A stretch of DNA of 63,057 nucleotides, counting the filler, from Folioceros fuciformis (taxonomy: Eukaryota), in NCBI GenBank assembly GCA_049999805.1. It is 7 parts of 7 records of this genome, joined end to end, with 100 filler letters (N's around TTAATTAATTAA, not from the genome) between each part and the next. Parts side by side here need not be neighbours in the genome. Positions count along the whole stretch, not along the records: positions 28,853 to 39,228 come from JBNGIO010002927.1; 6 more parts are not named here. The stretch is one strand, 5' to 3'. A program made the translations under genes and the position numbers. Shown here piece after piece: positions 1 to 63,057 of this stretch (positions within the stretch are counted from its first letter, which is position 1; each line of letters opens with the position of its first letter). The notes below the pieces were generated by a model. The model saw only the letters and a program-made list of their open reading frames with translations, had not been told where the DNA came from and searched no databases.

Positions 1-1300
1 CCTGATCACAAGGAATGGGAGAAAGCCATTCAATCAAAATACGATCCTCTAATTGAAATGGCACCTGGGAGATAGCTAGATTTCCTCCTGGCAGAAAATT
101 GGTATCCTGCAAGTGGGTGTTTAAGTTGAAAGAAAAGGCCGATGGTACCTTTGATAGGTATAAAGCCAGGCTCATTGCCAAAGGCTTTTCTTAAATTCCT
201 GGCCTTGATTACTTTGAGACTTTTGCTCCAGTTGTCAAACTTGCTACACTGCGAACAATGTGTGCAATTTTAGCCCACAAAGACTATGAACTGTAGATGT
301 TTGATGTCAAAACAACATTTTTAAATGAGAAGATAGATACAGAAATCTACATGCAGCAACCTCTTGGCTATGAAATTCAAGGCAAGGAGGACTATGCCTG
401 TAAACTTAAAAAATGTTTGTATGGATTCAAATAATCTGCTATGAAATGGAGCGAAGAACTGGATAAAGAACTCCTAGCTTTAGGTTTCACTAAAAGTAAA
501 GCTTATAGTACTTTATACATATACAAAACCAAAGAGGTAATATGCTACTTAGCTGTATATGTTGATGATCTTATACTCTCCAGCTGTATATCGATAAGAT
601 TACTAATATTCTGGCCACAAAATTCAAAATGTCAAACCTTGGCCCACTCTAGAGTTGCCTAGGTATCTATATTCAAAGAAATAGACGAACCAAGGTCATT
701 ACTCTGACTCAACCAAGATACTTACTTGACTGTGCTGAACAATTTGGCCTTTAAGATGCTAAAGTAGTAGCCACATAGCTCCCAAGTGGCTTAAAGCTCA
801 GCAAGAGCATGTCACCTACAACACAAAGTGACAAGGATTAAATGATTAATGTTGCCTACAGACAAGTAGTTGGTAAACTCATTTACGCTGCTAACACAAC
901 CAGACCTGAAGTGGCTTATGCAACTAGTGTCTTGTCACAATATCTTGAAAACCCTGGACAGGGACATTGGAGTTGTGTTAAACGTGTGCTTCGATATCTA
1001 AAGGAAACTGCTAATCGAGGTATTCAGTACTCTTACCAATAAGGAGTTCCTCTTGACTTGAAGGTTTACATAGACTCTAATTACGTCGGGGATCTGGATA
1101 CCAGAAAGTCTGTATCTAGTTATTGTGTTTGTGTGGCTGGAGGACCCATATGCTGGTCCAGTAAGAAGCAGCCAATAGTGGCACTGTCCAGCACTGAGGC
1201 TGAATATCGAGTACTGACAGCAGCTGCCAAGGAAATAGTTTGGTGCAAGCTCCTGCTTTCGGAAATGGGGATTGACATTCCAACTTGCACGACTATACAC
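1..1300 (+). mobile_element. Ty1/Copia RT-RNase H remnant (degenerate, truncated)
   Basis: Copia RT/RNase H motifs in broken frames: CKWVFKLK..DG..DRYKARL, YLAVYVDD, YRQVVGKLIY..TRPE, WSSKKQPIVALSSTEAEY. Many stops and frameshifts. Confidence 0.92.
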
Positions 1301-1304
1301 ACTA

Positions 1305-2490
1305 TCATAAAAAGATTTGCACAGATGTTCCAAACACAGCTTGGATGGAATTGATTTTTGCCATACAATCATCTACAAGAAAAACAATGGGTTGCCGTGT
1401 AGACTGATGTCGTACCATCTTTTCATGCAAATAATACAACCAATGTGAAATAGCATATGATGTGGCCTTACTGGCGACAACCCAAGTCACAAGAATGCCA
1501 GTCATCAAATACCAAAATTGTGAAGAGCTGGAACTTCCATTTTGTTGGTGCCAAATGTGGCATCCATAGCAATGATCGAGTTGTGACCCAAACAGAGCAT
1601 TGTCTGCATTTGAAAATCACTTTTGGATGCCTAGCATGAAGTCTGTGGCATGGTCTTTTGTTCCTAGCAGTGGATAAAATACTTCGGATCTATGAATATC
1701 CATCCATAACGTAACACTCACCATCTCGTGCATGGAAACACCACACCTTGGCATCAACTTCAGCTTGTAAATTCCTAATGTCAGTAGGAAGAGAAAATCA
1801 TCCCTCTGAAGCACTACTTGTGGATCACCTTGCTTTCGTAAGAAAACGTCAAACTCATGATTGTTCATGATTTGAAAGGTTGATGTCTTGCACAAAAACT
1901 TGTACTTCACCCATTGCTTTTTAACCATAGATAAGTAAGGAGTCAGAGTGCAATTTGGACTTGAGTTGATGGTAAGCGCTCCATGATAATACTACCCTTG
2001 GAATTACATCAGGGAACATTTCAAGTTGGCTAACAAACACCAAAAATTGGCATCCACGCTTCTTACTCTCCTTACACATCACCTTAGAGCGCCTATTGCC
2101 AGCACCTATTTTCGGGAACCAAAAGCACAACTGAATTTCATGTAATGGCAAGGAGTGGTTGGAGAGATTGCATTTTGCCTGATGCTTGACTGTGTCCACA
2201 CGTTCAGCCTTACCAACTTCGTTAGAAAGAATTTTGATGCCACGTTCAGCCTTACCAACTTCGTTAGAAAGAATTTTGATGCCTCCTCCCCAGCGATGAA
2301 ATTTGCATATCTTCCCCAGGGAATGTAACAAGTTTTGACAAGACTAACTTTCTTCCTCTGACTGTGTGCACAACATCTTGCCATTCCAGGTTTCCTTTGA
2401 GAAAGGTCTTGGGCAAGGAGTCTGAACAATGAAAGGGCACGTTTGTGGCTGAACTAGAACAGCCGTATTTCTACACCCAACTTCCATCAT
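1305..2490 (-). pseudogene. Decayed MULE-transposase-like / plant SWIM zinc-finger family ORF
   Basis: Minus-strand fragments in order: YIPWGRYANFIAGE; KRGCQF; DFMLGIQ; LGHNSIIAMDATFGTNK; LFTILVFD; VTWVV; FLVDDC. These recall the At1g60560-type motifs IPYARVDEFIIGE, FMLGIQT, GHCSLVAADSTFG, LLVFD and FIIDDA (from memory). Several frameshifts and a ~43-bp tandem duplication at ~2199-2283. Confidence 0.7.
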
Positions 2491-3890
2491 GATCTTTGGA
2501 ATCTAGAGACAACCTGATTGTTCAAGTTCACTCAATCGAAGCACTCAATTGTGCACGCCGCTTGGGTGTGCACGTTGCTTCATACGCAATTCGGAATAGC
2601 AACATGCGCGGGATGCCTTGCATTTGTGGCTTAGAACATTTGAAAGGTAGTTGCGGTGTCTCGTCTTCAAATTTCCGCCCCATAGATGTATACAGCTAGA
2701 ATACAAACAGTTACGGTTACGCTGCAGTGAGATTACAATGATCCGGAACGGCATGCATTACGGCCAGGCACTCTGTTATTAGAGCTCAGATTATGGACAC
2801 GGTGACTTTGCGCTTAGCATGATGCAAACAAAGACATGACCATGTCGACCTGGCGCTTCGGGTTTCGTGCCTTGAATTACTTTATAGTGACGAATAGCGC
2901 CTGGCGAGCTTGGGCACCCCAGTATATACGTACATACTTAGGTACAACATGGTACAAGATTTAAGTACGAAGTTCCATCACAAAAATCCGTCGGCAGTGG
3001 GCTCTAGCATGTGTAGAGCACTTTCTCGTGGAGAGGAACTCCAACTTGGGTCCAACTTCCCAGGGCATGGGCATGGGCATGTGCTAAAAGCTTGGACAGG
3101 CCTCACAGGAAAGCTGCAACTGAAGCAGCAGCATCATGCAGCAAGGCCCTGCTCTGTCCTGCCCAGTTATGTTTGCAGTCAAATCTGTCGTGCTTTGCAG
3201 TCCCATCTATCGTGGCTTGCAGGCACATCTGTGGTGGTTAGGGGACTTTAATAACATTCTTCTTGACATGTACATTACGACAGGCTGGAAGAAGGGGGAG
3301 TGCATCCCATCCCATCACATGGCCAAGGAGGCCGGGGTGGGAACCTCTGTACCACTGAATTGTTTAGTTGTAGAGCCAACACGTGACGAGTCGGCAGACC
3401 CCGTGCTTGATGATCTCTGCCTGCCCTGCACACGCCTCTCTGTTTCTGATTTTTAGGAGGCAGAGGGATCAAAAATGGAGAACACAGAATTTTATAGTTT
3501 ATTCTCAGTTGGGGATAGAAATACAATTGCAGGATCCATGACATCTTCCACCCTGCTTCCGACGAAGCCTCCTCCTTCCCGTGTTTCCCGATTCGGTGCT
3601 GGTATTGGACAGCCACCCTTCTACTAATAGCCAACCAGGCGCATGTTGCGGTGCATGCTTGTTCAGTACAGCATAACAGTTCGGAGTGCCCAATCCGCTG
3701 ACAAAGTTGCAGAGCCTGGGCCCGTTCTCTTGGCTACCCAAATGTACCCGCCACCAGCTCGTGGGAAGGATGTGCGCAAATGAGGCAACCGACTCGTGAA
3801 TCGTAAATCGCGAGTCGCGAATTCTGAATCGTGAACCGTGAATCGTGCGTCGTGATCCGTGATTTGTGTTTCGCAGCTCCTGGTCGTGGA

Positions 3891-6800
3891 ATGGGTCCTG
3901 GTATCGAACAGCCGCGGGCGGATGACGCTCAGGATGGACTGGCCACAGAAATTCTAGTGGGCAGCGGCCGTGTCTCTCGGGAGCTGAGCCGAAGGCGGTC
4001 GCTGGAGCTCAGCCTGGCGGGCAGCCTGAGCAGGGGCGGGTGGACGGTCCCAGACAATGTGTTCTCGCGGGAGTCCGATACCCGTAACGACCAGGACGGG
4101 GCAGGAGACGACGAGCAGGCGCTAACGTGGGCTGCCATCCAAAGGCTGCCCACCTACAGCCGCCTGCGCACGACGGTGCTGGTCACCGCGTCCGAGAGCG
4201 GCCGCAGAACGTTGCACCAGCAGGTGGACGTCACCAAGCTGGGATTCGAGGAGCGCCAGCGCCTCATCGACAAGCTCCTGGCCGTGGCCCATGACGACAA
4301 TGAGGCCTTCCTCAAGAAGCTGCGAGCTCGGATCGACAAGTTACGCCCCCTGCTGCTTGCGTTGCTCAAAATTCCTTCACGCTCAGCCTCGCTCGCCCGC
4401 GCCCAAGAGATGGAGTATCTCTGACACTATGATTCGTTTTGCTGGCATTCCGCTCCTGCTTCTGTTTGCTCAGGGTGGGCGTCAACGTTCCCACGGTGGA
4501 GGTGCGCTACCACAACATGTCCGTGGAGGGAGACACCTTCGTCGGGGACCGCAACCTGCCCACGCTTTTCAATACCGCGCGCACCATCCTCGAGTCTGCG
4601 CTATCGGCAGTCGGAATCCCCATCACGAGGAAAGTAGTGCATCCTATTCTCAAAGACGTGAGCGGAATTGTGGAGCCCGGCAGGTGGGTCACCATCACTG
4701 GAGCGATGTCGCTAAGGCGTCCTGCAATTTCCCATCCTCACCGCCCGGACCTCCGTGGCTTGTGTCTCATCTCGCCAGAATGACTCTGCTACTCGGCCCA
4801 CCTGCTTCTGGGAAGACGACGTTGCTGCTTGCCCTCGCCGGAAGACTGTCCTCCGACTTACGGGTACTAAATCAGTTACTTGCTTGCGTCTTCATTCAAC
4901 TTCGCTGCCTTGTCACATATCCCGTCATCAACTGCTGTTTTTCAAACATCTTCTGTAATTCAGGTGAAAGGGAAGGTGACGTACAACGGAAAGGACTTCA
5001 CTCACTTCGTTCCTCAAAAGACCTCAGCTTACATAGGCCAGACCGACCTCCATACGCCAGAGATGACAGTACGAGAAACTCTCGACTTCTCGGCCTGGTG
5101 TCAAGGCGTTGGGACTAGATATGGTGAGATTCAGCTTGTCAAAGCTCATCCCGGAACTGCTCAATTTCAGTGTGCTCAATTTCCTGGAGCTAATAAAGCT
5201 GGGTCCTGCAACTTCACCTTGAAAATGTCTTCGGACGACAGAGATGCTTTCGGAGCTGATCCGAAGGGAAAAGGAAGCTGGCATTTTACCTGAGGCAGAC
5301 ATTGACATGTACATGAAGGTCAGTCCTGGAGGATTCGTACCGCTTCAGAATCTGTTCACTTTCAACCTGATGTAGCTTCCATCCCATGAATCTTGTATTG
5401 TTAGTCCCAGAAATCTGGAAATGTATCCCTGTCCGACTGCTTACAGATCTGTGAAATTAGCTGATCCGATCGGTAATCCGTTTTACAGGCCACCGCAATC
5501 GAAGGAGTGAAAAGCAGTCTTGTCACCGACTACACATTGAAGGTGAGCACTACTGCTTTCATTACACGATGGCTCAGGCGGCAAAGTGTTCGAATTCACA
5601 AGTGCTTTCGTTGTTGCGCGGCTAGCCTACGATCTTTCTCTGAGCACGAGCAATATCACGAGTCATTTGTCCTGGCAGATTCTGGGACTCGATATCTGTG
5701 CAGATATCATGGTAGGAGACAATATGAAGAGAGGTATCTCGGGGGGGCAGAAGAAACGAGTGACTACGGGTAAAGGATTCCTGCTGAGTATCCTGACAAG
5801 CCTAAGGCGTGGTGCATGGATCATAGGAGTCTGTTCATCGATTCCACTAACAAATCAACTTCTTGAAATGTCCAGGCGAAATGATCGTCGGTCCTACCAA
5901 AACTTTGTTCATGGACGAAATTTCGAATGGTCTGGACAGCTCAACAACCTTTCACATCGTGAGAAACCTTCGTCAATTTGTACATGTGCTCGACAGCACC
6001 ATGGTTATCTCGCTGCTGCAGCCAGCCCCAGAGACTTACGCCCTGTTCGACGATATCATCCTTCTCTCAGAGGGCCAGATTGTATATCAGGGTCCTTGTG
6101 AACATGTTTTACCTTTTTTCGAGGATTGTGGCTTCAGGTGTCCTGAGAGGAAGGGTACTGCCGACTTCTTGCAAGAGGTAAGAGCCTGGAGATAAGAGCG
6201 CTTAGACTTGTTGAACTGTATGTGGCATGGAAACAGTCCAGGTTCTGTCACCAGGGCCGTCCTTCTCAACTCTTGTGCATTCATGACTGGCAGGTGATGT
6301 CGAAGAAAGACCAATATCAGTACTGGTATGACGAGCAGCGGCCCTATCAGTATGTGACACTCACAGATTTTGCAAACAAGTTCAAAGAATTCCACGTGGG
6401 GAAACAATTAGCAGCGCGGCTGGGGACCGATTTTGACAAAGCAGATAGTCACCCGGCTGCCCTTGCTTCCGATCACTATAGCATCTCTAAAGTGGGGCTT
6501 CTGAAAGCAAACTGGGAGAGGGAATGGCTCCTTATGAAACGAAACGTCCTGGTGTACAGGGTCAAGGCCACCCAAGTAGGAACTCATGTACCTCAATTCA
6601 ATGGCTCTTGATGAGACAGCTGGTTTTTACATCATCTCAGACAGTTAACATCTTGTTTGGATGGCAGTTAGGAATCATAGCTGTAGTTGCTGGAACGGTC
6701 TTCTTGAGGACTCGCCTGCACTATGACAACGCAAATCACGGCCAAACATACTTAACAGCCTTGTTCTACGGCCAGTTGGTGATCATGTTCAATGGGTTTG

Positions 6801-9800
6801 CCGAGCTTGGCCTTACCATAGCAAGACTGCCTGTGTTCTTCAAGCAGCGTGACCTGCAACTGTACCCCGCTTGGGCGTATGCGATTCCGGCCATAGTACT
6901 GAGGATCCCCATATCCTTCTTTGAGTCATTTGTCTTCACGGCAATCACCTACTTCATTATAGGCTATGCACCTGAAGCTAACAGGTACTTGTCGTTGCAT
7001 TCTTTTGCGGGATTCTCATTCTCCTCATGTGTTTAAGCGGTAGCTCTTAACGAGTCCAAATTTTGGGACATCTGTACAGGTTTTTCAGACAGTTTCTCAT
7101 CTATTTCTTGGAACATCTGACATCAGCAGCAATATTTCGTGCAATAGCTGCTCTTTCTCGAAGTATGGTTGTTGCTAGTACTGCAGGCTCTGGGGCCTTA
7201 CTGATCGCTCTTGTTTGCGGAGGATTCCTCATTCCCCGACGTATGTTCCTAGTACTTTCTACAGTGATTCATGAATTCTGTAGGAGATGTTCCTGTAGAG
7301 GAGGTTGGCGCTTCTACATCGATTGCTTACTTACCCTTCGGACTCCATGTGTATGTGTGTCCTACATGTCGCACAGCCAATATACCTCACTGGTGGATTT
7401 GGGCATACTGGGCTTCCCCTCTTTCTTACGTCCAGATTGCTCTTTCGGTCAATGAGATGCTGGCGCCAAGATGGATGTCGAGATTCGTCACAACCGTGTG
7501 TTCTTGGCTGTTTCACATTTACCCGAGTGATCAAGCTAGTCTGACCGCAAGCATGGTGTGAGTGTGATGCATATGGTTGTCGCAGCTGACAGTGCAGTGT
7601 CGTCTTCAAACTAGGATTCTGGAGAGACGAAGCCCCTTGGAGTATATTTGCTGGAAAGTCGTGGGCTGTTCTTTGAAGAGCACTGGTACTGGATCGCAGT
7701 TGGTGCTATTATTGGTTTCATCATCTTGCTGAACGTTGTTTATGTCCTTGCCCTCACCTATCTGAATCGTAAGTGTGATTCCTTCCAAAAATGGAAAGTG
7801 AGTTCGTTGCCAGCTGCAAATGTTGTCACGGATTTCGTCGTGTGCTCCTCGACCTGCTTCTGAATTTCTGTCATTCGTCAGCAGCAATCAGCAATCCGCA
7901 GTCTATAACATCGAAGGAAGGAAATGGAGAGACGGAGTTGTCCTCCAAGGCTGGAAATGCAGCTGGTACTTTTTCTGGTCCTGCAATAAGCTTGTCTCGT
8001 CCCTGTTTTTGGTTGAGCACTGTCAGTGAATCCTGGTCACCAAACATGTGTTCCAGGGAAGCTTTCTGGGAAGTCTGTGGAGATGGTAGTATCGAAGTCC
8101 AATGGCGGAGATGCTATGGTGCAGGCTGCTGCGATCGCATCGAAAAAAGGAATGATCTTGCCTTTCATTCCATTGGGTTTATCGTTCGACAATGTTGGCT
8201 ACTCTGTAGACATGCCGGTGGTATGTTCCGTCTGCGATGCCTGAACCCGATTTGCGTGCATGCACGAATGTTTGTGCCTGCACACCTGCTGGATGACGGA
8301 GTTTGGAGACAGATAGCTCACCCCCCTTTCTCGGCGTGCCTGCAGGAAATGAAGGCACAGGGCTTTGAGCAGGACAGACTACAGCTTCTTCGCAACGTGT
8401 CAGGGGCGTTCAGGCCCGGCATTCTGACAGCGCTGGTTGGAGTGAGTGGAGCTGGGAAGACCACTCTAATGGATGTCCTGGCAGGAAGGAAAACAGGGGG
8501 ATATGTTGAAGGAGACATCCGCATATCAGGATTCCCGAAGAAGCAGGAAACGTTCGCCCGGATATCCGGATATTGTGAGCAAAATGATATCCATTCTCCG
8601 CAAGTTACAGTTTATGAATCACTGCTCTTCTCCGCCTGGCTTCGACTTTCTCATGACGTTCCCCAAGAAACTAAACTGGTGCGTTGCAAGCATCTTCACT
8701 TGACGCCGCCACCCGTTATCTCGTGTGGCGGCGTCAAATTCCTGAAATGTTCCTGCATCCTGTCAGTTTGTTGCCGCGTCGTGTCATCCAGAAATGCTAC
8801 AAGTAGGCGTGCCATTTGTTTCTGTTGAGTACTAGGTTTGTTCCTGTCTCAGAGTACAGAGTAACGATTTGGTGGGTAAATTCTGAATCCGTTCAGGTGT
8901 TTGTGGAGGAGGTCATGGAGCTCGTGGAACTCACGCCATTGCGAAATGCACTGGTGGGTCTCCCCGGAGTGTCTGGGTTATCGACGGAGCAGAGAAAAAG
9001 GCTGACGATTGCAGTGGAGCTTGTAGCAAATCCGTCCATCATCTTCATGGATGAGCCCACATCTGGTTTGGATGCCAGAGCAGCAGCTATAGTGATGCGG
9101 GCTGTCCGTAACACAGTGGACACTGGAAGGACTGTAGTTTGCACCATCCACCAACCCAGCATCGATATTTTCGAATCATTTGATGAGGTAGAGTACTGTC
9201 TCCCAATTAACTTTGTCCGCCTATCCACATTTACATGCGCGGCGTGTGAAGGAGGAAGTGATCAGTGCGCTGTGTTGTCTGACGGAGTAACGGTGTAACT
9301 TTATGCTTGCAGCTAATGCTCTTGAAGCGTGGGGGTCAAGTGATATATGCAGGGCCACTGGGACGACATTCCAATAAGCTCATCGAGTACTTTGAAGTAG
9401 GTGTTGACCAGTAATTCTTGTGATGTGTACTGTTCTGATGTTTGGGGTGCATGCTGAGGACCATATCGAATCCTCAAATTTGTACCTGCTCAGGCTGTTC
9501 CAGGAGTGCCGAAAATGAAGGAAGGAATGAATCCCTCTACGTGGATGCTGGAAATCACGTCAACTGCTTCTGAGAGTCGACTAGGAGTGGACTTTGCTGA
9601 GATCTATGCAAACTCATCACTCCACCAGTAAGCTGTTAGACCTGCAGCTTAAAGGGGACTGCGTTGATCTGCGTTGGAGTATGTGCCATGCGTGTGATGT
9701 TGAGCCTTAGGTAGATATTGAAGTGCAGAGTGTTGGTGCTGCAGGCAAAACAAGGCTTTAATCAAGGAATTGAGCGTGACTGCCGAAGGTGCCCAGGATC

Positions 9801-11010
9801 TTCATTTTCCCACCGAGTACAGTCAGTCATTCCTGGTGCAGTTGCATGCCTGCCTGTGGAAGCAGATGTGGTCATACTGGCGCAGCCCTGGATACAATCT
9901 GGTGCGATTTAGTTTCACAACGTTTGCATCACTGGTGCTGGGCTCGTTATTCTGGAGAGCCGGGCGATCGATGTAAGCTTGCTAACCGTGTCAAGTGAGG
10001 GCTAGGTGTGGATGCTTCAAATTTCGTACTAATCCATAGGTGAGGAAAAACGAAGAGCGCGAGAAGACAGGGGAAGATGCATGTCTGACGAAGGTGCTTG
10101 TTGGATCCTGTAGAGAAACACAGCAGGACCTTTACAACGTCATGGGTTCCATGTACGGTGGCACAATGTTCATGGGGATCAACAATGCTATGAGTGTGCA
10201 GCCCGCAGTTTCAGTGGAGCGCACAGTGTTCTACCGTGAACGCGGCGCTGGGCTCTACTCTCCCATGGCTTACGCTCTCTCCCAGGTACGGCACGTCATG
10301 TTGCTCATGAGCATCGTGACGGGAGTCAGTGGAGTTGGGAGAAGTAACGGTGTTCTGGCTTCTTCCCTCCCTTCACCAGGTGATCGTCGAAATCCCGTAC
10401 GTACTATTCCAAACAGTGGTGCATGTTCTGATAGCCTACGCCTTGATCGGGTACGAGTGGGATCCAGCCAAGTTCTTCTGGTACTTCTACATCGCCTTCT
10501 GCACCTTCCTGTACTTCACATTATACGGGATGACGGCGGTGGCGGTCACTCCAAACCTTCAACTGTCCAGCATACTTTCCTCTGCCTTCTACTTCATCTT
10601 CAACCTCTTCTCAGGCTTCATCATCCCCAGACCGGTGAGTTACTGTATCTGCTGGGACGCAAGCGTTTCAAAGTGCTGGGAAGGAAGGATGACTCGACAC
10701 TAACCATGGCCAAATTGTCATTCCTTTCCACACGCAGCGTATCCCCCCGTGGTGGATCTGGGCGTACTGGATCTGCCCAGTAGGGTGGACCGTGGCGGGA
10801 CTGTTGACGTCGCAGTACGCAGACGTGGAGTCCCAAATCTCTTTGATTGGAGAGTCGCAGTCGATGACAGTGAAGCAGTTCCTGAAATCCAACTTCGGGT
10901 TCACAACTTCGTTACTGCCGGCCGTGGGCGTGGTCATCGCCGTCTTCCCCCTCCTGTTTGGTGCCCTCTTCGTGTACTGCACCAAAAAGCTGAACTTCCA
11001 ACGCCGATAA
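3891..11010 (+). CDS. Full-size ABCG (pleiotropic drug resistance, PDR) ABC transporter, ~23 coding exons
   Basis: PDR N-terminal motif [24 protein letters not shown]1: [39 protein letters not shown]2: [56 protein letters not shown]. Two TMDs; C-terminus KKLNFQRR*. Approximate GT-AG exons: 3891-4339, 4474-4683, 4779-4863, 4964-5123, 5242-5318, 5489-5542, 5679-5769, 5877-6177, 6294-6575, 6668-6984, 7080-7240, 7377-~7495, ~7596-7768, ~7885-7966, 8058-8220, 8346-8678, 8897-9187, 9313-9396, 9494-9627, 9745-9972, 10114-10285, 10380-10634, 10738-11010. The start is uncertain because an acceptor-like site at ~3876 could indicate an upstream exon. Confidence 0.96.
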
Positions 11011-12189
11011 GGCGCCACACCAGACACTTTCGTCTGCGCACTGCATTAGCTCATTCATTACTCTGGAATCATAAGTCACGCAAGACCTTGAACAACGAAC
11101 GCCCGTCCGAACGTTTCGTGCGCTCAGCCAGAAGCTTCATCGCCGAGAACCAGTCCACCGGACTCAGAATACACAGCCGCCCTCAGAGCCCGAGCAGCGT
11201 TTGAAGAGGGCCCCAACTCCCCGCGTGAGACGAGATCCTCGGCATGCGCAGAAGCATTTGTTTCCTGCTGGCTTATGACCTTGACTTGGCAGCACGCAGC
11301 ATCCGCTGTTCCAATGACCTCAAGCTCAAGATAGAATGGGCCAGTTCGAAGCTGCTAGCCCTTTCCTGTCCTGGACGGAAAGCAGCCATTTGGTGGCCGA
11401 GTGTGAACCCTCGAGGAAGGCAGGACTCACCTGCCCCCAGCGTCGACTGGGTCCATTCGCAACAGGAGAGTTTGACGAACGGCAGACCCTGGGACGAGGC
11501 GCGGCGTGGCGGGGCGGGCCCCTAACATTCCATTCCCTCTGTTGCCTTTTATCGGGAACCGGGAGGCGGCGACCGGCGACCAGCAGCATATCAGTCCGCA
11601 GGAACCGTTGACTGTGGCATAATGCAGTTAATGCGCATGTACGTATAGGACGTATAACAGATGTATGTATGTACATAAATAGTGTTGGTCGTAGGTAGGT
11701 AGGAGGCTGACTGGGAGCCCAGACGGTGGAGCCCACAGGACAGATAAACTCGGTACATATGTGTGGCTTTGCCTGGGTCCGTCGTCAGCCGGCTTTTTTT
11801 GAAGCGTTTTGAAGAGCCCACAAGCTCCATGCCCTGACTGATGACCTGACTCCGTCCCGGATTCAGGCACACCCTTTGCTTAAAATATCCCAGAGATCTT
11901 TATACCAACATGAAATTGGCCACGCAAGTTGCCTGGAAGGGACAAAATGGGGTCCCAAAATCAGCGAATAAGGTTATATTTGGCTTCCATCTCGGGATGT
12001 TAAAACTCTTCGTGAGCTGGCCGGTTCAAGTCTTCGGGAAGAGCAACTGTAAAACCATGTCCCTCGCGGAGCCTAGGCGGCCTGCACGTTGAGGCCATAG
12101 CATCCCCCCGGGGTGAGAGGCAAAGGTCGGGTGGGGGCCAGACACGCTCTGCCGGGAGAGCGCCTTTCCGGCTCGCCTTGATCCACCGC

Positions 12190-12289
12190 NNNNNNNNNNN
12201 NNNNNNNNNNNNNNNNNNNNNNNNNNNNNNNNNTTAATTAATTAANNNNNNNNNNNNNNNNNNNNNNNNNNNNNNNNNNNNNNNNNNNN
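12190..12289. other. Artificial scaffold gap linker (N-run + TTAATTAATTAA + N-run); identical linkers at 21673-21772, 28753-28852, 39229-39328, 43111-43210, 61018-61117
   Basis: Six identical 100-nt spacers carrying stop codons in all frames. Confidence 0.98.
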
Positions 12290-12957
12290 CAACCTCACCT
12301 CAGCCAACATGCAAGGTGGTCAGCCATTGCGGATCCGGCCACACGAATCTTGGCAGTCTTAGGATCCTCCACGTTCCCCTAGTGGCAAGGGAAATCAGGA
12401 CCTTGGTTTAGTCTCCACCAACTCAGCGCCCTAAGCCAGGAGTTCTGCACCCAAGGTCCAGGGAAATCACACCGTAGACAGCCCCCTCCTCAATGGCAGG
12501 TCTAGCCTCTTATACTACCTTGGCCCAAACCTCCATCTCTATTTATTAGGGTTAGCCTCAGTCAACCACTCAGCAATCTCTCTCTGACCTAAGCTGCCCC
12601 TAATTCTGACCTAAACCTAACTCTGACCTAACCCTAACTTTGACCCAAACCTAGTTCTGACCTAATAGGGGTTGTGTCCCATGGACACCATTGGGTGCCC
12701 TTACCAAAATTAACCAACCTCTCAAGACTACCAAAATGGTCAGTGCCTCTCAACACTCTCCCTCCTCTTTCAAATCATTCCATCCCTTTTCTCAGATCAT
12801 TCCAGCAACCCTTCAAAGATGCGTCTCACCTCACCATTAATCTAGCTACTAATCTAGCCTAATCTTTTAACCATTTCACCATAGGGTTCACTTAGAGATT
12901 CCCAAAAAGAGAAATCCTACCATTTTCCAAGGACCTATTCAGCATGTGGAGTCCACA
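12290..12957 (+). mobile_element. Family-A LTR, right part (left part lost in gap)
   Basis: Near-identical to ~26471-27138. Ends ...CATGTGGAGTCCACA and abuts the gag N-terminal sequence of Copia element 2. Confidence 0.9.
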
Positions 12958-13113
12958 GATGGCTTGTAGGGTTTGAGAAGCAAGGGTAGATTGAGCAAAA
13001 CGTGCTGACCATGAAGCCTAGGCTGCTGCAGCTACTTGAGCTAATTGTGCTAATTGTGCATTTAAAATAGACTTATTAGTTGGACGAAAAGTGGAATTAG
13101 TTTGAGATGACTC

Positions 13114-16100
13114 TATTAGATTTGGTAGAGCGGAGCTTGAGAAAATCACATATTCAGCAAAAAAATGATAATAAAAGGTTTTTGTTCTTAAACACTAAAA
13201 AGGGTTAAGTGGCTATTCATTTGTGTCTATTCATATTAGGGCTCACTCAGTTATATATGTATATTATACCTAGCATATTGGTAAACCCTAGCGACGTGGT
13301 TAAATAGACCAGATGGGGTCTTAACACACCCCCTTAACCACGACACTATGAACTACGACAACGCCAGAAATGATAAGTGCAGCAGTCCACTTTACGTTGA
13401 CGAGCTGTGCGCTAGCCATTGCCATATTCCTCCTCATCAAACATGTGCAGAAGGAGCTGCACAGGCTGGGGCGCTAAGCAGAAGCATAAGGACAAGCGCA
13501 TACAAACTGGAGAAGACATGAAGCAAAGAAACTAGTCGCTCTAGCAGGATGGAATATCAAGCTCGCTCTGTCAGCGACTGTAAATCCTGCAACCGGATCG
13601 GCAACTGCAACGAAGGCACAATGTAGAAGGGCCGAGGTGGCAGCGAGACTGGCAGCAGCAGCGAGAATCCCATTACCAGAGTAGCAACAAGATGCACGAT
13701 TGGATATGGTGAGAGAGCTTCATCCACGGGTACCTGTTGCTCAGAACTGTAGACTAAGGCTAGCCAGTTGGTGGAAAAAGGACAAGGTGGTCTGCAACTC
13801 CCATTTCTTCAAGAAAGAAATTGTGCTTAGCCTTAGGAAGGGCCTTGGTGAGCAGATCAGCTAGATTAAGATCGGTAGGTATATATTCAATCTTCACAAT
13901 CTTCCTCTCAACTGAATGTCGCACAAAGTGGTGCTGAATTTCGATATGTTTCGTGCGGGCATGGAAACGAGGGTTTCCAACCAACGCAATGGTAGATTGA
14001 TTGTCACCAAATACTTTGGTTGGCTTGGCCTGTGGGAACTGTAGATCGGCAAGGAAACTGCGTGCCCACTCTGCCTCCTTGGCTGAATCCGTCAAAGCCT
14101 TGTATTCGGCCTCGGTGGAGGAGAGAGCCACGGACATCTGCTTCTTCGTACTCCAAGTTACCACAGCTCCTAATAGTGTGAAGCAATAAGCTGATAAGCT
14201 ACGACGAGTTTCAGGATCAGAGGCCCAGTCTGCATCAGCAAATCCTTGAAGAACATACTCTGAATCAAGAGATGCCCCACGATAACAAAGTCCATAGGTG
14301 GAGGTTCCTTTCAAATAGCGCAGAATGCGTTTAACAGCACCCCAGTGGTCTTTGCCAGGTTTCTCGAGGAACTGTGAAACGCAACTTATGGCATGCTGGA
14401 TATCTGGACGAGTCCAGCAGGCAATATAATTCAGGCAACCGCATGGCGGTAGGGTACATCTGCCATTTCCTGAAGCTCATCATCAGTTTGCGGAGATTGC
14501 TCAGAGGTGAGCCTAGCACCAACAACTCCTGGTGTGCTGACGGGTTTAGCCTGGTCAAGATGAAAACGCTTGAGAGTTTCATTTACATATTTTGTCTGGT
14601 GTAGAAGAGTCTTGTTGATGCAATCCCTGTGCAGCTGTACTCCAAGTACAAAGGTGAGGGCACCAATGTCTTTCATCTCATACTGTTTATGAAGCATTTG
14701 TTTAATCCAATCCATAAGCTCACGACTGTCTGATGCTAAAATGGCATCATCCGTTGCCTCCTTATATGATCTTGGTTCTGCAGGATGCTCAATGGAAGAA
14801 GAGAAAACAGCCGGCAATTTCATTGCCAGTCTAGAAGATCTAGTATTCCTGAAATCTATTGCTTCATATGGTCGCTCATGCCACTGATCTCTGGGATGTC
14901 TTGTCCTGCTAGGGTACCTAGGTTCAGCAAGAGCAAGTGTATCCTGAACATGTATCTCAGATTCAATGTGAGCAAGAGTTTCCTGTTCATCCTCGGAAGA
15001 GGCAGCAGCATCCAATGTATTGTCCAAGTCATTAGTGACAGGAAACGACTCCATCATGTCAATGTCTAATTCCTCAGAGTGTGCTGCTAGAGGTTCTATC
15101 AAACTTTGATCATCTTCCAACACAGCTGAACCTGCAGGTTGAGCTGATGTCGAGTCATACTGAACAGGCGCCTGTAGTGGAGATTCAGGCTGCGGAATAA
15201 CAGATGGCAACTCACCCCCTGAACCACGAGCAGCCACACCCCCTGAAGGTGGAACCGGATACACATCTTGGGGATATTCCGAAACAGCAGCATCAAAGTC
15301 GTCGTCAGGAAGCACAGGATGTGCAGTAACATCAGCAAAGTGAGAAGCAGCTGGCTGAGTAAGTTCCTTAAATGTGACACTACGAGCAAAGACACATGAC
15401 CGGGTGGGGGGGGGTCATATAACTTGTATGCCTTGCTTTCTTCGCCATAACCGACAAAGATAAGGGGCCGGGCACGAGCGTCTAACTTCTTACGTTGCTC
15501 TGCAGGGACATAAGCATATGCAGGGGAACCGAATACTCGAAGATGCAGTATACTAGGTCGACGCTGCCATATTACTTCAAAAGGGGTACGCCCTGACACA
15601 GAACTGGTAAGAAGACGATTAAGAATGTAAGTGGCAGTGACAATTGCCTCTGCCCAATAGGCTTTGTGCAAGCCAGACCATTGAAGCATACTGCGAGTCA
15701 TGCCTAAGAAAGTTTGATTCCGTCGTTCAACGACACCGTTCTGCTGTTGTGTGTAGGGAACAGCAAGCTGGCGCAAAATGCCATGGTCAGCAAGATATTC
15801 ATCGAAGGCTGAATTTACAAACTCCGAACCATTATCAAACCGTAAGCAGCGAAGAAGTCGACCCGTCTGTCGTTGAATCATGGGAAGCCATTCTTGAAAC
15901 ACTAAAAACGGATCTGATTTCTTCTGAATAGGGTATGTCCAGCAATACTTGCTATAGTCGTCAGTTAAGGTAAGATAGTATTTGGAGCCGCCCAAAGAAG
16001 GAACTTGTATCTTGCCAGATATATCTGTGTGCACAAGATCGAGAACATGAGTAGTCCTGTAGGCAACAACAGATGGAAAAGGTAACTCCTTTTGTTTGGC

Positions 16101-19100
16101 CAGGATACAAGAATCGCAAAGGGGAAGTTCCTTAAAACACTTGGGCAACGGTTCCCTGTAACATTCCATGCTGGACATTTTTAGAAGTTTGTTCTTGTTT
16201 GCATGTCCCAAGCGAGCATGCCAAAGTTGGGCTAATGCAGACTGTGTGTTGGCAGCCACAAAAGCACTGTGTGCTGGTTGACAGCAGATGTCCAGCTTGT
16301 AGAGATCATCTACCAAAATCCCTCGAGCAAGTGAAGCACCTTGGGCAGCGCCTTTGTATGTAAGAGTACAACCAGAGGCTGAGAAACAGAGATCAAACTG
16401 TCGAAGCTTCATAAGCTGGCTGACAGACAGGAGATGCTTAGCCATGGTAGGTACATATAGAACATGGTCAAGCTGAAGAGCAGTGCCGTCCTTTAGTCGA
16501 AAGGCACAAGAACCTTTGCCAAGAATCTGCAAGCCTGTGCGAAAAAGTTCATCTCCCAGCAGAACCTTCTCGTTTGTTCGTGTGGGAGAGAAATTAGTAA
16601 GCAAGTTCTTATTGTGGCAGATATGGGAGGTCGCACCTGAATCCAAGTACCAAGAGTCGGGTTCGCAGACAGAAGCATGGTGACATACGGTCATAATTAC
16701 AGGCCGCTTGCTGGAAGAAGAGGCCAGAGAGGACCTATCCTTGGAAACCGAATGCGTCTCAACCACCTTCTGGGTCTTCTCGGCCTTTTTCGGTTCTCCA
16801 CGTTTCTTCTTCTTACATTCGCGCTCCCAGTGTCCTTGGATGCCACACCAATTACATGAGCCAGTACGCTTGCCTAGAGCTGGTTTGGTAACACCGGCAC
16901 CAGAGGAGTTTCTAGCCTTCCCTTGAGGCTTGGTTTTGTTCATGTAAAGAACCTTATCAGTTTTTGTTTTTCCAGGAGAATGGTGGCCTCGACTCTGCTC
17001 TTCTTGGAGTAAGGCTCCAACCACCTCTGTAAAGGAAATCTGAGGAGCCAGTCCCAAGGCTGCAGCGTGCTGGGCAGCATTTAGGATAGCACCGTAGCTA
17101 GAAACAAAAGACTGATAACTAGGTGGCAGACTACTTAGTAGTTGTGCAACAACATTAACATCGTCAAGTTGTGTGCCCAATGAGATCAGCTGGGATCGCA
17201 AGAGCCTGAACTTGGCAATAAAGGTACTAACTTTCTCACCTTCATTCATACTCAGGGAGAACAGCTCAGTACGTACATGGCACAAGGTATGAATGTTCCT
17301 GACATCATGTCTGTGCCAGTTGCTTCCAGATATCCTCAGCTTTCAAGAGATAGGCAACATCTGGAACAAGCACTTCATCCAACCCGCTGATGAGAAGGGC
17401 TCGAGCGACACTGTTAGCGTTAGCCCAACTATCCTTTTCATACTGTGTGGCGTTGGGTAGAGGCTCAGGGTACTGTCCTGTCACAACCAACCAAATGTGC
17501 CTGGCTTCAAGTGCAGCTCGCATGCGAACACTCCATACAGGATATTTTGTTCCGTTAAACCTGTCACGTTCTTTGAACTCAATGGTGTAGGCAGGCTGAT
17601 AAACGTGCGGTTGTGCAACATGTGAGCCAGGACCAGGAGGGGTGGGTTGTACAGGAGGTACTGGGGGAACGGGAGGTAGAGGTGGTGGAGGGTTAAGAGG
17701 TGGTACAGAGGGAAATGTCGGTGGAGGTGGTGCGGGCGGGAGTTGTGCATACCCACCGAGACCACTTAGACCGCCATAATTTCCACTCAAACCTGTGTAC
17801 CAATTGGGAACTCCGAAACCTCCCGATGCAGCGTAAAGACCTGCCAAAGGATTTGGAAACAGGCCACCACTACCGGCAGGAGGAGTTGTAAAGGGTCCTC
17901 CTGATGCCATCGCGCCCGGCAGATGCTGGGCGATGCCAGCAGGCATAGTAGAGACATCTCCTGTTGCAGCAGCTCTGCCAGGAACGGTGGCTCCACCTAT
18001 ATTGCCTGTGGCAAATCGTTTAGGCGTAGAAGTGCCTTGCGTTTGTGTGGCAACGCCAGCAGAATCAGTTGCAGAACCGGTTGCTGGAGAATTGCTATGG
18101 CTCGTGCTAGGTGCAGAGCTGCCACTACCACCCGCGTGCGTTGCGGTGGAGGCCAAGCCTACTGCATCTTCGGAGTCATCCTCATCGCCAGAGCCAAACC
18201 GGATCCCGCCAGTACTCATTGCAAAAGGAGTCGCGAAGTCGAGCGGTAGACCTTCGAATGAAAGTCACAAGCCGCGAGACTTCACGGTTACAGGTAAGAG
18301 CCGGTTGAGTTCCGCGCCTGTATGCCGCTTGGAATAGCAGATGTCTTCCACGCTGTAAGGTGAAGAAGAGACGTATTGATCAAGTGCGTCCCCTCGTATC
18401 TGACATTCCTTGAGGTCGCTTCTGGAGAATGATGCGAGATCGCACACCCTGTCGAGGCGCCTCAGAGAGGTGAAGATCTTCCGTGAGATTTTCGAACCAT
18501 CTTCTGATTCATGACCGCCTCGAAGAATGCTTGATTCGCGGCTGACTCCAAACCAGCAACCGATTGTGAAGCACTCAGATTGTTCCCGGGCAGAAACCCA
18601 TCTAGCAGAGACTTGAACATCACACATCTGTTGATCAGGTCGCGCACTTGAATCTGCAAGTTGCTGATGTCACAAAGTCGCAAAAAGCTTCCCTGATGAG
18701 ATGCAGGTTTGTGAGTGTAGGTACAGGGCCGCGCACCCAGACGAGTCCTGTAATGAAGAAATCTCCTAGCTTGCGAGGATTTATAACGGGTAAGATGCTG
18801 ATCACAATCAATCGCTTGTCGGAAATTTTGCGGGCAATCTAAGACTATTTTCTGTCGAGGTTTAATAGCTCTTGAAATTGCGTAGAGGTTCTGTTCCCAC
18901 GATACGTGACCATCGGGTCTAGGAAACAAGATTCTGTTGTCGAAATTACGACGACGCATTTTTGCCTAATTTCCTTTCTCCGCTCATTTCAGAAAATTGC
19001 AGCGAAAGAATGTAATCTAGGCTATACATTACAATATAGATATAGGAGGAAAAAAAATTGTTGACGCAAGATCCAGAAGCCACAAAAGTTGTGACAAGTG

Positions 19101-19424
19101 GATGTTGCAGTCCTGATTTTCTTTTCTTCCTACATATATATGTATCTGTAGACTAAAATTTCTACAAAAATAAAATTAATCAAGTATCTAAGCATGAAAG
19201 CTCTGATACCATGTTAAATTTGGTAGAGCGGAGCTTGAGAGAATCACATATTCAGCAAAAAAATGATAATAAAAGGTTTTTGTTCTTAAACACTAAAAAG
19301 GGTTAAGTGGCTATTCATTTGTGTCTATTCATATTAGGGCTAACTCAACTATATATGTATATTATACCTAGCATATTGGTAAACCCTAGCGACGTGGTTA
19401 AATAGACCAAATGGGGTCTTAACA
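13114..19424 (-). mobile_element. Ty1/Copia element 1: both LTRs present, internal RT deletion
   Basis: 213-bp LTRs at 13114-13326 and 19212-19424 (~7 differences by eye). TSD GACTC/GACTT; PBS-iMet TGGTATCAGAGC 19200-19211; PPT next to 13327. gag 18219-17305; gag-PR-INT 17285-~15400 (CNWCGIQGHWEREC, WYLDSGATSH, LWHARLGH, FDNGSEF); RNase H 14314-13760. Confidence 0.96.
18462..18959 (-). CDS. Hypothetical 165-aa ORF in the 5' leader of Copia element 1 (upstream of gag)
   Basis: ATG-initiated, stop-free, sense to the element, between PBS and gag ATG. Only weak local resemblance (QVRDLINR) to the leader ORF of element 2. Confidence 0.35.
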   Translation of the reverse strand: MRRRNFDNRILFPRPDGHVSWEQNLYAISRAIKPRQKIVLDCPQNFRQAIDCDQHLTRYKSSQARRFLHYRTRLGARPCTYTHKPASHQGSFLRLCDISNLQIQVRDLINRCVMFKSLLDGFLPGNNLSASQSVAGLESAANQAFFEAVMNQKMVRKSHGRSSPL

Positions 19425-19615
19425 GACTTAGAAGGGGCTTCGTGCTCAAGTTGTGATGCAGGATCAAGTGCAGACACAGGATCTTCAAGAGGTGTGACAG
19501 CAGGGTTTCGATTTTCCAAAGGATTGAACCAGCGCAGAGGCCAATGCGTCCCTCTGCCGTGGCCACGGGGATGAGGGTTTCTTCCTCCCCGTCCGCTGTT
19601 TGACATCAGCTGCAC

Positions 19616-20221
19616 CTAGCATGCCTTCCTAGCCCAAGGATTGTCTGATCTTGGGTCAGGAGATTTCTCCATGGCTGTATGTAGTGCGGCGACGCCGTGC
19701 GCAAGCGCCTCCACTTGTCTCGTGAGAGCCACAATGCTAAGGTTCAAAGTGGTCTGCCTGTCGGTGAAGTCCGCAATCCTTGCTTGTGTTTTGCAATTTT
19801 GTGCGTTTATGAGGTCGCAAACTTGTGGAAGGGTCTAATCGCTGGTTGCGCAGGAGGAATTGCTAGCATTTGTGCACTAGCTGCAGGTTGCTAACCGACT
19901 CTTTGTGAGTGCGCAGGATCTAGCGACCGAGATGCGCTGTGCCTGGCTGATGATCTCACTAACTTGCCTTCTAAGGTGCCTCAGAGGGTCAGGTTTGATT
20001 GCTGGCTGCGCAGCAGCATACTTGGTGTTTTGGCCGTGATTGGGAACAAGTTTGATTGATGGCTGCGCCTGCCTAGCGCTCTGGCCGTGGATGCAAATAG
20101 GTGCTACGACCTTGGAGAAGAAGCGATTGAGGTTTCTACTCTATTCTTCTACAGTCTGACTAGGTTACCCAGCAAATGGATCAGCAAGTGGGTTCGACTT
20201 CCTTCCTCTACCTCTCAGCAT
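19616..20221 (-). pseudogene. Copia leader extra ORF (decayed copy, 4 in-frame stops)
   Basis: Manual translation MLRGRGRKSNPLADPFAG*PSQTVEE*SRNLNRFF...DPLRHLRRQVSEIISQAQRIS...IADFTDRQTTLNLSIVALTRQVEAL is colinear with ORF 32216-32791. Confidence 0.8.
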
Positions 20222-20929
20222 GATGCCTAGTGTGCGGAGTAGTGAAAACCGGCATCAGCCAAGAAATGTTCTGCCATGTCTCCAAATCTAACAAGCGCAA
20301 GTTTGTGGGCAGCAATGAGGCTGCGAAAATTCTCATGAGAGAGATTTCTGATGCAGTCTTTGGTGTGGCAAAATACGCAAGGATTAGGAGACGTGATAGG
20401 CTCCATGCTCTGATACCATGAAGCAGGCTAATCGGTAGGCATAGAGGAAAGAATGAAAAAAAGTTGAGATTGCCGTTACCAGGCTGCCCTTGAGGCAGAT
20501 GCGTGGAGATGTGACTGTTCACGTGAGTGAACACGTCACTTAGGGTTCGGTCACGATGGTATGAAACGGCATACCGTTTCATACCTTTAACGTTTTCACC
20601 TAATTTAATAAATAAAACTAAGGCTGGCTATTTAATATAAAATTGACTCCTAATTTTATATTTCTATATGCATGGCGCGTCGCGCGTTTTGTTCAGGCAA
20701 TGGGTGGATCACGGAGAGGGGGTTATGAACTAGCTCAAGTGTGTGGCTAGCAAAGGCTACGCTTGCTTTTGTGATTGTCATTACATGGTTCGCCTGCCGT
20801 TCAGAGATTGTGAATGAGTGGACGTGGTTTCCTTAGCCATTCCTGGCCGATCATTTCCAAATTCTGGCTAACCCATATTTCCTTCTTTTTGGCCTAACTT
20901 TCACTACATCTGGAGGTTACTTGGTTAGG

Positions 20930-21130
20930 TCTGAGAGGGGGTATTAAGATATATTATTATATATCATAGCAGCCCTAACTAGCTTCCTATCCAGCTATGT
21001 ACCGTTATTGATTTAAGTTCAAATTAGGGTTTGCTCACTAAAACAGTTACAAAACATTTTTTGTATTTTAACACCTTTCTTCTTGATATGAACTATCTTC
21101 TTGGGTGTTCTCCTTGTGCTTTTAGGCCAT
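20930..21130 (+). mobile_element. Probable short Copia-type 3' LTR with PPT
   Basis: Purine tract GAGAGGGGG followed by TATTAAGA (TG-like terminus mutated) and AT-rich, LTR-like sequence. Boundaries approximate. Confidence 0.4.
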
Positions 21131-21160
21131 GCCTCATGGTCACGCTCTAGGGAGTTTATT

Positions 21161-21402
21161 ATGGGCACCGAGAGAGGTGCACTTGATCGCTAGACAGCGG
21201 GGACTATCCCACGCTTGATTGGAGTTGGAGAGGAGCCCTCGAATCCGTCATTGAGTTGATTGAGTCTAACCTCCATCCATAGCAACGAGGAACCCCATCG
21301 CTCCTTCGTAGGAACGAAACCCAAAGTCTCAACGACAGTGGGATAAGTGTGGATACTAAAGGTCAAACCCTTTGGCAAATAGTTGCCCGGGGTTTTGCCA
21401 CC
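21161..21402 (-). repeat. Diverged terminal fragment of family-B LTR-like repeat
   Basis: Homologous to 23077-23321. Confidence 0.75.
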
Positions 21403-21606
21403 GTAAACTTCCATGTTGAAGATGGGTTTCTATATTCCAAGGTGGGAAGATCATGGGTCCATACGAAAGTGTATGGCAAATGAAAACAGGGAGCATGTGT
21501 CCCCACTATCAGCCCTAGACTTTGATTGTTCAACGAGAATTCGTAATATTGTAAAACAATAAAGAAGACACTAGCATGGACAATGTATGTTATGCGTATA
21601 GAATTG

Positions 21607-21672
21607 TGTGGAGGCAAAACCCCGGGCACTGATTGCCGACGGGTTCCACCTTTAGTGGCCACACTTATCCCA
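21607..21672 (+). repeat. Family-B LTR-like repeat start (runs into gap)
   Basis: TGTGGAGGCAAAACCCCGGGCAC..., identical to the sequence starting at 27450. Confidence 0.85.
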
Positions 21673-21772
21673 NNNNNNNNNNNNNNNNNNNNNNNNNNNN
21701 NNNNNNNNNNNNNNNNTTAATTAATTAANNNNNNNNNNNNNNNNNNNNNNNNNNNNNNNNNNNNNNNNNNNN

Positions 21773-23321
21773 TACATATACCCCCTGGTATTTTATATGG
21801 TTTAGATACATATTTAATACATACTGATACGTATCCCCGTATTTATTTTCTTTTTATTTTCCTAATTTCCTTTTTTTCATCCCTATTTTTCTAGATTTAA
21901 TTCCAGAAATTCCAATTCAACTCCGTTTCACCTGCTTTCTTTTCCTCTTAGTTCAAGGCCTCCCCTTGCACCCCAGGGTCAGTCTTCCATGGCTGAGGAA
22001 CCATTTCGGCTGGAAGCTGATCGCGCTGAATCAGCTACCGTTTTCAGGCCAGGTTCCGGCTGCTGATCCCCCTCCTTCCCACCTCTTCTCTATATTTCCC
22101 ATTGCTCATGCTCCTTCCCTGGTTGCTGGCTCATCCACCAAGGGTGAACAGTTGCAGGGGACGACTGAGCGGGCGACCATCCAGCAAGGAAGAGGCGGCG
22201 TCCGCAGATCTCTGAAGGCCAGACATCCTCCGAAGTCTCAGGATAGTCTAAGAGGTGGTAGATCCTTGTGGTGGTAGGGCCAACTCATTGGTGGCAGGAT
22301 GGGCTAGAAGTCTAAATAATTGGTTGGTGACAGCTGGCTAGGCTAGTGGTCCTATTAAAATAATATTTCTCAAGTTAGAGAGAGGTGAAGTCAGAGAGAG
22401 AGAGGGGCTCCTACAAGATCAGGTGAGCCTGTAGGAGGAGGTAGTCATTCACTTTGGGAGTCAGTCTGTCACTTCGTGAGCTCTTGGAGGTCCTCTCTTC
22501 ATGAGCTCTTGTGGTCTGTCCCTGCTTGGTCTAGGACCTGCAATGTGTTGCCGGCTGTGCAACGTGTGGTAGGATCGCAAGCCGCGTGTTGCCGGCTATA
22601 CAGTGTCTGGTAGGATCGCAGGCAGCGTGTTGCCGGCTGTACAGTGTTTGGTAGGATTGCGGGCCGCGTGTTGCTGGTTGTATAGTGTCTTGTAGGATCA
22701 CAAGGTGTAATGACCAGGGTGAAGGGGCTTGCCCCTAGCTCTTGATTGTAAAGGATGTGTCTTTCTCTCGACCTGTCCACTCTTGTTCCTTGCTTGATCA
22801 AGTGCTGTAGGCCGGCCATGTCTCATGGCGTCTGGTAAGGTTGTGGGGAGGAGATACCCGAGAGGGGAGTGTGTTCCCTTCTTTCTTTTCTTTCGGGTTA
22901 GTCTAGTGACTCTTGCCGGATAGGAGGAGTCAGTAGGGAAGTGTAGAAGGTAGTGGTGTCGTTGCTGGTTGCTGGTAGTTGCTGGTGTTGGTGCTGGAGT
23001 GAGAGGGTGAGTGAAGTGTGTGAGGGAAGACGCAGATCTGAGAGGTTAGAGTCGTTGTAGTGATTGGAGTGAGTTTGTGGGCACCGAGAGAGGTGCAGCT
23101 GACCGCTGGACAGCGAGGCCTGTCCTACGCCTGATCGGAGCTGGAGGGGAGCCCTCAAATCCATCATCGAGTCGATCAAGTCCGACCCTCCATCCACAGC
23201 AGCAAGGAACCCCATCGCTCGTTCGTGGGAACAAAACCCAATGTCTCAACGACAGTGGGATAAGTGTGGCCACTAAAGGTGGAACCCGTTGGCAATCAGT
23301 GCCTGGGGTTTTGCCTCCACA
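21773..23321 (-). mobile_element. Family-B long LTR-like repeat inserted in gag of Copia element 4
   Basis: Reverse copy of 27450-28519, colinear with 43211-44684. TG terminus at 23321 abuts gag. Internal ~30-bp tandem repeats at ~22544-22700. Confidence 0.85.
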
Positions 23322-26300
23322 ATGTGGCACCAAGCTGGATGAGACACAAGCTGCAACAGCCCTTCTCATGTCATTGCCCTCCAGCTATCGGACGTTCGTC
23401 TCTTCACATAACAACAACATGCGGGCAGCTAGAGGAGGTACCTTACAGAAGTAATTGGTGCCCTGCTAGAAGAAGAGGCAACTAGACATGGAAGTCGCCA
23501 TGATGGCAGACATGAAAGTGCAAGCAGCTCAAGTAGAGTATTGTACTCATCTAAAGGGAAGGGACCCCGCTCGTCAAACGGCAGACAAGGGGGAAGACGC
23601 ACCCCTGAATCCAAACCATACAGCTCGAAGAAAAAGGGAGCTTGCAATTGGTGCAAGATCCTGGGGCACTTCGAGAAGGATTGTCGCAAAAAGGCTGCTG
23701 GAGAGCCCAAACGGGAAGGAGCTGAAACTCACACTCCCTCCTTCAAGAAATCAGGCACCATTCTGGCTACCTGCCTTGTATCCTCAAACGAAGATAGAAA
23801 GTGCTGGTTCATGGACTCAGGTGCCTCCCATCATGTCTGCAATCAACATGATGCCTTCACAGATTACAAACCTGCACTGAACGGTCAGACCATTCGTGTA
23901 GGAGACAACAGAGAGCTACCCATTTTAGGAGCAGGTTTAGTTCCACTCAGCCTGCCATCTAGACATGAGATCATACTGTTAGATGTTCTTCATGTCCCTA
24001 GAATGGTAAAGAACTTGGTATCAGTCACAAAGATAAAGGTTGCCTTACCAAGGGTTCGTGTGCTGTTTGAGTCTGAGCCTGACGAATGCCACATCGAGCA
24101 AGATGGGGTAGTCCTGGCCAAAGCTTACCCCTCCAATGACCTGTACAAGTTGGAGTGCACACCTTCCAGAATATACAGAGCTGCTCACCTTACACAAGCT
24201 GAGCATTCCGCTTACTTCAAGCTTTGGTATCACCGGCTCAGCCATATTAATGTGCGTAGAATGAAGGAGGTAGTAGAGGGAAACCTGTATAGAGAACCCC
24301 TCAAGTTTCAGCCCCAGACCAAGCTGTTCTGTGAGTCTTGCATTTACAGCAAGCACCACAAGTCTCCGCACATAGACAAAAATCACACTAGAGCCGAAGC
24401 TTTGCTAGAGTTAGTACATTCTGACCTATGTGGTCCCATGTCCAAAGCTGTCCTTTGGTGGGGCCAAGTATTTTCTTTCATTTATAGATGACTGGAGCAG
24501 GTTTACAGTAGTCTATTGCTTGGCAAAGAAGTCTCAAACCCTAGAGTTGTTTAAGGACTACTTTGCAACTGCACAGCGTCAGACCTAGCCTCTGCTCATG
24601 ACACTTCAGACAGATGGCGGGGGTGAGTACGGGTCAAATGCTTTCAAACAGCTTTGCAAAGAACTTGGCATACTTGGACAGCTTATTGTCTCCTACACCT
24701 CACAGCAGAATTCAATAGCTGAACGCAACAATGGCGTTATTCAAGAGCAGGCCAAGGCCTCACTTGCTCAGGCTAGCCTCTCCTTGGGGTATTGGGCTGA
24801 GGCTGTTACAGCTGCAGTTTACATAAAAAACCGAACACCTACAAGTGCAGTCCCCGGGAGTACACCATTTGAGAGGTGGACAACGCATAAGCCAAGAATT
24901 TCACACTTGAGAGTTTTTGGCAGCCCTGCCTATGCCTTCATCCCAAAAGAAAAAAGGAGAAAGATGCAACTAAATGCTATTAAGTGTATTTTTGTGGGGT
25001 ACATGGAGGGCATCAAAGGATATAAGCCTTTTAATCCTGAAAAACACCAGCTGATATATGCTCGGAGTGTGGTTTTTTATGAAGATGCAGTCCTCAACAG
25101 GACCTCCACCCTTGCACACCATGTTTCAGAAACTGAACCCGTTAGCACTAAGTCAGAAGCTACCACCTCCAAAGAAGTTAGTGAGGAGGACTTTGGAAGC
25201 ACACCTGGTGACTCTCCTCTTCACAGCCCTCGTGAGCGTCTTGATGGTGAAGCTTCGGTGCCAGCTAGTGCTGATCATTCTGATTCGAAGTCATCTGATC
25301 TGCTACTCAAGAGCCTCCAGCTGGAGACATCAGCCATTTTTCGTCCAACTCTTCGTCTGAATCTGACACTGCATCAAAGGCTGAGGACATAGTGACGCTC
25401 TCCAGTGATGACGAAGACCCTGCACCAGAGGTTGCCCCGCCCACCAGGACTGGTCGTCCTTCCCGAGTACATCGTTCTCGGGCCAACTGGACTGTGCCTC
25501 CGTACAATCCTCCCAGCAACTCTCTGTGGCCTTCCCGTCGAGGAGCACAAACAAAATCACAGGTCCCTGATCCAACCTTGCAATTCGGCACTGTCAACGT
25601 TGAGGGGGAGACACCTGCAGAGGGAGCTGGAGTTAGTGAAGGTACGACATTTGAAGGAGCAGATACTGAAAGAAGCACACAACGAAATGTTGCTCAAGCT
25701 CTAATTGCTTAGGCCCTATCTGCTGTTGATCAAGCTAGAGACCCGAGTACCATGACTGAAGCCTTAAATGGCCCTCACAGTGCCGATTGGAAGGCCACCA
25801 TCAAATCTGAATACGACAGCTGTGGAGTGATTTCTTGCACACCCAAGAACCACCAAGGGGCCACACTTCCCCTTATTATCGTTGCAGTCTTATGATTCGC
25901 TCCCAAGGGAGTGAACTGATGTCAAGGTTACCTACATCTCCCTAATCTCACCCTATCTATCAGCATATACCAAGTGCTACAGCAATAGGTCAGAATTCTC
26001 GGTCCTGTCTTCGGCTCCTACCACAACACCAACCCCAGCCTCAACAAAATGAGAACTCCAGCATTGTCTTCAGCCCTCGTTTCCAGCTCCAAGTATCAAT
26101 CACTTCAGTGCTAAGAGGAAGCTCCAGCCCCAAGTCTGGCCTCCAACTCTCAGCACCTCCTACCTCCGCAGCTAAACGAGAACCTCAACTTTAGCTAGCT
26201 CCTCACTCCAACTCCAACACTTCATTCCACCACTTCAGCACTTTAGTCCTTCACTTCAGCACTTCAGCACTTCAGTCCTTCACTTCAGCACTTCACTTCA

Positions 26301-27449
26301 CCCTCCAGCCCCTCACTTCAGCTCAACTTCTCACTTCAACACTTCCACTTCCAAAATCTGCAACTCAACCCTTCTCTCCTGCAATTTGGAACACAACAGC
26401 CTTCCCTCTTGCAGCCTTCAAGGCAGAGACGAGGCCTAGGGCTGGGTAGCCTCCTTGGCTCACGGCCCTACAACCTCACCTCAGCCAGCATGCAAGGTGG
26501 TCAGCCATTGCGGATCCGACCACACGAATCTTGGCAATCTTGGGATCCTCCATGTTCCCCTAGTGGCAAGGGAAATCATTACCTTGGTTTAGTCTCCACC
26601 AGCTTAGCGCCCTGAGCCAGGAGTTCTGCACCCAAGGTCCAGGGAAATCGCACCGTAAACAGCCCTCTCCTCAACGGCAGGTCTAGCCTCTTATACTACC
26701 TTGGCCCAAACCTCCATCTCTATCTATTAGGGTTAGCCTCAGTCAACCACCCAGCAATCTCTCTCTGACCTAAGCCGCCCCTAATTCTGACCTAAACCTA
26801 ACTCTAACCTAACCCTAACTTTGACCCAAACCTAGTTCTGACCTAATAGGGGTTATGTCCCATGGACACCACTGGGTGCCCTTACCAAAATTGACCAACC
26901 TCTCAAGACTACCAAAATGGTCAGTGCCTCTCAACACTCTCCCTCCTCTCTCAAATCATTCCATCCCTTCTCTCAGATCATTCCAGCAACCCTTCAAAGA
27001 TGCGTCTCGCCTCACCATTAATCTAGCTACTAATCTAACCTAATCTTTTAACCATTTCACCACAGGGTTCACTCAGAGATTCCCAAAAAGAGAAATCCTA
27101 CCATTTTCCAAGGACCTATTCAGCATGTGGAGTCCACAACAGCCTAATCCAGAATGGCACCTGGAAGCTTGAACCATTGCCACAAGGGAGAAAGGCGGTT
27201 ACCTGTAAGTGGGTCTTTAAGACCAAGCTCAACCCTGATGGTTCTACTGCAAGGTACAAGGCCAGGTTAGTGGCTCATGGATTCACGCAGCGATCAGGTC
27301 TAGATTACCATGATACCTTTTCGCCAGTTGTTAGGTTCACCTCAGTCCATGTCCTCCTTGCCTTCGTAGCACAGAATGACCTCACAGTCCATCATATGGA
27401 TGTGAAGAGAGCTTTCCTGCACGGAGAATTAGAAGAGAATGTGTATATG
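23322..27449 (+). mobile_element. Ty1/Copia element 4 (gag part, PR, INT, start of RT), degenerate; interrupted by a solo LTR and a family-B repeat
   Basis: CNWCKILGHFEKDC, WFMDSGASHH, LWYHRLSH, TDGGGEY, CKWVFKTK..YKARLVAHGF, HMDVKRAFL. Confidence 0.93.
25821..27138 (+). mobile_element. Family-A solo LTR (1318 bp)
   Basis: Inverted termini TGTGGA...TCCACA and a perfect 5-bp TSD ACAGC. Removing it restores Copia EYDS|LIQNGTW. Confidence 0.95.
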
Positions 27450-28519
27450 TGTGGAGGCAAAACCCCGGGCACTGATTGCCGACGGGTTCCACCTTTAGTG
27501 GCCACACTTATCCCACTGTCGTTGAGACATTGGGTTCCGTTCCTACGAAGGAGCGATGGGGTTCCTTGCTGCAGTGGATGGAGGGTCGGACTCAATCGAC
27601 TCGATGATGGATTCAAGGGCTCCCCTCCAGCTCCGATCAGGCGTAGGACAAGCCTCGCTGTCCAACGGTCAGCTGCACCTCTCTCGGTGCCCACAAAAAC
27701 ACTCCAGTCACTACAACGACCCTAACCGCTCAGATCTGCGACTTCCCTCACTCACTTCACTCGCTCTCTCACTCCAGCACCAACACCAGCAACTAACAAC
27801 AACACCACTACCTTCTACACTTCCCTATTGACTCCTCCTACCCGGCAAGAGTCACTAGACTAACCCCAAAGAAAAGAAAGAAGGGAACACACTTCCCTCT
27901 CGGATATCTCCTCCCCACAACCTTACCAGACGCCATGAAACATGACCGGCCTACAGCACTTGTCCAAACAGGGAACAAGAGTGGACAGGTCGAGAGAAAG
28001 ACACATCCTTTACAATCAAGAACTAGAGGCAAGCCCCTTCACCCTGGTCATTACACCTTGTAATCCTACCTGACACTGTACAACCGGCAACACGCAGCTT
28101 GCGATCCTACCAGACGTTGCACAGCCGGCAACACACTGTAGGTCCTAAACCAAGCAGGGACATACCACAGGAGCTCATGTAGAGAGTACCTCCAAGAGCT
28201 CACGAAGTGATAGACTAACTTCCAAAGTGAATGACTACCTCCTCCTACAGGCTCACCTGATCTTATAGGAGCCTCTCTCTCTCTCTGACTTCACCTCTCT
28301 CTAATTTGACAAATATTATTTTAATAGGACCACTAGCCTAGCTGGCTGTCACCAGAGACTTATTTAGACTTCTAGCACATCCTGCCACCAATGAGTTGGC
28401 CCTACAACCACAAGGATCTAGCATCGCTTAGAGTATCCAGAGACTTCGGAGGATGTATGATCTTCAAAGATCTGCAGACGCCGCCTCTTCCTTGCTAGAT
28501 AGCTGCCCGCTAAGTCTTT
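27450..28519 (+). mobile_element. Family-B long LTR-like repeat inserted in Copia RT
   Basis: Starts TGTGGAGGC right after the RT motif EENVYM. Interrupted at ~28520 by another LTR. Confidence 0.85.
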
Positions 28520-28522
28520 TAA

Positions 28523-28752
28523 TGTAATAAATCAATTATGTATATTTTTATTCATGAGTAATAGAAAATAAAATAATAATACGTGTTACTATTTTTCTCT
28601 CATTCTATATGTGCCATTTATGTCCTTTTATATATCATCCCCAAAATGACCTAATCTGAAAGGGTGCCTAAATAAATAATTATTAAGATTTACATAATGA
28701 TTGGATGAAGGGTTATTACTATATTACTCTAACACTCCCTCTTAACCCTCAC
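28523..28752 (-). mobile_element. 3' LTR (28523-28734) plus PPT of another Copia-type element; remainder lost in gap
   Basis: TGTAAT...CTAACA bounded AT-rich 212 bp, followed by CTCCCTCTTAA (PPT on the minus strand). Confidence 0.7.
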
Positions 28753-28898
28753 NNNNNNNNNNNNNNNNNNNNNNNNNNNNNNNNNNNNNNNNNNNNTTAA
28801 TTAATTAANNNNNNNNNNNNNNNNNNNNNNNNNNNNNNNNNNNNNNNNNNNNTTTTTCAACCAAAACAAACTACTACCCCAAACTTTGGAGGTTCACA

Positions 28899-31800
28899 AG
28901 TCCACATGTTCTTGGCGTAGTCCCTTTGTGCTGCTATTGCGAACAGTGTACGGACATAGGTGGCCCTGACTACAGACAAAAAGGTTTCTGTATAGTCCAG
29001 GCCTTCAACCTGGCTATACCCTCTTGCTACGAGACGAGCCTTGAAACGTGCTATGCTCCTATGAGCTGCAAGCTTTTTCTCAAATACCCACTTGCAGGTT
29101 ACTGGCTTTGTGCCATGAGGTAGGTCCACTAGTTCCCATGTACCGTTGTCCAGCAGTGACTGGTACCCTGAATCAATTGCCGCTGACCACTTTGACGCCT
29201 CAGGTCCACTGATAGCCTCTTTGTAGGATAGGGGCTCGACCAAGCTGTCAGGTGTGCTGTCATCCTGCACAAGGAATGAGTTGTAGGGGAGGGGTGGTGT
29301 TACCCACTCGTCGGGCGAAGCTGTGTGTCTCCTACTGCTTCGTCTTGGCAATTCAGCTTCTGGAGCTCATTCCTCCTCCGTCTCAGAGGCTTGTCCTTGT
29401 TTAGGTTCCATGACAGCTGCTTCCTCTTGGCTGCTAGTGTGGCTGCCTTCTGTATCCGCTTCATTCTCGTTGCTATCAGCAGTTCTAGCTTGGGTGTCAC
29501 CAGTGGTTTCCGCATCTTCGTCATCTAGGAACACGGTTGCAATCTGGTCGATAGTAGCTGCAGGCACGTGAGCAAAGTGGGTTGTGGTGCTGGTATGCTG
29601 GTATGTCTCCTCACTGCTTTCCCCTTCAGTGGTCCTACTTGTGGATGCTTCCTGTTCAGGTACCAGCTTCGAGAGCTCAGGAGGAGGTGTGAGGAGTGAC
29701 AGCTCGTCGAACACCACACTCCAGCAATGGGTGGTGCTTCTAGTGTTAGGATCCAGCAATTTATACCCTTAATACCTTCTGTGTAACCCACAAGTATGTA
29801 CTTGCGTGCCTTATAGTCGAGCTTGATCCTTCGGTCCTTGGACAAGTGTGTGTATGCTGGAGCACCGAAAATCCTCAGGTGATTTATTCGGGGCTTGTGG
29901 GTTGTCCAGCGCTCGTAAGGAGTTGCTCCTATGAACACGCTGGTAGGTCCCCTATTCCTGATGTATACAGCCGTACTAACTGCTTCTGCCCAGTACCCAC
30001 GTGAAAGACGTGCTTGCTGTAGCATTGCTTTTGCAGCTTCTTGTGTATGCCGGTTACTGATCTCTGCTATGGGGTTTTGTGCAGATGTGTACGGGGTGGT
30101 TAGCTGTATGGCTATGCTCTGTCCCTTGCAGAAGCTAGTAAAGGCATTCGAGGTATATTCGCCCCCGTTATCGCTCCTCAAGGTTTTCAACAGTTCACCT
30201 GTTTGCCTTTGTGCAAACGTCACAAATTCCATGAAGCATTCCAAGGTTTGGCTCTTCTGCTTGAGAGGGTACACCACAGTGTATCGGTTCCAATCATCTA
30301 TAAAAGACAAAAAGTATCTAGCTCTGCCAAGGGAGGTTGTGGACATGGGTCCACATAGGTCTGTATGTACCAGCTCCAGGAGCTTGGTAGCCCAAGTAGG
30401 GTTGCTATCTTGGTAGGGAGCACGATGGTATTTGCCGAACACACATGCCTCGCAGAAGGGCTTCTTAGCATGCTTCATCAGGAACTTCTCATGGTAAAGT
30501 GTGCTACTTTTAACCATTGTGTTTAGCTTGTCAAAGTTTGTGTGACCCAGCCGGCAATGCCACAGCTTCTTGTTGTGCCCGTGTCAGGTTTGCCATTGGT
30601 CTGCCAAGCTCATACTGGATGTCCAGTTTGTACCGGTTATGCACAGGAGTCCCTATTGCAACTATTTCACCTTTGTTTACCTAGTCAAGTACATGACATT
30701 GCCCGTTAGTGAACATAGTGCTCAGGTCGTGCTGCGTGTCTAGTAAGTAGACTTACACCAGGTTTTTGACCAGGGCTGGTACGTGCTGGACTTCGAGCAG
30801 GGTTTCAACCCTTCCACTTGTCGAAAGGACAGGGACCTTGCTGACTCCTACAACTGGCAGGCCACGATTGTCACCAAGTAGGACGACCTGACCCCTTGGG
30901 ACTTTTCTATACTCAGAGAATGCAGACAGAGTGTGGCAAATGTGCGACAACGCACCTGAGTCAAGGTAGCATGCATGCTTGTACTTTGGTGTAGAGACCA
31001 TGTAGACTGTTAGGACTGTGCCACACTTCCTCGACGTGATGTTGGCTTCAAGTGGGGCTGTACGGCGGGGCTCCCCTGCCTCCTTTTTCCTGCACTCTGC
31101 CTCCCAGTGTCCTAGAATGAGGCACCAGTTGCATGGGCCCTTTTTCTTGGTAGCAACTGCCGAAGGACGGCGTTTGAAGCTCCCACTGCCTCCAGCATTC
31201 TGATACTGTGAACCCCGACGTGGTGGCTGCCTCTTGGAACCTCTGTTAGTGTAGAGGACTCTGTTTGAGGACTCTCCTCTGGCGGAGGTACCACCTCTGC
31301 TAGCAATCCTCGTGGATTCTTCCTCCAGGAGGGCTCCGATGAGTCTGAAAGAGATACTGCAGGTGTTTGTCCTGCAGGTGTGGCCTGGGCCACGTTTCTC
31401 ATGTGTGTATAGTGATTGCTTACAAACACCCGGTAGCTGTCCGATAGGGAGAGAAGGAGGGCTACTGCAGCCTGCATCTCGATTGTTGCAGTCCCACAAG
31501 AGGTAAGCTTTGACCTTAGCATCCGGAACTTTATAACGTGTTGTTGCACTGACTCGTGCTCCTTCATCTTGCAGTTGTAGAACGCACGAGTAGCACTCAC
31601 CATGGAGGACCCGTTTGACACTTGGTAAATTTGATTCAAGGAGTTCCATACATCCTTGGTTGTGTCGGCATCTTGAGTATGATGCATCATAGACCCGTCC
31701 AAGGCTGATTGAATGATGCCCAATGCTCGAAGATCCATCTTTGCCCAAACATCAACATCACCTTGGACTGCTCATGGCGAAGGCTTGGGCACTGTGCCCG

Positions 31801-33252
31801 TCACAATGCCTCAGAGGTCATGCTCTCTTAGAATGGTTTGTACCCGTAAAGCCCATATGTCAAATCGGGTCCCATTAAATCTGTCTTTTTCTTTAAAGTT
31901 TATTTTCACGTTGTTGACCGTGGTTGTGTTGTTGGTGACAGTATGAGGTGGTGGTTGTGCCATGTTTCCTACAACTTGGTGTGCGAGTGCTGCTCCTGAT
32001 TGTGCAACTGCGTATGCCTAAGCTAGTTGTGCTACTGATACAGCATGCAAGCTTGTATTTGACTGGGAGGATGCAGCCTCCTGATTTAGACCAAGTGGAT
32101 CAACGGGAAATGGATTCAAGTCGGGGTTTACACCCCTTCCAATACCACAACCTCTACGACTGCCTCTTGGGTTTCTGATACCCCTACCATGATTACTATG
32201 GGACATGAGCCAGGTTTAGAGGGATGCCTGATCATGGGATGCACGAGACAAGGATTCTCGTTCCCATGACTCAAAACTTACTGGATGTGCCTGATTCATC
32301 TCCAGGTTTGGATAGGTCTGGTCAGGTTGCTTTGCAGGTTTGTGGGGTGCAGAGAGCCTATACAGCAACTCTATTTGACGTGTGAGGGTCACAATATGCC
32401 TCTGGGAATTGATGACCCTATCAGTCAGGTCACAAACCTGCTGACTATGTCTTTCTGACTCGGACCTTACAAGGTTGTAAATTTCCCGGAGGAATGGATC
32501 AGGATTGGGAGGATACGTGCTTGTGCAATTTTTGCAACAGGAAGTTTCACTCGCTCTCTGTGCGCTAATTGCTAGTGAGTGAGAAATTTCCTTGCGCATT
32601 TGCTTTCTTAGACTTGCTAAGGGATCTACCTGAACAGGTTTCAAAAACTGGTTGATGTACCTTCGTGATGCAGGCCTGGGACACATATTAAAGAAATGTT
32701 GGAGACTTTGATGTTGAGCCTCTACACTTAGACCAGGACTACAGGCAAACGGATCTACAGGTATTTTGCCTTTTCCACGTGCTCTCGGCATCCCGCTTAT
32801 CTATGAATAGTAGGGAAAGATAATATCTGCAAGAATCTTGTCAGCCATGTCTCCAGTCCTAACCGGCACTAATCGCATTGTAGAGATTACCATGCGGAAG
32901 TGCTCATGCGACAATCTTTTAATGCAGTCTACACTCTTGCAGGTTGTGCAATGCTTAGGTGGGGACATTGGCAAATCCATGCTCTGATACCATGGAAAAT
33001 TATAGACTAGTATCGAGAGAACAAGATTGCAGAAAAGAAAGAATTAAATTGTGCGCGGCCGGGATCAGCCTTAAGGCAAGAAGTGGGTGCATCGGTTCAC
33101 GGTGTCGTGAACGACGGTTAGTTAGGTCACAACTCTATAAAACGCCGAAGCGTTTCATATCTCGGCGTTTCACACCTAATGAATGAATGAATTAATTAAT
33201 TAATTAAGGCTGGCTACTTAAAATGCTAATTACTACGTATTCGCATTTTCCA
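28899..33252 (-). mobile_element. Ty1/Copia element 3 (5' LTR, PBS, leader ORF, gag, PR, INT, start of RT), abutting the truncated Gypsy protease
   Basis: LTR 32993-33252 with TGGAAAAT/ATTTTCCA termini; PBS 32981-32992. gag FKEKDRFNG..W and CNWCLILGHWEAEC; YLDSGA; RSDNGGEY; RT CKWVF..FKARLVARGYSQ. Cut at 28898 by another TG-starting repeat. Confidence 0.93.
32216..32791 (-). CDS. Copia leader extra ORF (191 aa, unknown function, helical/coiled-coil C-terminal half)
   Basis: Intact ATG-to-stop ORF between PBS and gag. Protein-level homolog at 19616-20221 in element 2. Confidence 0.75.
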   Translation of the reverse strand: MPRARGKGKIPVDPFACSPGLSVEAQHQSLQHFFNMCPRPASRRYINQFLKPVQVDPLASLRKQMRKEISHSLAISAQRASETSCCKNCTSTYPPNPDPFLREIYNLVRSESERHSQQVCDLTDRVINSQRHIVTLTRQIELLYRLSAPHKPAKQPDQTYPNLEMNQAHPVSFESWERESLSRASHDQASL

Positions 33253-33768
33253 TAAGAAGAAGAGATAGCGATTGATATGAAATGTTTGATTGTCAAATCT
33301 GGAAATTTTGATGTTATTTTAGGGACAAAGGCTTTATTCATGCATGGAGGAGGAGTGGACTTATGGACAGAGGAGTTTTACTATCGTCCAGGGTGGCGAC
33401 AAGGTGAGGGAATGAGAGTAGCAACAATTCCACTTAAGTTGCAATTACAGGATGACATGCAAGATGCGTGTGTAGTAAACATGACGACTTCTTGGGATGA
33501 GCAGGAGAAAGAAGATGAAGATGATAAGTTGTGGGTGGAGCGTCATATGGATAAGTTATGTTTAAAGGAATATAGTCATAACAGAGTGGAGGAGATCGCA
33601 ATGAGAGAAAATGTTAGTAGAGCATTAGCTGAAATTTTTAGAGAGCTTGAAAAACGACAGACTGAGTTTCAGCTAGATGATAAAATTCAGCTTTGTACAA
33701 AGAAAGCAGTTTGTAAACTTGAACCTGTGTGTAATAAACTTCTGACATTGAGTTCGTCTGAGTATGGA

Positions 33769-34705
33769 TTGGTTGTGGTTGAGTTGTTTGCTGGGATTGC
33801 ATCTGGTCTGGAGGCTGTGTTGGCTGCTGGGTATGTGGTCAGACGTTACATTTATTGTGATCCAGATGAAGTTTGTCAGGCAATTGCGAAGGCAAGGGTG
33901 TTTAAATTATGCAAAAAGTATCTTGAGCAATTAAAGGTTGAAGCTGTGAAGCAAGCGTTTTCTGTTTGGCTACAAGATGTTAGGCTTATAGGATTGGTAC
34001 AATTTCAAATGGAGGAAGAAGTTGATATGATAATAGCTGTCTGGGAATGTTAAGGGCATTCAATGGCAGGCAAGGGAAAAGGCTTGTTGGATTATAGGTC
34101 GGTGTTATTTTATGAGCTAATTAGGATTTTGAATTTGGTGCAAAACCATCAGAAGAAAGAATGTGGCTTTGTGATTGACAATGTGGATTCGCAAATGGAT
34201 AGAAGAGTAGCGTTGAGGTGAGATTTTGAGGAGATCAAGTATTATTTAGGTGAACCTATAAAGTTGGATGCAGTGTAGTTTGGATCTAGGGCTCATAGGC
34301 ATCGTTGTTTTTGGAATAACATGATGCCTAGGCATTTGTTGCAGATGCTTGTGAGTCAGTGGCAAAGGGATGATGATTAGATAGTCGATTAGATATTAGA
34401 TGAGGGGCGAGTGAGTAGGCAGGTGACTTCTGATGATAGACGGCCTTTTTATTGTGTAAATAAAAAGGGGGAGCTCAAGAGGGCGTTACCAACATTTGTA
34501 AGTTTTGAGGTGCCAATGCATTTAAAGGGGAAGGGCCTGGGATGATATTTGATATGAAGAGGAAGGTGTGGGATGTGCCATGGAGAGAGAGAGGACGATG
34601 GGTTTTGGCACAAATGCTACTCAAGTGGAAGGCATAATATTTAAGTAGAGGAATAAAAAACTTGGACAAGCTATGGATTTGAATACAATCAGATGGCTTA
34701 TGATG
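33769..34705 (+). pseudogene. DNMT3-like C5 cytosine DNA methyltransferase domain inside the Gypsy pol
   Basis: Motif I VVELFAGIASG; II YIYCDPD; III QDVR; IV DMIIAVWEC*GHSMAG; GLLDYRSVLFYELIRIL; VI FVIDNV; VIII PIKLDAV*FGSRAHRHRCFWNN; IX ERERTMGF; X LGQAMDLNTIRWL. Canonical order, in frame with the protease; stops and frameshifts present. Confidence 0.9.
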
Positions 34706-37700
34706 TCTATAAAAGTTTATTAGGAGTGGAAGAGAAAGTGGAAAGTTATTTTAAGCACAAGGTTAGAAGGACGTAGTCTAAGTAAAGTAAGAAGAGATGA
34801 AGGTCTAGACACTGGGGGGGAGACTAAGAGAATGAGAGAGCATGATGAGGTTTTAGGTGATGAGTGCAAGCAAAGCAAGCAAATGAGATATGGGGCAAAG
34901 GTGGTAGATGCGGAAAGAAAAGTTGGGAATGCGGCTAGCTCAGGCTGTGGGATTAACGTCTATGAGAAACAGGAGTGTATGGATTTTCAGTGGGATATTT
35001 TTGATGAGATAACCTTGGAGGATAGGGAGGATTTTGTAAGGATTTTGGAAAGTAGCAGGCAGGTATTTGCTTTTTCCAATAAGGAATTAGGCAAGCACAA
35101 GACATTTAAGTTTAAGATTCGGCTTAAAACTTCTGAACCGGTTTTTAGAAGGCCATATCGTTTGAGTAAATTGGAGAATGAGATTGTGGACAAGAAATGT
35201 CAAGAGCTGCTTGAGGCTGGATTGATAAGATCTTTGGAAATCAAAGTATGCAACAGCTACGGTGCTCCCACCAAAGAAGGATGTGCATGGTAATTGGACA
35301 GAAAAGAGGATGTGTGGTGACTATAGACCGCTTAATGAGGTGACGCCTATGGATAGATATCCAATGCCGACTCCTGAGGAGATTTTTGATGCAATTGGTG
35401 AATGTAACATATTTTCAACATTGGATTTGAGGGGTGGCTTTAATCAAATTGAAATTGAGGAGGAGGATAAAAAGACTACTTTTTGGGGTAATAGATGTTT
35501 GTGGGAATGGGTAGTTATCCCATTTGGATTGAAGAATGCTCCTAGTGCTTTTCAGGGAGCAATGGATCAAGCATTGAGAGGTTTGTCATTCACCAAATGT
35601 TACATAGATGATGTAATAATCTTTAGTAGTAGTGTGGAAGAACATAAGAAGCATGTTAGGCGAGTGTTGGATAAACTGAAAGAGGTTGGTTTGACGTGTC
35701 ACCCACAAAAGTGCAGGTTTGGGTCCTCTAAGATAGCATATTTGGGACATTTTATAGTGCCTAGGGGTACAACACTATCTGATGTTAAAGTTGAAACGAT
35801 AGCAAAAATGATACCACCTTCGGATGTGGGAACTTTGCGTTATTTTTTAGGATTGGTGAATTATTATCGCAATTTTGTGGCAAACCACAGTGTGGAGGTA
35901 AAACCAATGACAATGTTGTTAAAGAAAGATGCAGTGTGGGTTTGGAGAGAAGATCAGCAGAGAGCATTTAAGGAGATAAGGACATTTTGATGAGCAAGAC
36001 CTTGTTCATAAGACCTCATTTTGACAGAAAGTTTAAGTTATATATAGATTGGAGCAAACTTGGTTTGGGATCAGTGCTGGTGCAAGATGATGAGAGTGGG
36101 GTAGAACATGTGGTAGCATATGCAAGCAGGAGTAACAATTCTGCAGAGAGCAATTATTCCTTATATCATGGGGAATGTTTGGCGGCAGTGTGGGCAGTAT
36201 CACACTTTAGACCTTGTTTGTATGGGGCTCAATTTGAGTTGGTGACAGATCATCAGCCTTTGAAGTGGTTGATGAAGAGTGAAAAGTTGACAGGAAAGTG
36301 AGCAAGGTGGGCACTTATTTTGCAAGAGTATAATTTTTCTATTGAGCATAGGACAGGAGTGAAACACACAAATGCAGATGTGTTGTCAAGAAATCCATTG
36401 GGAACTTCAGAAGACTTAACAGTTGCTAAGCAGGATTTTGATAAGAATGTTGGGGTTGACTGCAATCTGGTGGTGTCCAGATGGACACCTAGCGCATATT
36501 TGGTGAATTTGGTGGAGTTGGGAGTTTCTTCGGTGCCAGTAGATGTGTGGGAGGATAAGAATACATTAGAGAGGGTGATGATAGGTGGTAATCAGGAATC
36601 GCTAACGGTGAAGGAGAATGATAGGGTGACAAAGCGTAGTAGGAGATATGTATGGGTTGACAATAAGTTGTTGTTTAAGGATAACATGAGTGTGGTACCA
36701 AGACTTGAAGAAAAAAAGGGTTTGGCAAGAAAGATTCAGGTGGAGTTAGGACATTTTGGTACAAAAAGAACATTGAGTTTGCTCATGAATAGTTATTATT
36801 AGAAGGGAATGATGGATGTAGTTGAGAAGGTAGTGTCTACTTGTGAGGTTTGTGATAGGGTGAAGGCAAGTTTCTCAGGCAAAACTTCTCAACTTCATCT
36901 GCTGCCTATTAGGGGGATGTTTTATAGGTGGCGTTTGGATTTGGCTGGAGAGTTATCAGTCACATGTAGAGGTTTTAAATATGTGTTGGTGATGATAGAA
37001 CATTTTTCTAAATGGATAGTTTTGGTGCCTTTGAGAGAGAAGAAGTCACATGATATTAAGGAATCATTTCTCAATCATGTGTTGAGTGTTTTTAGGGCTT
37101 GTGCAGAAGTTCTAATAGATCAAGGCACTGAATTTATGGGAGAATTTGATCAATTTTTAAATGAGTACTTTATTGATCATAGGGTAACTTCAAGGAATCA
37201 CCCGGAGGCTGATGGTTTAGCAAAGAGAATGGTACAGACATGTAAGAGTGCTTTGAGGAAATATTGTCTGGACAAGAGTGAGTGGGATAGGATGTTACTA
37301 TTTAATGCAATGGGTTGTAGGATGAGTAGGCAAGCATCGCTGGGAAAGTTTTCACCGTACATGTTGTTTGGGCGTAGACTACAGTTATCTGGTATGTTAG
37401 AAGACAAGGTGAATGCTATAGTGAATTTGGACGATCCTAATAAGTGATTAAAGATAGTCACGTACAGAGCAGAGTTGTTTAAAAAAAGCAATGCCTATGG
37501 CAATGGATAATTTGTTAATAGCTCAATATAGGGATGAGCTAAGATACAGGAAAACAAGGAGTGGACATTTCAGGCCTAAGGTGAAAAAGTTTGAAGTTGG
37601 AGATTATGTATATTTGCAGAGGAAGACGATGACGACAATTGATACAAGTGCGAGTAGGATAATATTGAGGGTGAGAAGTGTGAAGTTGAATGGAATTCTA

Positions 37701-37823
37701 GAGTTGGAGGGAAAGGATGGCACAACTTGTCTGGAACACATGAAAAATTGTGCACCATGTCATTTACCTCACTTGAATCCGATAATTGATGTGCAAGCTT
37801 TTGTGCCAAGGAAGGGGTTCGCT

Positions 37824-37958
37824 TGTATAGGTTGTGGAGATTCTGGAGGTGATCATTGCATGTTGTTGTGTGATAGATGCAATGATGGGTGGCATACTTT
37901 TTGTTTAGAGCCCCCGCTAGAAGTAGTGCCAGATGGGCAATGGTTTGTCCAATGTGTG
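37824..37958 (+). other. PHD finger at the integrase C-terminus
   Basis: CIGC..LLCDRC..WHTFC..PPL..VP.G.WF. Restoring one T at ~37946 gives WFCPMC and completes C4HC3. Confidence 0.88.
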
Positions 37959-38083
37959 TAGTAGTTGATACATTGTGAAGGGCAGTATGTTCAATGTGTA
38001 TGTATGTTGATGAAAAGTTTGTTAATCTGGCTTACCAACGAGAGATGGTCAGCAGGTTAAGGGAGGGAGTGAAGGTGTCACAG

Positions 38084-38373
38084 CGAGGGAGAAGGAGTAG
38101 AGGACAAATATTCTTTTCGTCAATCTTGTGTGTAGTAAACCACCAAAGAGTGGCAGGATGACCAGTAGCCTTGGTGTGCACGATGGAGAGGAAGCATACA
38201 AGGGGAGGCATTGAAGAATTATGAGTGTGATCACTAAACTCACATCGAGGGAGAAGGAGTAGAGGACAACTATTCCTTTCGTCGATCTCGTGTGTAGTAA
38301 ACCACCAAAGAGTGGCAGGATGACCAGTAGCCTTGGTGTGCATGACGGAGAGGAAGCATCCAAGGGGAGGCAT
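38084..38373 (+). repeat. Two ~128-bp direct repeats (period 162) in the putative Gypsy 3' LTR
   Basis: CGAGGGAGAAGGAGTAGAGG...GGGGAGGCAT at 38084 and 38246. Confidence 0.9.
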
Positions 38374-38538
38374 CCAAGTGCACTGTTAACAAGAATATGC
38401 GCGTATATCATACAGGGGTTGGCCACCCCATATACATATGTATGCATGCTATATATATATATAATATATATGAGTGTTCAGAGACGTTTAGGGTTAAGTT
38501 CAGATGTTGAGGAGCAAGACCTCTTGAAGCACGACAAT

Positions 38539-39085
38539 TGTTCCCCCTGGTGGCTGAGCTTGTCTCCATGGGAGGAATATGAGCAGTGGGAGAAGATAGG
38601 GAAGAGGTGAGAAGAAGTGTGATCAACAGTTGAAACTAGGCCTAAAATTGGCAACTTATTCAACAGAATTAGTTTCCAGCCGAAACGGTTCCTAGGCCGT
38701 AGAAAACTGATCCCGGGGTGTTGGGACAGTTCCCAGACTGTTAGGGAAGGAAACAGGTGAGAAAGAGCAAAGTCAGAATTTTTGAAATTAAATCCAGAAA
38801 AATTAAACCTTCCCCTATAGTTGTTCCCCCTGGTAGCTGAGCCTGTCTCCATGGGAGGAATATGTGCAGTGGGAGAAGATAGGGAAGAGGTGAGAAGAAG
38901 TGTGATCAGCAGTTGAAACTAGGTCTAAAATCGGCAACTTATTCAGCAGAATTAGTTTCCAGCCGAGATGGTTCCTTGGCCATAGAAAACTGATCCTGGG
39001 GTGTTGGGATAGTTCCTAGACTATTAGGGAAGGAAACAGGTGAGAAAGAGCAAAGTCAGAATTTCTGAAATTAAATCCAGAAAAA
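38539..39085 (+). repeat. Tandem duplication (period 282) of a module homologous to family-B repeats
   Basis: TTGTTCCCCCTGGT...AAATCCAGAAAA at 38539 and 38821; reverse-complement similarity to ~43350-43610 and ~21890-22150. Confidence 0.85.
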
Positions 39086-39328
39086 TAAGAGAGAAAAAAG
39101 AAAAGAAAGATTAGGGGGAAATTAGGGGAAAAGAATATATGGGAATACGGATACCATATACATAGTAATATGTATCAAATACATATAAAATATATTGGGG
39201 TGTACATATATGGACCGTATACATACCTNNNNNNNNNNNNNNNNNNNNNNNNNNNNNNNNNNNNNNNNNNNNTTAATTAATTAANNNNNNNNNNNNNNNN
39301 NNNNNNNNNNNNNNNNNNNNNNNNNNNN

Positions 39329-42300
39329 GCTACCCCGTGTGGCGAGTCCGCATGAAGTCACTGCTCGTCGGCAGGGGCGTGTGGAAGGTGGTCGACCGGA
39401 GCTACCCCAAGCCGTCCCCAGCCTCCGTCCCTCCGCCCTCGGTTGCCGACGTAGAGCGATGGGACTTCCTCAACGGAATCGCCATCGCCCTTATCATCAG
39501 CGGCTTGGACTCGAGCCTGGTCCCTGGTATCGAGTTCCTCACCGAGGCCTCTGCCATTTGGGACCAGCTCGCCAACACCTACAATGTCAACAACGTCCTG
39601 ACCCTCTACAGCGCCAGGCAGGAGTTCAACGCCCTCAGAATGAAGGAGTCCGACACAGTAGCTGCCCACACCTCAAGATTTCAACAGCTACGAGGGCAGC
39701 TGACATCTCTCGGCTCGACGATGCCTGAGACGGACGCCGCCGCCCAACTGTTGATGAGCTTGCCACATTCATATCAGTATTTCGTCACCAGTTTGATGCT
39801 GATGTCGACACGTGGTGTTGCTGGCTCCATCTCCTCTCTTACAGTGGAGGAGATTAGTGGAGCGCTTTATCAACACGAGTAGAGCCGCCTTACGTCGGCA
39901 GGCAGGTCCAAGCCCAAGGCTGACAAGACGCTTGCTGCTTGAGCCAGGCCCAGGAAGGCAAACGGGAAGCAAGTCAACACCTCCAAGGGCGCTTCGACCT
40001 CTGCTCCACCACGCCGGACGGGCAACTGCAACTGGTGCGGCACTCCCAGCCACTGGGCACGGGAATGCTGAAAGAAGAAAGCTGGGGAACCTATGAAGCC
40101 CGGCCTCCGACAAACGGCCAATGTGGCCGTCAAGGGCAAGACTGAAGACAGCAAGATCGTGAAGATTCTCACCGTCTGCCTCAGCACCCAGCCACGGCCA
40201 GATCAAGGGTGGTACCCGGACAGCGGTGCCACCGCCCATATCTGCAATGACGACGCCCTCTTCTCCAAGCTGGACCGACGTCCCGTCAGAGAGAGGGTCC
40301 TCCTCGGCGACGAACAGAATAAGTCAAGCTTACCCATCCTTGGACACGGGACCTGTGATTTGCCTTTGTCCGATGGTTCTATCCTAACCTTAGAACCAGT
40401 ACTTTATGTGCCACAGATGGGCAAGAACCTTGTATCCCTTACCCAGTTACTGCGGCACAGTTCACTAGAAGTCAACTTTTCCCGTGACTCCTGCTGCTTT
40501 TACAGACTAGATAGTCCTGATCTATGCCTAATGGGAGCCATCCCCCAAGATGGTTTGTACAGACTTACTCTTAACAACAAACAAGGACCTCTTGCTTACG
40601 TCGCTAGACAGTCAGCCGAAGACCTGGCTGCCCTGTGGCATGCCAGGCTGGGTCACATTAACAAGCACAAGCTCATATCCATGTCCTCACTAGGTCTCTA
40701 CCAAGAGCCACTCCCTAGATGTTTCCAACACTTGTCAGTTTGCGAATCCTGTGTCCTCGCCAAGCAGAAGGAGTCTCCCTTCCCGAAGGCGGCACATAGG
40801 GCTGAGGCCGTGCTAGCCTTAGTTCATGCCGACATATCCAGGAAGATTCAGACTCCCTCCCTTGGTGGTGCTATATACTATCTCACCCTCACAGATGACT
40901 TCAGCAGATACTCTTGGACCTTTCCAATGCATCTGAAGAGCGAGACGTTCACATACTTCAGTGAGTGGCTCACAGTGGCTGAACGCCAGGCTGACCAGAA
41001 ACTGAAGACCTTGCGGAGCGACAATGGCACGGAGTTTGTCAACCATGAGTTTGATGTTTTCCTCCTGGAGCGAGGAATTCAGAGACAACTCACGGTACCT
41101 TACACTCCACAGCAGAATGGAGTAGCGGAGCGCAAGAACCAAACGCTTCTATCCATGACCAGGAGCATGCTGCTATGGTCTGGACTCCCACAAGGCTTCT
41201 GGGCTGAGGCGATTGTGGCAGCAACCTATATCTTGAATCGAGTCATCACAAGCTCAGTTCTCGGCCGTACCCCCTACAAGGTATATTGGCAGCGCAAGCC
41301 CAACATTCAACATCTACGGGTATTCGGCTCACCCGCCTTCGCCCACATCCCTGCCCAGAAGCAACGCAAGTTGGATGATAGGGCAAAGAAGCTTATTTTC
41401 GTGGGCTACAGCGAGAGTTCCAAGGCCTACAAGCTCTGTGACCCGGGGACGCACAACATCACCCTGGCGCGCACAATCACCTTCCTGGAGCCAGTCAAGC
41501 CAGCTTCAGCGGGAGATGTGTCGATCAACAGCCCTGTGGCAGGCGACCCCGACACTGTGTGCGCGTACCCCACCGAAGACGGTGATCAAGGCTACATGGA
41601 CAACCCCGACGATGGCCCTGTCCCTGAGGACAATGAGTCATCCGCCCCTGGCGTACCTCCTGAAGACCCTAATGGTACCCTTTCCATTGTTCAGCCCCAT
41701 ATTGATGATGATGCTAATGACCTTGGCCAGGAATCGCCATCGGTTGCCCCGCAGGAGCTGCCTCCTGCGGAGCCCGTGTTGGCTGATGACGAGACTGTGC
41801 CGGCTGTTCTGGCCCCCAATCCCGGCCCTCGCCGCAGCACACGGCATCAAGCGCCACCATCTTAGTGGGCAGAGCCACCCTACTAGTCCGTTGACTTCAG
41901 GACAGCCTTCAACTCCCTATCCGCGGCCTTATCTCTAGTGGCCCTTCCAGAGGAACCAACCACTCTTTCCCAAGCCCTCGCAGGACCTGAGTCCTCGCAA
42001 TGGCGGATCGCAGTGGAGGATGAGTACCAAAGTCTGCTTCAAAACAAGACTTGGGAACTCGTCGACCCGCCCCCTGGAAGGAAGCCCATTTCCTGCAAGT
42101 GGATGTTCAAGCTTAAGCTTAACGCCCAAGGACAGGTGGCTCGTTTCAAGGCCTGGTTGGTGGCCCGAGGATTCTCCCAGGTTGAAGGACTGGACTACCA
42201 AGAGACTTTCTCACAGGTGGTACGTGCACAATCCATACGGATTATGCTTGCCCTCGCAGCTGAGCTGGATCTGGAGCTCCATCAAATGGACGTCAAGGCT

Positions 42301-43110
42301 GCCTATCTCTACGGCATCTTGGACAAGGAGCTCTACATGGATCAACCGGAGGGCTATGTCAGCAAGGAGTTCCCCCACAAGGTGCTCAGGCTAAGGAAGT
42401 GCATATATGGCCTCAAGCAGAGCGGGCGAGTGTGGTATACTACTATGCACATCTACTTGCTCAGCATTTCCTTCGTCCAGAGCGCGGCCGACGGCAACGT
42501 CTACACCCTGACTCAAGGCCCCCATTTCGTCATCCTTGCCTTGTATGTGGATGACCTCATCCTTTCCGCTAACAACCTGGACTTGTTAGCGGAGGTCAAA
42601 CAGCTCTTGAGCTCCCGTTTTGAGATGAAGGATATTGGGGAGCTTCAATTCTGCCTTGGAATTCATATTTTGAGGAATAGAACTGAAAGGAAACTGGTCA
42701 TCCATCAGTACAAGTACATCAACGAGATACTACGGAAATTTAAATTGGATCAAGTCAGGCCCGTCACCACACCCTATGCTGTGGGCGTAAGACTCACTGC
42801 TGAGCAGTGTCTTCAGACTGAAGAGGAGAGCAAGGACATGCATGGGATCCCTTATCGCCATGTTGTAGGAAGCCTTCTCTTCATCAGTGGCTGGACCAGG
42901 CCCGACATCCATTATTCCGTCTCCACAGTATCCCAGTTCCTGGAGAACCTTGGCAAGGCACATTGGGCTGCAGTCAAGAGAGTATTCCGTTACCTGAAGG
43001 GCACCCTGACTTATGGGCTGATGTACCAGAGTGGAGGGACCGGCAGGTTTCTTCTCAGTGGCTACACTGACGCAGACTGGGCATCCGATCCAGACTCAAG
43101 GAAGAGCTTG
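39329..43110 (+). mobile_element. Ty1/Copia element 5, gag-pol internal region (few stops), bounded by gaps
   Basis: gag; CNWCGTPSHWAREC; PR DSGATAH; INT RSDNGTEF; RT QMDVKAAYL, YGLKQSGR, LYVDD; RNase H start GYTDADWA. Closely related to element 1. Confidence 0.95.
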
Positions 43111-43210
43111 NNNNNNNNNNNNNNNNNNNNNNNNNNNNNNNNNNNNNNNNNNNNTTAATTAATTAANNNNNNNNNNNNNNNNNNNNNNNNNNNNNNNNNN
43201 NNNNNNNNNN

Positions 43211-44684
43211 GTATACGGTCTGTATACATACACCCCCCTTTATATGGTTTAGATATGTATTTAATACGTATTGATATGTATACCATATATATATCCCCGT
43301 ATTTCTTTTCTTTTTATTTTCCTAATTTCCCCTTTTCTATTTTTGCTTTTTCTGGATTCAATTCCAGAAATTCCAATTCAACTCTGTTTCACCTGCTTTC
43401 TTCTCCTCCTAGTTCGGGGCCTATTCCAGCATCCCAAGGTCAGTCTTCCATGGCCGAGGAACCATTTTGGCTGGAAGCTGATTCCGCTGAATAAGCTACC
43501 GTTTTCAGGCCAGGTTCAAGCTGCTGATCCCATTGCTTCTTACCTCCTCTCTATCTTTCCCACTACTCATACTCCTCCCCTGGAGGCTGGCTCAGCCACC
43601 AAGGGTGAATAGTTGCAGGGGAAGACTTAGCGGGCGGCCGTCCAGCAAGGAAGAGGCGGCGTCCGCAGATCTTTGAAGATTAGACATCCTCCAAAGTCTC
43701 AGGATAGTCTAAGAGGTGGTAGATCCTTGTGGTGGTAGGGCCAGCTCATTGGTGGCAAGATGTGCTAGAAGTCTAAATAAGTGGCTGGTGACAGCCGACT
43801 AGGCTAGTGGTCCTATTAAAATAATATTTGTCAAGTTAGAGAGGTGAAGTCAGAGAGAGAGAGGCTCCTATAAGATCAGGTGAGCCTATAGGAGGAGGTA
43901 GTCATTCACTTTGGGAGTCAGTCTGTCACTTCGTGAGCTCTTGGAGGTACTCTCTTCATGAGCTCTTGTGGTCTGTTCCTGCTTGGTTTAGGACCTGCAG
44001 TGTGTTGCCGGCTGTGCAACGTCTGGTAGGATCGCAAGCCGCGTGTTGCCGGTTGTATAGTGTCTAGTAGGATCACAAGGTGTAATGACCAGGGTGTAGG
44101 GGCTTGCCCTTAGCTCTTGATTGTAAAGGATGTGTCTTTTTCTCGACCTGTCCACTCTTGTTCCCTGTTTGGACAAGTGCTGTAGGCCGGCCATGTTTCA
44201 TGGCATCTGGTAAGGTTGTGGGGGGGAGATACCCGAGAGGGGAGTATGTTCCCTTCTTTCTTTTCTTTGGGGTTAGTCTAGTGACTCTTGCCGGGTAGGA
44301 GGAGTCAGTAGGGAAGTGTAGAAGGTAGTGGTGTCATTGTTAGTTGCTGGTGTTGGTGCTGGAGTGAGAGAGTGAGTGAAGTGAGTAAGGGAAGTCACAG
44401 ATCTGAGAGGTTAGGGTTGTTGTAGTGACTAGAGTGAGTTTGTGGGCACCGAGAGAGGTGCAGCTGACTGCTGGACAGCGAGGCATGTTCTACACCTGAT
44501 CGGAGCTGGAGGGGAGCCCTCAACTCCATCATCGAGTCGATTGAGTCTAACCCTCCATCCACAGCAGCAAGGAACCCCATCGCTCCTTCGTGGGAACGAA
44601 ACCCAATGTCTCAACGATAGTGGGATAAGTGTGGCCGCAAAAGGTTGAACCCATTGGCAAACAGTGCCTGGTGTTTTGCCACCA
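43211..44684 (-). mobile_element. Family-B long LTR-like repeat
   Basis: Colinear with 21773-23321; terminus TGGTGGCAAAA at 44684. Confidence 0.85.
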
Positions 44685-46900
44685 AAGAGGATATGCCTAA
44701 CCAACGGCGAGGGAGGAGAGCCAGAGGTTGGGGAGCAAGAGGAGGAGTGCGACGGCTGGACGGGAGGCGGGCACGGCGATAAGATAGGCCATAGTAAATG
44801 CATCCTAGAATAGAATGCATTTTAGGATTTGTAGGAGATGCTTTTCTTGGACCTGATGCCGCTCGTAATTAAGAGTGCCCCCTGTCCATGGACAAGACTT
44901 AATGGCGGCTGCGGACCCACCACCATCGTGTACAAGAGGCCTGTTGGCGCCTCACAAAGTAGCAAGAATCGACATTCCTAACCCAAGGAAGTTCCTACGG
45001 GCGCTGACCAAGGCGGTGTCCGCCCTTCGTCTTCGGGAATCAGAGATTGGCACCTCCGCAGCCCTGGAAGAACTCCAACGGCATATCAACATCGCGGCGG
45101 CTCAGCACGCTGAGCTCCATGAGGCCCGATGCCATCTGGAGTACAGGATCCTCCGGAGAATGGTAGTCGACGCCATCCAACAATTGGATGACAGTCACGC
45201 TTTCTTCCATGGAGAGACACTCCGAGTCCTGGCCGACACAGCGAAACAGTGTTGGTATGTGTGGAGGAAAATATTGTACCTGGGGGTATTGCGAGGTCCT
45301 GCATAGCTTTCCTGAGTGGCGGAGTGTGAGGTTCCTCTACTTCATGACGGAGGGTGGTCTAGGGACGAATCGGGAGGAAGATCCCACCAAGTGGAAGACA
45401 ATCTTCCCTACTATCCCCAATCCCTTTGCGTCACGTGCCATAGGAGGGGCAAAGAGGGACGAATCCGCCGACTATGGAGTGGAAGCGGGTACCTGCTTCC
45501 CTTATCCCTTGGCGATCCGACTGCTCTTCAAACATTGAGGGGAGAAGCAAGTTGAGAAAGAGACGGACTGCGGGTGGAAGTCGCAAAAGGGAGACAAATC
45601 CGCCAACCGCGGAGTGGAGGGAGAACTCGTCCCACCCTTATTTCCCGATTGTTGACTATAATCCTAGAGCTGATGGTGGTGTAAGTGAGTGTCTAAGAGT
45701 TGAGCGAGTGAGAAAGCGATTAAGATGTGAGTGAGTGAAAAATAAGAGAGTGAGTGCGTGTGGAAGACGAGAAGTGAAGGACCGAGTCCACGGTGACTGC
45801 AGGAAGGGTGGCGAATCCGCTGGTTGCGGAGTGGAAGGAGTGTCTCTCCTCCCCTTACTCCCCGACCTGTTGAACGCGAACGCAAGTGTTGCGATTGTGG
45901 AGAGACCGAGAGTGTGTTGAGTCTGTGGTGAGAGATGCTGTGGGAAAACTATCTAAGGAGTCATGGTTGCTGAGTATGGTTGTGAGTGTTAAGAATAGGG
46001 TTCGATCAAGTAACCCATAACCCTAGTCATCGATCAGTCGAGTTAGGTTAATCTCAGAGTTACCTCGAATAGTCACACCCCTAGCGAAGTGGTGTGACTA
46101 GCACCTATATAAGAAACACTCCTCTTGTATTTATTAATTATTATGCTAAATAAAGTAATGTAGCTTAAGTACACAATGTTCCCCTACTTCCTACTAATAG
46201 GCATTTATCAGTGAGGGGTACTTGTATGTTGAAAACGAGCGCGTGTTGAGTGTTCTGTGAGAGTGAGGTGTGGGAAGAATCGACCTGAGTCGTCAGTGTG
46301 AGAGAGCGTTGAACGACTGCTGAAGGAATACGACGATTGCTGAGAGTTGGGGCGACCGTGAGGTACATCTGTATGGTTGGACTTGGTATGTGTAGAAGCC
46401 ATGTGTGGATGTCGGCGTGGAGTGCAAATGCCTGTGGAGCCAAATTGTCTGCGTGTGTTCTTGTGGGGTGTAAGTAACCCTGACTCGCTACTTGGAAACC
46501 CCGAGTGCAAACCCACGGTGAATCTGAAACAATGCGTATTAGTTAGGAACTTGAGGTGGGACCCACCATAGTAGTGGAGACTGCTACCGGTCGTGGAGGC
46601 CCCTACCCGTCGTAGAAGAACCAGCAGTTGTAGGGACCCCTACCACGATGGTGGAATGAGTCTTGGAGTCGTAGAGTTGGGCTGTGGTAGTTAGGCCATT
46701 TGAGGGGTAGTGGTAGAGGAACATGTAGGTAGAGGAACTAGGGGTAAGGTGAAGCCTGACCTAGGTTAGAATCGACTTTTAGAAGAAACCTGTGGTATTT
46801 GGCACAAATCATTCCCTTGGGATCGAATCCCATGGCTACAACGACATAGAGGGTTTGTGTGGACCTCGCAATACCCCTAGGTACAATATTTTCCTCCACA
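44685..46900 (+). mobile_element. Family-C element terminal region, copy 1
   Basis: Homologous to the reverse complement of 47309-49050; ends ...AATATTTTCCTCCACA. Confidence 0.65.
45987..46210 (+). mobile_element. Short solo LTR (224 bp)
   Basis: TGTTAAG...TTATCA with perfect TSD GTGAG; contains TATATAA and AATAAA. Confidence 0.85.
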
Positions 46901-49900
46901 CATACCAACACTATTTCGTTGTGTCAGCCAGGACCCGGAGTGTCTCCCCATGGAAGAAAGCGTGACTGTCATCCAACTGTTGGATGGCATCGACTACCAT
47001 TCTCCGGAGGATCCTGTACTCCAGACGCCATCGGGCCTCATGGAGCTCAACGTGCTGAGCCGCGGTGATGTTGATATGCCGTCGGAGTTCTTCCAGGGCG
47101 GCGGAGGTTTCAATCTCTGATTCCCGAAGACGAAGAGCGGACACCGCCTTGGTCAGCGCCCGTAGGAGGGTGACTTCACACTAGTCCTTCTGGACCTCGT
47201 AGTCCGCCTGTTGGGCCTGCAACTTCTCAACCTTGCTCCGAAAGCCATGTGCTCGGTCGATGAGTTGCTTCCTCTCCTGTTCCCAGTCCTCTCCATGACT
47301 TTGCATGGTGTGGGGGAAAATATTGCACCCAGGGGTGCTGCGAGGTCCAGACAAACCCTCTTTGTCGTTATAGCATTGGGATTCAATCCCAAGGGAATGA
47401 TTTGTGTGTCAAATAACACAGGTTTTCTCACAAAGTCAGTTAGTACCCAAGGTCAGTCTTTACTTACCTGCCGTTCGACTACCTCTACCTCCGTCGTGAC
47501 TCAGCTACCCCAACCCTAGGCTACCTGTCAGACCTGCTCGGCTACCGGGGGGGGTCTCTTCAACTACTGACTCTCGGCTACCCCGAAGACCCCTCGACTA
47601 CCTCCACTCTCGACTACCTCCGTTGTCTCTCTACGACGGTCGCGGTTTCGACTACCTTGGTGGGGCCCACTCTCTCTCTGTCTCCTCTTCCTCTCTCTCT
47701 CTCTCTAACTCTAAGTATCTTACCTCTCTCCCAATTTCACCCAGCTCTTAATCGTCGCTTTGGAATCTTTCACCTCCGCGCACCCACGGTCCCTCAGACA
47801 CACACCCCCTGCGCACACACACAACATCTCCCACTCAGCCACACCGGACTTCCCGGTTAAACCCTCAAAAGAATCTGACTCTCTACCCGACTGCGTTCGG
47901 GTCACTCACTCACTCATCACACTTGCTCACACCACTCGTATTCAGCGTCATTTATCCCACCGATGCCACGGCGCCCTCACATAGCATACCGCTCAGACCC
48001 TGTTCTCTAACGATTCGCACCGACGGCACCCAGCCACCTCAGTCCAGACTCCCAAATCCGTTCTCACTCACACGCCTTACTCAGAGACACTCGGACCAAG
48101 CTACTCCACGCACCATTCACTTACATTCCACTCCACTCCATCCTGGTCCCGGCCACATTCGTCCACACCCTCAGTCCTCGATCTCACCTCCACGGCACGC
48201 GGCCACACCAACCCACCAATCACTCCGGTTCATCAGCACTCCAGGCACTCTTTGGTCGCCTACATTCGCGACCCCTCGTCCACACACACGGTTCTTGCAA
48301 CATCAACCATTGAGGCTCACGCTCACACCTTACACACACTTCAACTCTCTTCCTTCTCCACACTCACAACCACCTCTTTGGATCTCTTCCCACACTTGAT
48401 TCTCAGTCAACTCATACTCTCTCAGTTTTCTTCCTCCAACTCGCCCCGCCTGGGCTCTCTCCTTCTCTTCTCACTCATTGTTTAAGTAGACAGTGAAATG
48501 TTAGGGACTAAGGGAAGGGGTTACCCCTTCCACTCCGGACTGGCGGATTCGGTCCTTGTGGCTTCCACCACCTTACATGACAGTTTCGGGAATAGCTGGG
48601 AAGCGCGGCTTCCACTCGGCAAGGCTCCTCCTTGCGATTTGTCCTCGAACCCTTAGTCGCGGGGCATCCACAACCAGCACCCCGCACCCTCAAGACACTA
48701 TGTGCGCTCGCCTGCCTGGACCTCCCTATCCAGCAGCGACCATTGCTAGGCTCCAGCAAGGTCGGAATGTCGGTCTCGTTTCTCGCTGATTTTTTGAGGC
48801 ACCAAACTGGCCTCTTGTAGACGCTAGTGGTGGGTTCTTTCGCCATAAAGTCTGCCATGGGTTAGTCAGCGCTCTTAATTTCTGAGCGGCTTAGGTCAAA
48901 GCAAAAGCAATCTACAAAAACTAGCCTAGATTGCATTTACTATCGCCTCTCTCCTCGCCGCTGCCGCCTTCCTCGTGGCCGTCGCACTCCTCCCTCACTT
49001 GCCCGCCTCTGGCCCTTCTACCCCACCGTTGGTCAGGCAGGTCCTCCCAGAGGACCTCCACCTCGCTGCTGCTGCTGCTGGACCTCACTAGCGGCGGCGT
49101 AGGTGGGTCCCGTCGCAGGGGACTCCTCTCCTCCCTCAGTCGCCGATTGCTGAGGATGAGGACGGGTTCCCGCTCAACCCACTACTGCGCCTCCTCATCC
49201 TTTAGATCCTCCAGGACTGCCTCCGAATAGTAATGAGGCAGTCCTCACACCTTCCAGCAGTAGTAGTAGAACCCCCTGCAGGTCCTCAGTTGCAGGTCCT
49301 AGCCCAGCGTCCCTCCTGTGCCCACACGCACATATAAAAACAACTTCAGAACTCGGGCTCCTTCCACATAGAGGTTTGGCACATAAGTGGCCTCCTCCTC
49401 ATACTGCAGCACAACCCGACCCGCTATCGCAAAGGAGGTGCTTACCCCTTCCTCCCTTGGGCTACCTCAGGCTGCCTGCCCTTTGCTCTACTGGGGTACC
49501 AGAGGATCCTCCATTCCCCCAGCTGCTGCTCCCCCCTGCTTAGTCCTTTTAGGCGAGTCGCTCTTCTGGCACCTCCACTACCACCTCTTTGGCTACCGGG
49601 GTCGGGGCTTTTGCTACCGGCATTGTCTCTCTTCTACCGATAGTTTCCTCGGCTACCTCCATTGTCACTCGACTACCTCACCCAGTTTTGCCCTTCCCCT
49701 TCACCCGCTCTCTGGCCTCATCCCGCTCCTACTTGTACCTATCGGCCAGCTTTTGGACTTGTTCTACTGCAGCCGTTTCCTGCTCCTGAGCCCTAACCAC
49801 CTCTTGTTGCATCTTCAGATTAGTTTCATGGGCTTCCCTCACTTGAGCTAGGAGTGTCCCCTGCTGCTCCTTCAGCGCCTGTATTTCTGCCCTCGCCTGG

Positions 49901-50266
49901 CGCGCTTCTTCCTCCACTTGTGCCTTGCCCTCACTCAGGACCTGTTGCATCTCTTCCAGGAGTCGCTGTGCCATCTCAGACTCCACCAGCTGCCTCCAGG
50001 CTTTGGCCTCCTTCCCTCTCGCTTCCGCCTCCTTGCTCCCTGACTTGCGGCCACGCTCCCGCTCGAATTCCGCCTAAGTTCCCTTGACTCCCCTAGGGTT
50101 TTATACTAGTCGTTCCCATTCCACTACCGCCTGTTGCGCTACCGCAAGTTCCCCTTCAACGACAGTAGTCCAACTTCCACTACGGTTGCTGAGTCTCAAC
50201 ATCTCGATTTTTCGTCTAAGTCCACAAGTACCTAAGTCCATGCCCCTTTCGTATTTTCTTATTTTC

Positions 50267-50628
50267 AGGGGGGGGGTGCATATATAGACACCTAAGTACC
50301 CCCGAACCACCAAAGGCCAATGACACTCTCGCTCACACTTCTTGGGCTTGTCACCCAGTCCAGTCAAAACATCAAAGGCCAAGGAGACTTTGGGTATAAA
50401 TACCCAAGTCTTATTCACAAGCTAAGCTGGTTCAATCGCATTCTCACAAAAAAAATCACAACCTGTGCATTCTGTCCTTCAAAATGGGAGTCCCGAAAGT
50501 TTTTTTCCTTTACACATGGTTTCACGACTCTGGGTGAGCTCCGCCTTCGCGTATGGACTCTTTTCGAGCTGCCTTTTTGGCCACCTGTGAAGTCTGTAAT
50601 CAAGCCTAGAGTTCCTCCGCTTGCTGCA
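50267..50628 (+). mobile_element. PPT plus probable 3' LTR (50277-50628) of a truncated element
   Basis: AGGGGGGGGG followed by TGCA...TGCA; contains TATAAATA. Confidence 0.5.
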
Positions 50629-50659
50629 TGGCCTCGGCCAACTTCCGAGAGGCCTGCTT

Positions 50660-53600
50660 TGTAGGGTTATTAAAGCCCAATGTGCTAAGACTAATGTGTT
50701 TAGTCTAAGATTAGTGTCTAGTTAAGTATCATTAGTTTATATTAGCTTAAGCTAATCTGTAGGAAGCTTCTTGCGCAGCTTCCTGTTCACTTCTAGTGAA
50801 GCTTCCTAGGGAGCTCTTCTAGAGGGTATAAATACCCCCTTGAGTTCCCTTGCAATGAGACTCTGTGTGACAGTGTGACCTCTCTTTCTCCTCTCCTTCT
50901 CTCCTCCTTCACCATGTGGCTCCTCTAGAGATCCTTCAACTGGTATCAGAGCTGGTGTGGAGCAAGAGAGGGATGTAGCTGCTGCGGACGAGGTGGTGCG
51001 CAAGGCAACTATGAGGATGGCAACATCGGAGTGACCGGAAGTTTGTGTGTGGCATCTGGAGTGTAGGGTCTCAACCCCTTAGGCCAAGGAAGCGCGAAGC
51101 CGGAGTTGAGAGCTCGAGGTGTCGGGAGCGCGGGGCACCAGGAGGGTGCTGCCACGCCACTAGGGGCAGCTGCCCGGGGAGCCATCTGCACCAGGCGCCC
51201 AGGCCGCGGGGCAGCCTAGCCACGGGGGTTGCCATCCCGCACCGGGGCCCAACTTGCAGGTGCCTAGCCCCTGTGGGATGGGATGTCAACCCGCAGGGGT
51301 GCCAGGGCGCCAGCCCGGCCGTGGCCCCATGACCCTAGCCCAGGGCGCTGCCAAGGACACCCCCGGGCGGGGTGGTAGGCCGGGGCGCCTAACCCGGTTG
51401 CGCAGGCCGTTAGGCCGTCGGCGTAGGGGCGCCGCCAGCAACGCAACCAGGCCGCCAACGACGCGCCAGCTCGGACGCTAAACGCGAGTGCCAACGCCAA
51501 CGGGTGATGCGGACGAGGCCAACGAGCATCACGAACGCCGGGGTGCCGAAGCAAGGACGTCGCGAAAGTCGAGGTGCAAGTGACGCAAACGACGCGAGTG
51601 CGGGCTAGCTGGGATCCCGGCCACGAGGCGGCGAGATCTCAATCGGAGGATTAAGGCCCGTCGAGTCGGCTTGTGGACAGCCGATTCGGAACGACGTGTG
51701 AGAGTAACAAAATCTACATTTCATTTCAACCACTTTCTAACTAGCCTTTTGGTTGATTTGCATTGATTTTGAAACATGACGTCCTCAGAAAACATCATGT
51801 TCAATATCGAGAAATTAGATGGTACTAACTTCCCGTTCTGGAAAGAACAAGTGCATAATGTTCTAGTACAGAAGAAGCAGATCAAGCCCATCAAGTTGCT
51901 GGGAGTGAAACCTGTTAGCATGACTCAGGATGAGTGGCAGGATCTAGATGAGCTTGCTAGATCTACCATCATGCTAACATTGTCGAAGTCGGTCTACTTC
52001 AACGTGAAAGACAAGACCACAAGTTATGAGCTATGGCAAAAGTTGTGTGACCTGTACGAGAAGCAAAGTGCGGCTTCTTAGGTGTATTGGTTGAAACAGC
52101 TGGTGGACTTGAAGATGAAGGAAGGGACGAGGATGTCCGATCATCTGAATGAGTTCAATACCATTTCCAGCCAACTCTCAGCTCAAGGTATCTTGTTTCC
52201 AGATTCCATGAGAGCTATGTTTCTGTTGGTCACATTACCAGAGAGTTGGGACACGTTTCGTATAGCTCTGAGTAATTCTGCTTCGGCCAATGATCTTACC
52301 ATTGTAAATGTAGAAGGTAGCCTGTTAAGAAAAGAAGTGAACAGGAAGAATATGGAACCCTCAAAAGGTTCCAATGCCCTCATGGTGAGAGGAAGGTCCA
52401 GTTCAAAGAGGAAGTACAAGGAGCAAAGTCTTTCCCATAGTAAGTCTCGTAGTCGTAACAATGTTGAGTGTTACCATTGTCATAAGAAGGGTCACATCAG
52501 AAGGGACTGCGAGAAGTTCAAAAAGGACAAAGGAAAGGAGAAGAAGCGGAGCGACAACAAGGCAAGCTCAAGTATCAAGCCTGACGAGGTGAATTCTGTT
52601 GACGATGGAGATGTTCTTATCTCTTCTTCCTTTGATTCTATACAACTGACAGCCGTGGAGAGTCACTTATTCTCTAATTGGATAATTGACTCTGGAGCAT
52701 CTTTCTATGTTACTTCGCATATGGAGTGGTTTAGCACTTATGATGCTACTAGGAAAAGATGTGTTCGGCTTGGAAATAACTACGCATGCAAAATTGCAGG
52801 AGTTGGTGATGTGCAGCTGAAGTTCGACAACAAATCTTCACTCGTACTGAAGGATGTTAGGCATGTTTTGAGGTTGACGAAAAGCATGATTAGTGCAGGT
52901 TAGTTGGATGACGCTGGCTACCACTGTTAGTTTGGGGATCATTCTTGGAAGATCTCCAAAGGTTCTCTTGTGTTGGCTCGTGGATCGAAGTGTGGCACTT
53001 TGTACTCACTTCAGGTAACCACTATCAAGGATCATGTCATTTGTGTAACGGAATAGCCAAATGTTTCCTTATGGCATTGTCGGTTAGAACATATGTCTTA
53101 AAAAGGAATGAAGATCTTATCTCGTTTTGGTTACTTCCCTGCTTTTGACTTCTCCGATTTCTCCGTGTGTAAGCAGTGTTTGTATGGGAAATAGATGAAG
53201 TTACCACATGGAGCAAGAGGTAAACACAAAAGTAAACCTCTTGAATTGGTTCACAGTGACGTTTTTGGACCTATGCCCACTGTATCGTTAGGCGGTGCAT
53301 TCTATTTTGTCACTTTCATTGATGATTTCTCTCGCAAGGTGTGGGTTTATCCTTTGAGGAAAAAGGACAATGTTCTGAGAGTGTTTCAGAAATTCGTCAT
53401 CCTTGTGGAAAATCAGTCTTGCCTCCGACTGAAGTGTCTAAGGATAGACAATGGGGGAGAGTATGTGTCGAAGGCTTTCCAGTCATTCTGTGATTCCAAG
53501 GGAATCAATCAACCGCACAGGTTTATGTCAAACCTTGGCAGGAAGCATTGGGAGGCAATGAAAGGAGTTATGAGGTACTTGAATGGTACGAAAGCTTTGT

Positions 53601-54409
53601 GCTTATGTTTTGGTAGTGAAGATGCATCTGTAGTGGGATATACGAATGCTGATTATGCAAGGGATATGGACAAAAGGAGGTCCACATCAGGTTATGTCTT
53701 CATGTGCACTGGAGGGACAGTCTCATGACGATCTTGTTTGCAATCGTGCATGACACTATCTACCACAGAGGCTGAGTATGTTGCAGCGATTGAGGCTTGC
53801 AAGGAAGCCATGTGGCTTGCTCGTTTAATGGGAGATTTGGGGATCAAGGTTGAGCTGCCGGTGTTGCATTGTGATAGCCAGAGAGCTATCCAATTGGCAA
53901 TGAATCCAGTGTTTCATGCGAAGACCAAACATGTGGAAGTGAAGTATCACTTCATTCGAGAGGTGTTGGAAGACAAGAGGGTACAGCTTGTCAAAGTTCA
54001 TACTAGTCAGAACCCTGTAGATGTTCTTACCAAGGGGCTCTTTACGGAGCAATTCGCACAAGCTTAGACACTCATGGGCATGAGGTAGACCACTCTCCTA
54101 TGAAGGTAAATTGGCCTTTAAGTGGGAGGTTGTAGGGTTATTAAAGCCCAATGTGCTTAGACTAATGTGTTTAGTCTAAGATTAGTGTCTAGTTAAGTAT
54201 CATTAGTTTAGATTAGCTTAACCTAATCCGTAGGAAGCTTCTTGCGCAGCTTCCTATGCGCTTCTAGTGAAGCTTCCTAGAGAGCCCTTCTAGAGGGTAT
54301 AAATACCCCCTTGAGCTCCCTTGCAATGAGACTCTGTGTGAGAGTGTGACCTCTCTTTCTCCTCTCCTTCTCTCCTCCTTCACCATGTGGCTCCTCTAGA
54401 GATCCTTCA
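50660..54409 (+). mobile_element. Ty1/Copia element 6, internally deleted (non-autonomous)
   Basis: 279-bp LTRs 50660-50938 and 54131-54409; TSD TGCTT/TCCTT; PBS 50941-50952. gag IEKLDGTNF, CYHCHKKGHIRRDC; WIIDSGAS. INT jumps to the RT C-terminus at ~53510; RNase H present. Confidence 0.96.
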
Positions 54410-54537
54410 TCCTTTTCCGACTCAAGGGCCCGGTTGCGCTCCTTCCGATATCGGTCCCTGTTCGTAGCGTGCTGGCGACAAGCGACCAAGGAGTCCACGT
54501 CCTGCTTCTGCCATGCCTGCCACTCCCTGGCATGTAT

Positions 54538-57500
54538 TGTTAGAAATCAAGCTCTAACTGAATTGTTATTAAGAGCATACAACACTTAGGATAGTGTAGA
54601 TTATCCCATATTGAACTCGTAGTTATCTATCACCTAAGTGTTATCAGGATATATCAAGATACACTAGGATATTGCACCCTCGAGACTAAGGCTTACCTTA
54701 TCGAGGGTTGCCCCGCCTGAAGGCTATATATGTAGCATCCTGTGCACCATAAGTAAGGAATTGTGGAGTCCTTCTAGGCCTGTGGTGCTATTTCAACATG
54801 GAATCAGAGCCAGAGAGAGCGCCGGCGGCCATTGCAGCTATGGCGGGGGTTTGACTCAAGGCTATGGCCGTGAGCGTGAAGGTGGCTGGCAACGCAAGCC
54901 ATTGAGAGGCGCAGGAGGCGCAGCGGAGTAGGCAGCATAGGAAGCCGCAACAGGCGCTATAGGCGCAAGAGCGAGCGAGAGGCGCGAGAGTGTTGGTGCG
55001 TAAAGGAGCCTGAATTATGGCTAATGTGCAGGGATCAAACAATATCTCTCAGGTCGTGGGAGAGAAGTTGGATAACAAGAATTTTGCTTTGTGGAAGTTC
55101 AGGATGAAGAACTTCTTGGTAGGTAGAAGCTGTTAGGACCTCTGCACAGGTGATGAGAGTGAACCAGAGATGGATCGTACTCCATCACAGGAGCAAAAGA
55201 CTGCTCACAAGGATTGGACTGAGAGAGCATGTAAAGTGTTACACTGGCTCTCCTTAAGCATTTCAGATGCTATGGTCATACAGATCACGGGATGTGAGTC
55301 TCCGAAGGATGCATGGGACATACTCATGAGGAACTATGGAAATGTCACACATGCTAGGAAAATCCAGTTGAAGCAGCAGTTCAACAACTTGTCACGAGGT
55401 AGCAGATCCATACTTGTGTATACAACAGAGGTGAAGACCATAGCTGATCAGCTTGCTACAATCGGTGCAAGTGTGACGGAAGATGACATGGTTGCAGTTA
55501 CTCTGAACGGACTTGGCAAGGAGTACGAGTCCTTTGACACATCAATCTCTGTGAGAGTTGAGTTCCCAAGTTGGGATGAATTGGTTGCTTTGTTGCTACA
55601 TGAGGAAGTTAAGCTTGGTATGAACACAGGTTCAGGTATATCTCAAGGGAGAGACACTGTTTTGTTTTCTAACCAGCGTGGGAGAGGCCACAGAGGTCAT
55701 GGTTCATTCCGAGGACGGGGTGATGCTTGGAACAAACAGAATCAGCAAGACAATTGGCATGGAGGAAATGCGCAAGGCTAGAGAGAATCTGGAAGTTTTA
55801 GAGGCGCAGGTAGAGCCACAAGAGGAAGAGATGGTTCTTTTCAATCTCATGACAATTCCAATAGAGACAAGGAGTGTTACTACTGTGGTAAGGTTGGTCA
55901 TTAGGGTTTAGGGTTTTAGGGTACTGCTAAGGACTGCTATAAGCAGCAAGCAGACATGAGAGGAAAAGGAAGGCAGCATGGGAACTATGCCTCCTCTAGT
56001 AATGCTAGAAATGACCAGGATAGGTTGTTCGCCATGCAACATCTCTCTGAACAGGATGGGCAGAATGATGAGAGATGGTACATTGATTCAGGAGCATCAA
56101 ACCACATGACTCCGCATGGCGAGTGGTTTAACAAGATGGATGCAGGTCCCCATGGTCATGTGTGTACAGGAGATGCCACACAACATGACATAAAGCATAG
56201 AGGAATTGTTCCTCTTAGGATGCCGAATGGTCAGTAGAAGAGTCTGCAAGATGTGTTGCATGTTCCAACCATTACGAAGAACCTGTTGTCTGTTGGACAG
56301 ATGGCTGAACAAAATCTGCAAGTTTGATTCGGTAAAGATGGATGCTTTATTGAAGAATATGACAGAGGGCACAAACTGATTGCTAAAGGTAGTAGGTATG
56401 GACAGATGTTCACTCTGGATGCATCCATTCCAGAGCTAAATGCAGCAATGTTTGCAAATGATGCAGGTGCCATACGTGATGTTGAAATATGGCATAAGAG
56501 GATTGGGCATGTGAACATAGAGAAGCTGAAATCTATGCAACAGAAAAGCGTGGTGGAAGGATTGCCCAAGTTCAAGTATGTTGATCTTGGTCATGTGTGT
56601 TCTGCATGTCAATTTGGAAAATAGTCAAGGTTTCCATTTGTGCGACACGTGCAGAACAGCTCGAGACCTTTGCAATTGATACACTTTGATGTATGGGGTC
56701 CTTCACAGAATGCATCGTTTGGAGGAGCCCACTACTATGTCTCCTTCATTGATGATTTCAGCAGGTACACGTGGCTGTACATACTGAAGCATAAGAAAGA
56801 AGTGTTCGAGTCTTTCAAGGACTTCAAAAAGCATGCTGAAACTGAATTCAACTGCTCCATCTCTTGTCTAAGATCAGATGGAAGGGGAGAATATGTCTCA
56901 AATGAGTTTGACGGGTATCTTGCAGATCATGGTATACGAAGACAGCTGACTTGCAGATACACACCACAGCAGAATGGTGTTGCAGAGAGGAAGAACAGGG
57001 TAGTCATGGAAACAGCAAGGGCAATGCTGAATGAGAAGTACTTACCTAATGATTATTTGGCAGAAGCAGTGATGACAGCAGTGTATGTACTGAATCGAAC
57101 TCCTACGGCAGGAATTCATGATGCTTGAGAGACTGTATGGCTATAAGCCGGATATTAGGCACTTGAAAGTGTTTGGGTGCATTGCATAGGTGCATGTACC
57201 TGATGAGAAGCGTAGGAAGCTGGATCCTAAAGCAGTGAAGAGTGTTTTTCTGGGGTATGCACGAAATAGGAAGGCATATAAGTGTTATGTGTCATCCACA
57301 CATGAGATCCTGATAAGCAGGGATGTGGTATTTGATGAGTTAGTCTCCTGGTATAGCAACTCAATTGCACTACCCTATGACGAACCCATATGGGAGAGTA
57401 CTGTTAAGAGTACTCCAGCAAAGAGTGAGGATGTGACCAATGGTGGATCACCAACGGTGAATCCATGGTCTGGACGACTGCAAAATGGTAAACCGAAGAC

Positions 57501-59585
57501 CACTGACCCGGATATGTCAGTGAGGGGGAGAGTAGAAAACAGCAAAACTAGAAATGAGGGATATGAATCCTCAAGTAGTGAGAGCATTGACAATGAGTTT
57601 GGCATTCCGTGTGTGGAAACGCCAAGTGCTAAGGAGCAACAGTATGCAAGGCAGGTTCAAAATGAACCAAGACCAAGGAGATCTGAAGGGTTAGGAAACC
57701 CATTGACAGGTACACCTATACAAGCTACAATGCGCAACATTATGCGTATATGACAAGGGTCACAGCTTGTAAGGAGCCAACCAAGTTTGCTGAGGCAGTG
57801 ACAGATAAGTGGTGTCAAGCCATGGATGAAGAATACTCAGCATTAGTTGAGAACGGAACGTGGGATTTGGTTCAATTGCCTGATGGCAAGGTTCCTATTG
57901 GTTCTTCGTGGGTGTACAAGCTGAAGTTCAAGTCAGATGGAACGCTGGAGCGTTACAAGGCCAAAGGGATATGCACAATAATGCAAAGGGATATGCACAA
58001 CAGTATGGTCTTGATTATGAGGAAACCTTTAGTCCAGTAGCCAAGATGACAACTGTAAGGACAGTCATAGCATTAGCAGCAGCTAAAGGATGGAAGTTAT
58101 GGCAAAGGGATGTCAAGAATGCCTTCTTGAATGGTGAGTTGCAGGAGGAAGTGTACGTGGAACAGCCTGAAGTCTACGTTCATCCTAAGTTTCCAACATA
58201 CGTCTACAAACTGAAGAAGGCATTGTATGGTCTCAAACAGGCACCTAGAGCATGGAATGCTCGTATCACAAGCTATTTGAAGGAAAGAGGGTTTGTGATT
58301 GGAGACGCACATCACAGTCTGTTTGTAAAACAGACCAAGGTAGGACAAGTGTGTCTTGTCCTTTATGTTGACGACTTGATCATCACAGGAGATGATGCAG
58401 ATGGTATTGCAGATGTCAAGGCAAATCTGCAAAAAGAGTTCAAGGTGAAGGATCTTGGTGAACTCAGATACTTCTTAGGGATTGAGGTTGTGTCTACACC
58501 TCAAGGAATCTGGCTATTCCAAAAACAATATGCTAAGGATATGTTGCAAAAGTATGGCATGGCAGATTGCAAAGCGATGGATACACCATTGGAGCAGAAC
58601 TTCAAGCTGCAAATGGATGTAGGAGCTGAGCTGGAAAATGTGACTATGTATCAACAGATGGTCGGAAGTTTGATCTACTTGACTATCACACATCTTAACT
58701 TAAGTTATGCAGTGGGACTGATTAATCAATTCATGCAGAACCCAAGGAAACCGCACTTGGATGCAATTAGAAGAATCATGAGATATGTGAAAGGAACTAC
58801 TGAGTTTGGATTGCTCTATGAGCATAGGAAGCATCTTGAACTGACAGGATATACAGATGCTGATTGGGCTGGTTGTGCGTATGACAGAAGATCAACCAGT
58901 GGATATGCATTCAGTCTGGGAAGTAGTATGATCCGCTGGCAAAGCAAGAAACAACCGACAGTTGCTTTGTCAAGCACAGAAGCAAAGTATCGAGGAGCTG
59001 CAATGACAGCCTGTGAAGCAGCTTGGCTGCAGAAGTTGCTATATGATCTTGGAAATATAGTGAACAGCAAGGTTACAATCTACTGTGACAACATGAGTAG
59101 CATTAGGTTGGCTACTAATCCTGTGTTTCATGCTCGTTCGAAGCACATAGAAGTACATTATCATTTCATTAGGGAAGCGGTATTATCTGAGAAGATAGAT
59201 CTTCGGCACGTGAAGACCGAAGATCAGGTAGCAGATATCTTTACTAAGTCGCTAGGTAGAGATAAGTTCTTACACTTTCGTGAACTACTTGGAGTGTTAC
59301 AAATAGTCTGAGCTTGAGGGAGAGTGTTAGAAATCAAGCTCTAACTGAATTGTTATTAAGAGCATACAACACTTAGGATAGTGTAAATTATCCCATATTG
59401 AACTCGTAGTTATCTATTACCTAAGTGTTATCAGGATATATCAGGATATACTAGGATATTGCACCCTCGAGACTAAGGCTTACCTTATCGAGGGTTGCCC
59501 CGCCTGAAGGCTATATATGTAGCATCCTGTGCACCATAAGTAAGGAATTGTGGAGTCCTTCTAGGCCTATGGTGCTATTTCAACA
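54538..59585 (+). mobile_element. Ty1/Copia element 7, full length, decayed
   Basis: 261-bp LTRs 54538-54798 and 59325-59585 (~5 transitions by eye); perfect TSD TGTAT; PBS TGGAATCAGAGC; PPT GAGGGAGAG. gag-PR-INT-RT-RNase H with several stops and frameshifts. Confidence 0.97.
55901..55921 (+). repeat. Interstitial telomeric repeat insertion TTAGGG-TTTAGGG-TTTTAGGG
   Basis: Splits the His codon of the zinc knuckle CYYCGKVGH-TAKDC. Confidence 0.88.
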
Positions 59586-61164
59586 TGTATGGCCTCCATC
59601 TTGAAGTGCGTCCTCTCCTACTCACCCTAAGCGGCTTTGAGTTGGTTCTCCAGGTCCGTGTGCCGCCTAGCGAGTTGGGCCTTAAGGTTCATGAGTTCCG
59701 GCAGGTAGCCATCCCGCTCTTCTCAATACCTGGCTGACTCTTTTAGCAGCTCGGTACTATGTCCGGCTGCCTTCTCTTTGAGGTCAGATAACTGAGTAGC
59801 AAGCTCAGTCATTCTTCTTTGGAGGGCAATGTTTTCGCCTTCTCGTGCCGCCACTTGCCTGGAGGACCATGAGAGTCCTTCTGCCACGCTAGCCACAATT
59901 CCTTGGGCTACTTGGGTAGCTCCCTCCGAGGTCACTCCGATGTAAAACCGGTAGTTAGCAGGTAACTTGTCCCTCCCAAAAGACGTCCACATTGCCCTCC
60001 TCATGGGCTCTGGGTCTGTGATGCCTCCATCGATCAAATCCTCCAGGACGATTGATTGTGGGAGGGCTTTCCTGCGGTCCTCCTAATCCTAGGCCAGAGT
60101 AGGAGTCGGGCAAGGAGCCGGAGGTGGGATCACTTCGGCGGGAGGTGGACTAGGCGAGCGTGGTCCCTTCCCCTTCTTTCGGCCTCTGGGTGAAAGAGGT
60201 TGTTTGACAACGGAAGGTCCGATGCCAGGCTTCTTGTTGTAGTCTAGCTGAGCCACCAAGCGGACTAGCTCCATCCAGTTCGCCTCTTCTCGAGTCTTAG
60301 GCGCAGGGCCGGTAGGTACCACAGGAACTAGGAGGTCTTCTAACTCCGGACTAGAAGGGGGCGCTCCGGATGGGAATCCTCCTTCCTGTAGTCGACATTG
60401 CTTGAGTTGTCGTTCCTTGGGCTGGGGTCCCTAAGCTGGCGGAGCTTCCGACTTCTGCTTTCTGGGGGCGAGGGGTGGGGGAGTTGGTTGCCGAGGTCAT
60501 AGGGGAGTCCAAGTCCATAGTCCGAGTCCGAGTCCATAGGTGATCCATCTTGGTCACGAGTAGCCAGTTGACGATAAGCTTGGCTACTCTTCGAATTCTT
60601 GGGTCCAGGATGTCTTGGATTAACCACCCTTTGGTGGTCTTTGCGGAGTCTGCCTACAGGAATGCCGTAGTAGCCTCCTTGACTTTGTCCTTGCTATGCT
60701 GTGAGTTGAGGTAGAGACCTCCGCGCTCCTTCGATGGTCACCGGGTAAACCTCCCTCATCATTTGCACTGTCTAGAGTGTGGGGTTGTCCCGGACTTTGG
60801 CTGAGGCAGCTTTCCCACAAGCGCAAGCTAGCAGGGTCTTAGCAAACTCCCTGACAGTGGCAAGGGAATTGATGCCCCAAGGAAACTAGAAGATGCTGAG
60901 CTCCCATTGCTCCACCAAGTCGTTGGCTGCAGTAATCCAGGGGGGCCAAATTGGGATAGGACTTGGTCTGTGACATGTTCGCGTGAGCGTGGAGAAGAGG
61001 ATTAGATTCTAGAAGAANNNNNNNNNNNNNNNNNNNNNNNNNNNNNNNNNNNNNNNNNNNNTTAATTAATTAANNNNNNNNNNNNNNNNNNNNNNNNNNN
61101 NNNNNNNNNNNNNNNNNTCCTACTGGAGAGGGGAATCAAGCGCGGGATGGAGAGGAAGGCCTCT

Positions 61165-62375
61165 TGTGGAGTGATTTCTTGCACCCAAGAACCACCCAAG
61201 GGACCACACATTCCCCTATTGTCGTTGCAGTCCTATGGTTCGCTCCCAAGGGAGTGAACTAGTGCCAAGGAACACTACCTATCACACTTCTACCTATCAG
61301 CCGGTCTATAGGTCTGTCCATACACTCACAACAAAAGGGCTAGAAGCCTAGCCTACCCCCTAAGTCAGCTCACCCAACTCACACTCCTGTTCTTCAGTCC
61401 TCCAGCTCTTCTTGATCCCCACTTCAGCCCCTTCCTTTTCACTTCAGTCCTTCACCCTCCACTTCAACACACACTCCTACTCTTCAGGAGCTCACTCTTC
61501 ACTTCTATGCATTACACTCCAACTCTTCCTCTCTTTTCTTCAGCTCTCCCCCCTGGAAATTAGGGCACAATGGCTTCACTTCTTGCAGCCCTCAAGCATA
61601 GTGTGGATCTAGGACTGGATAGCCCTTCAGCTCACGATCTTGTTCCTTCACTTCAGCCAACCTGCGATTCATGTAGCCCTTGCGGATCCGGCCTCACGGA
61701 TCCTGACAGCCCCGGGATCCCCACGTTCCCCTAGTGGCAAGGGGAATCAGGACTTTGGGTCGACCTCAACCGGCTCAGCGCCCTAAGCCAGGAGTTCTAC
61801 CCACAAAATCCGGGGACCTCACACCATAGACCGCCCCCTTCTCAATGGCAGGCCTCCCCTCTTGTACTGCCTAGCCCTCATCTCTGTCTACTAGGGTTAA
61901 CTTGAGTCAACTACCTAACCATCTCTCTCTCTGACTTCAACCATCCTACATCCAGTCCTGACGTAAACCTAATCTAGGCCTGACCTAGACCTAATCTAGG
62001 CCTGACCTAGACCTAATCCAGGCCTGACCTAGACCTAATCTAGGCCTGACCTAGACCTAATCTAGACCTGACCTAGACCTAATCTAGACCTGACCTAGAC
62101 ATAATCCAGGCATGACCTAAACCTAATCTAGGCCTGACCTAAAACTAACCAGACCTAAATATAGTCAGGCCTAGTTCTGATCGCAACTTAACCCAAGCCT
62201 TACTCTAACCTGCACCTAATTGCCCGTTACCCCCTTGGACACCGCTGGTTGCCCTCTATCCAACATTGTCAGCCTCTCACAACTAGCAAGAATCCGGAGT
62301 GCTCCTCAACACTCTCCTCTCCTCCCTCAGATCCTCGGAGGCCTTTCCCTCGAATCATCCTGCAACCCTTCAAGC
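61165..62375 (+). mobile_element. Family-A-related LTR (diverged subfamily); right end uncertain
   Basis: Starts TGTGGAGTGATTTCTTGCAC like 25821 and stays colinear to ~62375. Confidence 0.75.
61968..62143 (+). repeat. 22-bp minisatellite, 8 copies (CCTAATCTAGGCCTGACCTAGA)
   Basis: Counted directly in the sequence; no spacers between units. Confidence 0.92.
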
Positions 62376-63057
62376 CTCCACCTTCCTCTTATCGTCTACT
62401 CCCCATCCTGCTGGCCAAGGAGGCCCCATGGTCCAGCCCAGTTACCCGTCTGATGCCCTTGAGGAGCAGCCTTGTTCCCACCATCTGGCTCTCCACCTGT
62501 GAGTAGTACGTCTGTATTCAGATCTTCCGCCTGCGAGCAACGCTGCTCGTCGGCGGACAGCCAAATGTTAGTTATGTCCTCTGGCTGCCCGTAGGGGAGG
62601 TGCGTTGCTCTGGTCCCAATCTAGTTGCAGAAGTAGCCATACATGGTTCACGAGGCATTCGGTGCTACCCAGGTTGACTGCTCCAAAGGCCCATAGCAAC
62701 ATTGATGCCTCCTTCCCTGGAGCCACGAACCTCCTCCCAATTGCCCCTCTTGGCTCAGCTCCTTGAGAAAGGGCCACCTGCTTGGATCTTGTGCCTGGCC
62801 CTTTCTCATTTGGCCAATCCACCTTCCTTGATCCACCACAGACTCACTTGGAGCGTCGGGCGCCTGGACGCTAGCGCCCACCTCTGATCCGCTTGGAGGA
62901 CTCGACCGCCCCAGCTTGCCTCCAGCCTGCCTCAATTCCGTTAAGCACGATTCTGCACGTCTTGGCTCCACCTACTTGCCTGGATTTTGCGGGCAACCCG
63001 CCTGCTAGCCGACCTCCTACCTGCTGGATTTCATCAGCCTATCCGTGTCGCGAGGTA

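Follow-up and report, generated by a model that had tools for sequence, protein, structure and literature searches.

A conserved coding leader of three consecutive open reading frames between the primer-binding site and gag in a Ty1/copia family of Folioceros fuciformis

The leader of a Ty1/copia retrotransposon in Folioceros fuciformis, a stretch of ~1 kb from the primer-binding site (PBS) to the canonical gag start, is coding along its whole length. It contains three consecutive open reading frames, ORFs A, B and C, of 59, 191 and 62 codons, and its conservation in a second copy, from comparison of the two sequences, lies at the protein level and is specific to the reading frame. We consider the chances about even that this is a selected, polycistronic coding leader for three lineage-specific accessory proteins, which are probably produced via termination-reinitiation. 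The analysed DNA, hereafter referred to as the window, is a stretch of 63,057 nucleotides (filler included) joined from seven parts of the assembly GCA_049999805.1, and the element in question, element 3, is located in the part derived from JBNGIO010002927.1. The initial annotation of the window had proposed one extra ORF upstream of gag in a Copia lineage; the conserved extra coding region was confirmed, but it consists of three ORFs instead of one.

Element 3 belongs to a multi-copy Ty1/copia family and is a truncated copy with mild decay; all of its parts lie on the minus strand. Its 5' LTR (32993..33216) is ~224 bp long with an approximate outer edge; the CA end adjoins the PBS, and the LTR aligns with the sequence located 5' of the PBS of a homologous fragment, 2a, where the common blocks span from TAGCCAGCCTTA to the PBS. 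The PBS (32981..32992) is the 12-mer TGGTATCAGAGC, which is identical in element 3, in 2a and in a further Copia element of the window, 2b, and directly follows ...CA in all three. We take this 12-mer to be complementary to the 3' end of initiator tRNA-Met, and the window contains no tRNA gene for comparison. Most Copia elements carry tRNA-Met PBSs, according to a plant survey (PMC6317226).

ORF A (32801..32980) starts with an ATG directly after the last PBS base and is closed by TAG after 59 codons. The ATG of ORF B (32791) follows 9 nt past this TAG and opens the 191-codon ORF that was first reported (32216..32791), intact up to its TAA at 32218-32216. Another 9 nt further, ORF C (32018..32206) starts and runs for 62 codons to a TAG (32020-32018). 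In translation, all three ORFs are in the gag frame, and the next in-frame ATG is found 54 nt past the ORF C stop. The canonical gag (31115..31963) starts at ATG 31963, with A at -3 and G at +4, ~20 codons upstream of the Copia gag domain (PF14223, E 2.9e-19, on 31115-31738), and is followed by decayed protease and integrase and the start of the reverse transcriptase (RT) at 28853..31114, which end at an N run. The pol of 2b matches 31627-29765 (tblastn), with protease and integrase colinear and a Pol_BBD domain present in element 3, and the FKEKDRFNGT motif of element 3 matches up with 2b in its DUF4219 region; the N run and a repeat at 28853 remove the RT/RNase H part, and of the pol order only the protease-integrase portion is left to compare. 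Element 3 itself is thus a broken copy, with two private TGA codons in gag (31813-31811 and 31774-31772), frameshifts and the cut at 28853. Self-blastn revealed neither a 3' LTR nor a second copy of the element-3 LTR in the window; element 3 and 2a each retain a single LTR, the 5' one. The missing LTR pair and target-site duplication reflect the truncation of both copies and are no argument against Ty1/copia membership.

The homologous fragment 2a, also on the minus strand, repeats this order. Its 5' LTR (~212 bp) and PBS (20418-20407) were placed by alignment to element 3 at 20407..20630, followed by an ORF A homologue of 59 codons and a TAG (20227..20406). The ORF B homologue (19616..20221) starts 5 nt past this TAG, which places the two ORFs in different frames, and ends in TAG; it is the decayed colinear homologue described in the initial annotation, with four internal TAA/TAG stops, at each of which element 3 has a sense codon. 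The ORF C homologue opens in frame, 9 nt past the ORF B stop (19425..19606), is cut by 2b, and continues in the same frame beyond the insertion (12958..13108), where it holds a TAG in an Ala/Gln-rich stretch before being cut by another repeat; the frame is the same in ORF B, in ORF C and in the stretch that follows. The nested Copia 2b (13114..19424, minus strand) interrupts 2a at 19425/19424 and lies outside the leader feature. It has a pair of 214-bp LTRs that are 96.7 % identical (self-blastn), its own PBS at ~19212 and 5-bp flanks AAGTC / GAGTC. The view of "element 2" as one element therefore had to be given up: it is a composite, and the gag-pol at 13760-18264 belongs to the different Copia 2b nested in 2a. 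The leader ORFs of 2b were considered as a third homologue of ORF B and rejected (z <= 1.1).

ORF B starts 189 nt after the PBS in element 3 and 185 nt after it in 2a, as had been noted (~190 nt). This interval is not a spacer, as had been assumed, and instead holds ORF A, which is TAG-closed in both copies with 47-48 % identity. The 9-nt in-frame distance between the ORF B stop and the following ATG, as well as the MS..GRG.RNP opening, were found in both copies, but the assignment of this ATG as the start of gag is not supported: in element 3 it opens the 62-codon ORF C, which is terminated before the gag domain.

When the element-3 leader was compared with the window (tblastn), one homologous locus was found, in two pieces (E 1e-23), and all other matches had E >= 0.9. 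At the DNA level the two leaders are clearly divergent, as previously claimed, with no self-blastn link at E 1e-10. The ORF B proteins of element 3 and 2a have 56 of 191 residues in common, which fall in the shared blocks that had been listed; the local score reaches z 22-24, and none of 300 shuffles scored as high. This similarity follows the reading frame: the in-frame z is 24.2 for ORF B and 27.1 for ORF A, versus 3.6 for the best of eight other sense frame pairs and 5.5 for the best other sense frame pair, respectively, and antisense frame pairs of both ORFs remain at z <= 4.6. In the nucleotide alignment of ORF A, the first, second and third codon positions agree at 39/57, 41/56 and 28/57 sites, while the corresponding alignment of ORF B is over-gapped (51 blocks) and uninformative on codon positions. 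The pN/pS values are 0.34/0.65 for ORF A and, from protein-guided alignments that are biased toward low pN, 0.47/0.81 for ORF B (over 169 codons) and 0.37/0.92 for ORF C. A sense ORF located between the 5' LTR and gag is present in two diverged lineages, a comparison that rests on two readable copies, both of them broken. The proposal of a selected accessory protein stands as far as frame-specific conservation and pN < pS (protein-guided alignment) are concerned, and is dependent on these two copies.

The three ORFs differ in their features. The ATG of ORF A has a strong context (A at -3, G at +4), and the ORF encodes a conserved C-x2-C-x4-C-x5-H pattern (three Cys, one His); its AF2 model is of low confidence (mean pLDDT 56.0). 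ORF B has a basic N-terminus, with 4 K/R among the first 12 residues, and contains DPF motifs. AF2 models the protein as helical (mean pLDDT 54.8) and places a long helix, at low confidence, on residues 99-147; the earlier description of a basic N-terminus and a coiled coil fits these features. A GTAAGT donor-like site is located inside ORF B of element 3 and is absent from 2a. ORF C has an RG-rich start, MSHSNHGRGIRNPRGSRRG, and the context of its ATG is weak in both lineages (C at -3 and T at +4 in element 3).

No relative of the leader ORFs was found outside the element group in the databases searched. In Pfam, no family matched ORFs A, B or C at E <= 0.1, including the plant mobile domain, and comparison with described extra-ORF proteins (Ogre ORF1/plant mobile domain, Athila ORF-1 and Transposase_28) through Pfam and protein representatives gave no homology. 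A word-indexed protein search with ORF B, limited to proteins of 105-335 aa, returned no relative, and neither did an exhaustive HMMER search of the 320-residue leader product (X at stops) against 1.84 billion representatives return an accepted one; its sole match (E 2.5e-5), in which six CCKEC..FKK.PDKF repeats were set against residues 146-166, was rejected as repeat-inflated. Among metagenome loci, 112 pattern matches were obtained, and none was confirmed. In the ESM Atlas, the best score was 0.77 for ORF B and 0.91 for ORF A, the latter in unnamed clusters with 107/256 features in common. Rfam gave no match on 31700-33300. The idea that the leader ORFs are diverged duplicates of gag was also rejected (z <= 1.4 against three gag sequences).

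The boundaries between the ORFs are central to how the leader is read. Stop-to-ATG spacers at A/B and B/C measure 9 and 9 nt for element 3, compared with 5 and 9 nt for 2a; an ATG is hence found within a few nucleotides of the stop at both junctions in both lineages. Each of the three ORF-closing stops of element 3 has an aligned stop in 2a, exactly for A (codon 60 in both) and B, and probably for C, whose stop falls within Ala/Gln-rich sequence that could accommodate a Gln; one aligner set the two TAGs there 6 codons apart. As for the unshared stops, four in 2a face element-3 sense codons, and one 2a-private TAG faces Gln. Read from the alignment, every stop common to both lineages marks an ORF boundary and every unshared stop is private decay.

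Further evidence comes from contigs that align to the window, 186 of them from X1, which makes the family multi-copy. The element-3 TGA at 31811 is a sense codon in 6/6 X1 contigs and 5/5 X2 contigs, X1 and X2 being one sample, and the TGA at 31774 is sense in 6/6, 6/6 and 2/2 contigs. A contig of 151 nt matches 32193-32343 letter for letter and covers the TAA, the 9-nt spacer and the following ATG; the runs that hold it lack the window's copy-private letters, which suggests that other copies share the B/C junction. Among the junction-spanning contig pieces listed, 6/7 at A/B and 3/4 at B/C are gap-free, with identities of 80-100 %. None of the 40 listed places, of 386 that differ, is at a boundary stop, which is weak evidence, and conservation of the stops across copies is weakly supported. 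Immediately before the ORF B stop, one diverged contig differs in length by a net single base. Rows found in X3 only were disregarded, as C>T or G>A accounts for 94 of the 159 places at which X3 differs, apparently a property of the library, and one run that is presumed to be RNA gave no contig aligned to the window.

In the reading that we favour, ORFs A-C would be made as separate products from the full-length RNA. Ribosomes would start at the strong ORF A ATG, terminate, and restart at the adjacent ATG, by termination-reinitiation of the kind used by caliciviruses, SART1 or CaMV pregenomic RNA. The more specific proposal, that serial termination-reinitiation, beginning at an ATG abutting the PBS, yields three accessory proteins from a Copia genomic RNA before Gag, is possible, and we lean against it. 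Reinitiation after an ORF of 191 codons normally demands a special signal, and none (TURBS-like, downstream hairpin or transactivator) was demonstrated in the leader; serial restart would also leave Gag, which is needed in bulk, with the lowest yield, and this counts against reinitiation. With 15 ATGs between the PBS and the gag ATG 31963, leaky scanning to gag is implausible and Gag would probably need a further route, such as continued reinitiation, shunting, an internal entry site or a shorter RNA. The common gag frame would be explained most simply as a relic of a once-continuous Gag N-terminal extension that was later split by point mutations; if frames were free, all three ORFs would be in the gag frame with a chance of ~1 in 27, and their common frame agrees with readthrough or a single ORF no less well.

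Programmed readthrough, in which leaky TAG/TAA codons would yield a little N-terminally extended Gag (A-B-C-Gag or B-C-Gag) in parallel to the "glyco-Gag" of murine leukaemia virus, agrees with the position of the downstream ORF in the same frame at 3/3 junctions of element 3 and 2/3 junctions of 2a, and with a B/C spacer of exactly 9 nt in both lineages. The RNA around the B/C stop is modestly stable in both (z -2.35 and -2.12), with a hairpin that ends 7-12 nt before the ORF B stop but at non-homologous positions in the two lineages, and junctions A/B and C/gag have no fold above background (z 0.05 to 0.82). A purine at +4 favours termination over leakiness, and a purine follows 6/6 boundary stops, none of which is in a CAR-YYA or CUA context, the motifs that mark leaky stops. 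ORFs A and B of 2a are out of frame, and an A-B readthrough fusion is therefore impossible there; three leaky stops in series would give a vanishing yield, and the conserved ATGs after the A/B and B/C stops would be superfluous. We regard readthrough as unlikely, with one precedent in its favour. Candida Tca2 is a Copia element. Its in-frame UGA is bypassed by a non-canonical route (PMC2194720). It is also conceivable, and in our estimate quite unlikely, that the leader is a single Gag N-terminal extension of ~340 residues that starts from the PBS-adjacent ATG, with stops that arose as independent nonsense mutations at CAG/CAA codons or in non-autonomous masters, and with ATGs that are conserved internal Met codons. 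Element 3 does have one frame from the PBS to gag, and the Gag of 2b, in the same window, carries an unbroken N-terminal extension of ~235 residues that also starts MS.GG; the weak ORF C ATG context in both lineages and the 2a-private TAG opposite a Gln of element 3 point in the same direction. Decay of old copies in the window is dominated by C>T and G>A, which turns codons into TAG (even a Copia with LTR identity of 98 % contains 6 in-frame TAG and 1 in-frame TGA), and parallel mutation at common CAG codons is therefore less unlikely than under random mutation. Against this, three coincident stops in two lineages have a probability of ~6e-6 under random placement (~1e-3 for two stops), with a rough upper bound of ~1e-2 if only ~30 codons are at risk. 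Among the places listed, the element-3 stops are not found with the exposed copy-private changes, while both TGAs are; the identical contig crosses the B stop in runs without the private letters of the window; and a single extension would demand that the frameshift of 2a fell exactly within the 5-nt spacer.

It is very unlikely, in our judgement, that the leader ORFs are translational brakes on gag (upstream ORFs) or unused relics with functionless peptides. A strong first ATG after the PBS, together with 15 upstream ATGs, would depress gag translation, and the lack of a known domain and the low-confidence models of ORFs A and B are in line with such a role; however, brakes or relics would not retain frame-specific amino-acid similarity past synonymous saturation, nor would a 191-codon frame be expected to be still open in a copy with two nonsense codons elsewhere. 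Extremely improbable is a variant nuclear code, by which the host would read TAA/TAG as an amino acid and the leader and gag would form one ORF. This could account for the fact that 10/10 leader stops other than the copy-private TGAs are TAA or TAG, one of them facing Gln, but in-frame stops with >= 60 open codons on each side number 16 TGA, 16 TAG and 11 TAA in the whole window, and a TGA-only stop set lengthens ORFs no more than control stop sets do. Moreover, a 747-codon pol ORF is entirely free of TAA and TAG, and the TAG codons of the young Copia stand opposite Trp as well as Gln of relatives.

The polycistronic coding leader, if true, would have several consequences. A lineage with three conserved small leader proteins would mean a novel set of genes for Copia biology and provide a natural system for studying ribosome restart after long ORFs in the host, and it would imply that small 5' ORFs are overlooked by present retrotransposon annotation. 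With regard to function, ORF B could be an oligomerising, nucleic-acid- or Gag-binding protein that acts in cis on its own RNA, which is a guess and a rather unlikely one. If serial reinitiation is true, translation of ORF A would be physically tied to the tRNA primer site, and a strategy of plant pararetroviruses, caliciviruses and non-LTR elements would operate in LTR retrotransposons, for which it is undescribed in the sources cited. If the stops are decay, the finding shrinks to a long Gag N-terminal extension and is minor.

Copia elements are regarded as structurally uniform in the plant survey (PMC6317226). That survey used a threshold of 250 codons, and ORFs of 59, 191 and 62 codons would therefore be missed; the only lineage-defining Copia extra ORF that its main account gives is the 3' ORF of SIRE (PMC6317226). 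In the parts of the literature covered, no such arrangement of 5' ORFs or reinitiation was found described for Copia, and the supplements of the survey (extra-ORF groups, 582 Copia elements) could include 5' cases (PMC6317226). The background given in the initial annotation agrees with these sources: extra ORFs of Copia are found 3' of pol, in SIRE, and Ogre and Retrosat2 have theirs on the 5' side (PMC6317226, PMC4093653). Ogre ORF1 and rice Retrosat2 ORF0 are lineage-specific sense ORFs between the 5' LTR and gag of Ty3/gypsy elements (PMC4093653, PMC6317226). The leader described here resembles them in this position and in having no relative outside the elements, but they are single large ORFs in Gypsy elements, whereas element 3 is a Copia with three small ORFs in the gag frame that abut the PBS and are separated by 5-9 nt spacers. 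SIRE (Sirevirus) is likewise a Copia lineage with a fast-evolving extra ORF, which is env-like; there the ORF is located 3' of pol, and here the ORFs are 5' of gag (PMC6317226).

With respect to expression, the calicivirus TURBS, the stop-start UAAUG of SART1 and CaMV pregenomic RNA all provide a restart codon at or a few nucleotides from the stop, and according to the review of these systems, termination-reinitiation is not known from LTR retrotransposons (PMC5902531). The Folioceros leader shares with these systems consecutive ORFs on one RNA and a restart codon near the stop; it differs in having spacers of 5-9 nt instead of overlaps, and in that no TURBS-like signal, downstream hairpin or transactivator was demonstrated (PMC5902531). 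Murine leukaemia virus and Candida Tca2 are similar in that in-frame stops separate consecutive coding parts of a retroelement; their stop lies between gag and pol (PMC2194720), whereas the stops of the present family occur three in series upstream of gag, in contexts that favour termination, and the first two are each followed by a nearby ATG.

The leader of element 3, a Copia copy on the minus strand, is coding from end to end. A short 5′ LTR (~32993-33216, minus strand), with CA at its end, is directly followed by the PBS (TGGTATCAGAGC, 32992-32981), and from the base after the PBS a single frame can be translated through three successive leader ORFs, referred to as A, B and C, and through gag, all on the same strand. 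ORF A (ATG 32980) has 59 codons and is closed by TAG; 9 nt further on, ORF B (32216-32791; ATG 32791, TAA 32218-32216) is intact over 191 codons; and after another 9 nt, ORF C (ATG 32206, TAG 32020-32018; start MSHSNHGRGIRNP...) has 62 codons, its stop lying 54 nt from the canonical gag ATG at 31963. This ATG is ~20 codons upstream of the gag domain, and the gag start has the same position in the Copia at 54538-59587 (plus strand). The start contexts show A at -3 and G at +4 for both ORF A and gag, G and C for ORF B, and C and T for ORF C. The initial annotation described one intact ORF of 191 aa between the PBS and gag. This observation is real, and ORF B confirms it, but the anatomy was partly misread: the distance of ~190 nt from the PBS is correct, but the interval is ORF A, and ORF B does stop 9 nt before an ATG, but that ATG opens ORF C and not gag.

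Downstream of the leader, element 3 has a Copia gag domain (Pfam PF14223, E 2.9e-19), which is broken by two TGA codons (31813-31811 and 31774-31772), and protease and integrase remnants colinear with a different Copia in the window. An N run cuts the copy off at 28853, and no 3′ LTR of it was found in the window; the N pattern conceals its 3′ break. Six such identical patterns, each a pair of 44-N runs separated by 12 nt, are present (12190-12289, 21673-21772, 28753-28852, 39229-39328, 43111-43210 and 61018-61117), and where checked they border or sit within repeats (e.g., by 12290, 21773 and 43225). At ~33216, the 5′ LTR adjoins a Gypsy-like element (33259-37961, plus strand). This element carries, ahead of RVT_1, RNase H and integrase, a match to the C-5 cytosine DNA methyltransferase family (PF00145, E 1.8e-6), in which a TAA interrupts the region of the catalytic motif; a PHD finger is found at the C-terminal end.

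When the leader product was compared with the window by tblastn, a single other locus was matched (20400-19550, minus strand, E 1e-23), all other matches having E values of at least 0.9. It lies in a diverged homologous fragment, 2a, whose LTR is homologous to that of element 3 and whose PBS is identical. In 2a, ORF A (minus strand) also has 59 codons, with TAG at the same codon and 47-48 % identity, and the ORF B homologue (20221-19616, minus strand), closed by TAG, is interrupted by four TAA/TAG stops, in agreement with the decayed colinear homologue reported for "element 2". The spacers are 5 nt between A and B and 9 nt between B and C, after which an ATG begins MSNSGRGGRNP. In both copies, the LTR-end CA and the PBS TGG also form an ATG (32993 and 20419, minus strand) that opens an out-of-frame mini-ORF of 11-12 codons (MVSEHG...) spanning the PBS. 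A different Copia, 2b (13114-19424, minus strand), interrupts 2a at 19425/19424; it has its own PBS, LTRs at 13116-13329 and 19214-19427 (96.7 % identical) and the insertion flanks AAGTC/GAGTC. Fragment 2a continues at 13108 with the frame unchanged, contains a further TAG in an Ala/Gln-rich stretch, and is cut at ~12958 by another repeat. The gag-pol at 13760-18264, formerly assigned to "element 2", is that of the nested 2b. In 2b, Gag has a Gly/Pro-rich N-terminal extension of ~235 residues, starting MSTGG, preceded in the same frame by 134 open codons that are closed by TGA 18267. This layout is superficially like that of element 3; sequence similarity to ORF B is absent, and the 2b leader ORFs were rejected as its relatives (z ≤ 1.1).

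In local alignments of element 3 with 2a, ORF B scored z 22-24 and ORF A z 26-27, values reached by 0/300 shuffles. Because other frame pairs of the same DNA score only z ≤ 5.5 (antisense, z ≤ 4.6), what is conserved is the protein in this frame and not the DNA, which is as divergent as initially stated: self-blastn at E 1e-10 does not link the two loci. In a nucleotide-level alignment of ORF A (long ungapped blocks), identity at codon positions 1, 2 and 3 is 39/57, 41/56 and 28/57, and the Nei-Gojobori proportions pN/pS are 0.34/0.65. The values for ORF B (0.47/0.81) and the first part of ORF C (0.37/0.92) come from protein-guided alignments, which favour such a pattern. ORF length alone is little proof, since at 4.35 % stops per codon the window should, by our calculation, contain roughly one stop-free run of 191 codons through chance alone.

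Pfam, protein, metagenome and structure-atlas searches found no family or relative of the leader proteins, and a gag-like nature was rejected for all three ORFs, none of which shows any resemblance. ORF A conserves C11, C14, C19 and H25, and its structure model is of low confidence. ORF B conserves M.R.RG....P..DPFA, DPL..LR.Q and D.TDR......IV.LTRQ.E.L; it has the basic N-terminus ascribed to it (4 K/R among the first 12 residues), and its predicted model is helical, with a single long helix at 99-147 (block pLDDT ~75, mean 54.8). ORF C is RG-rich, with 8 Gly and 6 K/R in 62 residues.

The stops of the two leaders sort into two groups: those that are shared are all ORF boundaries, and those that are not are all private decay. 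Two of the three boundary stops have a conserved ATG 5-9 nt further on. The stop of ORF A is codon 60 in both copies, and that of ORF B lies 9 nt before a conserved LM(S) in both; the stop of ORF C matches locally (GCT TAG GCA vs GCC TAG GCT, with similar residues after it), with a 6-codon offset in one global alignment. Opposite the four internal stops of 2a, element 3 has S, Q, C and P, and the two gag TGAs of element 3 are sense codons in contigs from sequencing runs, at 31811 in 6/6 (X1) and 5/5 (X2), and at 31774 in 6/6, 6/6 and 2/2. The family is multi-copy: among 186 X1 contigs, 46 are at ≥99 %, 32 at 95-99 %, 60 at 90-95 % and 48 at <90 %. Other copies probably share the B/C junction, since a 151-nt contig identical to 32193-32343 covers the ORF B TAA, the spacer and the ORF C ATG, and private letters of the window copy are absent from the same runs. 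That no differing rows fall at stop codons is weak evidence, because the listing covers just 40 of the 386 positions that differ and 24 of the 495 pieces. Rows seen only in X3 were left out, because C>T or G>A accounts for 94/159 of its difference places, a bias that X1 and X2, from the same sample, do not show.

Reinitiation or readthrough had been suggested as the coupling to the next ORF, an interpretation that is supported in part. Leaky scanning to gag is ruled out by the 15 ATGs that precede its start. Readthrough of the boundary stops, which would give an extended Gag, is possible, but a purine follows 6/6 of these stops in element 3 and 2a, ORFs A and B are in different frames in 2a, and an ATG adjoins the stop at the first two junctions, A/B and B/C. 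Together with the upstream ATGs, these features favour real termination with restart: ribosomes would terminate at the stops of ORFs A and B and then restart at the neighbouring ATG, a coupling for which sections of PMC5902531 summarise models. RNA folds add little on mechanism; each lineage has a hairpin shortly before the ORF B stop (z -2.35 and -2.12), though at non-homologous positions, and no fold signal was found at the other junctions. The common frame of element 3 would most simply be what is left of an uninterrupted Gag extension, of the kind that 2b retains, after its division into cistrons.

A single long Gag extension, with the boundary stops arising as parallel nonsense mutations, is still alive as an alternative. 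In the Copia at 54538-59587, with 263-bp LTRs of 98 % identity, the gag-protease-integrase frame already contains 6 TAG and 1 TGA, at sites that are Trp or Gln in relatives, an indication that repeats in this genome undergo strong C>T and G>A decay; old copies in the window therefore decay in this way with TAG favoured, which makes parallel nonsense mutations less improbable. A variant code with TAA and TAG as sense codons is unsupported: in-frame stops flanked by at least 60 open codons in the window are 16 TGA, 16 TAG and 11 TAA, a TGA-only model performs no better than control stop sets, and the 747-codon pol ORF of the window contains no TAA or TAG.

The element is best classed as an LTR retrotransposon with extra ORFs. 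No description of a Copia with such a coding leader was found in the article texts searched, and ORFs below 250 codons were unscored in the Copia survey, according to the sections consulted of PMC6317226. These sections present Copia as structurally uniform, with the SIRE 3′ ORF as its lineage-defining extra ORF, and the known 5′ ORFs in the corresponding parts of PMC7264820 and PMC4093653 sit in the Gypsy elements Ogre and Retrosat2, which bears out the division initially drawn between the two superfamilies. On these accounts, the extra ORF of SIRE is 3′ whereas the leader ORFs of element 3 are 5′ of gag, and Ogre and Retrosat2 are Gypsy elements with a 5′ ORF whereas element 3 is a Copia with 5′ ORFs.

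Follow-up and report, generated by a model that had tools for sequence, protein, structure and literature searches.

A decayed Ty3/gypsy copy with a DNMT3-like cytosine methyltransferase domain in Folioceros fuciformis

Layout of the element and its surroundings

Based on the analysis of a 63,057-nucleotide stretch of the Folioceros fuciformis assembly GCA_049999805.1 (seven parts of seven records, joined by 100-nt spacers; here called the window), the pol region of a Ty3/gypsy retrotransposon was recognized at 33208-37961 on the plus strand, in the part that derives from record JBNGIO010002927.1 (28,853-39,228). From 5' to 3', its domains are the end of a protease, a C5 cytosine methyltransferase (MTase, 33760-34723), reverse transcriptase (RT), RNase H, integrase and a PHD finger. 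This is the PR-RT-RH-IN order of Ty3/gypsy pol, identified by the Pfam families RVT_1, RT_RNaseH, Integrase_H2C2 and rve, each of which scored over its cut-off, and the MTase after the protease is the sole departure from it. A sequence-only reading had described, at 33769-34705, a gypsy element whose DNMT3-like C5-MTase, with its motifs in canonical order, stands between protease and RT; domain order, Pfam scores and translation all agree with this description, and its coordinates are off by some ten bases at most.

On its left side, the element adjoins a (TTAA)4 motif (33192-33207). The first feature, the C-terminal remnant of a retropepsin-type protease (33208-33405), was detected by tblastn with the N-terminal parts of relatives (match at 33208-33453); the remnant itself gave no protease match in the Pfam search of the window, and the equivalent stretch of an intact relative, P0155, overlaps Pfam Asp_protease_2 (796-888). 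An acidic linker, recognized in the translation (33406-33759), leads to MTase motifs I-VIII (33760-34545; Pfam PF00145, phmmer and alignment to relatives), and motifs IX-X follow in another frame (34553-34723; translation and BLAST to relatives). The protease remnant and motifs I-VIII are read in one frame in the translation (33256-34545). The linker ahead of the RT (34724-35228) is open in the window copy; at the corresponding position, some relatives have one in-frame stop, in a TAG-CAR-YYA site between MTase and RT. The RT (35229-35990; RVT_1, 102.6 bits) and the RNase H (35972-36400; RT_RNaseH, 122.3 bits; RT_RNaseH_2, 81.7 bits) are followed by an integrase with H2C2 zinc domain and catalytic core (36701-37447; Integrase_H2C2, 40.6 bits; rve, 42.8 bits). 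All of these features, as well as the two that follow, lie on the plus strand.

The post-integrase region (37458-37961) is 38-54% identical to that of relatives and has at its end a PHD finger (about 37824-37946; Pfam PHD, 28.2 bits, cut-off 24), for which the top solved-structure matches are KDM5A/B PHD1, WSTF, ATXR5 and BAZ2A. Chromoviruses are Ty3/gypsy elements with a chromodomain after the integrase, and a chromatin-reader module is fused to the integrase C-terminus in both; the window element differs from them in that its reader is a PHD finger and that it carries a DNA methyltransferase besides. The 3' non-coding tail (37962-39228) contains two tandem duplications (38078-38373 and 38538-39086), and because it stops at a 100-nt spacer (39228), no LTR is callable at this end. 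A direct repeat pair flanking the element was not found in the window; in two relatives, L060 and L006, direct repeats of 300 nt occur at a spacing of 8.7 kb.

The layout of intact relatives is gag(CCHC)-protease-[DNMT3-like C5 MTase]-RT-RNase H-integrase-PHD. With the gag-PR parts of seven relatives as tblastn queries, we found neither gag nor an N-terminal protease anywhere in the window, and the five pieces of the element matched only themselves there, with no second copy. Neither Rfam (gathering thresholds) nor ARAGORN gave any hit in the window. A PDR/ABCG gene at 3990-11007 has about 48-55% overall identity to the top-scoring PDRs of angiosperms, gymnosperms, lycophytes and liverworts; on a FastTree it forms, together with sequences from liverworts and seed plants, a three-way split that is not resolved, and the host is placed among the streptophytes.

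The methyltransferase domain and the decay of the copy

When the translation was read through, with X at the stops, the MTase scored 28.0 bits against PF00145 DNA_methylase (cut-off 22; E-value = 1.9e-6; residues 236-352 of the read-through), which is the outcome that the sequence-only reading had anticipated. A phmmer/HMMER search of 1.84 billion representative proteins returned 845 proteins at E-values up to 1e-3, 392 up to 1e-10 and 72 up to 1e-30, the best being 9.9e-49. Chance is excluded as the source of this similarity. An Atlas search gave generic C5-methylase clusters only.

Motif I reads ELFAGIASG (from about 33775). Motif IV consists of VWEC followed by a stop (34039-34053), with WEC at 34042-34050 and the catalytic Cys at 34048-50, and motif VI reads DNV (34177-34185), so that the Glu of ENV is missing from the window copy. 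Motif VIII is FGSRAHRHRCFWNN, the RxR part of which reads SRAHRHRCFW. Motifs IX and X (ERERTMGFG ... LGQAMDLNTIRWL, 34577-34705) lie beyond a frameshift, in a frame different from that of motifs I-VIII; motifs I, VIII, IX and X nevertheless stand in canonical order. The piece with motifs IX-X had no Pfam match by itself and is 35-51% identical to the same part of relatives (BLAST).

Among 116 relatives scorable by pattern at motif IV, the Cys is kept in 114, preceded by E in 74 (EC) and by P in 33 (PC). Motif VI is E-N-[VTA] in 125 of 139 relatives and has D at that place in none, and xAHRxR in motif VIII is kept in 129 of the same number. WEC and DNV had been singled out as deviations of this copy: the Cys is indeed retained in WEC and motif VI does read DNV, but only DNV is private to the copy. 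Judged from these counts, EC prevails in the family and is no quirk of the window copy, and the D in place of the motif VI E is a defect of the copy and not a family trait.

The copy is dead and codes for nothing now, as the stops and frameshifts noticed earlier had implied. Fourteen stops are spread over five reading pieces, with six in the 430 codons of 33256-34545, three in the 247 codons of 34553-35293 and two internal ones in the piece with the integrase (35972-37447). Within the MTase, five internal stops and one at the frame break fall in 33760-34545, and 34553-34723 has an internal and a terminal stop. The frame changes at least four times (near 34545, 35229-35293, 35972-35990 and 37447-37458): motifs VIII and IX are separated by a frameshift at about 34545-34553, and the RT, from 35229, is in a third frame. 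Nine of the 14 stops can be aligned to relatives, and three of these are at Gln/Arg columns, one at a Trp column and five elsewhere. The element also has an extreme G>C skew. Strand-specific C-to-T hypermutation was considered as its source and rejected, the positions of the stops showing no clean signature.

Affinity to DNMT3 and possible activity

In a comparison of the family profile with PDB sequences, the best matches were DNMT3A (1.1e-22), DNMT3B (3e-20) and DNMT3C (1e-19), followed by plant DRM (1e-12 to 7e-8; NtDRM, 1e-12), M.HhaI (6e-9) and DNMT2 (0.01); DNMT1 was absent among the matches listed. The DNMT3 likeness noticed at first sight is borne out by these scores, which place the MTase as a non-permuted, DNMT3-like enzyme whose closest affinity appears to be with DNMT3, ahead of DRM, bacterial enzymes, DNMT2 and DNMT1. 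Where we speak of a probable derivation from DNMT3, we rely on these profile scores against solved structures and, for Klebsormidium nitens, on de Mendoza et al. (2018; PMC5890265). The order of motifs is the same as in cellular DNMT3A/3B/3C, motif I of DNMT3A (LFDGIATG) resembles LFAGIASG of the element, and DAxxxSxAHRxRxFW is common to both. Unlike cellular DNMT3 and DRM, however, the element MTase has no PWWP or ADD domain, has E instead of P ahead of the catalytic Cys and is embedded in a retroelement polyprotein; DRM is, in addition, permuted (PMC5890265), and the element MTase is not.

The MTase domain is under purifying selection in the relatives, to judge from substitution rates in pairs of metagenome relatives: dN/dS was 0.12 for L002-L003 (dS 0.27) and 0.095-0.185 in three further pairs. 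The RT gave 0.04, and the linker between protease and MTase evolves faster (0.35 for L001-L002). The conserved catalytic Cys, ENV and RxR, together with the low dN/dS, argue that the domain is used; they do not indicate its substrate.

In intact members, the MTase would be made as part of the Gag-Pol polyprotein and later released by the protease; in some relatives it would belong to an abundant Gag-PR-MTase product upstream of a read-through stop. The mechanism that we prefer, tentatively and at somewhat less than even odds, is self-methylation of the newly made cDNA of the element, or of the copy at its integration site, with the PHD finger linked to the integrase possibly tethering the complex to chromatin. 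Both the activity of Gypsy-DNMT3 MTases and its target are putative. The domain of the K. nitens Gypsy-Dnmt3 element gave no detectable methylation in yeast (PMC5890265), a result that its authors called inconclusive because human DNMT3B failed too.

This yeast result also fits a rather unlikely alternative, namely that the family MTase no longer methylates DNA and serves as a DNA- or chromatin-binding module, or acts on RNA such as the genomic RNA of the element. The predominance of EC over the canonical PC points in the same direction, as does the finding that in five relatives the MTase lies within the Gag-PR product, upstream of the read-through stop and beside the RNA-binding CCHC gag. 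However, the retention of Cys, E-N-[VTA] and RxR in the great majority of relatives would be unusual for a pseudo-enzyme, the dN/dS is about 0.1-0.19, and the yeast result, in view of the failure of DNMT3B, was not regarded by its authors as conclusive. In addition, the nearest solved relatives, DNMT3A/B/C, are DNA enzymes, whereas the tRNA-methylating DNMT2 scored poorly.

Phylogenetic position, abundance and related elements

The streptophyte Gypsy-DNMT3 lineage was first described in K. nitens (de Mendoza et al. 2018, PMC5890265), and the precedent cited in the sequence-only reading is thus real. The K. nitens protein KFL_013780020, which we infer to be KnitGypsy-Dnmt3, has zf-CCHC at 297, a protease at 597-692 and DNA_methylase at 833-971, the same order as in the window; intact P0155 (2327 aa) has zf-CCHC at 530, Asp_protease_2 at 796-888 and DNA_methylase at 978-1226, and then RVT_1, RNase H and integrase. 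KnitGypsy-Dnmt3 and the window element are both Ty3/gypsy, and in each the polyprotein includes a Dnmt3-type MTase that is not permuted. Purifying selection on the MTase is reported for KnitGypsy-Dnmt3 (Ka/Ks <0.2, PMC5890265) and is seen in the metagenome relatives of the window copy (values given above). They differ in host, in the decay of the window copy and in sequence, the MTases of KFL_013780020 and the window being about 34% identical. The order protease-MTase-RT also occurs in proteins of Mesostigma, Closterium and Marchantia, and public gene models of Marchantia and Calypogeia already carry this type of element. No match of the window RT from a named organism exceeds 59% identity.

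In an MTase tree, unrooted and without cellular DNMT3/DRM sequences, 29 rows with the order RT-RH-MTase-IN are split from 14 with PR-MTase-RT by one branch (SH-aLRT 99). The window MTase is on the PR-MTase-RT side, as is that of KFL_013780020, and the support is 94 once K. nitens and Mesostigma are added; with the long-branched locus L072 included, the architecture label needs two changes on this tree. In an RT-RH tree rooted on 11 other Ty3/gypsy elements, from which the K. nitens RT fragment was left out as too short, all elements with an MTase are united in one clade (100), and the window falls in a streptophyte subclade (97). On these trees, both the MTase and the RT of the window belong to a streptophyte clade with the elements of K. 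nitens, Mesostigma, Closterium and Marchantia.

The sequence-only reading had considered that the capture of the MTase might be independent, and this did not hold. A second capture of a host DNMT3, separate from that in the Klebsormidium elements, is improbable: the low MTase identity to KFL_013780020 would suit it, and in an unrooted MTase tree host DNMT3s could branch between the element clades, but the gag-PR-MTase order is the same, the window, K. nitens, Mesostigma, Closterium and Marchantia MTases lie on one side of the 94-99 branch, the RT-RH tree gives the same grouping within a single MTase-bearing clade, and the unusual EC motif is common to these elements, as is the C-terminal PHD.

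In three DNA runs of the same organism (one sample), 1162, 1053 and 1816 contigs matched 33200-38100 at 80% identity or more; they covered all 30 bins of the stretch, to the same extent over the MTase as over the RT. A run guessed to be RNA gave two partial contigs only, less than 90% alike. One of the host's runs, X3, may be a conversion-type library. The MTase is not a one-off capture in this copy, a possibility that the earlier reading had raised. Beyond the host, 98 of the 150 best MTase matches carry adjacent retro-element parts, and 24 of 80 metagenome loci examined have the same order at the DNA level. The idea that a fragment or pseudogene of a host DNMT3 landed once inside an ordinary gypsy copy, which a single copy full of stops in the window might suggest, has next to no probability in view of these counts and of the MTase being in frame with the protease remnant. 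We therefore regard 33208-39228, with a probability of about 85%, as an incomplete and heavily decayed copy from a multi-copy Ty3/gypsy family of the host that belongs to the streptophyte Gypsy-DNMT3 lineage. The Folioceros copy is a further, decayed representative of the elements already described by de Mendoza et al. (2018).

A sister lineage, for example 'pol' of Scenedesmus sp. PABB004 (KAF8056149.1), has the MTase between RNase H and integrase (RT-RH-MTase-IN), and its only named host is a chlorophyte. Its MTase belongs to the same family as that of the window's lineage and likewise has EC or PC at motif IV, and both lineages have an integrase with C-terminal PHD; the two form one RT clade (100) among the sampled Ty3/gypsy; identity to the window RT is 30-45%, as against 48-59% in the PR-MTase-RT group. 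SymbioDIRS-Dnmt3 of dinoflagellates likewise has a Dnmt3-type MTase inside a retroelement Pol, and two domain orders co-exist there (PMC5890265). Unlike the Ty3/gypsy element of the window, however, it belongs to the DIRS elements, with a tyrosine recombinase and no integrase, and it was shown to methylate CG in yeast, which the gypsy one was not (same paper).

A literature search found 'KnitGypsy' only in PMC5890265 and no paper that describes Gypsy-DNMT elements from liverworts or Closterium; in the later literature found, Gypsy-DNMT3 'in streptophytes' comes up solely with a citation of that 2018 paper. Relative to the literature searched, it is new that the family is abundant in the host, that the gag-PR-MTase-RT design is found in Mesostigma, Klebsormidium and Closterium and as far as gene models of liverworts, and that a chlorophyte has a sister design. 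These three points together suggest that the association is old, broad and selected.

A wider reading, which as a whole we consider doubtful though conceivable, joins these observations: a land-plant-grade streptophyte host would have a Gypsy-DNMT3-PHD family in very high copy number, belonging to one ancient pan-Viridiplantae lineage in which DNMT3 was captured once and later changed its place in the polyprotein (PR-MTase-RT in streptophytes, liverworts among them, and RT-RH-MTase-IN in chlorophytes); some members of this lineage would produce the enzyme in amounts like those of Gag, with a stop-CARYYA read-through signal downstream of it. If this is true, transposon-borne de novo methyltransferases would be a long-standing and widespread input to green-lineage methylomes, and no oddity of Klebsormidium. 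Plants fight transposons chiefly by DNA methylation, and here a transposon family carries that very weapon. The window copy by itself, a fossil, is of little importance; its relatives supply natural, intact open reading frames with which the activity of the MTase and its target can be addressed.

The decayed element and its surroundings

Three-frame translation of 33200-38100, with stops read through as X, reveals a single colinear polyprotein whose parts are distributed among the three frames of the plus strand. The end of a retropepsin ("DVILGTKALF...", from 33256) is followed in the same frame by an acidic linker and the C5 cytosine methyltransferase (MTase), which starts at 33760 and carries motif I (ELFAGIASG), motif IV (V-W-E-C and then a stop, 34039-34053), motif VI (D-N-V, 34177-34185) and motif VIII (FGSRAHRHRCFWNN). 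Motifs IX/X (ERERTMGFG ... LGQAMDLNTIRWL, 34577-34705) lie beyond a frame change near 34545-34553 and are followed, each after a further frame change, by the reverse transcriptase (RT, 35229-35990), RNase H plus integrase (RH and IN, 35972-37447) and a PHD finger (37458-37961). The Pfam scores are 28.0 bits for DNA_methylase (cut-off 22), 102.6 for RVT_1, 122.3 for RT_RNaseH, 40.6 for Integrase_H2C2, 42.8 for rve and 28.2 for PHD (cut-off 24); the motif IX-X piece on its own has no Pfam match and is 35-51% identical to the corresponding part of relatives. Translation and domain matches confirm the sequence-only reading, in which MTase motifs had been noted between protease (PR) and RT, and the copy is inactivated as that reading had stated, with 14 stops across five reading pieces and no fewer than four changes of frame. 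The decay is heavy, and the copy in the window is inert. The finding is genuine and was rightly read, and the copy is a decayed member of the known Gypsy-DNMT3 elements.

The element lies within the segment 28853-39228 and on the right runs up to the end of that segment. On the left it ends at 33208, next to an (AATG)3(TTAA)4 run containing the spacer 12-mer TTAATTAATTAA, so that the 5'-truncated state may be biological or an assembly joint. The seven segments of the window are parted by six spacers of 100 nt, N44-TTAATTAATTAA-N44 (12190-12289, 21673-21772, 28753-28852, 39229-39328, 43111-43210 and 61018-61117), and segments side by side across them are not necessarily neighbours in the genome. 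This 12-mer also turns up free of N at 33192-33207, precisely where the element ends on the left, in the form (TTAA)4 preceded by (AATG)3. Short hairpin-like palindromes (about 33100-33190) and a 194-aa ORF with no Pfam match (32216-32800, minus strand) lie further to the left. The coding strand (33256-37961) contains about 29% G and 11% C (GC skew 0.44, GC 0.40), and the skew in the pol regions of relatives is well below this, at 0.00-0.27. Simple C-to-T change was considered as the source of the skew, and the stop-codon spectrum shows no such cause. The observed/expected CpG ratio is 0.37 in the element versus 0.75 in a host gene that encodes a PDR-type ABCG transporter of full size (3990-11007, plus strand; Pfam ABC_tran and ABC2_membrane).

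The transporter gene has about 14-20 exons with many short introns, shares about 48-55% identity with its best-scoring PDR matches in land plants, and falls in an unsettled split with liverwort and seed-plant sequences. The host is a streptophyte. Ty1/copia elements occupy 13760-18264 (minus), 23433-27725 (plus), 52082-59311 (plus) and, judged by eye only, 28857-31771 (minus) and 39330-43110 (plus); the ORFs tested match Pfam Retrotran_gag_2, gag_pre-integrs, rve and RVT_2. Direct repeats of about 1.4 kb, 82-94% identical, at 21846-23312 and 43307-44677 in two different segments probably belong to another element family, as its LTRs or as copies of it.

The methyltransferase and its family

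A HMMER search of 1.84 billion representative proteins with the MTase part found 845 proteins at E ≤ 1e-3 and 72 at E ≤ 1e-30 (best E = 9.9e-49), with identities of about 30-43% over the full matched stretch. When the window pieces were mapped by BLAST on the best 150 of the 845, adjacent retro-element parts were recognized in 98; the order RT-RH-MTase-IN-PHD (type A) was found in 66 and probably in 17 more, the window's order PR-MTase-RT (type B) in six and probably in eight more, and 53 were MTase-only fragments. Further type-B proteins were gained with the window RT as query: RT identity to that of the window reaches 48% or more in 38 of 119 matches, and the MTase lies upstream in six of these, the other 32 starting at most 257 residues before RT, with no room for an MTase.

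In three DNA runs of the host (X1, X2 and X3), all from one sample, 1162, 1053 and 1816 contigs match 33200-38100 at 80% identity or more; contig counts are not copy numbers. All 30 bins of this region are covered, and the X1 contigs fall at ≥99% (170), 95-99% (314), 90-95% (368) and <90% (310) identity. These contigs show that the host family is multi-copy and diverged, with the MTase represented as well as the RT; a one-off insertion, in which other copies of the RT family lack the MTase, is not what they show.

The "DNMT3-like" label is supported by scores against solved structures. A profile of the window and 17 MTase-only relatives, searched against all PDB sequences, matched DNMT3A best (E = 1.1e-22), followed by DNMT3B (3e-20), DNMT3C (1e-19), tobacco DRM (1e-12), M.HhaI (6e-9), DRM2 (7e-8) and DNMT2 (0.01), and DNMT1 was not listed among these matches. 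The G-S-P-C of DNMT3A aligns with G-W-E-C of the family, which has Glu where the canonical motif has Pro. Among MTase segments of 139 relatives, motif IV was scorable in 116 (EC 74, PC 33, SC 5, other 4) and its Cys is kept in 114; motif VI is E-N-[VTA] in 125 of the 139 and has D in none, and xAHRxR is kept in 129. Of the two departures from canonical motifs noted earlier, both seen in the copy, WEC is therefore a lineage trait and only DNV is private to the window copy.

Domain orders, trees and hosts

The first MTase tree (49 rows, IQ-TREE quick, unrooted) has one branch (SH-aLRT 99) that parts type A (29 rows) from type B (14 rows), with the window on the B side adjoining the database protein P0285 (support 81). 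In a second tree of 43 rows, to which K. nitens, Mesostigma, another Closterium protein and five metagenome loci were added, the window and all named streptophytes stay on the B side (94). In the RT-RH tree (45 rows, rooted with 11 other Ty3/gypsy elements), all elements that bear an MTase group together (100). Within this clade, A is one branch (100) and B, joined by the short "RT-first" proteins, is the other (97); the window falls in the latter. The two genes thus agree on the grouping, and type A is a sister lineage in which this MTase sits after RNase H and before integrase. The simplest reading of these trees is that the common ancestor captured the MTase once and that it was relocated once within the polyprotein; an independent capture by the window's lineage, which the sequence-only reading had entertained, is unlikely from its place on the same side as K. 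nitens and the single RT-RH clade. The long-branched metagenome locus L072, with MTase-RT order, groups with type A in the second MTase tree, so that the architecture label needs two changes there; it may represent a third arrangement, or its placement may be an artefact of the tree. Its positions 3368-8752 are a single 1795-aa ORF (MTase-RT-RH-IN).

Type B is recognized in Klebsormidium nitens (KFL_013780020; Pfam zf-CCHC 297-313, protease 597-692, DNA_methylase 833-971), gene models of Mesostigma viride, Closterium sp. NIES-53, -54, -65 and -68, and Marchantia polymorpha (Mp_2g26090 and MARPO_0091s0058), and RTs of this clade also occur in Calypogeia fissa. In the intact database protein P0155, a single frame of 2327 aa encodes zf-CCHC, protease, DNA_methylase (48 bits), RT, RNase H and integrase. 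Type A is commoner than type B among the database matches, and its sole named host is a chlorophyte, Scenedesmus sp. PABB004 ("pol", P0093). A metagenome scan gave 80 loci: 24 with the MTase upstream of RT, 34 with RT or RH upstream of the MTase (e.g. L024 and L044), seven with the MTase directly before IN and 15 of uninformative architecture. Among deposited proteins, RT identity to the window is at most 59% in every named organism, which sets the host apart from K. nitens, Closterium, Marchantia polymorpha, Mesostigma and Calypogeia fissa as far as those proteins go. Later papers mention "Gypsy-DNMT3 in streptophytes". The breadth of the family, its two domain orders in one clade and the read-through stop described below, none of which our literature searches found described in print, may outweigh the window copy in value.

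Selection, the stop before RT and a possible mode of action

Nei-Gojobori dN/dS between metagenome relatives is 0.095-0.185 for the MTase (L001-L003, 0.095; L001-L002, 0.11, at a dS of 1.4, near saturation; L002-L003, 0.12, dS 0.27; L006-L007, 0.185), 0.04 for RT and 0.35 for the PR-MTase linker (both L001-L002). The MTase values agree with the Ka/Ks below 0.2 given for K. nitens (de Mendoza et al. 2018, PMC5890265).

In the five least-decayed type-B loci, a single in-frame stop (L001:4661, L002:5083, L003:2081, L006:9720, L007:4509) parts gag-PR-MTase from RT-RH-IN-PHD in the same frame. It is followed by CAA TCA, CAG TTA (twice), CAA CCC or CAA CCA, so four of the five match stop-CARYYA, the read-through context of tobamoviruses. 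The MTase would be made at Gag levels, and RT and IN only by read-through. This arrangement also explains why the database has many proteins of about 1040 aa whose start lies shortly before RT. No stop separates MTase from RT in L072 or in proteins such as P0155, the window copy is open at the equivalent place, and the other 18 of the 24 MTase-upstream loci are too decayed to judge.

Direct repeats of 300 nt, about 8.7 kb apart, were seen in the metagenome loci L060 (1676-1975 and 10350-10649) and L006 (4381-4680 and 13128-13427). The 3' copy in L060 is flanked by a second, 113-nt repeat (10238-10350 and 10693-10805), giving an A-coding-B-A-B layout like the DIRS-like one mentioned for the Klebsormidium element in a figure legend of PMC5890265.

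Sequence comparison shows the MTase domain to be conserved, selected and co-inherited with RT, and it is placed where translation together with Gag-PR is expected. The best solved relatives of the PHD finger fused behind the integrase are KDM5A/B PHD1, WSTF, ATXR5, BAZ2A, CHD4, UHRF1 and AIRE, most of which read the H3 tail in its unmodified state. Protease cleavage would free the MTase, which could methylate the element's cDNA or a newly integrated copy, with IN-PHD tethering the complex; we give this self-methylation a tentative probability of roughly 0.4. A non-DNA or non-catalytic role of the MTase is less probable. No Gypsy-DNMT3 is known to be active, and the K. nitens domain gave no methylation in yeast, a result its authors call inconclusive (PMC5890265). 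Run X3 may be a conversion-type library (bisulfite or EM-seq-like) of the same sample, in which case it would hold methylation data for this family. On 33200-38100 X3 shows C-to-T at 290 places versus 141 in X1 and 130 in X2, about twice as many, and many of these reach full depth at positions with no C-to-T in X1 or X2.
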